A stretch of DNA of 64,000 bases from Nanobdellota archaeon (GTDB lineage: Archaea > Nanobdellota > Nanobdellia > Woesearchaeales > GW2011-AR4). The notes beneath the pieces are model-generated. The model searched no databases. It worked only from the letters and a program-made list of their open reading frames with translations, and had not been told where the DNA came from. The position numbers and the translations under genes were made by a program. The stretch covers positions 129,009 through 193,008 of the forward strand of contig JBBSWH010000006.1 of NCBI GenBank assembly GCA_038046385.1, read 5' to 3'. How positions within the stretch are numbered: the first letter of the stretch is position 1; each line of letters opens with the position of its first letter. Below, in pieces: positions 1 through 64,000 of the stretch.

Positions 1-2
1 AT

Positions 3-104
3 ACAGAATCAATGTTCAGAATTGTTCAGTCTATCCCATCCAAGAAAGCAGAGCCTTTCAAGCTATGGCTGGCGCAAGTAGGATATGAAATGGTTTATGT
101 TTGA
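3..104 (+). pseudogene. 3' part of a Bro-N/antirepressor-like gene, apparently truncated (5' end outside window)
   Basis: Frame 3 reads TESMFRIVQSIPSKKAEPFKLWLAQVGYE-MVYV*. RIxQSIPSxKAEPFKxWLAQVGYE is typical of Bro-N family proteins, which normally continue well past GYE. Confidence 0.6.
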
Positions 105-126
105 TTGATCTGAAATTATTCTTCTG

Positions 127-666
127 TTATTTTTTGCCGATTTTTTCTCCACCTGTAAGGATTAAGGAAATTTTTCCGACAAATTTCACAGCATTATCAT
201 AAATCTCACTGAGCCTTCTTTCGGTGTATGTCTTAATTGCAGAATATCTTGCAATATAACTTTCTGTTTTTGCATCTTCAAAATATTTCACATATTCATC
301 TTCAAAAATTTTGTAGGATTGGCTCAAAAGCTCCAAATCCTCTTTTTCTATTTCTCCCGGCACAAGCAAATGCCCCAATGCTATTTGGGCAGAGTCGTGA
401 TCTTTTACCTCATAGCCTTTGGAGAGGATAGCTGCTTTTGCAGCATACAGCATTGAATAATAGGAAATTGTAATTGCCCAATAATCCCAATATATCTTTT
501 TGGGCTGGTCTTTGTTTGGCTGCAATTCTTTAGCATGCTTTGCTATAAGCAGGCTGTTTTCTGCTTTTTCCAGAAATAATTTTATTTTAAACGACTGGCC
601 GGATTTGACTATTCTATTTTCCCTCAAAAATTCCGCAAACTGCTTTTTGTAATCTTCCTTACCCAT
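127..666 (-). CDS. HEPN domain protein (toxin of HEPN-MNT pair)
   Basis: FLEKAENSL...SYYSMLYAAKAAIL..G...DH signature; overlaps the upstream MNT gene. Confidence 0.8.
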   Translation of the reverse strand: MGKEDYKKQFAEFLRENRIVKSGQSFKIKLFLEKAENSLLIAKHAKELQPNKDQPKKIYWDYWAITISYYSMLYAAKAAILSKGYEVKDHDSAQIALGHLLVPGEIEKEDLELLSQSYKIFEDEYVKYFEDAKTESYIARYSAIKTYTERRLSEIYDNAVKFVGKISLILTGGEKIGKK

Positions 667-1225
667 TTAGCACCAGCTCCCAGAACTTTTCAGGATTATT
701 TAAGATTATGTGGTTAGCTAACACCTGTTTTCCCACGTTTTCTTCTTTTTCTTTCATCATCTGGTTAAATTCTTTTTCTGTTATGAATATTGGGTTTATT
801 TTTTTCCTGAACATCATCTCATATCTGGAAAAAGACAACGACCTGCTTCCATCTTTGTTTATTATCATCAGGTCTACGTCGCTTTTTTCATTTTCTGTTT
901 TCTTCGCATAGCTCCCAAACAGGATTACTATATCATTTGACTCTATTTCAGATGCTATTTTTGAGATTAACGGTGTTTTTTTTAAGAATTCTTTTTTTTC
1001 TTCTTCAGATGATATTGCCAGATATGGCTTGATTATTGGGATGATGTTCAATTCTATTAAAATTGCTTTTCCTGCTTTTTCTTTTGTGATTAAGCCAGAC
1101 ATCTTGCTGATTGTCCTGTGGAACGTTGCATAAGGAATACGGATTAAATTGCTTAATTCATGCATTGTGAACAATTTTCCAATATTCTTTCCCAGATAAT
1201 TTATTATTTTTAACTTATTATCCAT
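659..1225 (-). CDS. Minimal nucleotidyltransferase (MNT) antitoxin with N-terminal HTH
   Basis: LFGSYAK...SDVDL motif (GS..DxD); N-terminal HTH-like segment. Confidence 0.85.
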   Translation of the reverse strand: MDNKLKIINYLGKNIGKLFTMHELSNLIRIPYATFHRTISKMSGLITKEKAGKAILIELNIIPIIKPYLAISSEEEKKEFLKKTPLISKIASEIESNDIVILFGSYAKKTENEKSDVDLMIINKDGSRSLSFSRYEMMFRKKINPIFITEKEFNQMMKEKEENVGKQVLANHIILNNPEKFWELVLNG

Positions 1226-1274
1226 TTTTAGATAATATTATCCATATTTGATATATAAAGTTATCGGTTGATAC

Positions 1275-1305
1275 CACTGGACATCCCCGCGTGAAGTTTA
1301 TAAAG
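1275..1305 (+). promoter_or_regulatory. Conserved 31-bp promoter box ending in a TATA box (copy 1, upstream of AbrB-PIN-radC remnant)
   Basis: cactggacatccccgcgtgaagtttataaag; 25/31 columns identical across this copy, 17790-17820 (-) and 42991-43021. Confidence 0.7.
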
Positions 1306-1375
1306 GAGCTGTCCCTTACTATATCTAACCAGTTAAAGTACGAAAAGTTTATAAATACGTAAAACGTACTTTGAT

Positions 1376-1645
1376 ATGGTGATTATAATGAGGATGGAAA
1401 CAGCTAAAATGTCAGAAAGGGGCCAGATAATAATCCCAAAGGAGATAAGGGAAGAAGTCGGAGCTTCAACAGATTCTATCTTTGCAGTCAGTACTCTTGA
1501 TAAAGATACTATTGTGATGAGGAAGATTGACCGGGATGCCTTGGTTGAAGAATTCAGGCGCATAAGAAGCAGGACAAAAAAGATGTCTCCAGCCCAGATT
1601 GAGGCAGAGATACATGCATACAGAAAAGAGAAGAGTAGTTCTTGA
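1376..1645 (+). CDS. AbrB/MazE/SpoVT family antitoxin
   Basis: KMSERGQIIIPKEIREEVG swapped-hairpin motif; overlaps the PIN gene. Confidence 0.85.
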   Translation: MVIIMRMETAKMSERGQIIIPKEIREEVGASTDSIFAVSTLDKDTIVMRKIDRDALVEEFRRIRSRTKKMSPAQIEAEIHAYRKEKSSS

Positions 1646-2021
1646 TACCAATATTGTAATATCGGCATTTATCTCTCCATTTGGGGCTGCAGCGCAGATA
1701 TTTGAGATGTTTTTGGAAGGCAATATCATAAATTATACTTCTGAAGAGATACTCCAAGAGGCAGAAGAGGTTATTCACAGGCTAGAATTTACTGAGTATA
1801 TTGCTGATAAAAAATTCATGATTGATAATCTTAGAAAGTTATCATTGATTATAAATGTAACATCAAATGAAATGATTGTTAGGGAAGACCCTGCAGATGA
1901 TAAAATTGTAAATTGCGCTCTTGATGCCGGAGCAGATATTGTATCCTGGGACAATCATCTTCTTAAGCTGAAGAAGTTTAGGAATGTTAAGATAATTAGC
2001 CCGAAGGAGTTTCTTTTATGA
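1599..2021 (+). CDS. PIN domain (VapC-like) toxin
   Basis: VVLDTNIVISA...DPADDKIVNCAL...IVSWDNHLL acidic PIN motifs. Confidence 0.9.
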   Translation: MRQRYMHTEKRRVVLDTNIVISAFISPFGAAAQIFEMFLEGNIINYTSEEILQEAEEVIHRLEFTEYIADKKFMIDNLRKLSLIINVTSNEMIVREDPADDKIVNCALDAGADIVSWDNHLLKLKKFRNVKIISPKEFLL

Positions 2022-2072
2022 AAATAAAGGATATTTCACTTTCTCAAAGGCCAAGGGAGAGGATGAAGAAGG
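2018..2072 (+). pseudogene. radC: N-terminal remnant of radC (JAB domain protein)
   Basis: ATG overlaps the PIN stop (ATGA) and reads MKIKDISLSQRPRERMKK, the characteristic RadC N-terminus. Similarity ends where the convergent DUF2075 gene stops. Confidence 0.65.
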
Positions 2073-3959
2073 TTAATTTTTTATATTAAATTTGTCTAAT
2101 CTTTCTTGTATATAATTACTCAAATTTTTATCGCAGCAATAAACATAACACCCTTTTTGCCCCCTAGTCATTAAAGTTCTATAAGTATTTTTTATAATTT
2201 CATCTGCAATTTTATTTGCTTTATCTTGATTTTCTTTTGCTATCCTTTTAATTCCTTTTAGCGACTGGTCTGTTTTTGCACGTTTTGTATAATCAGTTAT
2301 AATCTTTCCATTTTCATATCTTAAATCCAATCCTATGATTATTCCTACATAATCAAACTCCAATCCTTGAGAGGTGTGAATACACCCTATTTCGTTTATA
2401 GATTCTTTATCTATTGCCCAAGTTGTTGTGTTACCTAAATTCCAACTCATTGAAAAATTGAATTCTTTAATGTTTATGTCATGAACTGTACTTTTATTTT
2501 TACCTTCCATATTCCAATCCCAACAATATCCTGCCAATAATCTAGATTTATTATTTATATTATTTTTTTCTATAATAATATTTTTTAGCTTATTTGGGTC
2601 ATCAACAACTTTAAATTCATACTCTTTTTCAAATCCATCTGAGTTAGCAGTTTCTCGTATTCCTAACAAATCATCTAACCATGCTAAGTATCCGTCTGAT
2701 CCATTACATCTAAACTGGGAATTTAATTCAAGAATTTTAACCTCAGCATCAAACAAAGAAGTGTATTTTATTATTTCTGATTTTCTTCCTATATCAAAAA
2801 TATCTACTTTTTGCCCTTCGTCAATAAAAAATACACTAAACTTTGAAGCATTAATAATTTCTTTTATTTGATTCTCTCCTAAATTTTTGAATAATCCTGA
2901 CTTTTCATTCAGCCTGTGTGCTTCATCTACAACTAAGGCATCAAAAACGTTTTTATCACAATCGTGAAAGAATCCAGAACTCTTGAATAAATTATCTATA
3001 TGGGATTTAGTGGTTGTTCCTCTTAATTTAGAAGCATAAACATTTCTAGGTGCAGAATTCTTTGATATATAATGCACAACCATATCCTTACTAGTTAATT
3101 TGACTAATAAATTAACAGCCAAAACTGATTTTCCAGTTCCTGGTCCGCCTTCAACTATCATCACTCTTTTTTTGTGGTCATTAAAGGACTTAAGTGCCAT
3201 AGACATTACTTCTTCATAGACTACTTTTTGGTCATCTATCAGGGTAAACTCATCTTTTCCTTTCAATAAATTTACTAATGAATCTTGTAGGGTTTTTGAT
3301 GGCTTTAACCTACCATGATCTATCTGATACAGGGAATATTTATTGTCACCATATTTTATGAATTTAGAAATAAATTTTCTAAGTTTCAAAACTTCTCCTT
3401 TTGTGTATATTGGGGCTTTTTCAATATAATAAGAATATATTGGATCTTCAATTTCTGGATTTTTCTCCCTATCGAGATTATGTAAGAAAGCGCAAGGGTA
3501 AACCCCAATATTCTCTTTTTGAACGTTTTCATTAAAGTCTTTGATTAGATTATGATAAGACCAAACTTGATAGGATGGGTGTGTTGATTCGTGAAGTCCC
3601 TTTCCCAATGGAGTCATAACTATTGCGTCTTTCCCTTCTACTTTGTGTACTTCATCCCATCTTTTTAATTCTATTATAACTACTAGATTTGATTTGTTTT
3701 CATCTTTACCAGAAATAATAAAATCAACTCTTTTACTGGTTGATGGGATACGAAATTCAATAGCTATCCCACAACTATTTGGGATTTCTTCTGCTTGAAC
3801 CACTTTATACATATATTGCATAGAATCTGACCAAGAACTTATCTCTTTTTTGGATATGTTTCCTATTTTTTGTTGATAATTTGAATATATCTCATCTGAT
3901 ATTGTATCATTTAACACAGAGCTACAAAATTCACTTTTTGTTCCTTCATATACTAGCAT
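2073..3959 (-). CDS. DUF2075 (Schlafen group 3-like) SF1 helicase with N-terminal nuclease-like domain
   Basis: Walker A GGPGTGKS, DEAH, QFRC, IHTSQGLEFDY, YRTLMTRG; N-terminal E...D...ELK nuclease-type motif. Confidence 0.85.
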   Translation of the reverse strand: MLVYEGTKSEFCSSVLNDTISDEIYSNYQQKIGNISKKEISSWSDSMQYMYKVVQAEEIPNSCGIAIEFRIPSTSKRVDFIISGKDENKSNLVVIIELKRWDEVHKVEGKDAIVMTPLGKGLHESTHPSYQVWSYHNLIKDFNENVQKENIGVYPCAFLHNLDREKNPEIEDPIYSYYIEKAPIYTKGEVLKLRKFISKFIKYGDNKYSLYQIDHGRLKPSKTLQDSLVNLLKGKDEFTLIDDQKVVYEEVMSMALKSFNDHKKRVMIVEGGPGTGKSVLAVNLLVKLTSKDMVVHYISKNSAPRNVYASKLRGTTTKSHIDNLFKSSGFFHDCDKNVFDALVVDEAHRLNEKSGLFKNLGENQIKEIINASKFSVFFIDEGQKVDIFDIGRKSEIIKYTSLFDAEVKILELNSQFRCNGSDGYLAWLDDLLGIRETANSDGFEKEYEFKVVDDPNKLKNIIIEKNNINNKSRLLAGYCWDWNMEGKNKSTVHDINIKEFNFSMSWNLGNTTTWAIDKESINEIGCIHTSQGLEFDYVGIIIGLDLRYENGKIITDYTKRAKTDQSLKGIKRIAKENQDKANKIADEIIKNTYRTLMTRGQKGCYVYCCDKNLSNYIQERLDKFNIKN

Positions 3960-3961
3960 AG

Positions 3962-4318
3962 TTATAGTTCATTATATTTTTTATTTGATCCTTTTGATTT
4001 TTCTATTGGGTATTTTTCAGAATTCTTCTTTAATTTTTTATTTAATTCCTCACTTAAATTGATATCGTACTTTTGTGCAATTCTTAAAACAAAATAAAAA
4101 ATATCACTTAACTCTTCAGAAATCTCGTTTTTCTTTGTTTTGATTATGTGTTCAGATTCTTCGTTAGATTTAAATCTAAAATGTTCTAATAATTCAGATG
4201 ATTCAGTAATAATCCCTATTGCTAAATCTTTAGGGTTATGAAATTTATCCCAATCTCTATCAACACAAAATTTTTTAACTTTGTTTTTCAAGTCATCTAC
4301 TGTGGTTTTTGAATCCAT
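3962..4318 (-). CDS. MazG-like nucleotide pyrophosphohydrolase
   Basis: RDWDKFHNPKDLA...ESSELLE...EELSD signature. Confidence 0.9.
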   Translation of the reverse strand: MDSKTTVDDLKNKVKKFCVDRDWDKFHNPKDLAIGIITESSELLEHFRFKSNEESEHIIKTKKNEISEELSDIFYFVLRIAQKYDINLSEELNKKLKKNSEKYPIEKSKGSNKKYNEL

Positions 4319-4361
4319 CTCTAGTAATTTCTTTATGTTTCTTAATAAACTTTACCCACCT

Positions 4362-4994
4362 TCACCCACACCACTTACACTCTTCTGCTGCATCTGGAAT
4401 GTTATTGGAAAGGACTTTAAGAGCATGAGATAATATTCTTTCAGCATTCGTAACATCTATCTTCATCTTGACTAAATCGGTGTTAAACAATACAGTTCCA
4501 TCAGCGTTGACTTTAGAAGGATGATAAAACAATAAATAAGCGTAATCATGAGTCTTATACCCATTCTTCCTAAGTAAAAAATTGTAAATGTCAAGCTGAT
4601 TCTGGTAATGGGCAGCTGTGTCGTCTTTCAGGGGAAAGCCGCGCGTTTTATAATCCAAAACAATGAACTTGCCGCTTTTAACAAGAATGTTGTCAACTGC
4701 CCCGCGTAACACATTACCAGAAGAATCAGTATATGAAATGCCTTTGAAGTTGCTTCTCCAAATAGCAAGCAAAGAAATATCATCAAACAACTTAACATTC
4801 TTCAGCTTAAGAGAAGGAGGCAATCCTTTCCCGATAAAAGAGTCAAAATACTCTTTCAAGACTTTATCCATGCCTGAAGGAAGAGAAGGAAATATGCTAT
4901 CAGGCCTTTTAATGTTTTTATTAAAATGAAGCCAAAAACACCTAGGACAATCTGAAAGAAGCGATAATGATGAAGGGGAAAATTTGTAGGTCAT
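4362..4994 (-). CDS. PD-(D/E)XK (RecB/Cas4-like) nuclease
   Basis: SPSSL...CPRCF, GAVD...LDYKT, QLDIY, C-terminal CKWC. Confidence 0.8.
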   Translation of the reverse strand: MTYKFSPSSLSLLSDCPRCFWLHFNKNIKRPDSIFPSLPSGMDKVLKEYFDSFIGKGLPPSLKLKNVKLFDDISLLAIWRSNFKGISYTDSSGNVLRGAVDNILVKSGKFIVLDYKTRGFPLKDDTAAHYQNQLDIYNFLLRKNGYKTHDYAYLLFYHPSKVNADGTVLFNTDLVKMKIDVTNAERILSHALKVLSNNIPDAAEECKWCG

Positions 4995-5875
4995 TTTATG
5001 TACCTTTTCATGAAAAACCTTACAAAATATTTTTGTTTTTCATTAATCTGGCTTGCTTCAAGGTTTTTATAGTATTCCATTCTGTCCTTGAATTTAATAT
5101 TAAGCATGGGGTATTCGTGCCTAATAAGCACATAATTTGCCAGTAACCTGCTTATTCTTCCGTTTCCATCAGAATATGGATGGATGGTAACAAACTTCAA
5201 ATGGGACAAAGCGGCCAGTTCAACAGGGTTCATTCTTTTTTCATTCTTGGAATACCATCCAAAAAACTCCGCAAGCAGCTTAGGAACATCTTCCGGAGCA
5301 GGAAAAGAAGTTCTGCTGCCGGTTACTATTATCTTATGAATTCTTAATTTGCCGGCAATGTAATCTTTGGATTCCCTAAAAATCATTTCGTGCCATTTAT
5401 TGACAATGCTTAGGCTTAATTTACCTTTAAATTCCATCATTGAGTAAAATGCCTTCCGATAGCCTTCGGTTTCCCTTACTTCGTTCAGGGGCTTGTTTTT
5501 TGGTGTTGTATTATGCAAAAACAACCCTTTTGTGTCATCCAAAGATAAGCTGCTTCCCTCTATCTTGCTTGAATTGTAAATGAAATGAACCAGAAAATCC
5601 TCAATCAGTTTTTGCTTTTCTTCTGCAGGCAAATTGTTTTGCTCTTTATCATATTTTGATTTTATTTCTTTGATTTTGCTGAATGTTATTAATTTTAGGT
5701 GTTTATATTCCATATCTTCTTTGATTTCTTCTATATTATCGGGAATTTTTTTGCCGAGATACTTGCTTAGTGTTTTGGTTTTTTTGCCTATCTTGAAATT
5801 GTGCTCAACATAGAAATATTTTTTCCCACCAACTGTTCTTTTTTTTATTGCTGCCATAAGATTAGTTATACCCAC
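4991..5875 (-). CDS. Fic family protein (class II, autoinhibited)
   Basis: HPYSDGNGRISR catalytic motif; SSKIEG inhibitory motif. Confidence 0.9.
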   Translation of the reverse strand: MGITNLMAAIKKRTVGGKKYFYVEHNFKIGKKTKTLSKYLGKKIPDNIEEIKEDMEYKHLKLITFSKIKEIKSKYDKEQNNLPAEEKQKLIEDFLVHFIYNSSKIEGSSLSLDDTKGLFLHNTTPKNKPLNEVRETEGYRKAFYSMMEFKGKLSLSIVNKWHEMIFRESKDYIAGKLRIHKIIVTGSRTSFPAPEDVPKLLAEFFGWYSKNEKRMNPVELAALSHLKFVTIHPYSDGNGRISRLLANYVLIRHEYPMLNIKFKDRMEYYKNLEASQINEKQKYFVRFFMKRYIK

Positions 5876-5955
5876 TTTCTTATAAATTTTGTGTTTTTTG
5901 TTGAAAAGTGGGGATAAGAATAGAGGGAATTTTTACAAGGGATTGAATAAATGGT

Positions 5956-6498
5956 TTACCCGAATTTTGACAATATCTGACGGCCTATTTTTGAAATGTA
6001 CTCTGCAGCTTCTTTGCTGCTTCCTTTAGAAGTAATTTGAATGAGGTATTCGTCTTTGGTTATGTAAAGAGTGTAATAGTAAATGTTTGGATCATTGTAC
6101 TGGCCGCCATAATCGTTTTCGTTGTTTAAATAAAATCTGCTCTGGTCCCCGTAATCATTCACACTGATTAATCCTTCAACACTGCGGTAGTGCTGGGAAG
6201 AATATTGGTATGTTCCGTTTAGATCATTTAGATTTGTAAATTTCTGTAATTGAATAATCACTTCAGTATCATTTAAACTATTAATGGTGTAGTCACAGAA
6301 GCTGTATTGCGCCAGCGGTGAAAATTCGTTGGTTGGGTATTCCTCTGTCAGGCAATCTGTTCCGTTGTTTTTCATTCCAAGCTGCTGAAGGTCTTGTGCA
6401 TCAAGCAGCAGCTCCTGGGTTCCTAGTATAGTTGTCTTTGCTGTTGAGCATCCTCCGATAAGCAATAAGAAAATTGTTAAAATTATAGCTGGTTTCAC
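5956..6498 (-). CDS. Putative lipoprotein, function unknown
   Basis: MK + hydrophobic stretch + LIGGC lipobox-like motif; GTG start. Confidence 0.6.
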   Translation of the reverse strand: MKPAIILTIFLLLIGGCSTAKTTILGTQELLLDAQDLQQLGMKNNGTDCLTEEYPTNEFSPLAQYSFCDYTINSLNDTEVIIQLQKFTNLNDLNGTYQYSSQHYRSVEGLISVNDYGDQSRFYLNNENDYGGQYNDPNIYYYTLYITKDEYLIQITSKGSSKEAAEYISKIGRQILSKFG

Positions 6499-6674
6499 AA
6501 TATCACCTTTATTTTAGAGGGGTGTTGTTGTTTTTAAATATTATTAAAAAAATGTCAGTTTTTTATTGTAAATTTGTGGGTGTAAAAAATCTTTTTTTAA
6601 GCTAGGGGTTGTGCTGAGTGGCAAGTCTGTTTTTTTCGTATTTTTCTTTATTTTCCTACTTATTTGGTTAGCTG

Positions 6675-6823
6675 ACCCTGTTGTTTCGTGTGGAAACGTG
6701 TTTCTTTCTTCTTTTCTTTTTTTCTTTCTTCTTCTTCTTTTCTATATAGAAATAATATATATAATATATAATAATAAGAATAAAATATATAATAATAAAG
6801 GGTTCCATAGGAAATCAAGGGGT
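6675..6823. other. Putative replication origin (oriC): two inverted ORB-like boxes flanking an AT-rich unwinding element
   Basis: gttccataggaaatcaaggggt (6802-6823, +) and gtttccacacgaaacaacagggt (6675-6697, -) match TTCCAnnnGAAAn...GGG. About 100 bp of near-pure A/T and pyrimidine tract lies between them, immediately upstream of cdc6. Confidence 0.8.
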
Positions 6824-6873
6824 GTCCTAAGTAAAAGCAATCTTTAAATACAACCTGTAAACCTCTGGTTCTT

Positions 6874-8079
6874 ATGGAGAGGGGGTTGGAAACATTCTTT
6901 GAGGTTTTCCTCAAAAAAGACAGTGTATTTTTTGACAAGAAAGCGCTACAGACATCTTTCGCGCCAAACATAATACTTCATAGGGAAGACCAAATCAAGC
7001 AGATAGCTAATATTCTGGCTCCTTCATTAAAGGGAGACCGGCCATCAAATGTTTTTGTCTATGGAAAGACAGGATCAGGAAAAACACTTACCATAAAACA
7101 CACAACACAAAAACTAGCAGAGGTAGCAGAAAAAGAGCAAGTTCCGTTAAAAATAATATACATCAACTGCAAGCTAAAGCGCGGAACAGACACAGAATAT
7201 AGGTTAATAGCACAGTTGGCAAGAGAATTGGGAAAAGCAATCCCACCAACAGGTTTGCCAACAGAAGAGGTTTACAGAATATTTCTTAAGGCAATCAACA
7301 AAGAAAAAAGAAATTACATTCTAGTACTAGACGAAATTGACCAGTTAGTCAATAAAATAGGAGATTCTGTTTTATACAATCTTACAAGGATGAATGAGGA
7401 AAATACAGAATCACAAATATCAATCATTGGAATATCAAACGACGTAACATTTGTAGATGCTTTAGACCCAAGAGTAAGGTCCTCAATGTCAGAAGAGGAA
7501 ATTGTTTTTCCACCGTACAATGCGATGCAAATCCAGGCAATTTTAAGGCAGAGAACAGATATTGCATTCAACAAAGAAACAATAGAGGCTGGTGTTATAG
7601 AAAAATGCGCAGCATACGCAGCAAGAGACCATGGAGATGCACGCAGAGCTTTAGAATTAATGAGGGTATCGGGCGAAATTGCAGACAGAAAGAATGAAAA
7701 GAAAATTACTGTAACCCATATTGATGAAGCTGAAGATAAGATAGACAGGGACAGGATAGTTGACATTGTGGCATCGCAGCCGAAGCAATACCAGTTAGTT
7801 CTGCAATCTATTCTTTCCTTGCAGCCAGAAAGAAAAAACAGCATTTTCACAGGGGAAATTTACGAGCTGTACAAGTCGCTGTGCAAGAAAACAAACACAA
7901 CAGTCTTGACACAAAGAAGAATATCAGATATTATTTCAGAGTTTGACATGCTTGGAATTGTTAACGCAAAAGTTATCTCAAAGGGAAGATACGGAAGAAC
8001 GAGGGATATTTCAGTGGAGATCCCGGAAGCAGCTTTGAAGAGAATAAAAACAATACTTTTAGACACATTAAACATCTAA
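6874..8079 (+). CDS. cdc6: Orc1/Cdc6 replication initiator
   Basis: GKTGSGKT, LDEID, GDARRAL, C-terminal winged helix (SKGRYGRT). Confidence 0.97.
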   Translation: MERGLETFFEVFLKKDSVFFDKKALQTSFAPNIILHREDQIKQIANILAPSLKGDRPSNVFVYGKTGSGKTLTIKHTTQKLAEVAEKEQVPLKIIYINCKLKRGTDTEYRLIAQLARELGKAIPPTGLPTEEVYRIFLKAINKEKRNYILVLDEIDQLVNKIGDSVLYNLTRMNEENTESQISIIGISNDVTFVDALDPRVRSSMSEEEIVFPPYNAMQIQAILRQRTDIAFNKETIEAGVIEKCAAYAARDHGDARRALELMRVSGEIADRKNEKKITVTHIDEAEDKIDRDRIVDIVASQPKQYQLVLQSILSLQPERKNSIFTGEIYELYKSLCKKTNTTVLTQRRISDIISEFDMLGIVNAKVISKGRYGRTRDISVEIPEAALKRIKTILLDTLNI

Positions 8080-8080
8080 A

Positions 8081-9547
8081 ATGCAAGAATTCATACAGCA
8101 AAAAAAGGAAGTAATAGGCACTTTTCTAAAAGAGGGTGTTCTTGTAAGCTCTGAATTATTGAAGCAGATGGAAACAGAGGAAGGAATAAAAAAAATTATA
8201 GAACTTCTTAAAACAAAAAAAGCAGAGGATATTGCCGTCATAAATAACATTGCAGACATTCAAAAACCAGAAATAAAATCAAAGATAGAAAAAGTAAGAA
8301 TCATAGAATCATACAAAGACGAGCCAAAGAAAAGAGAGATGCAGGATTTTGTTGATTACTTCACAGCAAGATACAAGGGAATGGAGAAATTAATCAAGAA
8401 CAGGCAGGAAATGGCTTCAACAATTTCCATAAACAAGCTGTACAACAAGAAAGACAAGGAAAATGTTGTAATCATCGGGATGGTGAGCGACAAGCAGGTC
8501 ACAAAGAACGGAAATATTATGTTAAAACTGGAAGACCCGACAGGATACACCAAGGCAATCATCAACAAAACAAAGCCTGAGCTGTTCAACGAGGCAAAAA
8601 ACATTGTTCTTGATGAAGTTATCGGGATAACCGGATCCAACATAAATAATTTTGTTTTCATTAACAGCATAGTGTGGCCCGATATACCGACGACAAAAGA
8701 GCTAAAAAAAGCAACAGAAGAAACGTACGCTGTTTTTCTTTCAGATTTGCACGTTGGCTCGTCAAAATTCCTGCCTGAAGATTTTGACAAGTTTCTAAAA
8801 TGGATTAACGGAGAAACAGGGAATGAGCAGCAAAAAGCTTTGGCAAAAAAAGTTGAATATATATTCATTGCCGGCGATTTGGTTGACGGTGTCGGGATTT
8901 ATCCGAAGCAGGATGAAGAGCTTTTAATAAAAGATATTTACCAGCAATACAAAGAATGCGCAAAACTTTTAGACCAAATTCCAAAACATATTCCATTAAT
9001 CATATGCCCTGGAAATCACGATGCTCTAAGAATATCAGAGCCGCAGCCATTATTACCAAAAGATTATGCAAAGCCATTATACGAGCTTAGCAACGCAATC
9101 ATGGTATCCAATCCATGCACAGTAAACATAGGAGCAACAGAAGATTTTTCAGGGTTTGATGTATTAATGTATCATGGTTATTCTTTTGACCATTTCATTG
9201 CAGAAGTTGATTTATTGAGAAACAACGGCGGATATGACAGGGCAGATTTGGTTATGAAATTTTTATTAAAAAGAAGACATTTAGGGCCAACACACGGATC
9301 AACTTTATACCTACCAGACCAAAAGAAAGACCATAGAATTATAGAAAGAGTTCCTGATTTCTTCCTATCAGGGCACATCCACAAATCAGTTGTTGCAAAC
9401 TACAGAAATGTTACAATGATCTGCGGCAGCTGCTGGCAGGGAAAAACAAGCTTTCAGGAGAAAGTAGGGCACAACCCTGAACCAAGCAGGGTTCCAATTG
9501 TAAATCTTAAGACAAGAGATGTAAAGGTGTTTAAATTTGGACAATGA
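8081..9547 (+). CDS. polB: DNA polymerase D small subunit DP1
   Basis: OB fold plus metallophosphoesterase motifs SDLHVGS, GDLVDG, PGNHD, GHIH. Confidence 0.95.
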   Translation: MQEFIQQKKEVIGTFLKEGVLVSSELLKQMETEEGIKKIIELLKTKKAEDIAVINNIADIQKPEIKSKIEKVRIIESYKDEPKKREMQDFVDYFTARYKGMEKLIKNRQEMASTISINKLYNKKDKENVVIIGMVSDKQVTKNGNIMLKLEDPTGYTKAIINKTKPELFNEAKNIVLDEVIGITGSNINNFVFINSIVWPDIPTTKELKKATEETYAVFLSDLHVGSSKFLPEDFDKFLKWINGETGNEQQKALAKKVEYIFIAGDLVDGVGIYPKQDEELLIKDIYQQYKECAKLLDQIPKHIPLIICPGNHDALRISEPQPLLPKDYAKPLYELSNAIMVSNPCTVNIGATEDFSGFDVLMYHGYSFDHFIAEVDLLRNNGGYDRADLVMKFLLKRRHLGPTHGSTLYLPDQKKDHRIIERVPDFFLSGHIHKSVVANYRNVTMICGSCWQGKTSFQEKVGHNPEPSRVPIVNLKTRDVKVFKFGQ

Positions 9548-12500
9548 AATATATTTTAAGGAATTAACTGTAAAAATAAACAAGGCTTACGAAATTGCAG
9601 CAACAGCGAGAGCCAAAGGTTATGATCCTGAAGATACTGTAAACATTCCTTTAGCGAAAAACATGGCCGAAAGGGTAGAGGGGCTTGTTAGCGTTGCAGT
9701 TCCGCAAATAATGAACAAAGGGATTCCTGCAAGGCTAAAGGAACTAGAAGCAAAGTATGGAAAATTAGATTGGAGGGTTGCTTTTACAATATCGCTTGAG
9801 ATTGCAAAAAACAAATTTGTTGAATTCAAGACGCAGAATGAGGCGATGGAAGCAGGGATAAGGATAGGATTAGCATATTTAACTTTAGGTGTTGTTGCTT
9901 CTCCGTTAGAAGGTTTTGTTGGATTAAAAATCAGAAAAACAAAAGACGGAAAAGATTACATTGCATTGATGTACTCCGGCCCGATAAGAAGCGCAGGGGG
10001 AACAGCTGGAGCTGTAAGCGTGATTCTTGCAGACTATATAAGGAAAGAGATGGGTTTTGCAAAGTACGATGCAAACGAAAAAGAAATAAGAAGAACAGTA
10101 ACAGAAATGTATGATTACCATGAGCGTGTCACAAATTTACAATACCTGCCAAGTGAAAAGGAAATAAGATTTTTAGTAAGCAACCTGCCGATTCAGATTG
10201 ATGGGGATGCGTCTGAAGATATTGAAGTTTCAAATTATAAGGATGTTGAAAGAATTGAAACAAACAAGATACGAAGCGGGCCGTGCCTTGTTTTAGGAGA
10301 ATGTGTTGCGCAAAAAGCTCCAAAAGTTGCAGCTCAATTAAAAAGATGGGGTGCTGATTTTGGATTAGAAGATTGGAATTTCTTACAAGAATTTGTAATC
10401 CTCCAAAAAGAAATCAAAGCAAAGCAGCAGCAGACAAAAAAAGGGATTTCTCCGATATTTACATTCATACAGGATTTAGTTGCCGGAAGGCCGGTTCTAA
10501 CACACCCATCTGCTTTTGGAGGATTTAGATTGAGATACGGAAGATGCAGAACATCTGGGTATTCTTCATGCTCTATCCATCCTGCAACAATGTGGATTCT
10601 TAACAAATATATTGCAATCGGCACGCAGTTAAAGATGGAACGTCCGGGAAAAGCAACAGCTTTGACAGCATGTGATACAATTGAAGGGCCTATCGTAAAG
10701 CTAAAAAATGGAAACGTTGTATTGATAGACACAGAAGCAAAGGCAAAGATGCATGCTGACTCTGTAAAGGAAATTTTGTTTGTAGGCGACCTTTTAATCA
10801 GCTACGGAGATTTTTTCAACAGGGCGCACCCGCTTGTTCCGTCGGGATACTGTGAGGAATGGTGGGTGCAGGAAGCAGAAAAAGCAATGATAGATACTTT
10901 CGGCAGCGGTGATTTTACACAACTTTCTAAATTGACAGGAGCAGATGAAACAACACTTCATAATATAATAAGAAATTACACAAAAGAAATACCAGATGCA
11001 GGTGTTGCGATTGCAATAAGCAACGCATTGAAAGTTCCGCTTCATCCAAGATACACATATCATTGGAAAGGAATACAAAAAGAAGATTTCAGCGAATTCT
11101 TGAAGTGGATGGAAACAGGAAGGGTAGAAAAAGATGAAAACAAGATAACAAAAATAGTCCTCAATAAGAATGATTTTGGAAAAAGAATGCTGGAATTGGC
11201 AGGAATCCCCCATCTTTTTATCAACAATGAATTCACAGTCATAGAAAGCAACGATGCAGAAATATTATACACGATGCTGAAGCTTGGAACTGCAAAAGAA
11301 ATCATAGAAGCAGATGATGTTCTCGGATTAATCAACAATTTCTCTGAAATAAAAATGAAGGATAAATCAGGGACTTTCATAGGCGCAAGAATGGGGCGCC
11401 CAGAGAAAGCAAAAGTCAGAAAACTGGACGGAGACCCTCATACTTTGTTCCCAGTCGGAAAAGAAGGCGGAAAGATGAGATCATTCCAGACTGCAATGGA
11501 AAAAGGGTTTGTTGAAGCAGAATTTCCGACATTCTTTTGCAAGGCGTGCAACAAAGATACTATTTTCAGCGTATGCGACATCTGCAGCGCAAAAACCACA
11601 AAGATGAGCCACTGCAAGATATGCGGGACAACAGAGAAAGAATGCCCGCACGGAGGAAATATACACTACAAAGTCCAGAAACTAAACCTTAACGAGCATT
11701 TCAAAAATACTCTGAAGAGGCTTGGGATGTCTCAGTACCCTGATTTAATCAAAGGTGTTCGCGGAACTTCAAATAAAGATCACGTGCCGGAGCATTTTGC
11801 AAAAGGAATACTAAGGGCAAAGCACGATGTTTCTGTAAATAAGGACGGAACAACAAGGTATGATATGACGCAGCTTCCTATAACCCATTTCAAGCCAAAC
11901 GAGATAGGAACATCATTTGAACAATTAAGAAAGATGGGATACAGCAAGGACATAAACGGAAACGAGCTTGAGAATGATAATCAGGTGATAGAGTTAAGGG
12001 CACAGGATATTATACTTCCAAAGTGTGTTGACGCGCCTGAAGCTGGGGCAGATGAAGTGCTGTTCAATGTTGGAAATTTCATGGATGAGATGCTGGTTTC
12101 ATTGTACGGAGTTGGAAAATTTTACAATTTTAAATCAAGAGAAGATCTTGTTGGAGAGCTAGTTGTTGCTTTAGCTCCGCATACTTCAGCCGGAATTGTG
12201 GGAAGAATAATCGGATTCTCGCAGACACAGGGATTCTATGCGCATCCTTTGTTTCATGCAGCAACAAGAAGAGACTGTGACGGGGATGAAGCATCTGTAA
12301 CATTATTGATGGACGCTCTTGTTAACTTTTCAAGGCACTTTTTGCCGAATTCAAGAGGAGCAACACAGGATGCTCCACTGGTTTTGACATCTATATTGAT
12401 TCCGTCGGAAGTTGATGATATGATATTTGACCTGGATGTTGCGAACAAATACTCGCTTGACTTTTACGATGCTGCGCAAAGATTTGAAATGCCCGGCAAT

Positions 12501-13025
12501 GTAAAAGTTGCAAAGTTTGCGCACATACTTGACAGCAACAATGTTTATTCGAGCATTTACTACACACACGAAGTTGACTGCATAAACAACGGGATAAAAT
12601 GCTCATCATACAAGACAATCCCTTCAATGGAAGACAAGCTGAAGGGACAGATGGATCTTGCTGACAAGATAAGAGCTGTTGATGCAACTGATGTTGCAAG
12701 GCTCGTCATAGAAAAACATCTGTTAAGGGACATAAAAGGAAACTTAAGGAAGTTTTCGACGCAGCAGTTCAGGTGCAGCAAATGCACAGAAAAATACAGA
12801 AGGCCGCCGTTAGTCGGAAAATGTTTGGCATGCGGAAGCAGGCTGCTGTTTACGGTAACAGAAGGGTCAATTGTAAAATATCTAGAGCCTGCAATTTCAT
12901 TGTCTGACAAATATAATTTGCCTCCTTATCTGAAGCAGGTTCTTGTTTTAACAAAACACAGAGTTGAAGGAGTGTTCGGAAGAGAGAAAGACAAACAGGA
13001 AGGGCTTAATAGGTGGTTTGGGTAG
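9537..13025 (+). CDS. polC: DNA polymerase D large subunit DP2
   Basis: GPIRSAGGT, GGFRLRYGR, RMGRPEKA, catalytic RRDCDGDE; Zn fingers; TTG start overlapping DP1. Confidence 0.97.
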   Translation: MDNEIYFKELTVKINKAYEIAATARAKGYDPEDTVNIPLAKNMAERVEGLVSVAVPQIMNKGIPARLKELEAKYGKLDWRVAFTISLEIAKNKFVEFKTQNEAMEAGIRIGLAYLTLGVVASPLEGFVGLKIRKTKDGKDYIALMYSGPIRSAGGTAGAVSVILADYIRKEMGFAKYDANEKEIRRTVTEMYDYHERVTNLQYLPSEKEIRFLVSNLPIQIDGDASEDIEVSNYKDVERIETNKIRSGPCLVLGECVAQKAPKVAAQLKRWGADFGLEDWNFLQEFVILQKEIKAKQQQTKKGISPIFTFIQDLVAGRPVLTHPSAFGGFRLRYGRCRTSGYSSCSIHPATMWILNKYIAIGTQLKMERPGKATALTACDTIEGPIVKLKNGNVVLIDTEAKAKMHADSVKEILFVGDLLISYGDFFNRAHPLVPSGYCEEWWVQEAEKAMIDTFGSGDFTQLSKLTGADETTLHNIIRNYTKEIPDAGVAIAISNALKVPLHPRYTYHWKGIQKEDFSEFLKWMETGRVEKDENKITKIVLNKNDFGKRMLELAGIPHLFINNEFTVIESNDAEILYTMLKLGTAKEIIEADDVLGLINNFSEIKMKDKSGTFIGARMGRPEKAKVRKLDGDPHTLFPVGKEGGKMRSFQTAMEKGFVEAEFPTFFCKACNKDTIFSVCDICSAKTTKMSHCKICGTTEKECPHGGNIHYKVQKLNLNEHFKNTLKRLGMSQYPDLIKGVRGTSNKDHVPEHFAKGILRAKHDVSVNKDGTTRYDMTQLPITHFKPNEIGTSFEQLRKMGYSKDINGNELENDNQVIELRAQDIILPKCVDAPEAGADEVLFNVGNFMDEMLVSLYGVGKFYNFKSREDLVGELVVALAPHTSAGIVGRIIGFSQTQGFYAHPLFHAATRRDCDGDEASVTLLMDALVNFSRHFLPNSRGATQDAPLVLTSILIPSEVDDMIFDLDVANKYSLDFYDAAQRFEMPGNVKVAKFAHILDSNNVYSSIYYTHEVDCINNGIKCSSYKTIPSMEDKLKGQMDLADKIRAVDATDVARLVIEKHLLRDIKGNLRKFSTQQFRCSKCTEKYRRPPLVGKCLACGSRLLFTVTEGSIVKYLEPAISLSDKYNLPPYLKQVLVLTKHRVEGVFGREKDKQEGLNRWFG

Positions 13026-13028
13026 ATT

Positions 13029-13640
13029 ATGAAACAAAAAACCAAAGATATACTACTTAAGTTTGGGTTAATTCCACATTACGAAGAAGATACTTTATTT
13101 TTGATGAGTATTGCAGCAATCATATTATTTTTAATTTCTTTTGATTTAAGATCCGACTTCTTTTATTTTTTTACTGGAAGCGCCGCAATAACAATAATTT
13201 CGATACTAATTGGAATCTATGTTTCAATTTATAATGCGTTTTCAAACAAGAAGAAACCCACCGGTCACAAATTTTTCATGTTATTTTTTGCTGTAATAAT
13301 AAATTCCTATATTGGTTTTAAATCAGGAACTTATATTTTATCTAAATCCTCAGACCTATGGATTATATTCCCAATTTTAAATATTTTAAACTCAGTATCA
13401 CTTATCCTTCTCTTTAAAATGGGGGTAATAAATGAAAATTCTATTTCAGATGAAAATACAAATTATTGGGAACTTGTTATTGGGTCATTTGTACTAATAA
13501 CAATAATTTTCATAAGTAATTTTATCTACAAAAACTATTGGGCAATCACCTTTTCCATGTCTGTTGCATATGCAACAAATTTCAACAACATAATTATTAA
13601 TAGTGTTAATGCATTTAGAAAACTTAGATTTTCGCCTTGA
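13029..13640 (+). CDS. Hypothetical multi-pass membrane protein
   Basis: About 6 hydrophobic segments; visibly more AT-rich than its neighbours. Confidence 0.6.
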   Translation: MKQKTKDILLKFGLIPHYEEDTLFLMSIAAIILFLISFDLRSDFFYFFTGSAAITIISILIGIYVSIYNAFSNKKKPTGHKFFMLFFAVIINSYIGFKSGTYILSKSSDLWIIFPILNILNSVSLILLFKMGVINENSISDENTNYWELVIGSFVLITIIFISNFIYKNYWAITFSMSVAYATNFNNIIINSVNAFRKLRFSP

Positions 13641-14034
13641 CAATATTCTTTACACCGCAGGCTGTGCATTTCATGTAAAGAAGCTCGCCTTCTTTTTCCA
13701 GTTTTGTGTCCGGCTTGCCGCATTCTGCGCAAAGCACGAATTCATTGGCATACTGCCTTATCTTCTCGTTTATTCTTGAAGCGGAAATTTTGGTGCCCAT
13801 TATCAATGAGCCTGATTTTTTGATTTCTCCCGGCGTTGCAAGCTCTTTCAGGACATACTTCAGCAAATGCTCAACTTCCCTTCTCAAGTCGGTTGCAATC
13901 TGCAGGAAATTGGAGATAATGGTTCTGTTACCCTGTATGTGGCCGATTACTTTCGGTATCACAAACCTTTCCTTGATGAATACGACTTCAGGCAGTGATT
14001 TTCGCGCGTCTTCTAGCATTTCCTTGTAATCCAT
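13624..14034 (-). CDS. eif2b: Translation initiation factor 2 subunit beta (start moved to MDYKEML)
   Basis: ERFVIP...TIISNF...ELATPG and C-terminal CAECGKPDT...CTACG zinc ribbon. Confidence 0.95.
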   Translation of the reverse strand: MDYKEMLEDARKSLPEVVFIKERFVIPKVIGHIQGNRTIISNFLQIATDLRREVEHLLKYVLKELATPGEIKKSGSLIMGTKISASRINEKIRQYANEFVLCAECGKPDTKLEKEGELLYMKCTACGVKNIVKAKI

Positions 14035-14082
14035 GCAAGAGAGTAAAGAAGGGTTGTTTATAAAGCTAATCAATAAATCACT

Positions 14083-14172
14083 AGACAACAATATGGCTGG
14101 TCGGACGGGGGTTGTCCCTTACGGGGTGTCCGACGAGGAGCGTAGCGACGACAGCCTATATTATTGTTGTCT
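14083..14172. repeat. GC-rich multi-stem inverted-repeat element (ncRNA or MITE/REP-like)
   Basis: agacaacaat/attgttgtct, ggctg/cagcc and gtcggac/gtccgac stems plus a GCGTAGC mini-hairpin, in an otherwise AT-rich divergent intergenic region. Confidence 0.55.
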
Positions 14173-14255
14173 CTAATACCTCCAGATAAAAGATACTCAA
14201 CAACTTACCTAAGTTATTCACAAAATATATAAATAAAACAACAAAGAAAACAACC

Positions 14256-15107
14256 ATGGTGCTTGAATCAATACTTTTTCCAGTTAATGCCGAAAAAAAA
14301 CCCTGGCAGATGTTTATTCTAGGTTTGGTTTACACTACTATAGGCATATTTATCTCAATGTGGATTTTCGCAGACCAAGCGAGTTTAGTGATGGTTTTCA
14401 TGATAACAATGGCAGCTCTGCCAATTTTCTTCAACACAATGAAACTTGAGGAAAGCAAAGATATGCTGATGGACAATGAAACCGCAATACTCAAAGAGCA
14501 CAACAAAGCCATCACGTTTTTCATGTATCTTTTTGTCGGCATCACAGTTGCATGCGCATTCTGGTATGCTGTTCTTCCGACATCCACAATAAACAGCGTT
14601 TTTGACAAGCAAATCGGAACAATACAGTCAATCAACAACCAGGTTTCAGGAAATGTAGTCACAAACCTTGGAGTATTTTTTGCAATATTCTTTAATAATT
14701 TCAAAGTGCTTGCATTTTCAATTTTGTTTGCGTTCATCTACGGAGCAGGCGCAATATTCATACTGGCGTGGAATGCAACAGTCATCGGAGCGGCAATAGG
14801 CAATTTCATAAGATCAAACATAAGCACATACTCAAGCACTTTTGGATTGACACAATCCGGAAATTATTTTCATGTTGTATCGGTCGGATTGCTGAAATAC
14901 TCAATACACGGATTGCCGGAAATTGCAGCATATTTTTACGGCGCGCTTGCAGGCGGGATACTGTCAGTGGCTTTGATAAGGAAGCATTTCATGACAGATA
15001 AATTCTCAAAAGTAATAATAGATTTTTCAGAACTAATACTGATTGCAATCGGGTTTTTGATAGCAGCTGCATTCCTTGAAGTTTACATAACGCCGATTTT
15101 ATTCTGA
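14256..15107 (+). CDS. Stage II sporulation protein M (DUF95) family membrane protein
   Basis: IFFNN, WNA..IG, HGLPEIAAY, AAFLEVYITP motifs. Confidence 0.85.
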   Translation: MVLESILFPVNAEKKPWQMFILGLVYTTIGIFISMWIFADQASLVMVFMITMAALPIFFNTMKLEESKDMLMDNETAILKEHNKAITFFMYLFVGITVACAFWYAVLPTSTINSVFDKQIGTIQSINNQVSGNVVTNLGVFFAIFFNNFKVLAFSILFAFIYGAGAIFILAWNATVIGAAIGNFIRSNISTYSSTFGLTQSGNYFHVVSVGLLKYSIHGLPEIAAYFYGALAGGILSVALIRKHFMTDKFSKVIIDFSELILIAIGFLIAAAFLEVYITPILF

Positions 15108-15132
15108 ATTATAGACAGAATAATCTATAGTT

Positions 15133-15738
15133 TTACTCCAGAACTTTTAATCTTCCCGGGCGTATTTCAAACACATCTCCGTTCTGCAGAAGGGAGTTTA
15201 TCATCTTTTCAGCATCCGGATTCTTTGATTTTGAAATAACATCCTCAAAAGAAACTCCGTCTCCAGTGTCAAGGTTCCTTATGATTGTGTAAACATCTTC
15301 TTTCGGATTTAATTCGGCTTTAACTTCAGCTTCCGGAACATCTTCAACAGAAATAATTTTATTTTTTCCCAACTCAATTTTTCTTAAGTTAATCCATTCG
15401 GGATTGCTGATTTTTTTAACTATTTCAGGCATGATATATCTTTCATTGTTAAATTCACGGATTCTGCCGACAACAAGAACAATATCCCCGATGTCTATGG
15501 AAGAAAACATAACAGTGCTTTCAAAAGCACGAAGGTTTATTTTTCCAGTGCCATCATCTATCACCATTGACATGCTGTCCCCTTCCGGCTTGTAGACTGA
15601 ATAAGCTATCACATTGACTCTGGCAACATTATTTCCATTCAGAGAAATCTGGCCGTCTGAAATGGAAGAGTTAACAATATCAGAAATAAGAACCTTGTAA
15701 GCCACTTGCCTTTGGAATTTGTTATCTGAATCGGCCAT
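15133..15738 (-). CDS. RPA32-like OB-fold/winged-helix ssDNA-binding subunit
   Basis: RVNVIA...IDDGTGKI...VVGRIREF OB fold; C-terminal GDVFEIRPG winged helix; directly downstream of mcm. Confidence 0.8.
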   Translation of the reverse strand: MADSDNKFQRQVAYKVLISDIVNSSISDGQISLNGNNVARVNVIAYSVYKPEGDSMSMVIDDGTGKINLRAFESTVMFSSIDIGDIVLVVGRIREFNNERYIMPEIVKKISNPEWINLRKIELGKNKIISVEDVPEAEVKAELNPKEDVYTIIRNLDTGDGVSFEDVISKSKNPDAEKMINSLLQNGDVFEIRPGRLKVLE

Positions 15739-15748
15739 TTTGCTAAAA

Positions 15749-17767
15749 TCATATTCTGCTTATTGAGCCGCGTTTAGGTTCAAATATGTCACCAGAACGC
15801 TTTAGCCTTTCAAGAGCTTCTTCTATTTTATCTTCATCCAATCCCTTGTTTCTTGCTTCCTGCACCACTTCTTCTATCGGAATTGATTTTCCGTGCTTGA
15901 CTTCAAGCTCTGCAACAACTTCCTTGACAATCATGATATGGCTTCTTTGGGATGCGCCGACTCCGGTTGCAATACGGTCGATATCAATCTTGCCGGTTTC
16001 CTTGTCGAATCCAACTTGCATCAGGCAATAGTCAAGCATCTCGATTGCTTTCTTGGCATCTTTTCTTGTAACTCTTGGATCTAACCTTGATCTTGCAGAA
16101 GCTTCGCTTAACCTTACAAGCGCTTCTAACTGTCTTGGTGATATTGGGACTGTCTTTACGCTGCCTTCCCCGCCGCCTCTTCTCATCTTCAAATAAAATT
16201 CTTTTATTTCTTCAAGAGCACCATCAGTTAACTGAGGATGGCAATGCTGCCTTGCATAGCCTACAAATTTCTTCAGCATGTTTGTGTCTATTTCCGGCTC
16301 AATCAAATCCGGCTTCTGGTGCAAACTCAGAATATGCTTTGCCAATTTCTCGTCTCTGACTTCTTCCGGCAGGTCTTTTATCGGGAATATCAAATCGAAC
16401 CTGTTGATTAATGTCGGCGGCAAATCTATTTGTTCTGATATCAGCCCATATGGGTCAAATCTTCCAAATTTTGGATTTGCTGCTGCAAGAACTGTTGTAC
16501 GCGCAATTAAAGTTGCCTGGATGTTTGCTTTTGAAATGCTGACTGTTTGATTTTCAAGAGCTTCGTGCATTGCAGCTCTATCTTCATTGCTCATTTTGTC
16601 CATCTCGTCTATGCAGATTAAACCGTCGCTGGAAAGAACCATCGCTCCTGCTTCAAGCGCCCATCCGTTAAGAAATTCATCTTTAACTACAGCTGCAGTC
16701 AAACCTGCGCCGCTAACTCCCTTACCGGAAACATAACGTCCTTTTGGCGCAAACTGGACTATTCTTTTCAGAAGCGCTGACTTTCCACTTCCAGGATCAC
16801 CAATCAAAAGAATGTGCATGTCACCTCTGCTGACAACCTTGTCGTTTCTTGTTTTTCTTACTCCACCCATCAGCTGAAGCAAAAGGCCTTCTTTTATTTT
16901 TTCATATCCAAAAATAGAAGGGGCGATTGAATTTATTAGCTTCTCATATCCTCTTGGATCGTTTGCTATTGCAAGAATTTCTTTTTCCTCTTCCGGAGAT
17001 ATGTTGATTTCATAGAATGTATCCTGGGTAGGCTTTACGTAGTTTGCCTCAATCATCAAATCAGACCTTGTCGAGCGGCTTCCGCTTTTTGAGATTATCG
17101 GGACTTCTTTTATCACTCCAATTGCTTCAACCCTGCTTCCAGGCGCTGTTCTTTTTTCGCTTAACGGAGAAACAAGGTCATTTGTCAAAAGCACGTTCAT
17201 TCTTTTTGGCTGCTCGCCGCCTTCAAGATTTTCAGATGCCTCTTCCAAGACAATTCCCTGTGCGTCAACCATCTCCTTATCAAGCATTACGAATTTTCCT
17301 TTACGGCCGCAGCCGCATCTTGACGGCTCTTTGAAGGTTCCTTCTAATTGCAAAACATTCATTATGTTGCCGCACATCGGGCATTCAAATCTTGCAGAAG
17401 TTGTCTGCGGGCGTACATCGGATTTTTGCCTTACCAATCCCTGAACAAAAATAAGCCTTCCAATGTGATGGCTTCTGATATCTCTGATTTTTACTTCCTG
17501 GCTTAACGGAATGTTTTCAAATCTTACCTTGAAATTTCCAAGATTTTCAATATCAAACTGGCCTATGGATTTTTCAATTGCCTTTATTGTTTCTTCAGGC
17601 TTATCCAGCAATTCTACAGCTAGGTCAGGATCAAACTTTGACAGTTCAGCAAAATCAACAAGGAGAAACTGGTGACCTTTTCTTACATTTTCAAGAAGCG
17701 TGCTATAGTAATTTGCGTCAATAAACTCCTGAAACCTTTTGATTTGGTCGACAACATTGATTTCCAT
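15749..17767 (-). CDS. mcm: MCM replicative helicase
   Basis: GDPGSGKS, IDEMDKM, AAANPKFGRFD, NRFD, PRQLEALVRLSEA; no intein. Confidence 0.98.
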   Translation of the reverse strand: MEINVVDQIKRFQEFIDANYYSTLLENVRKGHQFLLVDFAELSKFDPDLAVELLDKPEETIKAIEKSIGQFDIENLGNFKVRFENIPLSQEVKIRDIRSHHIGRLIFVQGLVRQKSDVRPQTTSARFECPMCGNIMNVLQLEGTFKEPSRCGCGRKGKFVMLDKEMVDAQGIVLEEASENLEGGEQPKRMNVLLTNDLVSPLSEKRTAPGSRVEAIGVIKEVPIISKSGSRSTRSDLMIEANYVKPTQDTFYEINISPEEEKEILAIANDPRGYEKLINSIAPSIFGYEKIKEGLLLQLMGGVRKTRNDKVVSRGDMHILLIGDPGSGKSALLKRIVQFAPKGRYVSGKGVSGAGLTAAVVKDEFLNGWALEAGAMVLSSDGLICIDEMDKMSNEDRAAMHEALENQTVSISKANIQATLIARTTVLAAANPKFGRFDPYGLISEQIDLPPTLINRFDLIFPIKDLPEEVRDEKLAKHILSLHQKPDLIEPEIDTNMLKKFVGYARQHCHPQLTDGALEEIKEFYLKMRRGGGEGSVKTVPISPRQLEALVRLSEASARSRLDPRVTRKDAKKAIEMLDYCLMQVGFDKETGKIDIDRIATGVGASQRSHIMIVKEVVAELEVKHGKSIPIEEVVQEARNKGLDEDKIEEALERLKRSGDIFEPKRGSISRI

Positions 17768-17789
17768 AGTGATACCATGCGCTTTTTAG

Positions 17790-17827
17790 CTTTATATATT
17801 TCATGTGAGCATGTCCAGTGGTGGACA
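17790..17827 (-). promoter_or_regulatory. Conserved promoter box (copy 2, mcm promoter) including the palindrome TGTCCA-N4-TGGACA
   Basis: Minus strand cactggacatgctcacatgaaatatataaag; TATA about 25 nt upstream of the mcm ATG; perfect 6-bp arms at 17812-17827. Confidence 0.7.
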
Positions 17828-17856
17828 AGATAAAAAATAATAAAAAAACAAGCCAG

Positions 17857-18417
17857 TTAGGCCTTTACCTTTTTTAGGTTCTCAATCAGCTTGTCAAGAG
17901 CTGCGTGAACTTCTGTTTCAGACTTGGTTCCTGTGCAGACTATTTTGCCGTTGCTGAACAAAAGGAACGTGGCTTTCACAGTGCCTGCAGTCAGCTTGTA
18001 AACAAGCCCTGGGAACTGCTCTGGCTCATATTCTGTGTTCTCAAGCTTCATCGCAAGAGTGTTCAGATTCAAGTCCATCCAGACAGAACCGGAAGCAACT
18101 ATGTTCTGTATTTTGATTTCCGGCTTAATTGTAATCTTGATGTTTATCTTTTCAAGACTCTTTATGATTTTGTTGATAGACAATCTTACATTTTCCATTG
18201 TCCTTGCGCCGGTGCAGACTACTTTTCCAGAACTGAATATCAATGCAGAAGTCTTCGGCTCCTTTATCCTTATAACAAGCCCCGGAAACTGCTCTGGGTT
18301 GTATTCTGTGTTGCTCAATGTAGCAGCCATCTTCTCCAACGGTATAGCATGCATCAAAGACGTCGAAACGACTATATTAACAACTTTTATGTCTCTTTTA
18401 GTTTCTTTCTTGGCCAT
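17857..18417 (-). CDS. tbp: TATA-box binding protein
   Basis: Two repeats: NIV.S...EYNPEQFPGL...LIFSSGKVVCTG and EYEPEQFPGL...LLFSNGKIVCTG. Confidence 0.98.
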   Translation of the reverse strand: MAKKETKRDIKVVNIVVSTSLMHAIPLEKMAATLSNTEYNPEQFPGLVIRIKEPKTSALIFSSGKVVCTGARTMENVRLSINKIIKSLEKINIKITIKPEIKIQNIVASGSVWMDLNLNTLAMKLENTEYEPEQFPGLVYKLTAGTVKATFLLFSNGKIVCTGTKSETEVHAALDKLIENLKKVKA

Positions 18418-18753
18418 GTTGGCTCCACCCCCGATTAAAATGACTTATTTGTGCTGAAAAAACCTTATTTTGCCTTATCTTTGTGGACAAGGTGTTTATT
18501 GAGCTTATTCAGGCACTTTCTTTATAAATATTTATAAATGGGGTTTCCTTTATAAATACTTTTATTTTTAAATAGGGTTTTCACGTCATATATTTTAGAA
18601 AATGCATGCCCCCACGAGTTCCGATGGAGAATAGGGATTATGGTGATTTTGATTATTTTTAATATTTTAATTTTAAATTTATTTTATTGTTTAATATTAT
18701 TCGTTAATGAGTTTCGTTATTGTTTTTGTTATTTTGTTTTATTGAAATTTTCT

Positions 18754-18813
18754 TTCCGTCCTTCGGACAAAAGTTACAGCTCGCTGGCACCATAACCAGC
18801 TCGCCATACATTG
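18754..18813. repeat. 60-bp dispersed hairpin repeat, copy 1
   Basis: 58/60 identical to 32743-32802. Confidence 0.9.
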
Positions 18814-18877
18814 CAATCGCAACGCTTCGTCTATTTTTACCAATAACTTTAAATAAAATCCGACTAGATGATGATTC

Positions 18878-19432
18878 ATGTTTGAAGAAATAGTTTTCCC
18901 TAAAAATAACGAAAAGGAATTCATAGAGATAGCTGAAAAGCTCGGAACGAAAAAAATAACTTTTTTGTATAATCTTGAAGACTATAAGCCGAAGCATAAT
19001 TTTGATACAGACATTGAAATCAAAACAGGGATAATCTCAAAGACATCAAATACAAGCCATGCTTTTAAAATGTCAAAGTTCGTTGCAGCAAAAAGCTCGC
19101 AATATGACAGGGAACTGATTGAAGGAAAAAAAATATCAATGATTTACGGCTTTGAAGAAAGCCCAAGAAGAGACAGCATGCACCAACAAGCGTCTGGATT
19201 AAACCATATAATGTGCACCCTTGCAAAAAGCAGCAATGTTGCAATAGGATTTTCTTATAGTTCTCTTCTTCAAAATAATCCAATGATAACCGGGAGGATG
19301 ATGCAGAACCTGAAGCTGTGCAAGAAATACAAGAACAATGTTTTGGTAGGGTCTTTTGCAACAAATCCCCTGCAGTTAAGGTCAAGATACGATGTTGCTT
19401 CTTTGTTTAGATTGATTGGGGCAAATGTATAA
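18878..19432 (+). CDS. rnp3: RNase P subunit Rpp30 (Rnp3)-like protein
   Basis: SGLNHIMCTLAK...VAIGF...QNLKLCKKY...LRS..D pattern of the RNase_P_p30 family. Confidence 0.75.
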   Translation: MFEEIVFPKNNEKEFIEIAEKLGTKKITFLYNLEDYKPKHNFDTDIEIKTGIISKTSNTSHAFKMSKFVAAKSSQYDRELIEGKKISMIYGFEESPRRDSMHQQASGLNHIMCTLAKSSNVAIGFSYSSLLQNNPMITGRMMQNLKLCKKYKNNVLVGSFATNPLQLRSRYDVASLFRLIGANV

Positions 19433-19524
19433 CTCCTATATAGGAAAACAAAAGCTTTTAATACAAGATATTGAAGAATACCCTATAATATTATATTAGT
19501 AATGTTATTCATTGAAGTATACTG

Positions 19525-22500
19525 GTGGGTTGTATCTTGAAAAGAGGGATAATGAGCAATAACTATAGGGTTCTAGCTTTTGTAATCTTATTTATGATTG
19601 GGTTTGTGAGTTATGTTCCGGATGTTAAGGCAGCATGCTGGAATGGATGGGGATGCAGCTTGGCTAGAGCATGCTGTAACAGCGGTAGCTCATGTGGAGC
19701 ATTGTATCAATCCTGCTGCCAGAATAGTGCTTGTGGCTCGGGGCTTGTATGCATTTCAGGAAAATGCAGTACCCCCTCTGGATGTTTGACAGAACCAGCA
19801 GGGTGCTACAAAAAAGAAACAATTTGCACAGTAACCGAAGTATGCAAAGACAGCCAAGATGATAGTGTATGCGACCCTCTAGATTACTATGGAGACGGGG
19901 AATGTGTTTGCAATCCAATAACACCTGAAGAGTGCCCTGATTATGCAAAACAAAATACAAACACACTAACAACAACAGCCGCAAAAAGCGATTTTGCATA
20001 TTATCTTCCTTCTCCAAAATGCACGAAAATCGGTTCTTGCGCCTGTCCAACCGGAACAGACGCAGTAACTCCAGTATCAGATTTTACAACAACAGAAGCA
20101 GCATGCAAATGCATAACTGACGCAACTTGGACAGGCACAAGCTGCTGTGGATATGCTGGAGGGCCGGCGTGCACAGGACAACCATTATGTGGAGGAACAT
20201 CATACAATTCAGCAACACAAAAATGCTGCGGTGACGTTATAAAACCAATAGGAGAAACCTGCCCATCAGCCCCAACAAACCCTACAACTCCCCTAACTTT
20301 TCAACAAGGGGATTGCCCGACTTCAGGATATACTTGCGATCCATATGTAGACCTACCGGCAAATCCTGTAAAGGCCAAAATCGCTTATCTTGAAAAGACA
20401 AAGTCCGAATATATTGCTATGGACAGCACAACCTGGGATAAATGCGACAAAGTTTTTGAATCTAATAAAAATATCAGAAAAAATATCACAGCTGACAATA
20501 AAAATCATACCTTCTTATGCACAGGAAAAGGAGAAGGATCAATTGTCGAATGCCAAGGCGAAGGGGCATCAATCTCAACAGGAGACGGACAAAGAATCAA
20601 AATAGGAGAATCAGTAAAACGCGGCCTTCCCAACAATCCGATTCCGGGAGAATGCAAACCGGGCCCGGTTCTTTGTGACGGAACAGCAAACGCAAACTGT
20701 GCATGCCCTAAAGACAAGAAGATAGTTTCTCAGAAAGTTTGCAAGAAGACGAACACATTAAAAACATGCACGCCTGGAGCATGCACTACAGGAACGAGCG
20801 TAACAAGTTGCCCACCACCTGCTTCAGACCCACTAACAGGAAGGGTTGTAAGAAATCCTATAACCGGAAATTTTGTTGCTCCACCTCTAGACACTTGCGG
20901 CGATACTACTTGTAATGAACCGAGTGAAACATGCACAAACTGCCCATCAGATTGTGGAGAATGCCCGCCTCCGCCTGCTGACTGCGGAGCATTAGGACAA
21001 GATTGCTGCACTACCGGAACAGCATGCCCGGGACTTACATGCAATAGTGTAAGCGGAAAATGCGAAGCCGTGTCGGTTGGAGAATGCTGCACATGTTCAA
21101 TGGAAAGAAAAACAGACTGCACAACAGAAGACCAAAAAGAAACAGTATATTCCTGTGAAGCATGCACTGACGATGGCAGTCCTTGTTATAATTGCACAAA
21201 GCCAACAGAACCAATTACAGATACATCAACCTATTACTGCAACGCCGATACAAGATTTGTAAAAGACCTTGATTATTATATTCCAAATGTTGATAAGAAA
21301 CCGGTAAGGCCTTTTAATGCAGAGGATTACTGCTCAAACTCATCAAATTCAAAAGAGATGTGCAAGAAAACATGCGAAGCAGCAGGATTCTCTTGGACAG
21401 GAACAAAATGCTGCAGCGAAGATGATGATAATCTGACAGAAACAGCAGAAGGAATAACGACATTCTTTACCTGTTTAAATGACCCCACAAAGACTGAATG
21501 CTACAATGATAAAATCAGTGCTTTAACAGGCACAGAAGGCGGATGCTGGAACAGCACAATAGTACCCTCATTCGATTCAGTCAGCGAAAATCCACCCACA
21601 AAAAATTCTGTCATGAATTACAATGGAGAATTCTACGGATGCGCAATAAGAAATGATTCAAACCCAAAATTAAAGAAACCAACGCCCGGTTTTAGAAATT
21701 TCAACACAGAGAATGATATTTTAATCCAACAAAACCCTCTTTCTTTTGGGCCAATACTTGATAAATATATAATAAATAGAAGACTGATAAAAGACCGCGC
21801 GCATTGCAATCTTTTAGAAAAATCACCCCTTCCAAACGCAGAATACTACTACTGCGCTTACAATGAAACATGGATATACTCAACAACAAAGAAAGAAAAT
21901 CTTTCTTATGCACCCCCAGTACCATCGCTAATAACAGACCAAAAAAACGAAGCTGGATGCTGCGAGGAATTCAAGTGCTGGAATGGAAGAACATGTTCTA
22001 ACAACCAGAAGAATGATCCAAAAGGATTGCCATTAGCAACTACTAATTTCAGATGCATAGACGGAAATTGGGTAGCATCTTCTTTGAAAAGATCTCTTGA
22101 CGGAAGAACCGGATACTGCGGAAACGAAAGCCAGTGCCTACTTGACCCCGATGAAGAGGATATCAACAAGCAGTGCATAGACTCCGGCCAATATATAGAA
22201 GACAATTACTGCGAATCAGGAAACTGGTCTTCAAGGACAAAATTAGTTGCATTGAAGATGATGAAGATAAAAGAAACTATTGGCAGATCTTCAGACTTTA
22301 CACTGTTCTGCGATGATTCAAAAGATAACACTTTGAATTATCTTGCATATTCTGTGCAAACTGGGCAGGCTGCTGCTGCATTAGCAAAATTGAATCCAAA
22401 TAACTTTTGCGTGCTTAATGTAGGAACAAGAACTTTCGTTGGAGTATCCCTCAATAAAAGGTCAGAAGAACTTTCTGCTAATACCTTGCAGGTCTTAGGA

Positions 22501-23055
22501 GGAACGTCGTGCAGCAGCACAGCAAACGACAGGCTCTACAATAAATGCACATCCAGCAACAGCAAATTATGGTACAACAGAAACTTAAGCATAATGGTTT
22601 ACAGCAACACTGATATAACTCCAAGTTCCATTCAGGATGCTTCTGAAAGAAACCCAGCTACCCTTATTTTGCAGCTGAAACAGATAATCAACATCCCTTT
22701 TAATTCGGTTGTAAGGGGCCTCGGACAAGCTTTATCGGAAGAAGATACTGGTTCTGAAATCCCCCTAAAATTCGACAGGCTTTACATGGCAAAGCAAGGA
22801 ACAAAAGCAATCAACGCATTCCTTGAAGGGAGTTCACATCAGGCAGCAGTCATACAATACAATGGATTTACTACATCCAATATTTGCCAGCAGATTGACA
22901 AGTATGCGCAAGGAAGAACTATAGATGAAGACTCAGGAATATCCTGCTCCGGCACTGCAGGCAACTATTATGTTTATGCTTATGGCCAAATATTTACAAA
23001 CATAAAACCATCGATAATCTGGCCGGATTTAACGTCAAAATTAAGGTTAACATGA
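19525..23055 (+). CDS. Large secreted Cys-rich surface protein (1176 aa)
   Basis: Signal peptide ending VKA; very high Cys content, repeated W.GT.CC and CG(A)L.Q.CC motifs, CGDxxC...ETCxNCPxDC unit. Confidence 0.75.
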   Translation: MGCILKRGIMSNNYRVLAFVILFMIGFVSYVPDVKAACWNGWGCSLARACCNSGSSCGALYQSCCQNSACGSGLVCISGKCSTPSGCLTEPAGCYKKETICTVTEVCKDSQDDSVCDPLDYYGDGECVCNPITPEECPDYAKQNTNTLTTTAAKSDFAYYLPSPKCTKIGSCACPTGTDAVTPVSDFTTTEAACKCITDATWTGTSCCGYAGGPACTGQPLCGGTSYNSATQKCCGDVIKPIGETCPSAPTNPTTPLTFQQGDCPTSGYTCDPYVDLPANPVKAKIAYLEKTKSEYIAMDSTTWDKCDKVFESNKNIRKNITADNKNHTFLCTGKGEGSIVECQGEGASISTGDGQRIKIGESVKRGLPNNPIPGECKPGPVLCDGTANANCACPKDKKIVSQKVCKKTNTLKTCTPGACTTGTSVTSCPPPASDPLTGRVVRNPITGNFVAPPLDTCGDTTCNEPSETCTNCPSDCGECPPPPADCGALGQDCCTTGTACPGLTCNSVSGKCEAVSVGECCTCSMERKTDCTTEDQKETVYSCEACTDDGSPCYNCTKPTEPITDTSTYYCNADTRFVKDLDYYIPNVDKKPVRPFNAEDYCSNSSNSKEMCKKTCEAAGFSWTGTKCCSEDDDNLTETAEGITTFFTCLNDPTKTECYNDKISALTGTEGGCWNSTIVPSFDSVSENPPTKNSVMNYNGEFYGCAIRNDSNPKLKKPTPGFRNFNTENDILIQQNPLSFGPILDKYIINRRLIKDRAHCNLLEKSPLPNAEYYYCAYNETWIYSTTKKENLSYAPPVPSLITDQKNEAGCCEEFKCWNGRTCSNNQKNDPKGLPLATTNFRCIDGNWVASSLKRSLDGRTGYCGNESQCLLDPDEEDINKQCIDSGQYIEDNYCESGNWSSRTKLVALKMMKIKETIGRSSDFTLFCDDSKDNTLNYLAYSVQTGQAAAALAKLNPNNFCVLNVGTRTFVGVSLNKRSEELSANTLQVLGGTSCSSTANDRLYNKCTSSNSKLWYNRNLSIMVYSNTDITPSSIQDASERNPATLILQLKQIINIPFNSVVRGLGQALSEEDTGSEIPLKFDRLYMAKQGTKAINAFLEGSSHQAAVIQYNGFTTSNICQQIDKYAQGRTIDEDSGISCSGTAGNYYVYAYGQIFTNIKPSIIWPDLTSKLRLT

Positions 23056-24263
23056 AAAAAACAAAAATAAAAAATCATAGATTTTCCAGGAAATCCCAGA
23101 TAACAATGCTGATGATAATAGGGCTTGCAATATTCATAACAATAAGCCTCGTGCTTTACCTTTCAAAGTCTGCAATAAAAAAACAAACTTCTCAGTCAAT
23201 AAAAAAAACACAGGGAACTTCAACAGACACAAGGCCGATACAGGAGTTTGCAAGCTCATGCGCTGACAAACTGACAAAAGACGCAATCTCTCTTGTTGGG
23301 AAACAGGGAGGGTATATCTATTCAAGCCAGGGCGGAACATTGCTGGATTACGGAGACGGGCAGGAAGGAGTTAGATACATAACTTGGGATAACAAAAAAG
23401 TTTCATACGGAATACTTGCCCCATCATTCAGAATTGAAAAATATTCTGCAGAAGTTCCAGATTATCCTTGGATTAAATACCCATACATCGACGATACCCT
23501 TACAATTGAAACATCCAAGGGAATTTTTGGAAAAAGCAACTTGCCATCTCTTTTGAAACCAGGAATACAATCAATACAGGGGCAGATTGAATCGTATATT
23601 GACAAAAATATGGAAGCATGCACTGACGACTTTTCAATATTCGAGAGCCAAGGATATGATATAGAGATGAAGAACACAAAATCAGCTGTTACGATAGGCA
23701 ACAGCGATGTTTCTGCAAAAATAAACACAACAATTACAATTACAAATCTGCAGACGCAGGAGCATTCTGAGATAAATCATCTTTCCACAAATGTAAATGT
23801 AAGGTTACGAGAATTATATCTTCTTGCAGATTATGCAATAAAAAATGATGTAGGCGATATATCGTTTGATATTAAAGACGCAAAGGATGAAAAGGGAACA
23901 ATCGATATTGATGTTAAAAATGGCATTTTTTCCAAAGATGATATAATAATTCTAACGGACACAAAATCGTTCCTTTATGGAAAGCCGTACCAGTTCATTT
24001 TTGCAAGAAAGAACAGGGCGCCGGCGCTTTCTTACATAAGGGGGTCATCAAAAGAAATAGATTATATTAACACTAAGGAAGAATTAATTGACGCTGCGGA
24101 TTTACCTCTAAACGCAACAGACCCGGATGAAGATGATGTTGACATAAAAACATACCAATTATTTCCCTACACTACCACTAATACAGCTACTCCAATTAAG
24201 ATATATGCAACAGACGGAGAACTTGAAGACTTTCACGAAATAAGCGTTAAATCAACAGGATGA
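23052..24263 (+). CDS. Large type IV pilin-like protein (class III signal peptide)
   Basis: RKSQ-ITMLMIIGLAIFI leader; C-terminal NRAP...ATDPDED Ig/cadherin-like segment. Confidence 0.75.
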   Translation: MKKTKIKNHRFSRKSQITMLMIIGLAIFITISLVLYLSKSAIKKQTSQSIKKTQGTSTDTRPIQEFASSCADKLTKDAISLVGKQGGYIYSSQGGTLLDYGDGQEGVRYITWDNKKVSYGILAPSFRIEKYSAEVPDYPWIKYPYIDDTLTIETSKGIFGKSNLPSLLKPGIQSIQGQIESYIDKNMEACTDDFSIFESQGYDIEMKNTKSAVTIGNSDVSAKINTTITITNLQTQEHSEINHLSTNVNVRLRELYLLADYAIKNDVGDISFDIKDAKDEKGTIDIDVKNGIFSKDDIIILTDTKSFLYGKPYQFIFARKNRAPALSYIRGSSKEIDYINTKEELIDAADLPLNATDPDEDDVDIKTYQLFPYTTTNTATPIKIYATDGELEDFHEISVKSTG

Positions 24264-27200
24264 ACAAAAAAATATTTTTAATAATGATTGCAGTTTTTAT
24301 AATTGCATTTTCATTTAATGTGTATGCTGACGAAATAGGGTGCTGCTCAAACCCTGCAGCAGGATCATGGGCATGCTCATCAGACCTTGCAAACAGGGAT
24401 GCGCAGTGTTGCCCTCCACAGGCTGCAAATCCGTCATATTATAAGCCTCAAAATCCAGACGGGCCGGTTGATTACAATGCATGCAAAAATTCATTTTTTG
24501 CTGTAGGACAAAATTGCAGGAATGTTGAAGCATGCAATCAGGGATGCTGCTGTTCAGACACAGGAGGAACAGTAAAATCAAAAATACAATGCACTGGCTC
24601 CGGTGAAATTTTTGATGAAAGCGATCCAACATGCGCAAATTGCGCAGATCCACAATGCAATGACGGAATAGATAATGACAACAATGGATGCTCAGATTTC
24701 CAGGGCGGAGATTCCGGATGCACAGACTCAAGTGATACTTCAGAAGCAAGAGGAACATGCCTTGGGCAGTCTGGAGGATGCCTTGACTCATTATATAATC
24801 CAAAACTTTCAAGCTTGATAATCACTCAAGTCATCGGACAGAAAAAATTATTTTTGAGGTGGATTGATGAATGCGGTCAAAACGCAGTTTCATATGATAT
24901 ATCCAGATGCAAAGGACAGGACTGCACAAATTTGGTTTTTGTAACAACTTCTGCAACAAACTCCTTTGAAGATTCTTCAGCAGAGCTTGAATATGACACG
25001 ATGTACACTTACCAAGTTAAGGCGCATTACTCTCCGCAATCTTCAACACCGACTGTAAAAGGATACGGAACACTTGGAAATAAGGAATGCAGCAGCGGCG
25101 CCTCAAAAGTATGCGTCGGCAACATTGCATATTCATGCGTTGCGGGAAAGCTTGTAAAATTAAGCGAATGCGCATCAACGCAGGCATGCGTAATAAGTAA
25201 TGACGAGCCAAAATGCCTTAATAAAGACAATTGCAATTATAATGAAGCAAATCCTTTTGGATTGTTTTACACAAAACAAATTTGTGAAAACGAAAAATAC
25301 TGCTTTTATGACAAATCTGTAACCAGCGTTAATCGGTGCTTTTCTTGCAATCCTACAATGGCATGCTATGACTATAAATCAAAAGATTCCTGTGAAACTG
25401 ATAATTGCGGAGTAAACAGCTGCCAATGGAAAGAATCAATAAGCCAGATAGGGATAGGAGCGTGCGTAAAAACAACAGACTACAACTGCAAGTGGTGCAG
25501 CACGCAAGGAACAGTAGGAATGCAAAATATTTTAGCGTACAACCAGGTCTTTGACATCTGCACTGCAGAAAAAACATCTTTGCTTTCATTGACAAATTTC
25601 AAATGCTTTCTTAACGGAAACAAGGCAAGCGGATGCGACGAGACAAAATGCTCAGATTATGATGTTTCACAGTGCAGCGCACTCCCAATAACTCACAATT
25701 CCAAGAATGAAATAACTCGTTTTTCAACAGACCAGTGCGGCATAAAAGTATGTCAGAACATAAATAACAAATGCGTCAAGAATGCAGACGGAGATGCAAT
25801 TCCTGATTGCGCAAGCGCAACCAACTCAAGCTTCTGTGAAGGTGATTATTTTGCGCCAAACACAACAATAACAGCAACAACAACAATTTCAGCAAACACC
25901 CAGAAAAATATAATAGACACGCTGCTGATACAGATAAAGGATAAGTCAAGCTACAAAGGGGATTATTTCCTTAAGATGTCTTCTGATTACTCAACATTTG
26001 TATGCCTAGGATCATGCACAAGCGGGCATCCTTTTGCGGCATATACTAAAGGCAGAAAAATAGTAATTTCAAATCTTGGAGCATACGACGGAAGCAATGG
26101 CAGCAAAATGCTTACATTAACAGAAGGAAAAAATATAATAAATTATTACTCCCAGGATCCGTCAAAAAATATAGGAACAGTTCAGACGATTGAAATATTT
26201 GCGTATGACAACACCACTGGTCCAAAAATATTTTATTTTAATGTGACAGGAAGCTCATCTGCGAATGATATTTTCTATACAAATCAAAAAAGGCCTAACA
26301 TTAGAGTTATATTCTTTGAAAAAGCAACAATAACCAGCGCAAGATTAATTTCAAAAGACAGGAAAAGGATAATCTCATTAGATATTCCGAGCGGAGAAGA
26401 CACAATATTCAATTTAAACGCCCAAAGCGACGCGTCTGACGGAGAATACACTTTTGAACTGCAGGCAAAAAATTCTAAAAATATTTTCATGCAGACATTC
26501 ACTGCAGCAGTTGTTGTAGACACAATAAAGCCGAAAATAACAGTGACTCCTGCAGAAGGAACTTTGATAACAGAAGACAAGCCGGTTCAGGTAACCTTGT
26601 CGTTCAATGAGATTGTAATCCTTGATTTGGTAACAATAAATTCTCAAAATATAAAAGATAAGCTAACAACAACAAACAACAAAGATTTTACCGGAGCAGT
26701 TTCTGTAAGCGACGGCAACAAGGCGCTGCAGGTTAATGCAAGAGATTTTTCAGGCAACGCAATAACAAATACAACAAGATTCGTTATGGACGCAAAGCCA
26801 ATGGACATAACGATTGCAAAGCCGAAATACGGAGTTGCTCCAGACTATTCTTTTGAATTTGCAGTCACAACAGACAACAATGCAAACTGCAGGTTTGCAA
26901 TCGATGATGACGATGAATACGATTTTATGCAAGCATTCGGCATTACAACTGGCATTTTACACTCAAAGCAAGGTGTTTCAATAAGAAACGGAGATAACAG
27001 CACCCATAAATTTTACGTCAAATGCAAAGACGCAAAAAATACAATTTTCTCAAAAGATTTTGATATAAGCGTGGACAAGACAAAGCCCATAATAAAAAAC
27101 TCGTTCGCATTCCCAGCAGTCGTGGCAGATGATCCGTATATTTCTTCTTTGAATGCGCAGACAGATGAACCAACTATATGCAAATTCAGCACAACAAGCT

Positions 27201-30200
27201 CGTTATTTGACTCCATGGATGGAAAGTTTGACGGAGTTGACACCGAAACATTTAGTACAATAAATACAAAATCAATGCAATTAACGTTAACAGGCGATTA
27301 TTCATATAATGTAGTGTGCAGGAACAAAGCAGGATTAGATTCAGACGCTGCAACTATAAAATTCAAAGTTGATCCAAATACGCAATTGAAGATAACACCA
27401 CACACCCCTTATTTCTTTAATTCGACAACCGCAACGCTTGCAGTTGAAACCAACAGAAATGCGACGTGCAGATATTCACAGAATGAAGATATGTCTTCAT
27501 CAGACTTGTTTGGACCTTCAGGATATTCCCATATAAGAAGCACCGTACTTAGCGAAGGAAAATACAAATTTTATATCTCATGCAAGGACAAATCAGGGCA
27601 GGCAACAGACAGCATTAATGTTGAATTTGTTGTCGATACATCTGCCCCTATAATGCTCAATGTTAATGACACAAGCACGCTTAATATTTCTCCCGAAAGA
27701 ACATGCAATAATACCCTCCTTCGCGTCAAATGGAACGGAGAAGACCCACAATCTGGCATAAAATTGTTCTCTTATTCAATCCATAAAAAATCAAATAATG
27801 CAAAAATAGGAAATTCAAAAGTTTCTTTCCAAAAAGATGAATGGGAATGGATATACAATCTGGACCTTGAAGACGGAATGGACTACATTTTCAAAGTGCT
27901 TGCTACAAATTATGTAGAAATGAATAGCAGTCCAATGAGCAGCGACGGCATAAAGGTGCAGGCCTCGGCATGCGCTCCGCCTCCAGAATGCGGAGATAAT
28001 AAAATCAACAATGCAGGAGAAGAATGTGACAGGAGCACATTTGGCTCTATAAATGGTTGTCTTCAATACACTAATTTTATAGGTGGCACATTAAAATGCA
28101 CAAACGATTGCAAACTCGATAACTCAGGATGTGAAAGAGCCCCATTATGCGGCAACAGCATGCTTGATCCAGGAGAAGCCTGCGACGGAACTAAGTTAGG
28201 AAGCATCAAGGCATGCACAGACTATGCTGATTCATTCTCAGGAGGCACATTAAAGTGCACACCCACATGCCAGCTTGACACAACAGGATGCACAGAAAAG
28301 CCAAAATGCGGCAATAACTTCATTGATGTCGGAGAAGCCTGCGACGGAACCAAGTTAGGAATATCTAGCAATAAGTGTTTAGACTACAGTTCTACTTTTA
28401 GCGGAGGAAACTTAACCTGCAATAAATGCGCTTTAGACACAGCAGGATGCCAAGGCGTTGCAGGAGGAATTTGCGGAGATGGTATAATCAATCTCGGAGA
28501 AGCCTGCGACGGAACTAAGTTAGGAAGCATCAAGGCATGCACAGACTATGCTGATTCATTCTCAGGAGGCACATTAAAGTGCACATCAACCTGCCAATTA
28601 GATACAGCAGCATGCACAGAAAAGCCAAAGTGCGGAAATAGCTTTATCGATGTTGGAGAATCCTGCGACAGCAGCACTCTTGGAATAAAAAGCAGCGCGT
28701 GCTTGAATTATAGCGAAGACTTTAGCAAAGGGACATTAAAATGCGCAAACGATTGCAAACTCGACACAACAGAATGCGGAAAAACACCAACTTGCGGCAA
28801 CAATAAGCTTGACACCGGTGAACTTTGTGATGGCACACAGTTTGGAAGAATGACGGATTTAAGCTGCAATGCCTTTAGCCAACATTTTGCAAATGGAAGC
28901 GTTTCATGCAAATCCTGCAAAATATCCACAGATCAATGTGCGTCAAACAAGACAAGCGTGCTTACCTGCAAAGATAGCGGAACATGCAAGAAAGGAGATA
29001 GGTGCAGCGACAACTCTGATTGTGAAACGAGATACTGCGCAAACGGAGCATGCGGAGAGAATTCTTGCAGCGACCGTGTTAAAAATCCATACGAATCTGA
29101 TGTTGACTGCGGCGGGCCGTGCCCAAAATGCAGGGAAAACCTGGACTGCTATGAAAACAAGGACTGCGCTACAGGATTATGCAGCATAGGCAAATGCAAG
29201 CCGTCACAGTCATGTTTTGACAGGGCATTTACACAGGGAGAAAGCGATATTGATTGCGGCGGAATCTGCCCTGTAAAATGCGAGGAGACGGGGCATTGCA
29301 ACACTGATGAAGACTGCGGAAGAGGATTAACCTGCTATTCATCCTCATGCACAGCATCAAAAAAAGAGGTAATAGAACAACCCACTAATACTGACACAGA
29401 CGGGGATGGGATGCCGGACAGTTGGGAAATAGAAAACGGACTGGATCCAAATGACCCTTCAGATGCAGCATTAGATTCTGATAATGATGGATTGACAAAC
29501 CTTGAAGAGTTTGAATTTTACAACACTTATGGAACGAGCACAGACCCAAACAATTCTGATACAGACAACGACGGCCAATCTGACAAGGAAGAAGTAGACA
29601 GCGGGACAAATCCAATAGATCCAGAAGATTTCAAGAAATCCGGCTTTGGCACAATACTTATGTTTATTTTTGGAATATTGATAATGATTTCAGGCTTTGG
29701 ATACCTTGCTTATAGAGTAATATCAAAAAGGAATGAACGCTCATTTGACACTTCAGCAAGAACTCTAACAATGACAAGGCAGTCAATGCAGCAACAGACT
29801 ACCAGGGTGCAGCCGACAGCAAGGCCGCAGATGCAGCCTAGAATAAGGACGGCAGGAGACGTTTTCAGGAGAAAAGAAGAAGAAAAGGGAAAAGAAAGAC
29901 AGAGGTTATTTGAGTCGTTCGAATCAGGAAAGAAAACAGAAAAGACAGAGCAGGAACAGAAGCCAAACCAAAAAGAAAATACAAAAATAGGAAAAACAGA
30001 GCAGAAGCCTGAACAAAAAGAAAAGCCAAAAACAGGAAGAACAGAACAAAAAATAGACTACCAACATGAACAAAAAGAAAAGCCAAAATCTGAAAAACAT
30101 ACAGCAGCTCAAAAAGCAGTTCCAAAATCACACTCCAAAAAACAATCAGCGAAGCAGGAAGATGTTTTTGCAAAGCTGAAGGGCATAGCGGAAAAAAAGA

Positions 30201-30205
30201 GATAA
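24260..30205 (+). CDS. Giant membrane-anchored Cys-rich adhesin-like protein (1981 aa)
   Basis: Signal peptide; FN3/Ig-like stretches; six CG(D/N)...GE.CD repeats; two ESD.DCGG repeats; DTDGDGMPDSWE/DSDNDGL Ca-binding repeats; one TM helix and a charged cytoplasmic tail. Confidence 0.8.
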   Translation: MNKKIFLIMIAVFIIAFSFNVYADEIGCCSNPAAGSWACSSDLANRDAQCCPPQAANPSYYKPQNPDGPVDYNACKNSFFAVGQNCRNVEACNQGCCCSDTGGTVKSKIQCTGSGEIFDESDPTCANCADPQCNDGIDNDNNGCSDFQGGDSGCTDSSDTSEARGTCLGQSGGCLDSLYNPKLSSLIITQVIGQKKLFLRWIDECGQNAVSYDISRCKGQDCTNLVFVTTSATNSFEDSSAELEYDTMYTYQVKAHYSPQSSTPTVKGYGTLGNKECSSGASKVCVGNIAYSCVAGKLVKLSECASTQACVISNDEPKCLNKDNCNYNEANPFGLFYTKQICENEKYCFYDKSVTSVNRCFSCNPTMACYDYKSKDSCETDNCGVNSCQWKESISQIGIGACVKTTDYNCKWCSTQGTVGMQNILAYNQVFDICTAEKTSLLSLTNFKCFLNGNKASGCDETKCSDYDVSQCSALPITHNSKNEITRFSTDQCGIKVCQNINNKCVKNADGDAIPDCASATNSSFCEGDYFAPNTTITATTTISANTQKNIIDTLLIQIKDKSSYKGDYFLKMSSDYSTFVCLGSCTSGHPFAAYTKGRKIVISNLGAYDGSNGSKMLTLTEGKNIINYYSQDPSKNIGTVQTIEIFAYDNTTGPKIFYFNVTGSSSANDIFYTNQKRPNIRVIFFEKATITSARLISKDRKRIISLDIPSGEDTIFNLNAQSDASDGEYTFELQAKNSKNIFMQTFTAAVVVDTIKPKITVTPAEGTLITEDKPVQVTLSFNEIVILDLVTINSQNIKDKLTTTNNKDFTGAVSVSDGNKALQVNARDFSGNAITNTTRFVMDAKPMDITIAKPKYGVAPDYSFEFAVTTDNNANCRFAIDDDDEYDFMQAFGITTGILHSKQGVSIRNGDNSTHKFYVKCKDAKNTIFSKDFDISVDKTKPIIKNSFAFPAVVADDPYISSLNAQTDEPTICKFSTTSSLFDSMDGKFDGVDTETFSTINTKSMQLTLTGDYSYNVVCRNKAGLDSDAATIKFKVDPNTQLKITPHTPYFFNSTTATLAVETNRNATCRYSQNEDMSSSDLFGPSGYSHIRSTVLSEGKYKFYISCKDKSGQATDSINVEFVVDTSAPIMLNVNDTSTLNISPERTCNNTLLRVKWNGEDPQSGIKLFSYSIHKKSNNAKIGNSKVSFQKDEWEWIYNLDLEDGMDYIFKVLATNYVEMNSSPMSSDGIKVQASACAPPPECGDNKINNAGEECDRSTFGSINGCLQYTNFIGGTLKCTNDCKLDNSGCERAPLCGNSMLDPGEACDGTKLGSIKACTDYADSFSGGTLKCTPTCQLDTTGCTEKPKCGNNFIDVGEACDGTKLGISSNKCLDYSSTFSGGNLTCNKCALDTAGCQGVAGGICGDGIINLGEACDGTKLGSIKACTDYADSFSGGTLKCTSTCQLDTAACTEKPKCGNSFIDVGESCDSSTLGIKSSACLNYSEDFSKGTLKCANDCKLDTTECGKTPTCGNNKLDTGELCDGTQFGRMTDLSCNAFSQHFANGSVSCKSCKISTDQCASNKTSVLTCKDSGTCKKGDRCSDNSDCETRYCANGACGENSCSDRVKNPYESDVDCGGPCPKCRENLDCYENKDCATGLCSIGKCKPSQSCFDRAFTQGESDIDCGGICPVKCEETGHCNTDEDCGRGLTCYSSSCTASKKEVIEQPTNTDTDGDGMPDSWEIENGLDPNDPSDAALDSDNDGLTNLEEFEFYNTYGTSTDPNNSDTDNDGQSDKEEVDSGTNPIDPEDFKKSGFGTILMFIFGILIMISGFGYLAYRVISKRNERSFDTSARTLTMTRQSMQQQTTRVQPTARPQMQPRIRTAGDVFRRKEEEKGKERQRLFESFESGKKTEKTEQEQKPNQKENTKIGKTEQKPEQKEKPKTGRTEQKIDYQHEQKEKPKSEKHTAAQKAVPKSHSKKQSAKQEDVFAKLKGIAEKKR
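28172..28585 (+). repeat. Intragenic 90-bp perfect direct repeat (28172-28261 and 28496-28585)
   Basis: ggagaagcctgcgacggaactaagttagg...ttaaagtgcaca identical in both copies, offset 324 bp (in frame). Confidence 0.9.
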
Positions 30206-30210
30206 ATCTT

Positions 30211-30711
30211 ATGAAAAAAGCGCAGCTTTACGGACATATTTTTATTTACATTCTGACAATAACGGTTACATCATTCATACTGTTATACGGCTACAATGCG
30301 ATAAAAAACTTTCAGGACAAGACAGACCAGGCTTCGTGCATCAAGTTCAGGAATGACCTGAAATCAGCTGTTTATACGATAATGAGCGACTACGGGACTG
30401 TCAAGAGAAAAGATATTGAACTTTGCTCAAATTACAACAAAGTTTGCTTTGTGGAAACATACAGACAGATAAATAGGGATAATCCAACTTCAAACTCAAA
30501 TCCAATTGATCCAATAATAAAAGACAGCATAATATCAAAAACAGAAAAGAATGTTTTTCTTGTTGCAGATGTAGCAAAAGACGGCTTTTACATAGGCAAT
30601 GTAACTGTAGATGCAAACTTTGATGTTTACTGCGTTAATGCACAGAACGGCAAGATAAGCTTAAAATTAGAAGGAATGGGAGACAGTGTTTATGTTTCAA
30701 AATGGGAATGA
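30211..30711 (+). CDS. Type IV pilin-like protein
   Basis: MKKAQ-LYGHIFIYILTI class III leader. Confidence 0.8.
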   Translation: MKKAQLYGHIFIYILTITVTSFILLYGYNAIKNFQDKTDQASCIKFRNDLKSAVYTIMSDYGTVKRKDIELCSNYNKVCFVETYRQINRDNPTSNSNPIDPIIKDSIISKTEKNVFLVADVAKDGFYIGNVTVDANFDVYCVNAQNGKISLKLEGMGDSVYVSKWE

Positions 30712-30717
30712 TTTTTC

Positions 30718-31755
30718 ATGGACAAAAAAGGATTTGAGATACAGTTCAACTGGATATTTGTTCTTGTGGCAGGCACAGCCATACTCCTGTTTTTTTCTGG
30801 GATAATAATAAAACAAAAAGATGTTTCAGAAACAACAACAAAAGCAGCTGTTTTGAAGAATGTCGATTCTATTATTGCTTCAAACAGCGCAAGAGAAGAC
30901 ATAACTACATCAACAGAAATTCCATTGTCTACAATAGAGATAAGCTGCAACAAAATCACATCCGGAAAAGTGGCAAAACAGTTTTCCAGATCAATTATCT
31001 TTTCACCTGAAAAATTAACAGGAACAAAATTATTTGCAACTTCAAGAGAATTTTCTGCGCCTTATAAGGCAGTCAATTTGCTTTTCATGTCGAATCCATA
31101 CATAAAATATGTGATAATAGGAAATAATAATGTAAATGAGCATATTGCAAGTGAAATCAACAAATCAATCCCAGATAAATGGAATAAGGAGTTTTACACA
31201 GCAATGCCCAATATAAAACATGAGGCAAACACAAAGTACAGGCTTATTTTTACGTCTTTATCACCTTCACAAACCCCCATATTTCCAAATGAGATACAAG
31301 GAATGCCGGACGATGATGTGACAGCACTGAAAGTGAATGGAGACATCCTTAAAGGAGATTTGACATTTTATTCAAAAAAAGGAGCATCATGGAAACTGCA
31401 AGGAAAATCAAGCTACATAACTAAAAATCTCCTTATGGGGGCAGTGTTCTCCGGGTCAAATGAAAATTATGAATGTTCTGCTGCAAATGCATTCTCAAGA
31501 ATGGCGCTTGTTTCTGGAATAAATTCAGACCGGGCTGGAAACTTATTGGCCAATGACCAAATTACAAATCCAGAATGCAAAGAAGAATATCAATATTCTA
31601 TCCAAAGTTTTAACAAAATAAAATTATCATCAGAATCAATTTCAACATCAGGAATAATATCAAAAAACAAAATAGATGAAATTTCAACGCAATCAGGGTT
31701 GCTTGAAGAATACAACCAAAAACTCAAGATACGCTCATGCCCATTAGTTTACTAA
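30718..31755 (+). CDS. Type IV pilin-like protein (large globular domain)
   Basis: MDKKG-FEIQFNWIFVLVAG class III leader. Confidence 0.8.
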   Translation: MDKKGFEIQFNWIFVLVAGTAILLFFSGIIIKQKDVSETTTKAAVLKNVDSIIASNSAREDITTSTEIPLSTIEISCNKITSGKVAKQFSRSIIFSPEKLTGTKLFATSREFSAPYKAVNLLFMSNPYIKYVIIGNNNVNEHIASEINKSIPDKWNKEFYTAMPNIKHEANTKYRLIFTSLSPSQTPIFPNEIQGMPDDDVTALKVNGDILKGDLTFYSKKGASWKLQGKSSYITKNLLMGAVFSGSNENYECSAANAFSRMALVSGINSDRAGNLLANDQITNPECKEEYQYSIQSFNKIKLSSESISTSGIISKNKIDEISTQSGLLEEYNQKLKIRSCPLVY

Positions 31756-31756
31756 A

Positions 31757-32233
31757 ATGAAAAAAAAGAAATCCCAAATACAGATTGGAGAAACCATATC
31801 GGTTATATTCGTTTTTTTTATATTGCTTTTGATAGGGTTCATGTTTTATGCAAAAGTTCTCAAGGGAAATGCCGCAATAGAGTCAGACGAGCTGGCGCAG
31901 TTAAGGTCTGTTGAGATTGCGCAGAGGGTTATGTTTCTTCCAGAGATGCAGTGCAGCACCGATGTGACTGACAGCAAGAACTGCATTGACAAACTGAAGG
32001 TAGAATCTGCAAAAAATGTAATGAACTTAAATGCAGTTGAATATTTTGACATATTGGGTTTTGCAAAAATAAAGATTCTTCAGGTGTATCCTTCATACGA
32101 GGAAACCGAAATCTATTCAAAGGACCTTTCGGATTTCAAGAACAAGTTCTCAACAAATGTGCCTGTTTCTATTTATGATCCTATAAAAAAAGAATATAAT
32201 TTTGGATTGGTGTCAATTGAAACGTACTCGTAA
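31757..32233 (+). CDS. Type IV pilin-like protein
   Basis: KKSQ-IQIGETISVIFVFFILL class III leader. Confidence 0.8.
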   Translation: MKKKKSQIQIGETISVIFVFFILLLIGFMFYAKVLKGNAAIESDELAQLRSVEIAQRVMFLPEMQCSTDVTDSKNCIDKLKVESAKNVMNLNAVEYFDILGFAKIKILQVYPSYEETEIYSKDLSDFKNKFSTNVPVSIYDPIKKEYNFGLVSIETYS

Positions 32234-32693
32234 AGGGCAGATGGAGATATTGGGATTGGCGATTGTTGTAGTTTTATTGCTTCTTGCTGCAACTTTTGTC
32301 ATAAGATTTCTGCTCACGAAGAAATCACCGGAATACAGGAAAAGCTTCATAAGTGCTGAACTTGCATCAGGAATGATAAACACTATTTTGAAGACAACAG
32401 CTACTTCATGCTCAAGGGCAACAATGAAGGACTTATTGGAGGACTGTGCGACTTCACAGTCACTTGTGTGCGAAGATGGGCAAGGAGCTTGTGATTATTT
32501 TGATGAGGCTGCCAACGGAATACTAATTCAGACTCTTAACAAATGGAACTACAAATATCAGTTTACAGCAGTAATTGGGCAGAATAGCCCTTTTGTCAGC
32601 ATCGGGAGCAAGTGCCTTTCGGAGAAAAAATCAGAAACTTATGTTGTGCCAAGCTCAATACCAATACAGGTTAAGCTTGATATTTGCGGATAG
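32217..32693 (+). CDS. Type IV pilin-like protein (probable TTG start at 32217)
   Basis: RKGQ-MEILGLAIVVVLLL class III leader. Confidence 0.8.
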   Translation: MKRTRKGQMEILGLAIVVVLLLLAATFVIRFLLTKKSPEYRKSFISAELASGMINTILKTTATSCSRATMKDLLEDCATSQSLVCEDGQGACDYFDEAANGILIQTLNKWNYKYQFTAVIGQNSPFVSIGSKCLSEKKSETYVVPSSIPIQVKLDICG

Positions 32694-32742
32694 TAGTTGT
32701 TAATGACCCATTTAGTTTATCCTTTGAGTTATTGAATGATAA

Positions 32743-32802
32743 TTCCGTCCTTCGGACAAACGTTACAGCTCGCTGGCACCATAACCAGCTCGCCATATAT
32801 TG
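32743..32802. repeat. 60-bp dispersed hairpin repeat, copy 2
   Basis: 58/60 identical to 18754-18813. Confidence 0.9.
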
Positions 32803-32924
32803 AACTAATCACAATCTTTATATTAAGGAAATCAAAGATTTTCTGATATAAATCTTCGAAATAGAACATTTCGATATATTTATATATAACCAATCCGATA
32901 AAACATTATCAAAGAGGTGTCAAT

Positions 32925-33185
32925 ATGAAAAAAGCGCAGGGAATTTCAATCAACGTCATTATTATAGCAGCAATCGCACTTGCTGTTTTAGTAGTTCTAT
33001 TTGCCATATTTACAGGCAGAATAGGCGGATTTTCAAAGGGGGTGTCTGAAACAGACACATGCGCGCAGAAATGCTCTGCTTTAAACATGCAGAAGCTTGG
33101 GGATATAGGCCCAGGAGAATGCAGCGGAACCCCAATAGGCGGAAAGTACTCTGACACGCCAACCAACGGATGCTGCTGCGGTTAG
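32925..33185 (+). CDS. Small pilin (major pilin candidate)
   Basis: MKKAQG-ISINVIIIAAIALAVLVVL; Cys-rich C-terminus; own TTTATATA box about 45 nt upstream and GAGGTG RBS. Confidence 0.85.
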   Translation: MKKAQGISINVIIIAAIALAVLVVLFAIFTGRIGGFSKGVSETDTCAQKCSALNMQKLGDIGPGECSGTPIGGKYSDTPTNGCCCG

Positions 33186-33227
33186 CAATACAAAATATTT
33201 ATATAGTGAGTTCTTTAGTATTTTTGT

Positions 33228-33488
33228 ATGATTAGCAGGAAAGCTCAAGGCATGCCGCTTAATGTAATAATAATAGCAGCATTGGGGCTGATTGTTCTTG
33301 TTATTCTTGCAGTAATGTTTTCTGGAGAGAGCAAGAAGTTTTCAGCAGGAATAAGCAGCTGTGCAGCAAAACAAGGAACTTGCCAACAAAAAGCATGCGA
33401 TGACGAACAGGTAACAATTAATGGAGTATGCCCTGAAAAAGGACAATCGACAGATTTGAAATACTGCTGCGCAAAAGTTCTTGGTTAA
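33228..33488 (+). CDS. Small pilin (paralog of preceding gene)
   Basis: RKAQG-MPLNVIIIAALGLIVLVIL; Cys-rich; own TTTATATA box upstream. Confidence 0.85.
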   Translation: MISRKAQGMPLNVIIIAALGLIVLVILAVMFSGESKKFSAGISSCAAKQGTCQQKACDDEQVTINGVCPEKGQSTDLKYCCAKVLG

Positions 33489-33489
33489 A

Positions 33490-33603
33490 ATGTTAAAGAA
33501 ATCTCAGATAGACAGTGTTATGATATGGATTATAGGAATCGCTCTTGGATTACTGTTTTTTTATGGAATATGGAAGGCACTGACAAATGGACTTAGCCCG
33601 TGA
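33490..33603 (+). CDS. 37-aa micro-pilin (not in ORF track)
   Basis: MLKKSQ-IDSVMIWIIGIALGLLFFYGIWKALTNGLSP*; starts 2 nt after the previous stop and overlaps the next gene. Confidence 0.7.
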   Translation: MLKKSQIDSVMIWIIGIALGLLFFYGIWKALTNGLSP

Positions 33604-34705
33604 CAAGAAAGGAATGGAACTTTCAACTATAATTGAAATAATTCTGGTAGTTGTGGCAGCGGGCCTTATAATCGGTGTTTTTACGCTTGCGTCAAACAAA
33701 GCAGATGAAAAAACATCAGAGATATTATGCAGAGGATTCAATTCTGTAAGGTTTTTAACCAAAATAGATAAAGGCCCTCTTTCGTTTAATGTAGCTCCGA
33801 ATGCGTGCAAGACAATTGATGTCAAAGACTTGCCGACAAAGGCTTATGCGACTTCTACCGATGTAAGCGCATTGAAGCAAAGCATGGCATACCAAATAAG
33901 GGATATGGCGACAAAGTGCTGGTGGATGTGGCTTGAAGGAAGGCAGACTAATATGTTCAGCACATCGACATTATCTTTTGAAAACAAGTGCTTTGTATGC
34001 TATACTTTTTCAATTGACAAAGACACGGGATTCATTCCAGTTGAAACTTTCTATAAATCCCTAAATGATCCTTACTTTGCATCAGACACTTCTGACAAAT
34101 GTGCTTCTGGCGGCGGAGGGAAGTGCATGGAAAAATGCGAAGGGGATTACCCAAAAGACACTTCATCTTCAAAATGCCAGCCTGACCAGAAATGCTGCGT
34201 CGCAGACAATGAATGCGAAAGCAAAGGGGGAAAATGCGCAGAAACATACCCTGACGGCGGTGGATATGTTGAATTCAACAAATGGCCTTGCAAGAGCGGA
34301 AAAACATGCTATGTGCCATCAGGAGTTTCAGGAACATATTTTGATTATATACAGGGCACAAAAGGAGAAGGCGGATTGGGTTTTATTGTACAGCCGGATG
34401 ATATGAACACTTTCGACAGCAATAATTATTATGCAATAACTTTTGTAAGTCCAGGAAACCATGCAAATTTAGATACATTTGGGTATGGGACTGTCACGGC
34501 AGTTTTAGGGGCAGGAACATTAGCAGCAACATGGTTTTCTCCAATAGGAAAAGCAAATATTTTGGCAGGAGGTTCAACATTAACTGCTGTGGAATATAAA
34601 ATGACGCAAAAATCAGGCGATGCAAATGCCAACTATCTTTATATATCAAAGTATGATGATGTGAAAGGAAAGTGCCTTGCGGAGACAGGGGCAGGACAGA
34701 AATGA
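33587..34705 (+). CDS. Type IV pilin-like protein, Cys-rich
   Basis: DKKG-MELSTIIEIILVVVAAG leader; repeated C...GG.C units; second hydrophobic segment near the C-terminus. Confidence 0.8.
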   Translation: MDLARDKKGMELSTIIEIILVVVAAGLIIGVFTLASNKADEKTSEILCRGFNSVRFLTKIDKGPLSFNVAPNACKTIDVKDLPTKAYATSTDVSALKQSMAYQIRDMATKCWWMWLEGRQTNMFSTSTLSFENKCFVCYTFSIDKDTGFIPVETFYKSLNDPYFASDTSDKCASGGGGKCMEKCEGDYPKDTSSSKCQPDQKCCVADNECESKGGKCAETYPDGGGYVEFNKWPCKSGKTCYVPSGVSGTYFDYIQGTKGEGGLGFIVQPDDMNTFDSNNYYAITFVSPGNHANLDTFGYGTVTAVLGAGTLAATWFSPIGKANILAGGSTLTAVEYKMTQKSGDANANYLYISKYDDVKGKCLAETGAGQK

Positions 34706-34842
34706 AATCAAAGAAAGCAGAACTTATAGAAGGAAAATTGATTACAATAATTTTGATACTTGTATTCCTTGCAATCGCAATAGGAATCTCAATCATCTTC
34801 AAGGATAAAATGTCATCAATAATATCATCAATATTCGGGTGA
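34702..34842 (+). CDS. 46-aa micro-pilin (not in ORF track)
   Basis: MKSKKA-ELIEGKLITIILILVFLAIAIGISIIFKDKMSSIISSIFG*; ATGA overlap with the upstream stop. Confidence 0.7.
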   Translation: MKSKKAELIEGKLITIILILVFLAIAIGISIIFKDKMSSIISSIFG

Positions 34843-34846
34843 ACAA

Positions 34847-35635
34847 ATGCCAGAAACTCTTATAGGAAAAATTGTATTATGGGGGTCTTTGCTTCTGTTC
34901 GTTGGCATATTCGCTTATGTTTTTTATTCAGATGAGGGGTTGCTAAAGACTATTGCAAACCTTGCATTGAAGACAGAAAGATTTCTTCCGTTTGGCACAG
35001 ACAAGGACGTTGGAACTACGACTGCAATTAACACAGCAGTTTTGGCATCCCATCTAAAATTTTCTGAAGAAGTTGATAAGTACGCTGCAAACTATGGGTG
35101 TCTGATTGATGCAGACTTTTCAGCTTTTGACGGATATACATTAGAGATATCAAATTCAGCAGGAAAAATAACATCAACAATATTAAAACCAGTTAATGAA
35201 AAAGGATTAATAGACAACAGCGGATTCTTGAGATTAAGGCAGAAAACTGTTGAGAGCAACACTAAGATATGCATGGTAAATCCAGACGTATTTGTTAAAT
35301 GTTATAATGAAAATCAAGGATGCACTTCTTCAAGCCTTTTTGTATCTGCTGACAAGCTTAAAGTCACAAAAGACAAAGTTTTATTCGGAGACCAATCTCA
35401 TAATTACGCAAATGGAATACTTTTCAAGCCGGCACAGGATGAAGTTTGCTTTATACCGACACATTCAGGAGCATTCACATGGTTTGGATGCGATGCGGAT
35501 GCAGCAACCATGGATGATGATTGTTTGAATTTTATAAAATCAAAAGTTCCAAAATGCTCGACAGGAAATGGAAATATTCCTGCGCCGAATGTAAACGCAA
35601 GAGCAGCAGCAGATGCAACAGCAACATCGAGATAA
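34847..35635 (+). CDS. Membrane-anchored Cys-containing protein in pilin locus
   Basis: N-terminal TM helix without a basic class III leader. Confidence 0.65.
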   Translation: MPETLIGKIVLWGSLLLFVGIFAYVFYSDEGLLKTIANLALKTERFLPFGTDKDVGTTTAINTAVLASHLKFSEEVDKYAANYGCLIDADFSAFDGYTLEISNSAGKITSTILKPVNEKGLIDNSGFLRLRQKTVESNTKICMVNPDVFVKCYNENQGCTSSSLFVSADKLKVTKDKVLFGDQSHNYANGILFKPAQDEVCFIPTHSGAFTWFGCDADAATMDDDCLNFIKSKVPKCSTGNGNIPAPNVNARAAADATATSR

Positions 35636-35636
35636 A

Positions 35637-35924
35637 ATGAAATCAAAAAAAGGAGCAGAAGGAATAATCTGGATTGTGATAGTTTTTGTTCTTCTTTTAT
35701 TGTTTATGTTTATTTACACAGGGATATGGACAAAGCTATTTGGGAAGGGCGCAAAAGGAATTGGCGATCAGATTGATGCAACATCGAATGATCATGACAG
35801 CGACGGAATTGCCGATTTTGCAGACAGATGCCCGTGCGGCGGAAGTGACGGTCAGCCGGAATACAACGGATGCACGAAGACTAGTGATGATAAAGAAAAA
35901 AGCGACAGAACATGCTTAAAATGA
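35637..35924 (+). CDS. Pilin-like protein with TSP3-type Ca-binding repeat
   Basis: MKSKKG-AEGIIWIVIVFVLL; DHDSDGIADFADRCP. Confidence 0.8.
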   Translation: MKSKKGAEGIIWIVIVFVLLLLFMFIYTGIWTKLFGKGAKGIGDQIDATSNDHDSDGIADFADRCPCGGSDGQPEYNGCTKTSDDKEKSDRTCLK

Positions 35925-36598
35925 ATTCTAAAAAAGCATTTACTATGGCAGAGGCTTTGATGAGAATAACCATAGCTGCAGTTTTGCTGTTTATTGTCTT
36001 TAAGTTTGGAAAGGGAGTTGCAGATTCCTTATCTGGAGGAAACGACGCATTGAATTCTTTTGAAAGCCTTGCAAATGAGATGAATTCGCATGAGAATTGG
36101 ATTGAAAAGCAAACACTGCTTTCTTTAGATTCGGATACTGCAGTATTCGGCTTTTCCAAAACCGGAAACTTTGAGTGTTACGGATGCGGAAACCTGGATA
36201 AAGGCAAGCTAAGGAGCTTTTTTACAAGGCCACAGAATGAAGAGTGCAAGGACAGCGCATGTGTATGCTTATGCTCATCCCCTTCTGTGCCTCCTGACTC
36301 GCCTCTCTCAGAGTCATTGGAAATAAAATGCAAAAAGATGTCATGCAGGAAAACAAATTACGAAATATCCAGCGGATATGAAGTTAAAAGGTTCTTCAAG
36401 TCAATTTCAGCTAGTGATACAGCTTCATGGAAAAATGGATTTGTATATGCAAGGGATATAGAGGACAACACAGTTCCTATAACGGGCATGCCTAGGAACA
36501 AAGAAAGAATAACATCTCTTTTCCTTGAAAGAAAAACAGCTAACGGGATAAATTATATAGGAGTATGCCCTGTTAAGCCATGCATAGAGCAAAACTAA
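35921..36598 (+). CDS. Type IV pilin-like protein
   Basis: MNSKKA-FTMAEALMRITIAAVLL (bacterial-like F1/E5 pattern). Confidence 0.8.
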   Translation: MNSKKAFTMAEALMRITIAAVLLFIVFKFGKGVADSLSGGNDALNSFESLANEMNSHENWIEKQTLLSLDSDTAVFGFSKTGNFECYGCGNLDKGKLRSFFTRPQNEECKDSACVCLCSSPSVPPDSPLSESLEIKCKKMSCRKTNYEISSGYEVKRFFKSISASDTASWKNGFVYARDIEDNTVPITGMPRNKERITSLFLERKTANGINYIGVCPVKPCIEQN

Positions 36599-36789
36599 TA
36601 TAAACCCTTAATTCGAGTTCTATACAATGTCGAAAATATATTCTCAGCATATAAATGGCAGACGTAAGCTGAATATAATTGCAAAAGACAATATATTTTC
36701 GAGCACGATCAAAAACCACAGACAATTTAATAAACAGATACGAGCATTTCAAAATATATACTATTTAACCACAAAAGGTGGTTTTTGAC

Positions 36790-37251
36790 ATGCAAAAAAG
36801 AGGGCAGCTTGTAAACAAGGCACTTATAGTTCTGATAGTATCTGCAATAGTCGTTATTGCATTCATATCTGCAGGAAAGTCTTTTGGATCTGGAGATGCA
36901 TATTACAAGCTGGCTGTCGCAAAAGATTTGGCACTTTCGGTTGATTTGATAAGCGGGATGCCGGGCGATGTTGTATTTACATATCCAAATGATGTTTCCG
37001 GATATGATATTGAAGTCAAGAAGAATTTAATCTTAGTTTATGGCAATAAGCTTGGCAAGCTCGACCCTGTTAAGGCAACTTACAGTTTCTCAAGTGTTGG
37101 CCAGATTGAAGATGTTTACATAAAGAATGCAAAATATGTTACTATAGAAAAAACAGGCAATAAGATTATACTGAAAGAATCAACACTTTTTGCAGGATTT
37201 GGAGGATCCGGAGCATTTTCTGGCAAAGGTTCAAGCGGAGTTATTCAATGA
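36790..37251 (+). CDS. Type IV pilin-like protein
   Basis: MQKRG-QLVNKALIVLIVSAIVV. Confidence 0.75.
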   Translation: MQKRGQLVNKALIVLIVSAIVVIAFISAGKSFGSGDAYYKLAVAKDLALSVDLISGMPGDVVFTYPNDVSGYDIEVKKNLILVYGNKLGKLDPVKATYSFSSVGQIEDVYIKNAKYVTIEKTGNKIILKESTLFAGFGGSGAFSGKGSSGVIQ

Positions 37252-37739
37252 AAACAAATAAAATATTTTCATCGAAAAGAGCAACAGAGCTGTGGGCAGC
37301 AGACACATTTTTGTGGTGGATAGTGTTCATAATTGCTGTCGGCTTTGCAGCAATCGGATTTTCTATTTTCACATATCAAATTGGATCCCAGCAGGCGCAG
37401 ATAAGGGAGAATTTAGAGTCTTATTACCTCATGCAGCGCTTTACAAAAGTTTCTGAATGCTTTGCATACAACCCAGAAGGAATTATAATCCCAAATACAA
37501 TAGACTTGGCTAAATTTACAGATTCAAAACTTCAAACCTGCTACGATTCTGAAAGCGCAAAGATGCCGGCTTTCAAGCTGACGCTTGTTACAGACAAGAC
37601 CGCTTTAATAATGACAAAAAACTGGAATGATAAAAGAGAGGCAGAACTAACATTAGCTTCGCAACCGGTTTTGGTCTATTCAGGCGCAAAAACATCAAAA
37701 GGAGAGTTAAAAATTGAAATACAAAATCTTCAGAAATAA
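37248..37739 (+). CDS. Type IV pilin-like protein
   Basis: SKRA-TELWAADTFLWWIVFIIAVG. Confidence 0.7.
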   Translation: MKTNKIFSSKRATELWAADTFLWWIVFIIAVGFAAIGFSIFTYQIGSQQAQIRENLESYYLMQRFTKVSECFAYNPEGIIIPNTIDLAKFTDSKLQTCYDSESAKMPAFKLTLVTDKTALIMTKNWNDKREAELTLASQPVLVYSGAKTSKGELKIEIQNLQK

Positions 37740-38232
37740 ACGAGCAATAGGCATAGACGATGCAATTCCCGTAATAGTAATCATATTCGTGGTTGCAATA
37801 ATGTTCATGCTTTTCAAATTTAATGAGCATTCAAAAGAAAAAGATATAGCGAATAATATACAAAATCAGAAAGACATAATCGATGGGCATGAAGTTCTTG
37901 TTGGGTATTTAACAAAAACAGATTCAAGCGGAAAAAATAATGCAGATTTGCTGATGGAAGCATATCTTAACAAAGATGATTCTGTTAAAAGCAAAGTTAA
38001 GGACTATTTCTCCGCAAAACTCTTGCATCTTACCGGATGGGAAGTGCAAATTTCAGATTCTCAAAATAAAGTTTTTTTCTCTGTAAATGGGGGATCTTAT
38101 GACAGTTCACAGCTTAAGAATGCAGTTACAGAGTCAATAATACCGGCAAGAAACGGGAATTATCTGAGAATAACGCTGAATTACGGAAGAGGAAAGGCGC
38201 AGAGCATGTATGCGAACGCAAAGAACGGTTAA
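37714..38232 (+). CDS. Type IV pilin-like protein
   Basis: NKRA-IGIDDAIPVIVIIFVV. Confidence 0.7.
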   Translation: MKYKIFRNKRAIGIDDAIPVIVIIFVVAIMFMLFKFNEHSKEKDIANNIQNQKDIIDGHEVLVGYLTKTDSSGKNNADLLMEAYLNKDDSVKSKVKDYFSAKLLHLTGWEVQISDSQNKVFFSVNGGSYDSSQLKNAVTESIIPARNGNYLRITLNYGRGKAQSMYANAKNG

Positions 38233-38233
38233 A

Positions 38234-39379
38234 ATGTTCAACAACAAAAAAGGAATAGGGTTGGAGTGGTATTTCCTTATCATAGCTTTATTCTTGGGGA
38301 TAATCTGGTTTTACATAGCGATGCAGAATGCAAGAACAATCTCAAATTATGTTGGAGAATATCAGTTTTCAATTCTGAAAACAGCGAACGAAGCCGAAAA
38401 TATTATTTTTTACATAGGTCAGTCTGCAAAATATTCTCTGGAGCAGGCGATTTACGACTTGGCCAGCAATGGGGGAATTTCAGAAGGCGAGCCTGGAGCT
38501 TCAATGAAATCAGATGATTTCTACAACGCAAACCCCTCTGACAGGTGCGGCAAATTTAACGGCTACAATGTCTGGATGCAGTTTCAGAGAAATGAAAACG
38601 GAGTGCAGGTTAATGACTGCTTTGATGCAGATGCAGTCGATTCAGATTTAGAAGTATATTTCGACAAAAACCTCAACAGCCATTTGGGAAAATACACTTT
38701 TGATATTCCAAGAGACTATCAATACAAGTTCAGCGGAGCAACAGAAGTTACAGGAATTGCATCATACCCTCTTATTTTTGACATTTCAAATATAAAAACA
38801 GCAACACAGCAAAAGCCAACACTGACAACCGGAGCAAATACTCCTGTGACAACAAAGCCGGGAATACCCGTTTCACAGATTTATTTTGGAAAATTAAATG
38901 ATTTCACAAATAAGAGATCAAGCAGCATAGCAGTTGAAAAGATAATTCTTCACCATACGGGGGACAGTGCAGCGTCGCAGACGTTTGCAACGCTGAAACA
39001 GAGGAAGTTATCGGTGCATTACATAACAGACAGAGACGGCACAATCTACTATGTTGTTGATGAAAGCTTAACGGCGTGGCACGCCATTGGCCAGAATGCA
39101 GATTCAATCGGAATAGAGATTGTGAACAATGCAAAAGCAGTCACAAAATACACCGATGCACAATATGAATCAATAAACAAATTGATTAAGGATATATCCA
39201 GCAGATGGCCTAACATAAAGATTGACAATAATCACATATTTGCGCATTATCAAACTGACCCAAAAAAGGAGAAATGGGATCCTTCTCCAAATTTTGACTG
39301 GTCAAAGATTGAATTAACGGATCACCAGACGCTTGCTGACTTGGGAAGAAATGCTCCAGCAGGGATGGGGTACACTTAA
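38234..39379 (+). CDS. Pilin-like protein fused to N-acetylmuramoyl-L-alanine amidase (Amidase_2, AmpD/AmiD-like)
   Basis: MFNNKKG-IGLEWYFLIIALFLG leader; T/P-rich linker; IILHHT, SVHYI, AWHAIG, SIGIEIVN, YTDAQY, FAH, KWDPSPNFDW. Confidence 0.88.
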   Translation: MFNNKKGIGLEWYFLIIALFLGIIWFYIAMQNARTISNYVGEYQFSILKTANEAENIIFYIGQSAKYSLEQAIYDLASNGGISEGEPGASMKSDDFYNANPSDRCGKFNGYNVWMQFQRNENGVQVNDCFDADAVDSDLEVYFDKNLNSHLGKYTFDIPRDYQYKFSGATEVTGIASYPLIFDISNIKTATQQKPTLTTGANTPVTTKPGIPVSQIYFGKLNDFTNKRSSSIAVEKIILHHTGDSAASQTFATLKQRKLSVHYITDRDGTIYYVVDESLTAWHAIGQNADSIGIEIVNNAKAVTKYTDAQYESINKLIKDISSRWPNIKIDNNHIFAHYQTDPKKEKWDPSPNFDWSKIELTDHQTLADLGRNAPAGMGYT

Positions 39380-39381
39380 AA

Positions 39382-40698
39382 ATGGAAAATAATCATTTCA
39401 TAGAACTAATGATAATCCCGCTGCTTATTATAGGGGCATTGCTGTATACTGAAAATTTTGACAATGTAATCACCGGATTTGCCACACAAGCTCCTGTGCA
39501 GAATACTAATCCAATTCTTGGAACATATTCAGCAAAGCCGAGCTTTAAGGCGTCATTCGATTATGATGTTAAAGCGAAAATTTCTTCGATAAAGGGCACA
39601 ATGAATCTCATAGCAGACACGTGCAAAGATGACCCTGATATAGAAAATTGCATGAACTCAAGCTTTTCAGGCCTTAAATGGATTTGCAGCAATGACAATG
39701 CAGAAGATGTTTTGCACGATTTTACAGGCAAGATGAAAGACTGCTTAGCTCTTGAAGAAAATGTTATCTGCAAATTCGGATTTGATGATAGAAACCTTGA
39801 TGGGAGAACATTCAACATCAAGCTTTTAAAAGAAGACGGAATTGTAAAAGCGCAATTGCTTGCGAATGGAAAATCAATTGCAGCAGAATATCTTGGGATC
39901 GATAAAATCCAATATACTGATTTTGCTTCAAAGGAAAAGGGAACAGATGCAGACTCTGCCGACATAATCGTTTCTTATTCTGATGGAAAGCCGAATGTAG
40001 AGAAGATGTTTGCGATGGCATCCAATTCAAGAACAGAATTAAGCAAAAAAATAATCCTGTACAAGTCAAACGGAATAAAGTTCATAGACGAAACAGAAGA
40101 AAACTCATTTGGAGCCCCAATCAAGACAGTATTTTTGCCAAGATACAAAGGCATGAAATTATGCGTCGATGCAGGAAAACAAGTTTATGCTTATGATGCA
40201 TCAGACAATCAAGTTAAGAGGAGAGACTTGGTTTACAGGTTTGCAATCACGTTCACAACACCGCCTCCAGGGCCTTTGACCGGTGTGAGAAGCCTTTCCA
40301 TGCCTGACGGAACACAGATTGTAATATGGAGCAAAATGGAAGATGCTGCTTCGTACTCTATTTATTATTCAAAGTTAGATTTTATTGATTCAAAATTATC
40401 TTCAATAAGAAGCGACAAGGATGTTATTCATGTTTCTGTTGATGCCAACCAGCCTTATGAAGAATTTGATAATTTCCCAACAACCAAGTTTGAGAAAGGC
40501 AAGCTGTACTATCACACCTTACTTAACAAGTTCACTTATGTGATTGATGTTGAGGACAACACACCCTATTACGCTGCTGTTGCAGCTGCAAACGAGCAAG
40601 GTTCAGAGATATTCAACGACAATACCGTGCCAAACTCTTTTGTTTATGAAAAAGGGAAGAACTATGCTGAATTCACTTCCGGCACAGATTCACAATAG
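39382..40698 (+). CDS. Membrane-anchored extracellular protein with C-terminal FN3-like domain
   Basis: N-terminal TM helix + ITGFAT; PPPGP...IVIWS...YSIYYS...YYAAVAAANEQGSE. Confidence 0.65.
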   Translation: MENNHFIELMIIPLLIIGALLYTENFDNVITGFATQAPVQNTNPILGTYSAKPSFKASFDYDVKAKISSIKGTMNLIADTCKDDPDIENCMNSSFSGLKWICSNDNAEDVLHDFTGKMKDCLALEENVICKFGFDDRNLDGRTFNIKLLKEDGIVKAQLLANGKSIAAEYLGIDKIQYTDFASKEKGTDADSADIIVSYSDGKPNVEKMFAMASNSRTELSKKIILYKSNGIKFIDETEENSFGAPIKTVFLPRYKGMKLCVDAGKQVYAYDASDNQVKRRDLVYRFAITFTTPPPGPLTGVRSLSMPDGTQIVIWSKMEDAASYSIYYSKLDFIDSKLSSIRSDKDVIHVSVDANQPYEEFDNFPTTKFEKGKLYYHTLLNKFTYVIDVEDNTPYYAAVAAANEQGSEIFNDNTVPNSFVYEKGKNYAEFTSGTDSQ

Positions 40699-40726
40699 AA
40701 GTAATACATTCTTTTTTTTGAGTCCT

Positions 40727-40775
40727 TTTCCGTTGCTTCGCAACAATATTTAGGCTCGCCCGCATTGCTCGCCTA
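40727..40775. repeat. Diverged third member of the hairpin repeat family
   Basis: tttcc-gttgc-ttc-gcaac...tag-gctcgc-ccgcatt-gctcgc-cta; same architecture as the 60-bp repeat. Confidence 0.6.
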
Positions 40776-40843
40776 TTCATAATGACTTTAACCTTACTAT
40801 TAAAACAATAAACTATTTAAAACACACAAGTAAACCCAATTCT

Positions 40844-41836
40844 ATGATTAAAATTCCATACGAGGAGATTGTTCTCAAGATTAATGAAAAAACCCAGATG
40901 AGCGTTGCGGAGATAGAGGAGCGCATAGACAAAAAGATGAAGCAATTATCGGGTTTGATAAGCAAGGAAGGCGCTGCGCATATTGTTGCAAACGAATTGG
41001 GTGTTAAATTATTAGAACAGACATCCGGAAAACTTCAGATCAAAAACATCATGAAGGGAATGAGGGATGTTGAGACTGTTGGAAAAGTAATGCAGGTTTA
41101 TGAAATCAGAGAGTTCATGAAAGGGGATTCTGTTTCAAAAGTCGCTTCTGTTTTGATTGGAGACGAGACAGGCACAATAAGGATTGTGATGTGGGGCTCG
41201 CAGGCTGATAATGCTACGAAGCTTTCATCCGGAGATACTGTAAGGGTTGTTGGTGGATACATCAGGGAAAATAATTCACGCATGGAAATTCATATGAATG
41301 AAAAAAGTCAATTAACGATTAATCCAACTGGTGTTGTTGTTAAGGATGTTGTTGTAACATCAAAAATAGGGACGCGCAAAACGATAAAAGAACTTTCAGA
41401 AAATGACAATGATGTTGAATTATTGGGAACGGTTGTGCAGGCATTCGACATTAAGTTTTATGAAGTCTGCCCAAGGTGCAGCAAACGCGCAAGACCTTCT
41501 GCTGATCTTTATCAGTGCGCAGAGCACGGAAATGTAATTCCTGCTTATTCATATGTTTTTAATGTTGTACTTGATGACGGAACAGAAACTCTTCGCTGTG
41601 TATTTTTCAGAAATCAGGTTGAGAAATTAGTTGGAATGACACAGGAACAGTTATTGAAATTCCGACAGAATCCAGCAGACTTTGAAGCTGTGAAGCATGA
41701 TTTGCTGGGCAAGATAATCAAGGTTACAGGACGTGCAAACAAGAACGCAATGTTCAACAGAATAGAGTTCGTGGCTAATTCGGTTGACAACAATCCTTCT
41801 GCGGAAGAAGAGATAAAGAAGCTGCAAGCTAATTAG
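40844..41836 (+). CDS. Replication protein A large subunit-like (OB folds + Zn finger)
   Basis: GLISKEGAAHIVA, IGDETGTIRIVMW, CPRC...CAEH, LDDGT. Confidence 0.85.
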   Translation: MIKIPYEEIVLKINEKTQMSVAEIEERIDKKMKQLSGLISKEGAAHIVANELGVKLLEQTSGKLQIKNIMKGMRDVETVGKVMQVYEIREFMKGDSVSKVASVLIGDETGTIRIVMWGSQADNATKLSSGDTVRVVGGYIRENNSRMEIHMNEKSQLTINPTGVVVKDVVVTSKIGTRKTIKELSENDNDVELLGTVVQAFDIKFYEVCPRCSKRARPSADLYQCAEHGNVIPAYSYVFNVVLDDGTETLRCVFFRNQVEKLVGMTQEQLLKFRQNPADFEAVKHDLLGKIIKVTGRANKNAMFNRIEFVANSVDNNPSAEEEIKKLQAN

Positions 41837-41899
41837 TTATCCTTTCTAAGTAGTGAAATTAAGCATAGATTTATAAATCTAAATCTGTTATCAATATAC

Positions 41900-42733
41900 A
41901 TGGGAGATAAGCCAGACATTCATCAAGTTGTTTTGGAAGCAGTAAACAGCATAAGATTAGATGGTGAATCACTCAAATCACATGCTTTTGAATATAGTAC
42001 TTCATATTATGAAGGATTACCAAACCTACCGGAAAGAGAAAGAAGATCAAGGGGGTTTCAACTGGACACAGAAATGAGAATTTTCATCCTAAAGAATTTA
42101 TTTAAGTTTTTATTTGGAGAAAATCAAGCACCTGGGTCTTTAGTTGAGCTTGGAAGCGCCGGCGATATTTCTGCAGCTTTAGCGTTTCCAAATACCCGAG
42201 TATATCCTTTAGATATTGATTACGATATTTTTTCAAATGAAGTTAATCATCTTCCAGAAGAGGTTTTTGCGTTATTAGGCATACCAAAACTTGTGACTTA
42301 TTATGGACAAACAACACCAGATAACTTAAGATTAGTAGACAGATGCTTACAAAATTACAGAAGAGTGATTGGAAATGGAAACAATTTTCCATTCAGAGAC
42401 AATGAATTTGATGTAGGCTTAGTTCAAGGAAGTCCACACTTACTTAATGATTACTTCTCTGAGCTTGCCAGAGTAACAAAAAAAGGAGGATATATTATGA
42501 GTGTTGCTGAGGATTTTTTCAAGCCAGCAGATGCAGAATCTTTTTATTCCACAGGAAAATATGGCAACTGGCCAGAACACGGAAAAACAGGCACATCGGG
42601 ATATCCTCTAGTTGCAATCGAAATTCCAAAAAAATTCCGCGAACTGGAAAGACTTTGCGAATGGAAATCAGAAAGAGCAGAAGGTCAAAGATTGGCATCA
42701 GGATTTGTTTTTGAAGTTTTTAGAAAATTATAA
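41900..42733 (+). CDS. Putative class I SAM-dependent methyltransferase-like protein
   Basis: VELGSAG, FPFRDNEFDVG, ELARVTKKGG. Confidence 0.6.
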   Translation: MGDKPDIHQVVLEAVNSIRLDGESLKSHAFEYSTSYYEGLPNLPERERRSRGFQLDTEMRIFILKNLFKFLFGENQAPGSLVELGSAGDISAALAFPNTRVYPLDIDYDIFSNEVNHLPEEVFALLGIPKLVTYYGQTTPDNLRLVDRCLQNYRRVIGNGNNFPFRDNEFDVGLVQGSPHLLNDYFSELARVTKKGGYIMSVAEDFFKPADAESFYSTGKYGNWPEHGKTGTSGYPLVAIEIPKKFRELERLCEWKSERAEGQRLASGFVFEVFRKL

Positions 42734-42776
42734 TTGCAGCAGTAAGTTTATATTTCTAAAATAATTTATTTCTTAA

Positions 42777-42917
42777 ATGGCAGAAATCGACGCAGCCAAA
42801 TACGAAAAAGATACTATCAAAGAATACATAATTATAGGTGTAATATGTTTGCTAATCTTCTTAGCTTTGGTTATTTACGGCTTTAAGATGATTTTGGGGT
42901 ATAACGGACTATTATAA
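42777..42917 (+). CDS. 46-aa single-TM small protein (not in ORF track)
   Basis: MAEIDAAKYEKDTIKEYIIIGVICLLIFLALVIYGFKMILGYNGLL*; TTTATA about 30 nt upstream. Confidence 0.5.
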   Translation: MAEIDAAKYEKDTIKEYIIIGVICLLIFLALVIYGFKMILGYNGLL

Positions 42918-42982
42918 TAGTATTCTTTCTTTTCCATACTGAAAACAATTATTATATGAGTGATTTATGAGTAAACAGGGTA

Positions 42983-43021
42983 CCACTGGACACTGGACAT
43001 CCTCGCATGAACTATATAAAG
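42983..43021 (+). promoter_or_regulatory. Conserved promoter box (copy 3, upstream of the radA operon) with duplicated CACTGGA
   Basis: ccactgga-cactggacatcctcgcatgaactatataaag. Confidence 0.7.
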
Positions 43022-43171
43022 GAAAGCGTGCCTTATACTTCTTGAAATCATGAAAATGGTTTCGACCCAGTCTCTGGGAATGGTGGCAAATGGCGTAAAT
43101 CCGCCTAATAATCCATCATCCATAATCAAGGAGACTTTGAAATAAAAAGCGAAAGCAAGGGTATAGAAAAA

Positions 43172-43468
43172 ATGAATGAAACAAAAAACATGCCTGAGAA
43201 GAGATTCTCAACAGGCGCTGTGGCTGCTACAGTCTGGCAAAATGCCGGGAAAAGCAAAGAAGGAGATAATGTAAACTTCCGCACAATATCTGTGCAGAGA
43301 AGGTACAAAGACAAGAGCGGAACATGGCAGAGTGCTAATTCTTTCCGTGTCAACGATTTGCCAAAGGCATCTTTAGTGCTGCAAAAGGCATACGAGTACC
43401 TTGTAATAAGGGAAGCTCATGAATCTTCTGGCAATCTTGCGGAAGACCTCATAGAAGAAGTCATTTAG
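43172..43468 (+). CDS. Small conserved-looking hypothetical protein, possible ssDNA-binding (PC4/SpoVG-like) fold
   Basis: ATVWQN...RTISVQRRYKDKSGTWQSANSFRVNDLPK; directly upstream of radA. Confidence 0.6.
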   Translation: MNETKNMPEKRFSTGAVAATVWQNAGKSKEGDNVNFRTISVQRRYKDKSGTWQSANSFRVNDLPKASLVLQKAYEYLVIREAHESSGNLAEDLIEEVI

Positions 43469-43511
43469 ACTTCTTCTTAAAATGAATAAAAATATAAAAC
43501 AAAGGTGATTA

Positions 43512-44534
43512 ATGATGGAACAGGAATTAATGGAAGTAGAAGTTGAAACAAAAACAAAGAGAAAATTAAAGATGGAAAAAGAAGAAAAAACAGAAAAAGT
43601 TCAAAAGACAATCTATGATCTTCCGGGCGTAGGGGCAGCAACAGCTGAAAAGTTAATTGCGGTTGGATACACGGATTTGATGAGCATAGCAGTTGCGAGC
43701 TCAGGGTCTTTGATAGATGCAACTGGCATGAGCGATGCTGTTGCAAAGAAGCTTATTGCAGTTGCAAGATCTTCCTTGGAAATGGGATTTGAAACAGGAG
43801 AAGAACTTCTAAAGAGAAGGGAAAAAGTGCTAAGGCTAAAGACCGATAGCAATGCCCTAAACATGCTGTTAGGCGGCGGCTTCGAGACCGGAGCAATTAC
43901 AGAATGCTTTGGTGAATTTGGCTCGGGAAAAACACAAATAGGCCACGTATTGGCTGTTAAAGGACAGTCCATTGAAAAAGATGCAGTCGTTGTTTACATC
44001 GACACTGAAAATACATTCAGACCAGAAAGAATAATCCAGCTTGCAAAAGGGCAGGGATTGGATGAAACCGAAGTCCTAAAAAATATCAAGGTTGCAAGAG
44101 CATATAACTCGGACCACCAGATGCTTTTGGCTGAAAAGGTTGAAGACTTAATCAAGAAACAAAATATGAACGTGAAATTAATCGTAATAGATTCTTTGAC
44201 CGCTCATTTCAGGGCAGAGTTCATCGGACGTGGAACATTAGCAGACAGGCAGCAGAAACTGAACAAGCATCTGCATACATTAGCAAAATTGGCCGATATG
44301 TACAATTTGTGCGTTTATGTAACCAATCAGGTTATGGCAAAGCCGGACATGTTCTTCGGCGACCCAACACAGGCAATTGGCGGGCATATTGTTGCGCATG
44401 CATCAACATTCAGGATTTATCTGAGAAAAGGCAAGAAGGGAACAAGAGTTGCAAAATTAATAGACTCTCCTAACATGCCGGAAGCAGAGTGCGGATTCTA
44501 CGTTGATGAAGGCGGAGTAAAAGACATAGAGTAA
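43512..44534 (+). CDS. radA: DNA repair and recombination protein RadA
   Basis: N-terminal HhH (LPGVG), [38 protein letters not shown]. Confidence 0.98.
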
Positions 44535-44608
44535 GTGCGCCTTAAGCACATATTTTTTTCTTTTATTTTTTTAATTTTTAATAATTGGAAATATAAAGAA
44601 AAAATAAA

Positions 44609-44646
44609 GGCCGCACAAATCCGGCTAACAGGAGATTGATACCCTC
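44609..44646 (+). repeat. Degenerate copy of the 5' half of the adjacent tRNA
   Basis: ggccgcacaaatccggctaacaggagattgataccctc vs tRNA ggtcgcacaacctggcagtgcgggagattgataccctc; last 16 nt identical. Confidence 0.65.
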
Positions 44647-44693
44647 AATAAATACAAATGAAACACACTATATAAATTTTTCCTAATAGCAAT

Positions 44694-44809
44694 GCCGCGG
44701 TCGCACAACCTGGCAGTGCGGGAGATTGATACCCTCCTGTCCGCAAGGATGTCTGGGTTCAAATCCTACACAGAGGTTTGGCTGTTGGGTGAGAATCCCA
44801 GCCGCGGCG
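44694..44809 (+). tRNA. tRNA with Ser-type body, anticodon GAT and a 32-nt intron at 59/60 (44764-44795)
   Basis: Acceptor GCCGCGG/CCGCGGC + G73; D-stem GCAC/GTGC; anticodon arm GGAGA-TTGATAC-CCTCC; long variable arm GTCC-GCAA-GGAT; T-arm CTGGG-TTCAAAT-CCCAG after removing a BHB-bounded intron; TATA at 44669-44676. Confidence 0.85.
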
Positions 44810-44859
44810 CTTTCTCATTAAACAAAACCTTTTTAATGATACATCTGATAGTGTAACTT

Positions 44860-45501
44860 ATGGTTTATCCTGTGTGGAGAATAATTCTGTGGCCGTGGTA
44901 CAGGCTGTGGATAAGGAAAGTTGAAGGTTTGGAAAACATACCAAAAAACGAGCCGTTTATAATTACATTAAACCATTCAAGCTATTATGATATTGTTCTT
45001 GCATATGGAACAGTGGCATTAACCGCAAACAAAAAATTGCACTCACTCGTCAACAGCAGATACTGGGAAAATTCAGTTACAGCAACAATACTCAACCATG
45101 GGGAATGCATTCCTGTTTACGTTGATGAGGGCAAAAAATCAGAATCAAAGAATGAAGAGGCATTAAAGAAAGCACTAATTTATCTAAAAAAAGGAGAATT
45201 GGTAAAAATATTCCCTGAAGGAAGGATAAGCATTGACGGAAACTTGCAGAAAGGAAAAACTGGCGCTGCAAAGCTTGCAATTGAAGCCAATGTTCCGGTG
45301 CTCCCTATAGGACTGATAAACACAGATAAAGTACTTCCAAGAGGAAAATTCTTCCCAAGATTCAGAAGATGCGATATAAAAATAGGAAAACCACTGCATT
45401 TTAATTATGCAAAAAACCCAGACGAAAAAGTGATTGAAGCAACCACATCGAAAATAATGAAAGAGATTGCAAAATTAACAAATAAAACATACAACTACTA
45501 A
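44860..45501 (+). CDS. plsC: PlsC-family (lyso)phospholipid acyltransferase 1
   Basis: NHSSYYD (HX4D), FPEGR, KTGAAKLA, VPVLPIG. Confidence 0.9.
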   Translation: MVYPVWRIILWPWYRLWIRKVEGLENIPKNEPFIITLNHSSYYDIVLAYGTVALTANKKLHSLVNSRYWENSVTATILNHGECIPVYVDEGKKSESKNEEALKKALIYLKKGELVKIFPEGRISIDGNLQKGKTGAAKLAIEANVPVLPIGLINTDKVLPRGKFFPRFRRCDIKIGKPLHFNYAKNPDEKVIEATTSKIMKEIAKLTNKTYNY

Positions 45502-45502
45502 G

Positions 45503-46120
45503 ATGGCATATCCAATCGGAAAAAGGATTCTTGTACCAATATTTAATATGTGGGTGAAAGAAATAAGAGGAATAGAAAATCTTCCTAAGACAGCTTACAT
45601 AATAGCCGCAAACCACGCAAGCTATATGGACCACCCAATAATTGTTTGCAATGTTGTAAAGCACCAAAACAGAAAAGTTCATTTTCTCTCGAAGAAGGAG
45701 CACTTTGACAATCCGCTAAAGGCGATGTGGCACACTTATGCAGGCGCAATTCCCCTAGACAGGGAAAAAAAAGGAAAGAAAGCATTAAGATTGGCAATAA
45801 AAACACTTAAAGACGGGAAAATAATTGCAATACACCCTGAAGGAACAAGGTCACTGACAGGAAAACTTATTGGAGCAAAGACGGGAGTTGCGAGACTTGC
45901 ATTATTGTCAGGCGTTCCGGTTGTCCCGATAGGGCTAATCGGAACTTTTGAAATACTTCCAAAAGGAAAATATATACCTAAGATGAAAAAAGCAACAATG
46001 AACATAGGAAAGCCGATGCAGTTCAGCAATAAAAATATTAATAGGAAGAACTTAAGGGACATAACAACGAAAATAATGGAAGAGATAGCAAAACTATCGA
46101 ACCAGAAATACGAATACTAA
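45503..46120 (+). CDS. plsC: PlsC-family acyltransferase 2
   Basis: NHASYMD, AIPLDR, PEGTRS, KTGVARLA. Confidence 0.92.
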   Translation: MAYPIGKRILVPIFNMWVKEIRGIENLPKTAYIIAANHASYMDHPIIVCNVVKHQNRKVHFLSKKEHFDNPLKAMWHTYAGAIPLDREKKGKKALRLAIKTLKDGKIIAIHPEGTRSLTGKLIGAKTGVARLALLSGVPVVPIGLIGTFEILPKGKYIPKMKKATMNIGKPMQFSNKNINRKNLRDITTKIMEEIAKLSNQKYEY

Positions 46121-46121
46121 A

Positions 46122-47093
46122 ATGAAAATTGCAGTAATAGGGGCAGGATCGTGGGGAACAACTTTAGCAGTTATTCTCGGAGAAAAAGGATATGACACAA
46201 GGCTGTGGGCAAGAAGAGAAGAGCTTGCAAAAGAAATCAACGACAAAAAAGAAAACAAGGAATATCTCCCAAATGTAAAAATACCAAACAGCGTGATTGC
46301 AACAAGCTCATTAAAGGATGCAATTGAAAATACTGACATCATTTTTATTTCTGTTCCGAGCATTTATCTAAGGGACACATTAAAAAAAATAAAGCCGTTT
46401 TATAAATCCCAGATAGTTGTATCGACGACAAAAGGGTTTGAAGTATCTGGCAAAAGAATGTCGCAGATAATAGAAGAAGAACTTCAAACTGTAAAAGTTG
46501 CAGTGCTATCGGGACCAAATCATGCAGAAGAGGTTAGCATGAAGATGCCTACAGCAAGCATTGTTGCGTGCAAAAATCTCAAGACAGGAAAAATAATATG
46601 CGATGTTCTCCAGACTCAGTATTTTAAATTGTATGAGCTGGACGATGTTATAGGGACAGAGATATGCGCTGCGCTGAAAAATATTGCAGCGCTTGCAACA
46701 GGCGCATGCGACGGACTTGGATTTGGCGATAATTCAAAGGCAGCAATAATTACATTGAGTTTAATGGAAATGAACAATTTCGGAAGGCATTTTGGAGCAA
46801 AAAGGGGAACAGTTTACGGGCTTGCGGGAGTCGGTGATTTGGTTGCGACGTGCATGAGCAGGCATTCAAGAAACAGAAAAGTCGGAGAGCAATTGGCAAA
46901 AGGCAAGACAATGGAAGAAATAAAAAAAGAAATGAAAGGAATGGTTGCAGAAGGAATATCGGCGACAAAATCAGTCTATGAATACAGCAAAAAGCACAAT
47001 ATAGAGATGCCCTTGACGCAGCAGGCTTATGAAGTCATCTTCCAAAATAAAAATATGATGAAAGCTTTGAAAGATTTGTTGAGGATTGTTTAA
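46122..47093 (+). CDS. gpsA: NAD(P)H-dependent glycerol-3-phosphate dehydrogenase
   Basis: GAGSWGT, LSGPNHAEEV, ALKN, GLAGVGDLVATC.S.HSRN, AEG. Confidence 0.95.
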   Translation: MKIAVIGAGSWGTTLAVILGEKGYDTRLWARREELAKEINDKKENKEYLPNVKIPNSVIATSSLKDAIENTDIIFISVPSIYLRDTLKKIKPFYKSQIVVSTTKGFEVSGKRMSQIIEEELQTVKVAVLSGPNHAEEVSMKMPTASIVACKNLKTGKIICDVLQTQYFKLYELDDVIGTEICAALKNIAALATGACDGLGFGDNSKAAIITLSLMEMNNFGRHFGAKRGTVYGLAGVGDLVATCMSRHSRNRKVGEQLAKGKTMEEIKKEMKGMVAEGISATKSVYEYSKKHNIEMPLTQQAYEVIFQNKNMMKALKDLLRIV

Positions 47094-47094
47094 A

Positions 47095-47946
47095 ATGAAA
47101 ATAGGATTTATCGGATTGGGGCTGATGGGAAATCCAATGGCAAAAAATATTCTTAAGTCAAAATTTTATTTATCAGTTTACAACAGGACTTCTTCAAAAA
47201 CAACAGAACTGAAAAAACTCGGAGCAATTGTTTGCAAGACTCCAAAAGAAATTGCAGATAATTCAGATGTGATAATTACAATGGTTACCGGCCCAGATGA
47301 CGTCAAGAAAATTCTTTTTGGTAAAAACAGCGCTTCAAAATCTAAAAACAAGCCAATAGTAATTGATATGAGCACAATAGGGCCAAAAGCAGCAAAGGAA
47401 ATTGCTTTAAAATTAAAAAAACAAAAAATAGAATTTATTGATGCGCCTGTGACCGGAAGCACGCCTGCTGCAATTTCAGGAACACTTACAATTTTTGTCG
47501 GAGGAAACAAAAATATTTTTGATAAAATAAAGCCAGTGCTGGAAGCGATGGGAAAAAATATACATTATACAGGAAAAACAGGATCAGGCCAGGCAATAAA
47601 ACTCGTGAATAACATGATTGTTGCAATAGAGATGGTTGCTGTTGCAGAGGCAATGCTTTTGGCAGACGAACAAAAAATTTCAAGGAAAATGGCGTTTGAA
47701 GCGCTGGAAAACGCGCCAATAATGTCAAATTACATGAGAATGAAGATGAATAACATAGTCAATAATGACTTTTCAACTTTATTTTCTGCAAGAAACATGG
47801 AAAAAGACCTCAAGCTTGCGATAAAAGAAACAAAGAAAAAACTTCCTTTCCTTGAAAAAACAAAAAAATTATTTTCAAAAACAATAGAGAAAGGCCTCGG
47901 AGAAAAAGACCTTTCAATAATAATAAAGCATCCGGAAAAAAACTAA
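47095..47946 (+). CDS. Beta-hydroxyacid dehydrogenase (3-hydroxyisobutyrate/tartronate semialdehyde reductase family)
   Basis: FIGLGLMG.PMA, DMSTI, DAPVTG, GSGQAIKLVNN, KDL. Confidence 0.88.
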   Translation: MKIGFIGLGLMGNPMAKNILKSKFYLSVYNRTSSKTTELKKLGAIVCKTPKEIADNSDVIITMVTGPDDVKKILFGKNSASKSKNKPIVIDMSTIGPKAAKEIALKLKKQKIEFIDAPVTGSTPAAISGTLTIFVGGNKNIFDKIKPVLEAMGKNIHYTGKTGSGQAIKLVNNMIVAIEMVAVAEAMLLADEQKISRKMAFEALENAPIMSNYMRMKMNNIVNNDFSTLFSARNMEKDLKLAIKETKKKLPFLEKTKKLFSKTIEKGLGEKDLSIIIKHPEKN

Positions 47947-47950
47947 ATTA

Positions 47951-48550
47951 TTATTCTTCTGTGAAGTCTTCCAGCTTGTTAGGTATGTCTTCCCCTTCCT
48001 TCAATTTTCCTTTTGCCTTCAAGAATTCCTTTGTAAGGATGTAAAACATAAGTCCAAGCGACTTCTTGCCTTTGTTGTTGCACGGCAAAGCCAGGTCAAT
48101 ATAGTTTGTCTGGTTGTTTGTATCACAAAGAGCGATTACCGGTATTCCTATTTTGACAGCATCAATTACTGCGTTTCTGTCAGGCCATGCATCTATAACG
48201 AACATCACTTTTGCTTCTGTGTATCTTTCAAGCTGCGGATTTGTCAGAATTCCAGGAGGATAACGCCCGGCGAAAACCCTTATTCCTGTCAATTTGCCGA
48301 AAAGCTCAACTGCTTTCCATCCGTTTTCCCTTCTGCTTACGATAAGAATGTCTTCAGGCTTGTACTGCGCCATGAAACTTGCAACTATTTTTATTCTTTC
48401 ATCAATTCTCTGGAGATTAAGAACAGACAATCCATCAGGCCTTGTTTTGTAAATGAAATCTTCCATGTACTTTGTCCTAAACTTTGTACCAATATGTATT
48501 CCTGATTTCAAATATACTTCTCTTGCTACTAAAAATTTGTCTTCTGTCAT
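47951..48550 (-). CDS. rps2: 30S ribosomal protein uS2 (archaeal type)
   Basis: YLKSGIHIGT, GRYPPGILTNP, IPVIALCDT, PCNNKG. Confidence 0.97.
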   Translation of the reverse strand: MTEDKFLVAREVYLKSGIHIGTKFRTKYMEDFIYKTRPDGLSVLNLQRIDERIKIVASFMAQYKPEDILIVSRRENGWKAVELFGKLTGIRVFAGRYPPGILTNPQLERYTEAKVMFVIDAWPDRNAVIDAVKIGIPVIALCDTNNQTNYIDLALPCNNKGKKSLGLMFYILTKEFLKAKGKLKEGEDIPNKLEDFTEE

Positions 48551-48868
48551 TTTAAACCTCAAAACAGTCCAGAACGCTGAACCGCTATTTTAGCCCGCAG
48601 TGCGAGATGACTTGCATCTCTGGGCAATACTATAGAGGATAGATTGTCGGTTTAAAAAGGTTTTGGAAGCAAAAGACGAGTAAAATTATATTTCTCGGCT
48701 ACCATCGCTCACATTATCTACATCAATAAAAAGAAAAAATTCCCACTGGAACTTCCTTTTTTCTGAATGTATAATTAAATTATGTTCGCATATTGATGGT
48801 AGCCTTATTTTCAAAAAACAGAGGCAAGCCTGCCTTTCAATCAAAAAAATAAAAAAAAACAAAAGAAA

Positions 48869-49255
48869 TTACTGTTCTTCGCCGAAGTTATCCGAGTCCT
48901 GATTGGAATACTGGTCCTCACTGGATGAATCCTGGCTAGGCTGCTCCTGCGGGTATCCCTGTTCCTGCTGCTGGCCGCCATCATCTGACGAAGCTTGCGC
49001 TTCACCGGTTGCCTGTCCAACAACTTCTGCAAAGCCTACTTTCTGAAGAACTCTTGTGACTCTTATTCTAACGTTATCTCCTGCCTTTGTACTTGGTACA
49101 AAAAGCACGAAACCGTCTTTCTTGGCTATTCCGTCTCCTTTCTCTCCAACAGCTTCTATCTTTACATCTAACTCGTCCCCAACCTTAACAGGGGCAAAAT
49201 TGCGCGGGGCAAAACCTCCTCCTCCACGTCCTCCACCAGATCTTTCATGTCTCAT
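48869..49255 (-). CDS. Single TRAM domain RNA chaperone with low-complexity tails
   Basis: APVKVGDELDVKIEAVGEKGDGIAK..GFVLFVP...GD.V.I.V..V. Confidence 0.9.
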   Translation of the reverse strand: MRHERSGGGRGGGGFAPRNFAPVKVGDELDVKIEAVGEKGDGIAKKDGFVLFVPSTKAGDNVRIRVTRVLQKVGFAEVVGQATGEAQASSDDGGQQQEQGYPQEQPSQDSSSEDQYSNQDSDNFGEEQ

Positions 49256-49339
49256 CTCAATACCTCTCTATGTTATTTTATATAGGGCGCCTTGGCGCAT
49301 ACCCTACAGATATAGGGATTAGTATATAAATATTGTGTG

Positions 49340-50074
49340 CTAAAAGCTGAAGCCCCCGTCTACACATATCACTTCACCGGTTATGTAGGAAGCCTTGTCA
49401 GAAGCCAAAAATCCAACTAAATTGGCAACATCTTCAGGCAATCCCGGCCTTCCTAAGGGAATCATGGCCATAATTATCTTTCTTCTTATGAACGGAACGC
49501 TTTTGGTCATTTGCGTATCAATAAAACCAGGGGCTACTGCGTTTACTGTTATTTTTCTTTTTCCAAGCTCCTTTGCAAGAGATTTTGTAAATCCTATTAT
49601 TCCTGCTTTGGAAGCTGCATAGTTTGTCTGGCCAAAATTACCGGAAATTCCTACAATTGAACTCATATTGATTATTTTGCTGCCATCTTTCATAACAGGC
49701 AATGCGTTCTTGCACATGTTGAAAACACTGTCAAGATTTGTTTTTATTACCGTATCCCACTGATGCTTTTCCATGTTCTTCAGGGTTTTATCAGACAATG
49801 CGCCTGCATTGTTCACAAGCACATCCACATTTCCAAATTTTTTCTTAACAATCTCTATCATTTCAGCGCAGTCATCGAATTTTGAAACATCTGCTTTTAC
49901 AGCTATTGAATCAACACCCAGTTTTTTTATTTCGCTCACAACAGCAACAGCTTCTTGCTCATCCCTGTAATAATTAACTATCACATTCATTCCGTTTTTT
50001 GCAAGCTCCATTGCAATCGCTCTTCCAATACCTTTTGAAGATCCTGTAACTAACGCAGTTTTTTTGTTTTCCAT
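49340..50074 (-). CDS. fabG: 3-oxoacyl reductase (FabG/PhaB-like SDR)
   Basis: TGSSKGIG, NNAG, GNFGQTNYAASK, VAPGFIDT.MT. Confidence 0.9.
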   Translation of the reverse strand: MENKKTALVTGSSKGIGRAIAMELAKNGMNVIVNYYRDEQEAVAVVSEIKKLGVDSIAVKADVSKFDDCAEMIEIVKKKFGNVDVLVNNAGALSDKTLKNMEKHQWDTVIKTNLDSVFNMCKNALPVMKDGSKIINMSSIVGISGNFGQTNYAASKAGIIGFTKSLAKELGKRKITVNAVAPGFIDTQMTKSVPFIRRKIIMAMIPLGRPGLPEDVANLVGFLASDKASYITGEVICVDGGFSF

Positions 50075-50080
50075 TTTACC

Positions 50081-51049
50081 TCAGCTTGTTTTAAACGCCG
50101 TAAAGTAGGCGCATTCTATTGTATAGTGAGTAGAATCCGCCATTGGATTGTTTGCAGCCAAATCACTGAACAATTTTTCTGCTGACATGACAATCAGTTT
50201 ATCTCTGTCTTCCTCTTCTTCAGGAGAAGGATCTTTTCCGCCTATTTCAGGAAGTATTCCTGCCTGAAGCCTTTTTACCCTTAAGAAATTCATCCAGTCT
50301 TTGTAAGCAACCTTAAAAGTTTTGAATTTTGGAATTTCAAATGTAAATTTTGCTGATTTTAATGCTTCAAGATACGTTTCAGCGGGCCTCGGATTCGGGA
50401 AAACGAATTTTTGCTGCTTATTTTCCATTTCTATTTTTTTATCCAAGCCTTCCTGATATTTTTTGAATCTTTTGTCGATGCGCACTATATCCAGTGCCAT
50501 CTCACGCACTTTTTTTATTGTATCATCAACCATTAACACTCCTTTTTTTCTGTTTTTATTGTCAATGTTTCCACTCTGGAAAGTAAAAGTTCCCTTCTTC
50601 TTTAAAGAATCATAGATGCCCCTGAAAGTTTCTTTGATGTCCGGTATAAGATGGACGGTGTTTGCGCACATAACATGGTCAGCAGCTTCTTCTCCGATAG
50701 TTTCTGCAAGCGTTGCATAACGGTCATTTGTTTTATTTAGGAGGAAACACTTAACATTTTCATCTGATTTGAAAATATCATGCGCATTTCCAAGCCACGC
50801 TGCCGAATTATCAACAATCCACAATTTGAAATTTTTATGAACTCTTTTTAGAAGCCTCAATGCGGAAACTCCAGTTCCTGCTCCAAAGTCAACAACAATT
50901 TCATCATTTTTTATCTTTGGATCCATTGCTTCCATTAACTCATCAAGGATTTCAGTATAGTAAGGTGCATCTACAACAGCTTCATGATATGCAATAGCTC
51001 CTTTCGAAACCTGACGATCCGGGTGCCATGGCTTTATTTCGTAAGTCAT
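50081..51049 (-). CDS. Class I SAM-dependent methyltransferase
   Basis: VVDFGAGTG motif I; embedded in the fab/thiolase operon. Confidence 0.8.
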   Translation of the reverse strand: MTYEIKPWHPDRQVSKGAIAYHEAVVDAPYYTEILDELMEAMDPKIKNDEIVVDFGAGTGVSALRLLKRVHKNFKLWIVDNSAAWLGNAHDIFKSDENVKCFLLNKTNDRYATLAETIGEEAADHVMCANTVHLIPDIKETFRGIYDSLKKKGTFTFQSGNIDNKNRKKGVLMVDDTIKKVREMALDIVRIDKRFKKYQEGLDKKIEMENKQQKFVFPNPRPAETYLEALKSAKFTFEIPKFKTFKVAYKDWMNFLRVKRLQAGILPEIGGKDPSPEEEEDRDKLIVMSAEKLFSDLAANNPMADSTHYTIECAYFTAFKTS

Positions 51050-51061
51050 TTTATCTTCTCC

Positions 51062-51108
51062 AGTATCATAAAAATTTTCTCTAAATTTTTAGGATCCCGA
51101 AAAATGCT
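51062..51108. repeat. 47-bp hairpin-containing repeat downstream of thiolase 1 (second copy 53696-53742)
   Basis: agtatcataaaaatttYctctaaatttttaggatcccgaaaaatgct, one mismatch between copies; taaaaattt/aaattttta stem. Confidence 0.85.
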
Positions 51109-52241
51109 CAACATTTTTCGAGGATGTGTACAGTAACAGAGCTTCCTGCACCGCCAATATTCTGCGCAAGGCCGTATTTGATGTTGCCAATCTGCCGTTC
51201 TCCAGCGAGTCCGCGCATCTGCTTTGCAAGCTCATATATCTGCGACAATCCAGTTGCGCTGATTGGATGGCCCTTTGCTTTAAGGCCGCCGCTTGTGTTA
51301 ACGGGCAGTTTTCCGTTGATATTGGTAAATCCTTCCCTTATAAGATTTTTTGCTTCTCCCGGCTTGCAAAAACCAAGGTCTTCATACGAAATAAGCTCCA
51401 CAGAGGTAAATGCATCATGCAGCTCTGCAATGTCAATATCGCTTGGTGAGATTCCGGCTTGTTTGTAAGCCTCTGCTGCAGATGCTCTTGAAGCATGCCA
51501 CGAAGTTAAATCATCACGCTCAAAAGGAGCAAGGAAATCAGTTTCATCAGCAGCTCCTATTATTTTGATGTCAGATTCATTTTTTGAAATAACGGCAGTT
51601 GCAGCGCCGTTTGCAGGTATGCTGCAGTCAAACAATCTCAATGGAGAAGCAACTACCGGAGATTTTTTTATTTCTTCCAATGTAACATTTTTCCTGTAAA
51701 ATCTTGCTTTGGGATTCATATATGCGTTATTGTGATTTTTAAAAGCAACAAGCGCAAGATCATCCATCGTAACATTGTGCTTTATCATGTACTGCTGCGC
51801 AACCAACGCATTTTCGGCTGGAAAATTCATGCCTTCGGATTGCTCATAGATTCTTTCTGTTCCCATAAGCATTTCGTCTGTGATTCTTTTTCCAATATTA
51901 GTTACCATTTTTTCAAATGATACTACGAGTATGTTTTTGTAATTGCTTGTCTTGTGTATTTGAGTGGCTGTCCACAATGCTGTTCCCCCTCCTGAACATC
52001 CTGCAGGAACAGATAGTATTGGCATTTTTTTCTGGAAAAGGCTGCTTAACATAGAAGAACTATGGCGCTGTCGCTCTCCATTGCTTATGATATCGTTATT
52101 GGAAACAACAACTGCGTCAATTTCATTCATTGAAAGGCTGGAATCATCAAGCGCTTCCATGACTGCTTCATGCACCAGATGGCTTGATGCAGCTTCATCT
52201 ATGCTAAACCTGGTCATGCCAACCCCTTTTATGAACATCAC
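51108..52241 (-). CDS. Thiolase (archaeal/SCP2-type) 1
   Basis: AGCSGGG active Cys, ELHDAF, GHPISATG, QNIGG. Confidence 0.92.
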   Translation of the reverse strand: MMFIKGVGMTRFSIDEAASSHLVHEAVMEALDDSSLSMNEIDAVVVSNNDIISNGERQRHSSSMLSSLFQKKMPILSVPAGCSGGGTALWTATQIHKTSNYKNILVVSFEKMVTNIGKRITDEMLMGTERIYEQSEGMNFPAENALVAQQYMIKHNVTMDDLALVAFKNHNNAYMNPKARFYRKNVTLEEIKKSPVVASPLRLFDCSIPANGAATAVISKNESDIKIIGAADETDFLAPFERDDLTSWHASRASAAEAYKQAGISPSDIDIAELHDAFTSVELISYEDLGFCKPGEAKNLIREGFTNINGKLPVNTSGGLKAKGHPISATGLSQIYELAKQMRGLAGERQIGNIKYGLAQNIGGAGSSVTVHILEKC

Positions 52242-53680
52242 TTTATCACTCTTGAAAGCAATTTTTGCATTTTTGTTTTTACTTTGTCTATGTTGGTTAT
52301 CTTTGGGGCGCCTTCTGTTGTAAGCAGCTTCTTCAGCAAAATCAGCTGCTCAACGCTGTCAGTTTCTTCATTTATTGATGCGAATCCAAGGCCCATGCTT
52401 TCAAACTTGTTTATTGCGCAGTTTCCAAGAACAACAACCCTCTGCTTTTCTTTCAGAACGTTTGGATCAAGACAGGAGCCTATTGCAATATACAGCTCAT
52501 TTCCCCTTATCCCTATAAGTTTTGAAGTAAGGCTGTACATGAGATTCAAACATGCAGGGCACGCTTTTCCATCAATAACTTTTATGTCAGAATGCGGAGT
52601 TTCATGCAATGATGGCTGTTTTATCGGATATTTTAATGCTTCAATTTCATTTCCGACAGTCTCTATTTTTTTAGCGCTTAAACTGTCAGAAACATAATGC
52701 GGGACAGGAAGCATGCATACTTCACAAAAAGCAGCATCAACTGCAGCAGGAGTTTTCCCTGCAAAAATCAAACTCAAAAAAGCAGGCTCTCCTAAATGCA
52801 GCGGGCCTTGGCCCTGCATTCCGTTGGATGCATCTGCAACCGTTATCACATTTTTCAAAGCATCGACAAGCTTTGGCAGTGTTTTTTCGATGTCGTTTTG
52901 GTACATCTCTCTTTGAGTTTTTTCATCACATAATCTTGAAAGGTTTTCCATTGCGCCGCTTATTCCAATTTGAAAATTTGTTTTCATGATTGGAGCATTT
53001 ATTATCTTCCTCTCAATTGCTTCCTTGAAAACGCTGAATTTCATGTTTCCATGCTCAACAGTTTCAAACGGCCCTTTTGAAATATCTGCAAATACAATCT
53101 CATTTTTCCTGCAGACTTCAAGAATCCCGGCTTTGGAAGCAGTGTCCATCACATCAAATCCTATTAATGCCTGTTCTGCAACAAGAATATTTTCTTTTTT
53201 TATTCCCTTTTCAATCAGAATCTTAATCAAAGCATCAAGGAATTCTGGATTTGTATTGACTGTTTGATATGGATATGCTGCCGATACAACTGAAGGCTTA
53301 ATAAGCACTCTGTCGCTTTCAGAAATTTCCAAACCTTTCAAAAGGCCAATCGCTTCTTTGATTGCTTCATAAACATCATATTTTATTCTTGTTATTGCAA
53401 CAGCATCGTCTGTTTTAGCATTTTCAATATTAAACAAGTCTCCTATCTTGTAGTCTTTCATGGTTTTTCTTGGAATTTTATTGCCATGCTCATCTTCAAG
53501 AAGCGCTATGTTATACGGGACTATTGGGTGCATTGGAGATGCTATCATAACTTTAGTAAACCCAATTACTTTTAGTTTTGAACCAAGCTGTTTTGAAATC
53601 TGACCTTTGCAAAAAGCACACTTCTCAACAGGGTAAATCCATTTCTTATTGCATTTTTCACAAATCCACCGTATTATCAT
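52238..53680 (-). CDS. DUF35-like Zn-ribbon/OB domain fused to a DUF362 domain
   Basis: N-terminal CEKC...CAFC + PYNIALLE OB fold; VLIKPS...TNPE, IINAPIMKT, GQGP..GEP, D-x-A and CPAC of DUF362. Confidence 0.75.
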   Translation of the reverse strand: MIIRWICEKCNKKWIYPVEKCAFCKGQISKQLGSKLKVIGFTKVMIASPMHPIVPYNIALLEDEHGNKIPRKTMKDYKIGDLFNIENAKTDDAVAITRIKYDVYEAIKEAIGLLKGLEISESDRVLIKPSVVSAAYPYQTVNTNPEFLDALIKILIEKGIKKENILVAEQALIGFDVMDTASKAGILEVCRKNEIVFADISKGPFETVEHGNMKFSVFKEAIERKIINAPIMKTNFQIGISGAMENLSRLCDEKTQREMYQNDIEKTLPKLVDALKNVITVADASNGMQGQGPLHLGEPAFLSLIFAGKTPAAVDAAFCEVCMLPVPHYVSDSLSAKKIETVGNEIEALKYPIKQPSLHETPHSDIKVIDGKACPACLNLMYSLTSKLIGIRGNELYIAIGSCLDPNVLKEKQRVVVLGNCAINKFESMGLGFASINEETDSVEQLILLKKLLTTEGAPKITNIDKVKTKMQKLLSRVIK

Positions 53681-53741
53681 TATTTCACCTTTTCAAGTAT
53701 CATAAAAATTTCCTCTAAATTTTTAGGATCCCGAAAAATGC

Positions 53742-54860
53742 TTAGCATTTTTCCAGGATATGAACCGTAACTGTGCTTCCTGCACCGCCAATATTCTGCG
53801 CAAGGCCGTATTTGATGTTGCCAATCTGCCGTTCTCCAGCGAGTCCGCGCATCTGCTTTGCAAGCTCATATATCTGCGACAATCCAGTTGCGCTGATTGG
53901 ATGGCCCTTTGCTTTAAGGCCGCCGCTTGTGTTAACGGGCAGTTTTCCGTTGATATTGGTAAATCCTTCCCTTATAAGATTTTTTGCTTCTCCCGGCTTG
54001 CAAAAACCAAGGTCTTCATACGAAATAAGCTCCACAGAGGTAAATGCATCATGCAGCTCTGCAATGTCAATATCGCTTGGTGAGATTCCGGCTTGTTTGT
54101 AGGCTTCCTGCGCTGTAATCTTGGATGCAGGCCATGTTGTCATATCTTCACTTTCAAAAGAAGATAATCTATCAACGCACAATGAAGAAGCTTTGATTTC
54201 AATATCACTTTTATCTTTTGACAACACCGCAGCCGCGGCCCCGTTTACAGAAAGGCTGCAGTCAAAAAGTCTTAATGGAGAAGCAACTACCGGAGACTTT
54301 TGGATTTGCTTTAAAGTAACTGCTTTTTTGTAGAACTTAGCTTTAGGATTCATGTAAGCATTCTGATGGTTCTTGAAAGCCACAAGCGCAAGGTCATCCA
54401 TAGTTGCCTTGTATCTCATCATGTATTGCTGCGCAACAAGCGCATTCTGAGCCGGAAAATTCAAGCCTTCAGATTGCTCGTAGATTCTTTCAGCAGCCAT
54501 CATGATTTCATCTGTTAGCCTTGGAGATGTGTTAGTTAGTAGTTTTTCAACCCCAACAACAAGGATATTGTTATAATTCATTTTTCCTGCTGTCCACAAA
54601 GCTGCACCTCCGCCGCCGCAGACTGCAGTTGAGTTGAGAATCGGAACCTTTTTCTTAAGAATGCTGCTAAGGACGCATGCAAAAAGACGCTGGCGTTCGC
54701 CCGTGCTTTCGTTGTCAATTGAGGAAACAACAACCGCATCAATATCTTCCATTGAAATATTGGAATCTTCAACAGCTTCAACTGCAGCTTCATAGACAAG
54801 CGCCTGGCTTGTGCTCTGCTGCGAACCGAACTTTGTCATTCCAACCCCTTTTATGAACAT
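53742..54860 (-). CDS. Thiolase (archaeal/SCP2-type) 2
   Basis: AVCGGGG active Cys, ELHDAF, GHPISATG. Confidence 0.92.
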   Translation of the reverse strand: MFIKGVGMTKFGSQQSTSQALVYEAAVEAVEDSNISMEDIDAVVVSSIDNESTGERQRLFACVLSSILKKKVPILNSTAVCGGGGAALWTAGKMNYNNILVVGVEKLLTNTSPRLTDEIMMAAERIYEQSEGLNFPAQNALVAQQYMMRYKATMDDLALVAFKNHQNAYMNPKAKFYKKAVTLKQIQKSPVVASPLRLFDCSLSVNGAAAAVLSKDKSDIEIKASSLCVDRLSSFESEDMTTWPASKITAQEAYKQAGISPSDIDIAELHDAFTSVELISYEDLGFCKPGEAKNLIREGFTNINGKLPVNTSGGLKAKGHPISATGLSQIYELAKQMRGLAGERQIGNIKYGLAQNIGGAGSTVTVHILEKC

Positions 54861-54869
54861 AGAAACACC

Positions 54870-55361
54870 TTAATTGGAATATCTTTCCCTAAACTCCGTT
54901 CTGTTTACTATCGCCAGCATTATAAGGGCTTCTGCTGCACACACTCCTTTTACAAAAGCCTTGCCCTTTAAGATAGCGCCCCTTTCATCCTGCGCTATTA
55001 GGTCAAGCTCAAATCTTGCTTCATCACCTGGGAGTATTGGAGAATTAAATTTAACCTCTTTTAACCTATAGGCAAGAACATCTTTTTCATGATGGTTTGG
55101 AATATTGCTTCTTGCAAGCAAAGTAGCTGCCTGACCCATTCCTTCAACGGTTAAAGCGCCCGGCATTATGGGGAAACCAACAAAATGACCTTTTAGAAAA
55201 TCTTCATTGCTTTTTACTTTCTTAACAGCCACTATCCTATTGCTGCTCAACTCCAAAACCCGATCTATAAATAGAAAATGCTCATTGTAAGGGATTATCT
55301 TCTTGATGTTTTCTGTATTTATTTCGCCTTTTTCGTCCTTTAGCTCGCTGAAATGAGTCAT
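54870..55361 (-). CDS. fabZ: 3-hydroxyacyl dehydratase FabZ
   Basis: FLFIDRV, GHFVGFPIMPGAL.VEGMGQ, PGD. Confidence 0.92.
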   Translation of the reverse strand: MTHFSELKDEKGEINTENIKKIIPYNEHFLFIDRVLELSSNRIVAVKKVKSNEDFLKGHFVGFPIMPGALTVEGMGQAATLLARSNIPNHHEKDVLAYRLKEVKFNSPILPGDEARFELDLIAQDERGAILKGKAFVKGVCAAEALIMLAIVNRTEFRERYSN

Positions 55362-55513
55362 ATTATCTTTCCACTTAATCTTTAGTCAATTTAAATAACT
55401 TTCTCCTTCAATAGTTTTTAATAGTTATTTTATAAAATATATTTTAATTTATATATTTTTAAGCACGAAACCCCGCAAAATGTTTATAAAACAAGTAATA
55501 AGATAAGATACTC

Positions 55514-57430
55514 ATGCTAAAGGGCAAAAAAGCAAAAATTAGGTTAGGAATAAGAAAAAAACTACTCATAAACAGCCTTAATATCGCACTAAAGCCAGTT
55601 GAAAAAGCATTCTCTTTTGGAAAGAACTCGGCAATTAAAGCAAAAGAGCAATTTCCTGCGATTTACAGGTATTTTGACGGAATAGTAAAACAACACGTAA
55701 TAACTCCAGGCATGAGCCTCTTCACAACAAAAAAATTCGGAGATATTGGCAATTTTATAACAGCAAGCGTGATGAAAAGAATTCCGCATGTGGACGAATC
55801 AAAGGTTGCCGAAATCCTGAACAATCCAGCTGATAAATCACTTCTTGAGACTTTTACAAAAGGACTCGGACCATGGAAAAAAAGATCATATACTGTACTT
55901 GGCAATGAACGATTCAAAAAAGTCCTTATAGCAAATAGGGGAGAAATTGCTTTAAGAATTATAAGGGCATGCCGTGAACTTAACATCGAAAGCGTTGTAA
56001 TATACTCGGATGAAGAAGTAGATTCTCTTTTGGTAAAGTTTGCAGACAGGGCATACAATATAGGCAAGCCTAAAAACTACCTCAATATAAGAAAAATAGT
56101 CAGGATTGCTAAAAAATCAGGATGCGATGCAATACATCCCGGATATGGATTTCTTTCAGAGAACCCAAAATTTGCAAGTATATGTGAGAAAAAAGGTATT
56201 AAGTTTATAGGACCATCTTCAAAAATGATAGAAAGCCTTGGAGATAAGGTTGAAGCAAAGAAGGCAATGCTAAAAGCAAATATTCCTGTAATTGAAGGGG
56301 TCAAACAGGATTTGAAAAGCAAGGGACACGCTTTGAAGGTTGCAAGGGGGGTTGGATTTCCTGTAATAATCAAGGCATCGGCAGGAGGCGGGGGAAAAGG
56401 AATGAGGATTGTGACAAAGGAAGAAGAAATAGGAGACTCTTTTGACAATGCCCAAAAAGAGGCAATGAATGCTTTCGGAGACTCTTCTGTTTACATAGAG
56501 AGCTATCTTGAAGACCCACGCCATGTCGAATTTCAGATACTGGCAGATAGATACGGGAATGTTGTACATCTTGGGGAGAGGGACTGCAGCATACAGAGAA
56601 GGCATCAAAAACTTGTTGAAGAATCACCAAGCCCAGCTTTGGACCAGGAGTTAAGGGAAAAGATGGGCGCAGCTGCTGTAAATGCAGTAAAATCAGTAGG
56701 ATATGAGGGAGCAGGCACAGTTGAATTTTTGCTTGACAAGAGCAAAAACTTCTATTTCATAGAAATGAATACCAGGATACAGGTTGAGCATGGAGTAACT
56801 GAGATGGTTACGGGTGTTGATCTTGTAAAGGAGCAGATAAAAATAGCAGAGGGCGCAAGACTTACATTTAGGCAGGAAGACATAAAGATACAAGGATATG
56901 CAATAGAATGCAGGATAAATGCAGAAGACCCGTCAAACGGATTCGTACCATCTCCAGGAACAATTGTCAATTATCTTCCTCCAGGAGGGCCAGGAATCCG
57001 TGTTAGCAGCGTTGCACATGCAGGATACAAGATATTACCTCAGTTTGATTCCCTTATTGCATTGCTTATATGCCATGGAAGAACAAGAAATGAGGCAATC
57101 ATAAGGATGAAGAGGTCACTTGATGAATTCATAATAGAAGGGGTCAAGACAACAATTCCATTCCATAAAGCAGTGTTAAGCAAGAGGCAATTTGCAAGAG
57201 GAAGCATAAACACTTCTTTCATAGCAAACAACAAGATAGTGGAAGAACTGAAGACAATGAAGCCAAGGAAGCAAAAACTCCCAAAAGACAAAAGAGTTAT
57301 CATTGTGACAACAGCAGTTGCGCAGTATCTTGCAAAGAAAAACAACAATAATCATCACCAACAAAAACATAATCCATGGGTAACTGCATCAAGGCACGAA
57401 TCAACAAACGAAGGAACTCTCGAAGAATAA
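55514..57430 (+). CDS. accC: Biotin carboxylase with N- and C-terminal extensions
   Basis: KVLIANRGEIA, HPGYGFLSEN, GGGGKGMR, ERDCSIQRRHQK, EMNTRIQVEH. Confidence 0.95.
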   Translation: MLKGKKAKIRLGIRKKLLINSLNIALKPVEKAFSFGKNSAIKAKEQFPAIYRYFDGIVKQHVITPGMSLFTTKKFGDIGNFITASVMKRIPHVDESKVAEILNNPADKSLLETFTKGLGPWKKRSYTVLGNERFKKVLIANRGEIALRIIRACRELNIESVVIYSDEEVDSLLVKFADRAYNIGKPKNYLNIRKIVRIAKKSGCDAIHPGYGFLSENPKFASICEKKGIKFIGPSSKMIESLGDKVEAKKAMLKANIPVIEGVKQDLKSKGHALKVARGVGFPVIIKASAGGGGKGMRIVTKEEEIGDSFDNAQKEAMNAFGDSSVYIESYLEDPRHVEFQILADRYGNVVHLGERDCSIQRRHQKLVEESPSPALDQELREKMGAAAVNAVKSVGYEGAGTVEFLLDKSKNFYFIEMNTRIQVEHGVTEMVTGVDLVKEQIKIAEGARLTFRQEDIKIQGYAIECRINAEDPSNGFVPSPGTIVNYLPPGGPGIRVSSVAHAGYKILPQFDSLIALLICHGRTRNEAIIRMKRSLDEFIIEGVKTTIPFHKAVLSKRQFARGSINTSFIANNKIVEELKTMKPRKQKLPKDKRVIIVTTAVAQYLAKKNNNNHHQQKHNPWVTASRHESTNEGTLEE

Positions 57431-57461
57431 GTTTATAATTTTGTATTCTATACACTAAACC

Positions 57462-58181
57462 ATGGTTTTCAAAACATATCATTTTAAGTCGATTTCTTCG
57501 ACACAGGATAAGGCAAAGGAATTTGCGTCAAAAGGACTTGAAAATATTGCGGTTATTTCTGACGTGCAGACAAAAGCAAGAGGCCGCTTCAAAAGGAAAT
57601 GGCATTCTTCCAGAGGCGGATTGTGGATGTCAATACTTGTAAAACCAGGTAATATGGGTAAAATGCAGTATCTTACTTTCTGCGCTGCAATAGCAGCAGC
57701 AGATTCAATAAAAAAATTATCAAAGCTTAACGTAAAAATAAAATGGCCCAACGATGTTCATTACAACAGAAAAAAACTGTGCGGCATACTCACAGAAGGG
57801 CATTTTGGAAAAAATGATTATGCAATAATCGGCATAGGAATCAATACAAACCAGACAAAATTTTCAAATGATATAAAAAATACAGCGGCGTCTATAAAAT
57901 CAATCACACACAAAAATACAGACATTAAAAAATTATCACAAATTATCACAACCAATTTCTTCAATCTATACAATAATTATTACTGTAAAAATAAATTTGA
58001 AGAAATAATGCAGAAATGGAAATCAAATTCCGATACAATCGGAAAAAAAGTAAAAGTAATAACAACAAAAAAAACATTTATTGGAAATGTAATAAACATT
58101 GACGAAGATTGCAATTTAATAATCAAATATAAAAACAAAAAAAACAAGATAGTTGAAGGAGACGTGTCAATAAGATATTAG
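57462..58181 (+). CDS. birA: Biotin-protein ligase (no HTH)
   Basis: SSTQD, QTKARGR, KWPND, KKLCGIL.E, GIGIN. Confidence 0.93.
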   Translation: MVFKTYHFKSISSTQDKAKEFASKGLENIAVISDVQTKARGRFKRKWHSSRGGLWMSILVKPGNMGKMQYLTFCAAIAAADSIKKLSKLNVKIKWPNDVHYNRKKLCGILTEGHFGKNDYAIIGIGINTNQTKFSNDIKNTAASIKSITHKNTDIKKLSQIITTNFFNLYNNYYCKNKFEEIMQKWKSNSDTIGKKVKVITTKKTFIGNVINIDEDCNLIIKYKNKKNKIVEGDVSIRY

Positions 58182-58576
58182 CCGAGCTTTAGCTTTCTTT
58201 TTATATTATCTGGTATCTTTATCGATTTCATCTTCTTGCCGTCTACAAAAACATTTACGGTGTGGCCTTCAGCAAGTATTTTTTTGTCATTTTTTCTGAA
58301 TACTTTGTTCTCAAATCTTATGGATTTCTCTTTTATCTGCGCTATTTTTGTTTCAATAACAACCAAATCGTCATATCTCGCAGGAGCAAAATAATTGCAG
58401 TGCGCCTCTACAACCGGCGTTAGGATATTTTTCTTCTGGATTGCGTACAAATCTATTTTTAAGTTTCTTAGCAATTCACGCCGTCCGCTTTCAAACCACT
58501 TGAAGTAATTTGCGTAATACACTACTTGTCCGGCGTCAGTGTCGGCATAAATAACTCGATGTTTTATTTTATTCAT
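58178..58576 (-). CDS. Acyl-CoA thioesterase (YbgC/FadM hot-dog family)
   Basis: VIYADTDAGQVVYYANYFKWFESGR. Confidence 0.9.
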   Translation of the reverse strand: MNKIKHRVIYADTDAGQVVYYANYFKWFESGRRELLRNLKIDLYAIQKKNILTPVVEAHCNYFAPARYDDLVVIETKIAQIKEKSIRFENKVFRKNDKKILAEGHTVNVFVDGKKMKSIKIPDNIKRKLKLG

Positions 58577-58603
58577 AATAATAGCTAGATTGGGGGGTAT
58601 TTA

Positions 58604-58876
58604 TTGATTTCCACAATGTTTAAAAGGAACACCATGCTACTACACGTTATGGGATTCATAGATAATGTGCCTATGCTGAAGAAAATTATTGATATAGGAT
58701 ACGCAATGCTCTTCGTCATAATAATCAGCGCAGTTGTAGGCTTAGTGCTTGCATTTCCGGTCATGTGGCTTTGGAATTTTATATTCGGAAATTTTCTTAA
58801 GATAGATGTTCTGCAGGCGTGGGCATTAAATCTTCTTGTCGGAATTCTTTTTGGGCAGAGAAGCACTAATAAATAA
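58604..58876 (+). CDS. Small membrane protein (start uncertain)
   Basis: Hydrophobic; PVMWLWN...QAWAL motif. Confidence 0.55.
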   Translation: MISTMFKRNTMLLHVMGFIDNVPMLKKIIDIGYAMLFVIIISAVVGLVLAFPVMWLWNFIFGNFLKIDVLQAWALNLLVGILFGQRSTNK

Positions 58877-59582
58877 TAAAAATAATAGATATGATGGCTG
58901 CTATTGATGCATAATCTGCCATGCCGAGATTTAACTTTTTTATTGTATTAGCATCTTCATTGTACAGCCTCGAGTGCATGGCGTCAGCAAGATTTGAAGC
59001 GGTGCGCATCATCTTCTCCATGAGCACAACTACAACAAGTCTGATATGACTTGGATTCCTGAAATCAGCAAGCCTGGCAAGCATAGCTTCCCTCAATTTT
59101 TCAAAAGACACAAACATTGCAGGCACGAATCTTATTGCAATAGAAACCATTACGGCAATATTTCTTGGCTTCACTCCAAAAGCCTTCAAAGGCATAGAGA
59201 AAAATTGCATAGAAGCAACAATATCTGAAATTTCTGTAGTAAAAGAAAATATAAATGACATAGAGACCAGCAGGAAAAATCTCCAGACAGAAAAAATACC
59301 TTTTGCGATTTCATAAGGGGAGAAAATCAGATACATTATAATTATAAATCCGAAGATAAAATAAAAATTTCTCATGTTAGAGAAAAAATTCCGAATACTC
59401 ATACCAGATACTGCAGAAATCAAAACAATGAATGAAGTCATGACAATAAACTGGTAAGCTGAATCCATAATAAAAATAAAAATGCTCAGAATAACGAGGC
59501 ATGCCAGCTTTACTCTTGGGTCTATCGAATGCACAGCAGAATTTTTTTGCCTGTATTGTCCGAATATTATATTTTTATGCAT
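58866..59582 (-). CDS. ecfT: ECF transporter transmembrane subunit
   Basis: HSIDPRVKL, IAIRFVP, two (A/S)R coupling motifs. Confidence 0.88.
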   Translation of the reverse strand: MHKNIIFGQYRQKNSAVHSIDPRVKLACLVILSIFIFIMDSAYQFIVMTSFIVLISAVSGMSIRNFFSNMRNFYFIFGFIIIMYLIFSPYEIAKGIFSVWRFFLLVSMSFIFSFTTEISDIVASMQFFSMPLKAFGVKPRNIAVMVSIAIRFVPAMFVSFEKLREAMLARLADFRNPSHIRLVVVVLMEKMMRTASNLADAMHSRLYNEDANTIKKLNLGMADYASIAAIISIIFIIY

Positions 59583-60279
59583 AAATTCCCGCTTTCTTGA
59601 TTATCCCATTTTTGAGTTCTGATTTCTTTCCTTCAAATATGACCTTTCCTGATTTCATAACAACAACTTTTCCAGCATATTTCAGATCATCCATAGAATT
59701 AGTTACCAATATTGGGGTTATCCCTTCTCTAGAAATCCGTTTTATAGTTGACATTATTTTTTTCCTGTTGATTGGATCAAGCATGGTTGCAGGTTCATCA
59801 AATACTGCATATTTTGGCTCCATAGCAAGAACTCCTGCAATGGCCACAAGCTGGCGCTGTCCTATTGATAAGGTGTTGACATTCTTTTTTGCAAGATTGC
59901 CGATGCCAAGCCCTTCCATAGTTTTTTTTACAATTATTTTTACATCGTTGCTTCCCAGCCCAATATTTTCAAGTCCGAACGATATATCTTCTTCAACAAC
60001 AGGATACACTATTTGATCTTCAAAGTTCTGGAAGACAAAGCCCACCTTTTTTCTTGCATTAAACTCATCCTTCTTTGTGCTTATGCCGTCTACAAAAACA
60101 TCCCCTTTTTTTGGTATGAGAAGCCCGTTCAGATGCTTTGCAAGGGTAGTCTTGCCTGAACCGTTTGCACCAATTATTGCAGTAATCACTCCCTCATTCA
60201 CATGCATGCTTGCATTTTCCAGCACGTAATCATCTTCATACCTAAAAAAAAGTTTTTTTGCCTCTATCATCCAAATCAA
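59575..60279 (-). CDS. ecfA: ECF transporter ATPase
   Basis: GANGSGKTT, VGFVFQN, LSIGQRQ, DEP..MLDP. Confidence 0.9.
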   Translation of the reverse strand: MIWMIEAKKLFFRYEDDYVLENASMHVNEGVITAIIGANGSGKTTLAKHLNGLLIPKKGDVFVDGISTKKDEFNARKKVGFVFQNFEDQIVYPVVEEDISFGLENIGLGSNDVKIIVKKTMEGLGIGNLAKKNVNTLSIGQRQLVAIAGVLAMEPKYAVFDEPATMLDPINRKKIMSTIKRISREGITPILVTNSMDDLKYAGKVVVMKSGKVIFEGKKSELKNGIIKKAGIYA

Positions 60280-60287
60280 ACCACGTT

Positions 60288-61040
60288 TTATTTCATGAAT
60301 CTTTTCATGTCAGTGTTTTTGGCTATCCATGCAGCCAGAATAATTTTTAAGGTGTCTCCTAATATGAAGGGAAGAACCCACCCTACAAAGATTGCATTCC
60401 ATGCAAGACCAGTCACTAATTTACCCTGTAAAGCACCCATGGCATAAATAATTGCTGTGCCGGCAAACATAGCCAAAACAGTTTCAAAATCTAGTTTCTT
60501 GAAACTCTTGGAATATTTTGCAAGAGCTGCGAGAACAGCAAGCACTAGGATGCTGATTGCAATTAAAAATAACCTCTGCTGACTTGATAGGGCAGAAACC
60601 ATTGAACCCGCTTTGAGCTTCATTATTCCTATGTTGAATATTGCATCAAAAGCAACTATGGAGACCATGATAAGGATTACGACAAATGACAAATATTTGA
60701 TTATTACACTTATTTTTTTAGATTTTGTCATCTTTCCTATGACAAATGCAGCAAGGGGATAACTAAAGAGGTAACCTCCCGTCGGGCCAAGCAATACACC
60801 TATTCCTGAAGAGCCTCCGGCAAAAACAGGCAGGCCAATCGCTCCGAGCAAAAGATAGATTATCATTGCAAGTGCTCCATAATAGGCACCAAGAACGGCT
60901 CCGCTTAGTAATACAAGGAGAGTCTGCAAAGTTATAGGCACTGGAGTAAATGGAAGAGGTATCTTAAACCAAGCCACAGCTGCTGTGAGCGCAGCGAACA
61001 TAGCTGCAAAAATCATCCATTTAAGTTTGTCTTTTTTCAT
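60288..61040 (-). CDS. bioY: Biotin ECF S-component BioY
   Basis: PFTPVPITLQT, GLPVFAGG, GPTGGYL, PF..GD..K. Confidence 0.93.
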   Translation of the reverse strand: MKKDKLKWMIFAAMFAALTAAVAWFKIPLPFTPVPITLQTLLVLLSGAVLGAYYGALAMIIYLLLGAIGLPVFAGGSSGIGVLLGPTGGYLFSYPLAAFVIGKMTKSKKISVIIKYLSFVVILIMVSIVAFDAIFNIGIMKLKAGSMVSALSSQQRLFLIAISILVLAVLAALAKYSKSFKKLDFETVLAMFAGTAIIYAMGALQGKLVTGLAWNAIFVGWVLPFILGDTLKIILAAWIAKNTDMKRFMK

Positions 61041-61048
61041 TTTACCTC

Positions 61049-61432
61049 CTATTCTATGACTGCTAATACCTGCCCTCTGCTCACGCTGTCATTTTTTTTT
61101 ACATTAATCTCTTTTATTATGCAGTTCCTTGGCGCAGTTATTTCATTCTCCATTTTCATTGCCATCAATGTGAACATGCTCTGGCCTGTTTTTAATTTGT
61201 CCCCTTTTTTTATTTTAATATCATAAACAATCCCAGGCAACGGAGCAGTAACATCTTTTTCAGAATTATCTGATTTGCCATGAATCTTCTCGATTGCAGA
61301 AGGTATTGCATCTTTTTTTGTCTCTACTTCATAGACTTCATTTTCAGAATGAACAAGAATTTTGCCGTCTTCTGTTTCCTCTACAAAAACTTTGTATTCC
61401 TTGCCGTCTACTTTAACAACTAATTCTTCCAT
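61049..61432 (-). CDS. Biotin carboxyl carrier protein
   Basis: APLPG...AMKMENEI biotinylation motif. Confidence 0.93.
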   Translation of the reverse strand: MEELVVKVDGKEYKVFVEETEDGKILVHSENEVYEVETKKDAIPSAIEKIHGKSDNSEKDVTAPLPGIVYDIKIKKGDKLKTGQSMFTLMAMKMENEITAPRNCIIKEINVKKNDSVSRGQVLAVIE

Positions 61433-61433
61433 T

Positions 61434-62960
61434 CTATAAAGGCATATTGCCGTGCTTTTTTGCAGGACGCTTCTCGCGCTTTGAGAGAATCATTTCAAGG
61501 CATCTTATCAGGGAATTTCTTGTGTCCTTTGGCTCAACAATAATGTCAACTTTTCCCATTCCTGCAGCAACATAAGGATTAAGAAATTTTTCAGTGTATT
61601 CATTTACAAGGTGTTCCTTAATTTTAGCAGAATCTTTTCCCTTTAACTGTTCCCGGTTAACAATGCTGACAGCCTGCTCTGCGCCCATAACTGCAATCTC
61701 AGCAGTTGGCCATGCAAGCACTTTGTCATAACCCATATCTTTTGAGACAAGTGCAATGTATGCTCCTCCATACGCTTTTCTTAGAACGAGAGAGATTTTT
61801 GGAACAGATGCTTCGGAGTAGGAATAAAGCAGCTTTGCACCATGCCTTATGATTCCGTTATGCTCCTGATTTGTTCCTGGCAAATATCCAGTCACGTCTA
61901 CAAGATTTATCAAAGGAATGTTGAAGCAGTCGCAGAACCTTACAAATTTTGCAATCTTATCTGAAGAGTTTATGTCAAGGCATCCTGCAAGAATTTTTGG
62001 CTGGTTTGCGACTATGCCTATGACATTTCCGTTAAGCCTTGCAAGCCCTACAATAACATTCGGCGCGAAATAAGGCTGCACTTCAAGAAAAGTTTTTTTG
62101 TCAAAAATTTCTGCGATGACTTCTTTGATGTCATAGGCTTTTTTTGGATCTTCCGGAACAATTGACTCTAGTTTTTTTGTTTCTCTTTCATTGTCTGAAG
62201 CGTGGAACGGCGGAGTTTCAAGGTTGTTTTGCGGAAGATAGCTCAAAAGAGATTTTATCATGTCAAGGCATTCCTTGTCATCATTCAGCACAAAATGCGC
62301 AACCCCACTTTTTTCGCTGTGCGCAGATGATCCGCCTAATTCTTCAAGCCCTATTTCTTCCCCTGTTACGCTTTTGATGACATCAGGCCCTGTTATGAAC
62401 ATGTAGCTTGTCTTCTTTACCATCAATATGAAATCAGTCAATGCAGGAGAATAAACTGCAATCCCTGCGCAAGGACCCATTATGGCAGATATCTGCGGCA
62501 CTATGCCGGACATCATCGTATTAAGCTGGAAAATCTTCCCACCGGAATCAAGAGCGGAAACCCCTTCTTGTATTCTTGCTCCGCCAGAATCAAGCAGCCC
62601 GATGCAAGGGCATCCTGTTTTCAAAGCAAGTTCCATTACATGGGATATTTTTTTGTTGTGCATTTCACCCATGGAACCTCCCATGAAGGAAAAATCCTGC
62701 GCATAGACATAAACCGGCTTCTTGCTGATTTTTCCGTGGCCGACTATTATTCCGTCGCCTGCTTTTTTCTTTGCTTCTATGTCTTTACTGTGCAACTCTG
62801 TAAATGCCTCAAGCTCTGTGAAAGAATCCTCATCAAGAAGATAATTCAATCTTTCTCTTGCAGTTAATTTGCCTTTTTTATGCTGAATTTCAGCTGCAGC
62901 CTTGTCATTAAGCAGCTCCTTTTTCCTGTCCAGAAAACCACTCATCTTATTTTTTGGCAT
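61434..62960 (-). CDS. Acyl-CoA carboxylase carboxyltransferase (PccB/AccD-type)
   Basis: GKLTARER, DSGGARIQEG, GPCAG, RKAYGGAY, KKHGNMPL. Confidence 0.95.
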   Translation of the reverse strand: MPKNKMSGFLDRKKELLNDKAAAEIQHKKGKLTARERLNYLLDEDSFTELEAFTELHSKDIEAKKKAGDGIIVGHGKISKKPVYVYAQDFSFMGGSMGEMHNKKISHVMELALKTGCPCIGLLDSGGARIQEGVSALDSGGKIFQLNTMMSGIVPQISAIMGPCAGIAVYSPALTDFILMVKKTSYMFITGPDVIKSVTGEEIGLEELGGSSAHSEKSGVAHFVLNDDKECLDMIKSLLSYLPQNNLETPPFHASDNERETKKLESIVPEDPKKAYDIKEVIAEIFDKKTFLEVQPYFAPNVIVGLARLNGNVIGIVANQPKILAGCLDINSSDKIAKFVRFCDCFNIPLINLVDVTGYLPGTNQEHNGIIRHGAKLLYSYSEASVPKISLVLRKAYGGAYIALVSKDMGYDKVLAWPTAEIAVMGAEQAVSIVNREQLKGKDSAKIKEHLVNEYTEKFLNPYVAAGMGKVDIIVEPKDTRNSLIRCLEMILSKREKRPAKKHGNMPL

Positions 62961-63007
62961 TAAACAAGCTTATGGAGGGCAATTTAAAAAGCTTTTTATG
63001 AGAATAT

Positions 63008-63730
63008 CTATCTGAACAGCCTGAATCTTCTGCCTTCTGTTGTGCCTATTATTCCGCCTTCAACTATCTTGAAAATAAGCTCTTTTTCCTCTGCTATGCT
63101 CCTGTGCTTCCTCAGGACAAGGCGCCTGTTGCCATTTTGCGTTATTTGAAGCTCTATAAGGCATTTGCTTCCGTATTTTAAGATATCGCCTCCAACTATG
63201 TTAACCTTGTCCTTTTCATCAAAGTCGCTATAGACCTGGTTTGCGATTATTACTGGGATAGACTGCTTTCTGGCAAGTCCTGTCAGTGAAGATATCTGCC
63301 TGCCAAGCTCCCTATTGATGTCTTTTATATCCTCACCCTTTCCAAACTCAAGCCGGTAGAGCATGGCTATAGTATCAACAATTATTAGCCCTATTTTTTC
63401 ATTTATTATTTCTTTTAGCATATCAAACGCTTTTTTCTGATCTTCAAAGCTCGTAGGCTTTATAAAAATAATATTGTCAATTATCTTTTTGTAATCCTGC
63501 TTTAGATGGTATGAAATTTGCTTTAATCTTTCAATAGAAAATCCGCCTTCACAGTCAACATAAATCACTTTTTTTGACCGTGCTGTATTCACTGCGCATA
63601 ATATGCATAAGCAGGTTTTTCCTGATCCTGCAGGCCCGTAAATTGTTGTTATTACATCCTTTTCATATCCGCCTTCCAGCATAGTGTCAAGTATCCTGCT
63701 GCCGGTAGGTATCCTGTTATCATGACTCAT
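63008..63730 (-). CDS. radB: DNA repair protein RadB
   Basis: GPAGSGKT, NQVY, RadB-specific KHR motif, no N-terminal HhH. Confidence 0.92.
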   Translation of the reverse strand: MSHDNRIPTGSRILDTMLEGGYEKDVITTIYGPAGSGKTCLCILCAVNTARSKKVIYVDCEGGFSIERLKQISYHLKQDYKKIIDNIIFIKPTSFEDQKKAFDMLKEIINEKIGLIIVDTIAMLYRLEFGKGEDIKDINRELGRQISSLTGLARKQSIPVIIANQVYSDFDEKDKVNIVGGDILKYGSKCLIELQITQNGNRRLVLRKHRSIAEEKELIFKIVEGGIIGTTEGRRFRLFR

Positions 63731-63806
63731 AAATTAACTAACGCTTCCGGTCTTATAAATTTGATGTTTGGGAAACTTTTTATAATAAGGCAGGCACCAT
63801 GCACAA

Positions 63807-64000
63807 ATGGACAAGAAAATTACAGTCAAAAAATCAAAAGCAAGGGCGATAGCGTGTTTTATTCTTTCAATCATCTCATTTTTGCCCTTAATTAATTATA
63901 TAACAATACCGCTATCCATTTATTTTGGGATTAAATCCTTGAAAAACATAAAAAAAGACCCTGCTGCGTATGATGGCAAGGTGTTTGCAATCCTGGGGTT
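63807..64000 (+). CDS. DUF4190-like membrane protein (partial, runs off window)
   Basis: MDKK...AIACFILSI...SIYFGIKSLKNIKK.P..Y.GK.FAILG. Confidence 0.6.
   Translation, partial: MDKKITVKKSKARAIACFILSIISFLPLINYITIPLSIYFGIKSLKNIKKDPAAYDGKVFAILG

Follow-up and report, generated by a model that had tools for sequence, protein, structure and literature searches.

What does a protein that joins a DUF35-like domain to a DUF362 body do when its gene lies between two thiolases, and does it supply the enoyl reductase that its gene cluster seems to lack? We addressed this question in a 64,000-nucleotide stretch of DNA (the window) from a Woesearchaeal DPANN archaeon, whose assembled genome is 1.28 Mb in size and 85% complete. 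The original prediction described the fusion as a thiolase scaffold whose DUF362 part may also carry out enoyl reduction. The fusion is real, as confirmed by the open reading frame, the Pfam match to DUF362, and a fold search for DUF35. The scaffold half of the prediction is supported by the analysis below, and the reductase half is not.

Pfam and NCBIfam matches bear out the minus-strand gene order that had been proposed: fabZ, thiolase, fusion, thiolase, methyltransferase, and fabG. The two thiolases are 73% identical to each other. The stop codon of the fusion does overlap the start of thiolase B, with the sequence reading AAG TGA TG TTC; the overlap is 1 nucleotide for an ATG start or 4 nucleotides for a GTG start, and this TGATG arrangement couples translation of the two genes and would favor co-assembly of their proteins. 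The methyltransferase belongs to a family seen only in Woesearchaeal records in this analysis and had no phmmer matches to PDB sequences. It was considered as a hidden reductase and rejected, since the model (pLDDT 94.0) resembles class I SAM methyltransferases of ordinary kinds, including phosphoethanolamine N-methyltransferases, BioC, and natural-product methyltransferases. A HIBADH-like gene (47086–47946) was likewise rejected as a conserved member of the cluster, being absent from L001–L023, L031–L041, and L044 by tblastn with the window protein as query.

Table 1. Features of the fusion gene and its neighborhood, in window coordinates.
Feature	Coordinates	Strand	Basis or note
DUF35-DUF362 fusion gene (P0001), 480 amino acids	52238..53680	-	Open reading frame, translation, Pfam DUF362, model
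Fusion residues 1–98, zinc ribbon and OB fold, DUF35-like, predicted thiolase-docking surface	53387..53680	-	Fold matches, invariant Cys
Fusion residues 99–355, DUF362 core, LarA-N-like fold, altered pocket	52616..53386	-	Pfam, VIA Z 17–19, residue tables
Fusion residues 356–445, flavodoxin-like domain, hydrogenase-small-subunit/NuoB kind	52346..52615	-	Profile and fold matches, motif alignment
CPAC (C374–C377), first two Cys of the DUF362 motif	52550..52561	-	Translation, motif alignment, conservation
Fusion residues 446–480, C-terminal helix	52241..52345	-	Secondary structure; conservation 0.82; alignment with L032
FabZ-like dehydratase	54870..55361	-	Pfam, NCBIfam
Thiolase A, 372 amino acids, archaeal/SCP2-type, catalytic Cys and His motifs present	53742..54860	-	Pfam, NCBIfam
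Thiolase B, 377 amino acids, start overlaps fusion stop	51108..52241	-	Pfam, NCBIfam
Class I SAM methyltransferase	50081..51049	-	Pfam; model
FabG-type 3-oxoacyl reductase	49340..50074	-	TIGR01830, 305 bits vs cut-off 298
Biotin carboxylase (638 amino acids, 133-amino acid N-terminal extension) and biotin ligase	55514..58181	+	Divergent from fabZ
YbgC-type acyl-CoA thioesterase, ECF/BioY biotin transporter, BCCP, carboxyltransferase	58178..62960	-	
Two PlsC-like acyltransferases and GpsA (glycerol-3-phosphate dehydrogenase)	44860..47093	+	

The AlphaFold model of the fusion (pLDDT 94.7) has three domains followed by a C-terminal helix. The Pfam and NCBIfam matches of the protein include no FabI/FabL-type SDR, FabK, FabV, MDR, ACAD/ETF, or OYE family, and known enoyl reductases are absent at the fold level from the Foldseek and VIA matches listed. 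Among these matches the fusion shows no likeness to a reductase family, a flavin fold, or a classical dinucleotide motif, and an ESM Atlas search with residues 99–480 returned DUF362 clusters only.

The N-terminal domain is assigned to DUF35 by the fold of the model only. The Pfam DUF35 families, the zinc ribbon PF12172 and the OB fold PF01796, had zero matches to the fusion even at E≤10. When a profile of 23 N-termini (100 residues) was searched against PDB sequences, DUF35 entries appeared (6htj, E 0.12; 6esq_E, E 0.18) but ranked below chance matches; PUF repeats, the best matches in that search, look spurious. At the level of structure, residues 1–84/98 match solved DUF35 proteins (7pxp BbsA, Z 7.1; 6ok1_D, Z 7.0; 5m3k_B, Z 7.0; 6esq_E, Z 6.6), with Foldseek E values of 1.6e-4 to 9e-4 and 26–27% identity to 6esq_E/F. 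Four cysteines (C7, C10, C21, and C24) are invariant in all 23 aligned N-termini.

Modeling places this OB domain on the thiolase. The complex of the fusion with thiolase B scored 0.83, against 0.00 for the best of three controls, and passed a mark that 116 of 157 solved complexes attain, as do 2 of 215 mismatched pairs, but this pass may reflect only likeness to complexes already solved (6esq and 7pxp). Three runs agreed in at least 94% of contacts, with partner pLDDT of at least 91. Contacts involve residues 15–101 plus residue 303 of the fusion, with the predicted interface formed by residues 15, 40–51, 56–60, 68–72, 79, and 98–101; the DUF362 body makes almost no contact with the thiolase.

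The arrangement of genes is shared by relatives. Each of the 23 loci retrieved with the fusion protein contains the cluster, the order fabZ-thiolase-fusion-thiolase-fabG occurs also in L031, L032, L037–L041, and L044, and a thiolase adjoins the fusion gene in every locus examined. One relative (G103) encodes DUF35, DUF362, and FabG in a single 743-amino acid frame, with FabG joined at the end of the fusion's C-terminal helix, and fusions of the methyltransferase to FabG occur as well. The DUF35 fold, the synteny, the TGATG overlap, the natural fusion to FabG, and the complex model support a scaffold role for the protein.

The core of the fusion is matched by DUF362 (PF04015) at residues 125–320 over 200 of 200 profile positions (E 1.9e-27; 97.1 bits, cut-off 24). 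Its closest solved folds are those of the LarA superfamily (DUF2088) of nickel-pincer-nucleotide racemases and epimerases (7s91, Z 18.8; 9eia, Z 18.7; 5huq, Z 17.1; ~211 residues, rmsd 2.7–3.0), a fold common to fusion residues ~98–400. DUF362 and the LarA superfamily are placed in one Pfam clan, CL0471 (PMC11770544). The fusion differs from the LarA proteins in that identity is 9–14%, a DUF2088 Pfam match is lacking, and it carries an extra Fe-S-type domain; the sole sequence alignment (6d6z, E 0.002) covers 73 profile positions. Neither larC (PF01969, no match) nor larE (TIGR00268, 27.5 bits, cut-off 150) was found in the 85% complete genome.

Stand-alone DUF362 proteins share with the fusion a two-domain body bearing the motif CxxC...GxC...GCPP. 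The fusion differs from them in that its body is joined to DUF35 and set between thiolases, and in that the Cys of GCPP is lost. Five polar residues of the core, kept in 31–42 of 43 stand-alone representatives, are also replaced in the fusion (N130S, H235N, K245E, H260Y, and E289Q; query numbering). The altered pocket (S130, N235, E245, R249, Y260, and Q289) is kept in 117–121 of 121 close relatives, which have at least 440 residues and share 59–99% identity with the query in their best local alignment. Conserved polar amino acids in the pocket of these relatives are K128, K233, E245, N246, R249, Y260, D283, and D315. At 46 loci with a stand-alone DUF362 gene, the neighbors (60 of 78 flanking open reading frames scanned) are heterogeneous, with no common partner. 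Stand-alone DUF362 genes adjoin beta-keto-acid cleavage enzymes and 2-hydroxyacid dehydrogenases, and in one locus a crotonase and a thiolase.

The flavodoxin-like domain has profile matches to NiFe-hydrogenase small subunits and NuoB (E about 0.003–0.1), and its fold match (Z 6–6.8) is level with CheY-like receiver domains. The resemblance to the cluster-binding domains of these redox proteins would speak for a reductase. The CPAC sequence that had drawn attention as a possible Fe-S motif is present at residues 374–377 and belongs to the DUF362 motif, of which the fusion has three of four cysteines (C374, C377, and C421); the missing fourth Cys speaks against a reductase. Its position is taken by E439, and by N, K, D, or S across the clade. 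C374, C377, and C421 are kept in 119–121 of the 121 close relatives and E438 in 119, and the near invariance of these four amino acids in the window's clade again favors a reductase. Conservation of the cysteines, E438, and the altered pocket in these sequences appears stronger than a passive scaffold would need.

In other fusions the cysteines or the whole domain are lost. A family mate from a sister lineage (G015, 98% complete) has the same cluster and no Cys at all in the flavodoxin-like domain. The cysteines are likewise lost in P0124, P0125, P0127, and P0128, and the entire domain is missing from 18 of 39 aligned fusions (short forms), in which the pocket is also poorly kept. In a quick tree with SH-aLRT support, these losses fall on several branches within a single clade (SH-aLRT 99) of fatty-acid-cluster fusions. 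Fusions with an intact motif occur in glycan clusters, where they adjoin a thiolase but FabZ and FabG are absent.

The original prediction also held that no recognizable enoyl reductase is encoded, and for the families searched this is so in the window's genome and in G015. The former yielded no ACAD, ETF, MDR above cut-off, FabV, OYE, or FabK-like protein, and the latter no ACAD, MDR, OYE, or NMO above cut-off. Searching the window's genome by tblastn with relatives' Acd, EtfA/B, family III CoA-transferase, POR subunits, and desaturase gave no matches. Other candidates in this genome were set aside. The sole other SDR (C7:41019–41735) is best matched by a TmpR-like model (268 bits) rather than FabI, with FabL at 167 bits against a cut-off of 328. 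NMO matches that might have been FabK proved to be PyrD, encoded next to PyrK and PyrI, and PdxS, next to PdxT. A sub-threshold PP-binding match, considered as the ACP of a fatty-acid synthase, is a 76-amino acid carrier in an FkbH-like/MaoC/N-acetyltransferase cluster on contig C9, a different system.

Among relatives, short-form loci encode Acd, EtfB, and EtfA within the cluster, where long-form clusters have the methyltransferase and, in many cases, a family III CoA-transferase. ACAD occurs in eight of nine short-form genomes and in none of 16 long-form genomes, a contrast that favors DUF362 as the reductase but spans few independent lineages; G172 has a short form without the flavodoxin-like domain and also lacks ACAD. 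MDR proteins are present in 12 of 15 long-form genomes, with none in the window's genome (G000), G015, G157, or G162. A geranylgeranyl-reductase-family flavoprotein (GG-red-SF) occurs in all 26 fusion-bearing genomes, above cut-off in 23, including those with Acd-EtfAB. In the window's genome it scores 192 bits and is encoded by an unlinked gene at C9:21209–22300, and GGGPS and UbiA-type prenyltransferases were not found there.

Our best explanation, held with moderate confidence, is that the fusion serves as the docking subunit, or hub, of a CoA-based, ACP-independent assembly resembling a fatty-acid synthase. The zinc-ribbon/OB domain would bind the loop domain of the flanking thiolases, and the DUF362 body, comprising the LarA-like core, flavodoxin-like domain, and C-terminal helix, would hang from this anchor. 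The main role of the body may be that of a platform, structural or ligand-binding, on which FabG and probably FabZ are brought beside the thiolases. With these enzymes adjacent, the unfavorable condensation product could be channeled straight into reduction and dehydration, as happens in the KT/DUF35/ACR/HCD complex of Sulfolobus. Enoyl-CoA reduction would then fall to a separate enzyme, which in short-form lineages would be the cluster-encoded Acd-EtfAB, and we infer that DUF362 is not the reductase.

It is possible, though unlikely, that the DUF362 body is catalytic on something other than a C=C bond, acting on a thiolase substrate or product (e.g., 3-oxoacyl-, 3-hydroxyacyl-, or malonyl-CoA) and so pulling the condensation, a part played by HMG-CoA synthase in the thiolase/HMGCS/DUF35 complex. 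The strongly conserved polar pocket suits such a role, and the pairing of thiolase with DUF35-DUF362 where FabZ and FabG are absent ties DUF362 to the thiolase itself. The company kept by stand-alone DUF362 genes is in keeping with it, as is the linkage of acetyl-CoA carboxylase to thiolases for which no means of using malonyl-CoA is known. The LarA relatives work on hydroxy acids (PMC11770544). Set against these points, no cofactor or reaction can be named, the genes for NPN-cofactor synthesis were not found in the window's genome, the short forms keep the pocket poorly, and the neighbors of stand-alone DUF362 are heterogeneous.

A quite unlikely reading, compatible with a hub, is that an unlinked enzyme (the GGR-family flavoprotein or an MDR protein) reduces enoyl-CoA, or that the step is skipped and the products are unsaturated or hydroxylated. 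The flavoprotein's presence in every fusion-bearing genome, its persistence where prenyltransferases were not found, and the MDR proteins of most long-form genomes favor this reading, as do the methyltransferase and frequent CoA-transferase that stand in long-form clusters in place of Acd-EtfAB. We know of no reduction of 2-enoyl-CoA by GGR-family enzymes, however, and the GGR gene is present alongside Acd-EtfAB as well, while four genomes lack MDR. Skipping of the step is countered by G015, in which a fatty-acid desaturase adjoins GpsA, implying saturated chains.

A small probability attaches to the broader idea that, in the Woesearchaeal lineage without Acd-EtfAB, the DUF362 body, with its LarA-like pocket and a neighboring site made up of three Cys and one Glu, is a new kind of enzyme wired into the thiolase complex. 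It could reduce enoyl-CoA in an Fe-S-dependent manner, or have some other redox or pulling activity toward what the thiolase produces. That DUF362 is specifically the missing Fe-S-dependent C=C reductase is very unlikely given the incomplete motif, the replaced polar residues, the LarA-like fold without LarC or LarE, the glycan-cluster fusions, G015 with its equal lack of reductases and zero Cys, G172, and the MDR and GGR-family proteins available elsewhere.

The proposed hub has two precedents. In Sulfolobus acidocaldarius, the binding partners of the KT/DUF35 pair are the reductase ACR and the MaoC-type dehydratase HCD, and not the enoyl reductase, according to a preprint (10.1101/2024.07.05.601840). 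The two systems are alike in pairing a thiolase with a DUF35-fold protein, in encoding an SDR ketoreductase and a dehydratase alongside, and in being CoA-based, with no fatty-acid-synthase ACP found and, by the reading preferred here, a separate enoyl reductase. The window differs in that its DUF35 is joined to a 380-residue DUF362 body and flanked by two paralogous thiolases, its dehydratase is of the FabZ and not the MaoC type, it links genes for acetyl-CoA carboxylase, thioesterase, GpsA, and PlsC-like proteins, and no MDR reductase was found in its genome. The terms DPANN, Woesearchaeota, and Nanoarchaeota do not occur in the text of that report.

The second precedent is the thiolase/HMG-CoA synthase/DUF35 complex of Methanothermococcus thermolithotrophicus (6esq), whose thiolases are homologous to those of the window (E 5e-60), whose DUF35 chain is the closest by identity to the fusion's N-terminus, and in which OB docking on the thiolase is like that predicted here. 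In the window, by contrast, the second thiolase-fold partner is another thiolase and not HMG-CoA synthase, the context is fatty-acid-like and not mevalonate, and the DUF35 part bears an extra body. A literature search, with supplementary files outside its scope, found no paper with both DUF35 and DUF362, and none joining DPANN, thiolase, acetyl-CoA carboxylase, and fatty acid.

Archaeal fatty-acid synthesis by a thiolase/DUF35 complex has been described only recently and only in Sulfolobus, and the window appears to hold another version, of different construction, from DPANN archaea. DUF362 gains a first defined setting, as a LarA-like core with an Fe-S-type domain joined to a putative thiolase-docking domain, and a defined problem emerges, namely what carries out enoyl-CoA reduction in the lineage that lacks Acd-EtfAB. 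If the DUF362 body were a new enzyme, it would complete an ACP-free, malonyl-CoA-fed fatty-acid synthase feeding bacterial-type glycerol-3-phosphate ester lipids in an archaeon. The cluster, together with the acetyl-CoA carboxylase, GpsA, and PlsC-like genes, makes a candidate route to such lipids, which bears on the 'lipid divide'.

The 480-amino acid protein is a genuine DUF35–DUF362 fusion, as named in the original prediction, since DUF362 is recognized by Pfam, the modeled N-terminus matches DUF35 folds, and the zinc-ribbon cysteines are invariant. DUF362 (residues 125–320, E 1.9e-27) was the sole Pfam domain seen. DUF35 was not found by Pfam with the threshold relaxed to E≤10, nor did the N-terminal sequence profile significantly match solved DUF35 proteins (E 0.12–0.18), and this half is assigned by predicted fold and gene context, not by sequence profile. 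The AlphaFold model (alignment of 82 sequences; pLDDT 94.7, pTM 0.92) was divided by fold searches into DUF35, LarA-like, and flavodoxin-like parts. Residues 1–84/98 resemble solved DUF35 subunits of thiolase complexes (BbsA 7pxp, Z 7.1; ChsH2 6ok1_D and PhlB 5m3k_B, Z 7.0; DUF35 chain of the thiolase/HMG-CoA synthase complex 6esq, Z 6.6, 26–27% identity), and all four zinc-ribbon cysteines are invariant in the 23 aligned N-termini. Residues ~98–400 resemble the LarA superfamily (7s91, Z 18.8; 9eia, 18.7; 5huq, 17.1), and the family sequence profile also reaches a malate racemase of the LarA type (E 0.002); Pfam places DUF362 in one clan (CL0471) with the LarA N-domain, according to a passage of PMC11770544. 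Residues 363–460 form a flavodoxin-like domain, that most closely matches NiFe-hydrogenase small subunits and NuoB-type subunits (Z 5.5–6.8), with CheY-like receiver domains scoring about equally; the family profile reaches hydrogenase small subunits and NuoB at E 0.0035–0.1. Fusions with this domain are called long forms here, and those lacking it short forms.

The predicted order fabZ–thiolase–fusion–thiolase–methyltransferase–fabG (49340–55361) was confirmed by ORFs, Pfam, and NCBIfam, as was the overlap of the fusion's stop codon with the start of the downstream thiolase (B), in the sequence TGATG. Intergenic gaps from fabZ to fabG are, in order, 9, 61, -1/-4, 58, and 6 nt. Genes for biotin carboxylase and biotin ligase are divergent to fabZ, and beyond biotin ligase lie those for a YbgC-type acyl-CoA thioesterase, an ECF/BioY biotin transporter, BCCP, and carboxyltransferase; on the opposite side are GpsA and two PlsC-like acyltransferases. 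The cluster and its surroundings constitute a complete lipid island. FabG, FabI, and FabZ have been noted previously in DPANN genomes (in part of PMC10936187), and GpsA and PlsC in Woesearchaeota (in part of PMC6431249). In the main texts searched, we found no paper with DUF35 and DUF362 together, and none joining DPANN, thiolase, acetyl-CoA carboxylase, and fatty acid.

Features of the gene cluster and of other loci (window positions unless a locus or contig is named)
Feature	Position	Strand	Basis
fabZ	54870-55361	-	ORF, Pfam/NCBIfam
Thiolase A	53742-54860	-	Pfam/NCBIfam
DUF35–DUF362 fusion, 480 aa	52238-53680	-	ORF, Pfam
Thiolase B (second thiolase)	51108-52241	-	Pfam/NCBIfam
Class I SAM methyltransferase	50081-51049	-	Pfam
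fabG	49340-50074	-	Pfam/NCBIfam
HIBADH/tartronate-semialdehyde-reductase-like gene	47086-47946
DUF35–DUF362–FabG frame, genome G103	L032:7478-9709
Methyltransferase–FabG frame, genome G015	L031:14040-15752
Full-motif fusion cluster	L033:557-6481
Full-motif fusion cluster	L034:1-9942
Full-motif fusion cluster	L035:3536-9426
Geranylgeranyl-reductase-family gene, own genome	G000:C9:21209-22300 (L113:4210-5301)
ShyD-like gene, own genome	G000:C7:22408-23205 (L115:2409-3206)
FkbH-like/MaoC cluster, own genome	G000:C9:63268-66453 (L028)

Other features of the island were also observed. At its N-terminus, biotin carboxylase is extended by 133 residues (55514–55912) that have no Pfam or NCBIfam match and across which long-form relatives align too. 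Two ORFs overlap on opposite strands between the thioesterase and ECF transporter genes (58585–58876); the plus-strand ORF (58604–58876) resembles a small membrane protein, and the tblastn conservation may be its own. The HIBADH-like gene and the end of GpsA have 8 nt in common, and tblastn found no counterpart in relatives' loci L001–L023, L031–L041, and L044.

The core fabZ–thiolase–fusion–thiolase–fabG was present in all 23 loci found with the fusion protein, bearing out the co-occurrence with fabZ and fabG, and acetyl-CoA carboxylase and biotin ligase genes lie upstream where the contig extends. Close relatives of the fusion carry the labels Woesearchaeota or Nanoarchaeota archaea. Among 151 genomes sampled from the order, 28 had a match; 16 matches (a count that takes in G132, an unpublished genome that enters no other result) begin at residue 1–3 and were therefore counted as fusions. 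In long-form clusters (the window, L004, L007, L009, L011–L013, and L031), the second thiolase is separated from fabG by a methyltransferase and, often, a family III CoA-transferase. Short-form clusters have acyl-CoA dehydrogenase, EtfB, and EtfA with a ferredoxin domain, then two PlsC genes and GpsA. The CoA-transferase–methyltransferase cassette (L004, L007, L011–L013, L031) and its counterpart Acd–EtfB–EtfA (L015–L019, L037–L039, L044) occupy about equal positions. Among genomes reached through loci, none of the 14 with long forms yielded the ACAD domain, versus 8 of 9 with short forms (all but G172). It was found in 10 of the 15 fusion-bearing genomes of the order sample, those without it being the window's own genome and its family mate G015 (both long forms) and three genomes 56–86% complete; the two sets have at least two genomes in common, because coordinates are identical.

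DUF35–DUF362–FabG is a single 743-amino acid frame in G103. In its cluster, four pyruvate:ferredoxin oxidoreductase-type genes precede the second thiolase, after which come Acd, EtfB, and EtfA, the last bearing a two-cluster ferredoxin domain. G015 (98% complete) has a long form in which the C-terminal domain contains no cysteine, and its fatty-acid desaturase gene adjoins GpsA. The methyltransferase seems to work beside the ketoreductase, because the two form a single 570-amino acid frame in G015 and both domains occur in a 495-amino acid protein (P0388).

Both thiolases possess the catalytic cysteine and histidine motifs, and among solved structures they are most closely related to 7yvy and the 6esq thiolase. 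A model of the complex between the whole fusion and thiolase B, which bears on neither FabG nor FabZ, scored 0.83 in all three runs; the highest-scoring of its three controls gave 0.00. At least 94% of contacts are common to the runs, and partner pLDDT is at least 91. Of 157 solved complexes, 116 attained the mark, as did 2 of 215 mismatched pairs. Predicted contacts involve residues 15, 40–51, 56–60, 68–72, 79, and 98–101 (OB domain) plus 303 of the fusion and residues 119–153, 195–200, and 238–241 of thiolase B. The model supports binding of thiolase B, and together with fold and context it agrees with the proposal that the DUF35 part is a thiolase scaffold. The pass may reflect likeness to solved complexes only, because like complexes have been solved (6esq, 7pxp). 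Over 327 nt of their final third, the two thiolase genes match exactly (53775–54101 and 51141–51467), and the ~60-nt spacers downstream are nearly identical (53682–53741 and 51048–51107), yet identity between the proteins is only ~62% across the preceding two thirds. The pattern resembles recent gene conversion between paralogues or assembly collapse.

In stand-alone DUF362 proteins, the C-terminal domain carries the motif CxxC...GxC...GCPP, with each cysteine present in 40–41 of 43 representatives. All four are retained in 6 of the 39 aligned fusions, and the domain is absent in 18 (about 340–380 amino acids long). The window's clade has C374, C377, and C421 and has lost the GCPP cysteine, and P0124, P0125, P0127, and P0128 have lost every motif cysteine. 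CPAC (residues 374–377) is part of this family-wide motif, which is decaying in the fusion lineage; as an Fe-S motif it is incomplete here, with three of the four cysteines. The fusion also has replacements at positions near-invariant in stand-alone proteins (N130S, H235N, K245E, G249R, K256Q, H260Y, and E289Q). Among 121 relatives (at least 440 residues, 59–99% identity over the best local alignment), the new residues are preserved in 117–121, the three cysteines in 119–121, and E438 in 119; judged from this near invariance, residue replacement and cysteine loss in the window's clade are not free decay.

In a quick maximum-likelihood tree (SH-aLRT support only), the fatty-acid-cluster fusions form one clade (support 99), separate from full-motif fusions. 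Within it, the window's clade and the cysteine-less group including G015 are sisters, and cysteine and domain losses fall on several branches. The full-motif fusions come after one single thiolase and are followed by GNAT or AAC(3)-type acyltransferases, B12-radical-SAM enzymes, and glycosyltransferases, with a flippase also in the clusters; no FabZ, FabG, or Acd was found nearby. These clusters probably serve acyl decoration of a glycan. Stand-alone DUF362 genes (L046, L051, L060, L070, L080, L084, L089, L102, and L106) have heterogeneous neighbors: prephenate dehydratase in four archaeal loci, beta-keto-acid cleavage enzymes in two, 2-hydroxyacid dehydrogenases in two, and crotonase with thiolase in one, a possible hint that these proteins act on acyl-CoAs or on small keto or hydroxy acids.

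The premise that a recognized enoyl reductase is missing holds for the window's family, given negative searches in two genomes. The own genome (1.28 Mb, 19 contigs, 85% complete) yielded no ACAD, ETF, FabV domain, or OYE and no MDR domain above cut-off, and G015 no ACAD, MDR, OYE, or NMO above cut-off. As caveats, the own genome is incomplete, 12 of the 15 other long-form genomes have MDR proteins, and a geranylgeranyl-reductase-family flavoprotein is present in all 26 fusion-bearing genomes (23 above cut-off), that of the own genome scoring 192 bits (cut-off 159); searches of the own genome for GGGPS and UbiA-type prenyltransferases found none. NMO-like matches of the own genome were identified as PyrD and PdxS, and one further SDR as TmpR-like. 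The own genome also encodes a ShyD-like sulfhydrogenase delta-subunit homologue (197 bits, below cut-off), which points to a group 3b-type hydrogenase that might supply reducing power. A separate cluster (FkbH-like phosphatase, 76-amino acid carrier protein below Pfam cut-off, MaoC dehydratase, and 306-amino acid ORF) forms another acyl system, of the ACP type, that has no relation to the lipid island.

In the best-supported account, which we judge to have about an even chance of being right, the fusion would be the DUF35-type hub of a CoA-based thiolase/ketoreductase/dehydratase assembly, with the DUF362 body an inherited, remodeled platform and not a reductase. That this body has another catalytic role tied to the thiolase is unlikely. 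Less probable still is that enoyl reduction is carried out by an unlinked enzyme or skipped, which would be compatible with the hub. The original proposal that DUF362 is the enoyl reductase has lost ground and is now quite improbable: the three-cysteine-plus-glutamate site and pocket are strongly constrained in the window's clade and no recognized reductase was found there, but the Fe-S motif is dispensable in a sister lineage with an equal gene set, the domain is dispensable in short forms (one genome of which lacks ACAD), the fold points to LarA-type chemistry and not to any reductase, and ancestral-looking fusions pair with a thiolase outside a fatty-acid context. A pattern for the fusion as hub is provided by the Sulfolobus complex, in which, as described in part of a preprint (10.1101/2024.07.05.601840), KT/DUF35 binds reductase and dehydratase and the enoyl reductase is separate.
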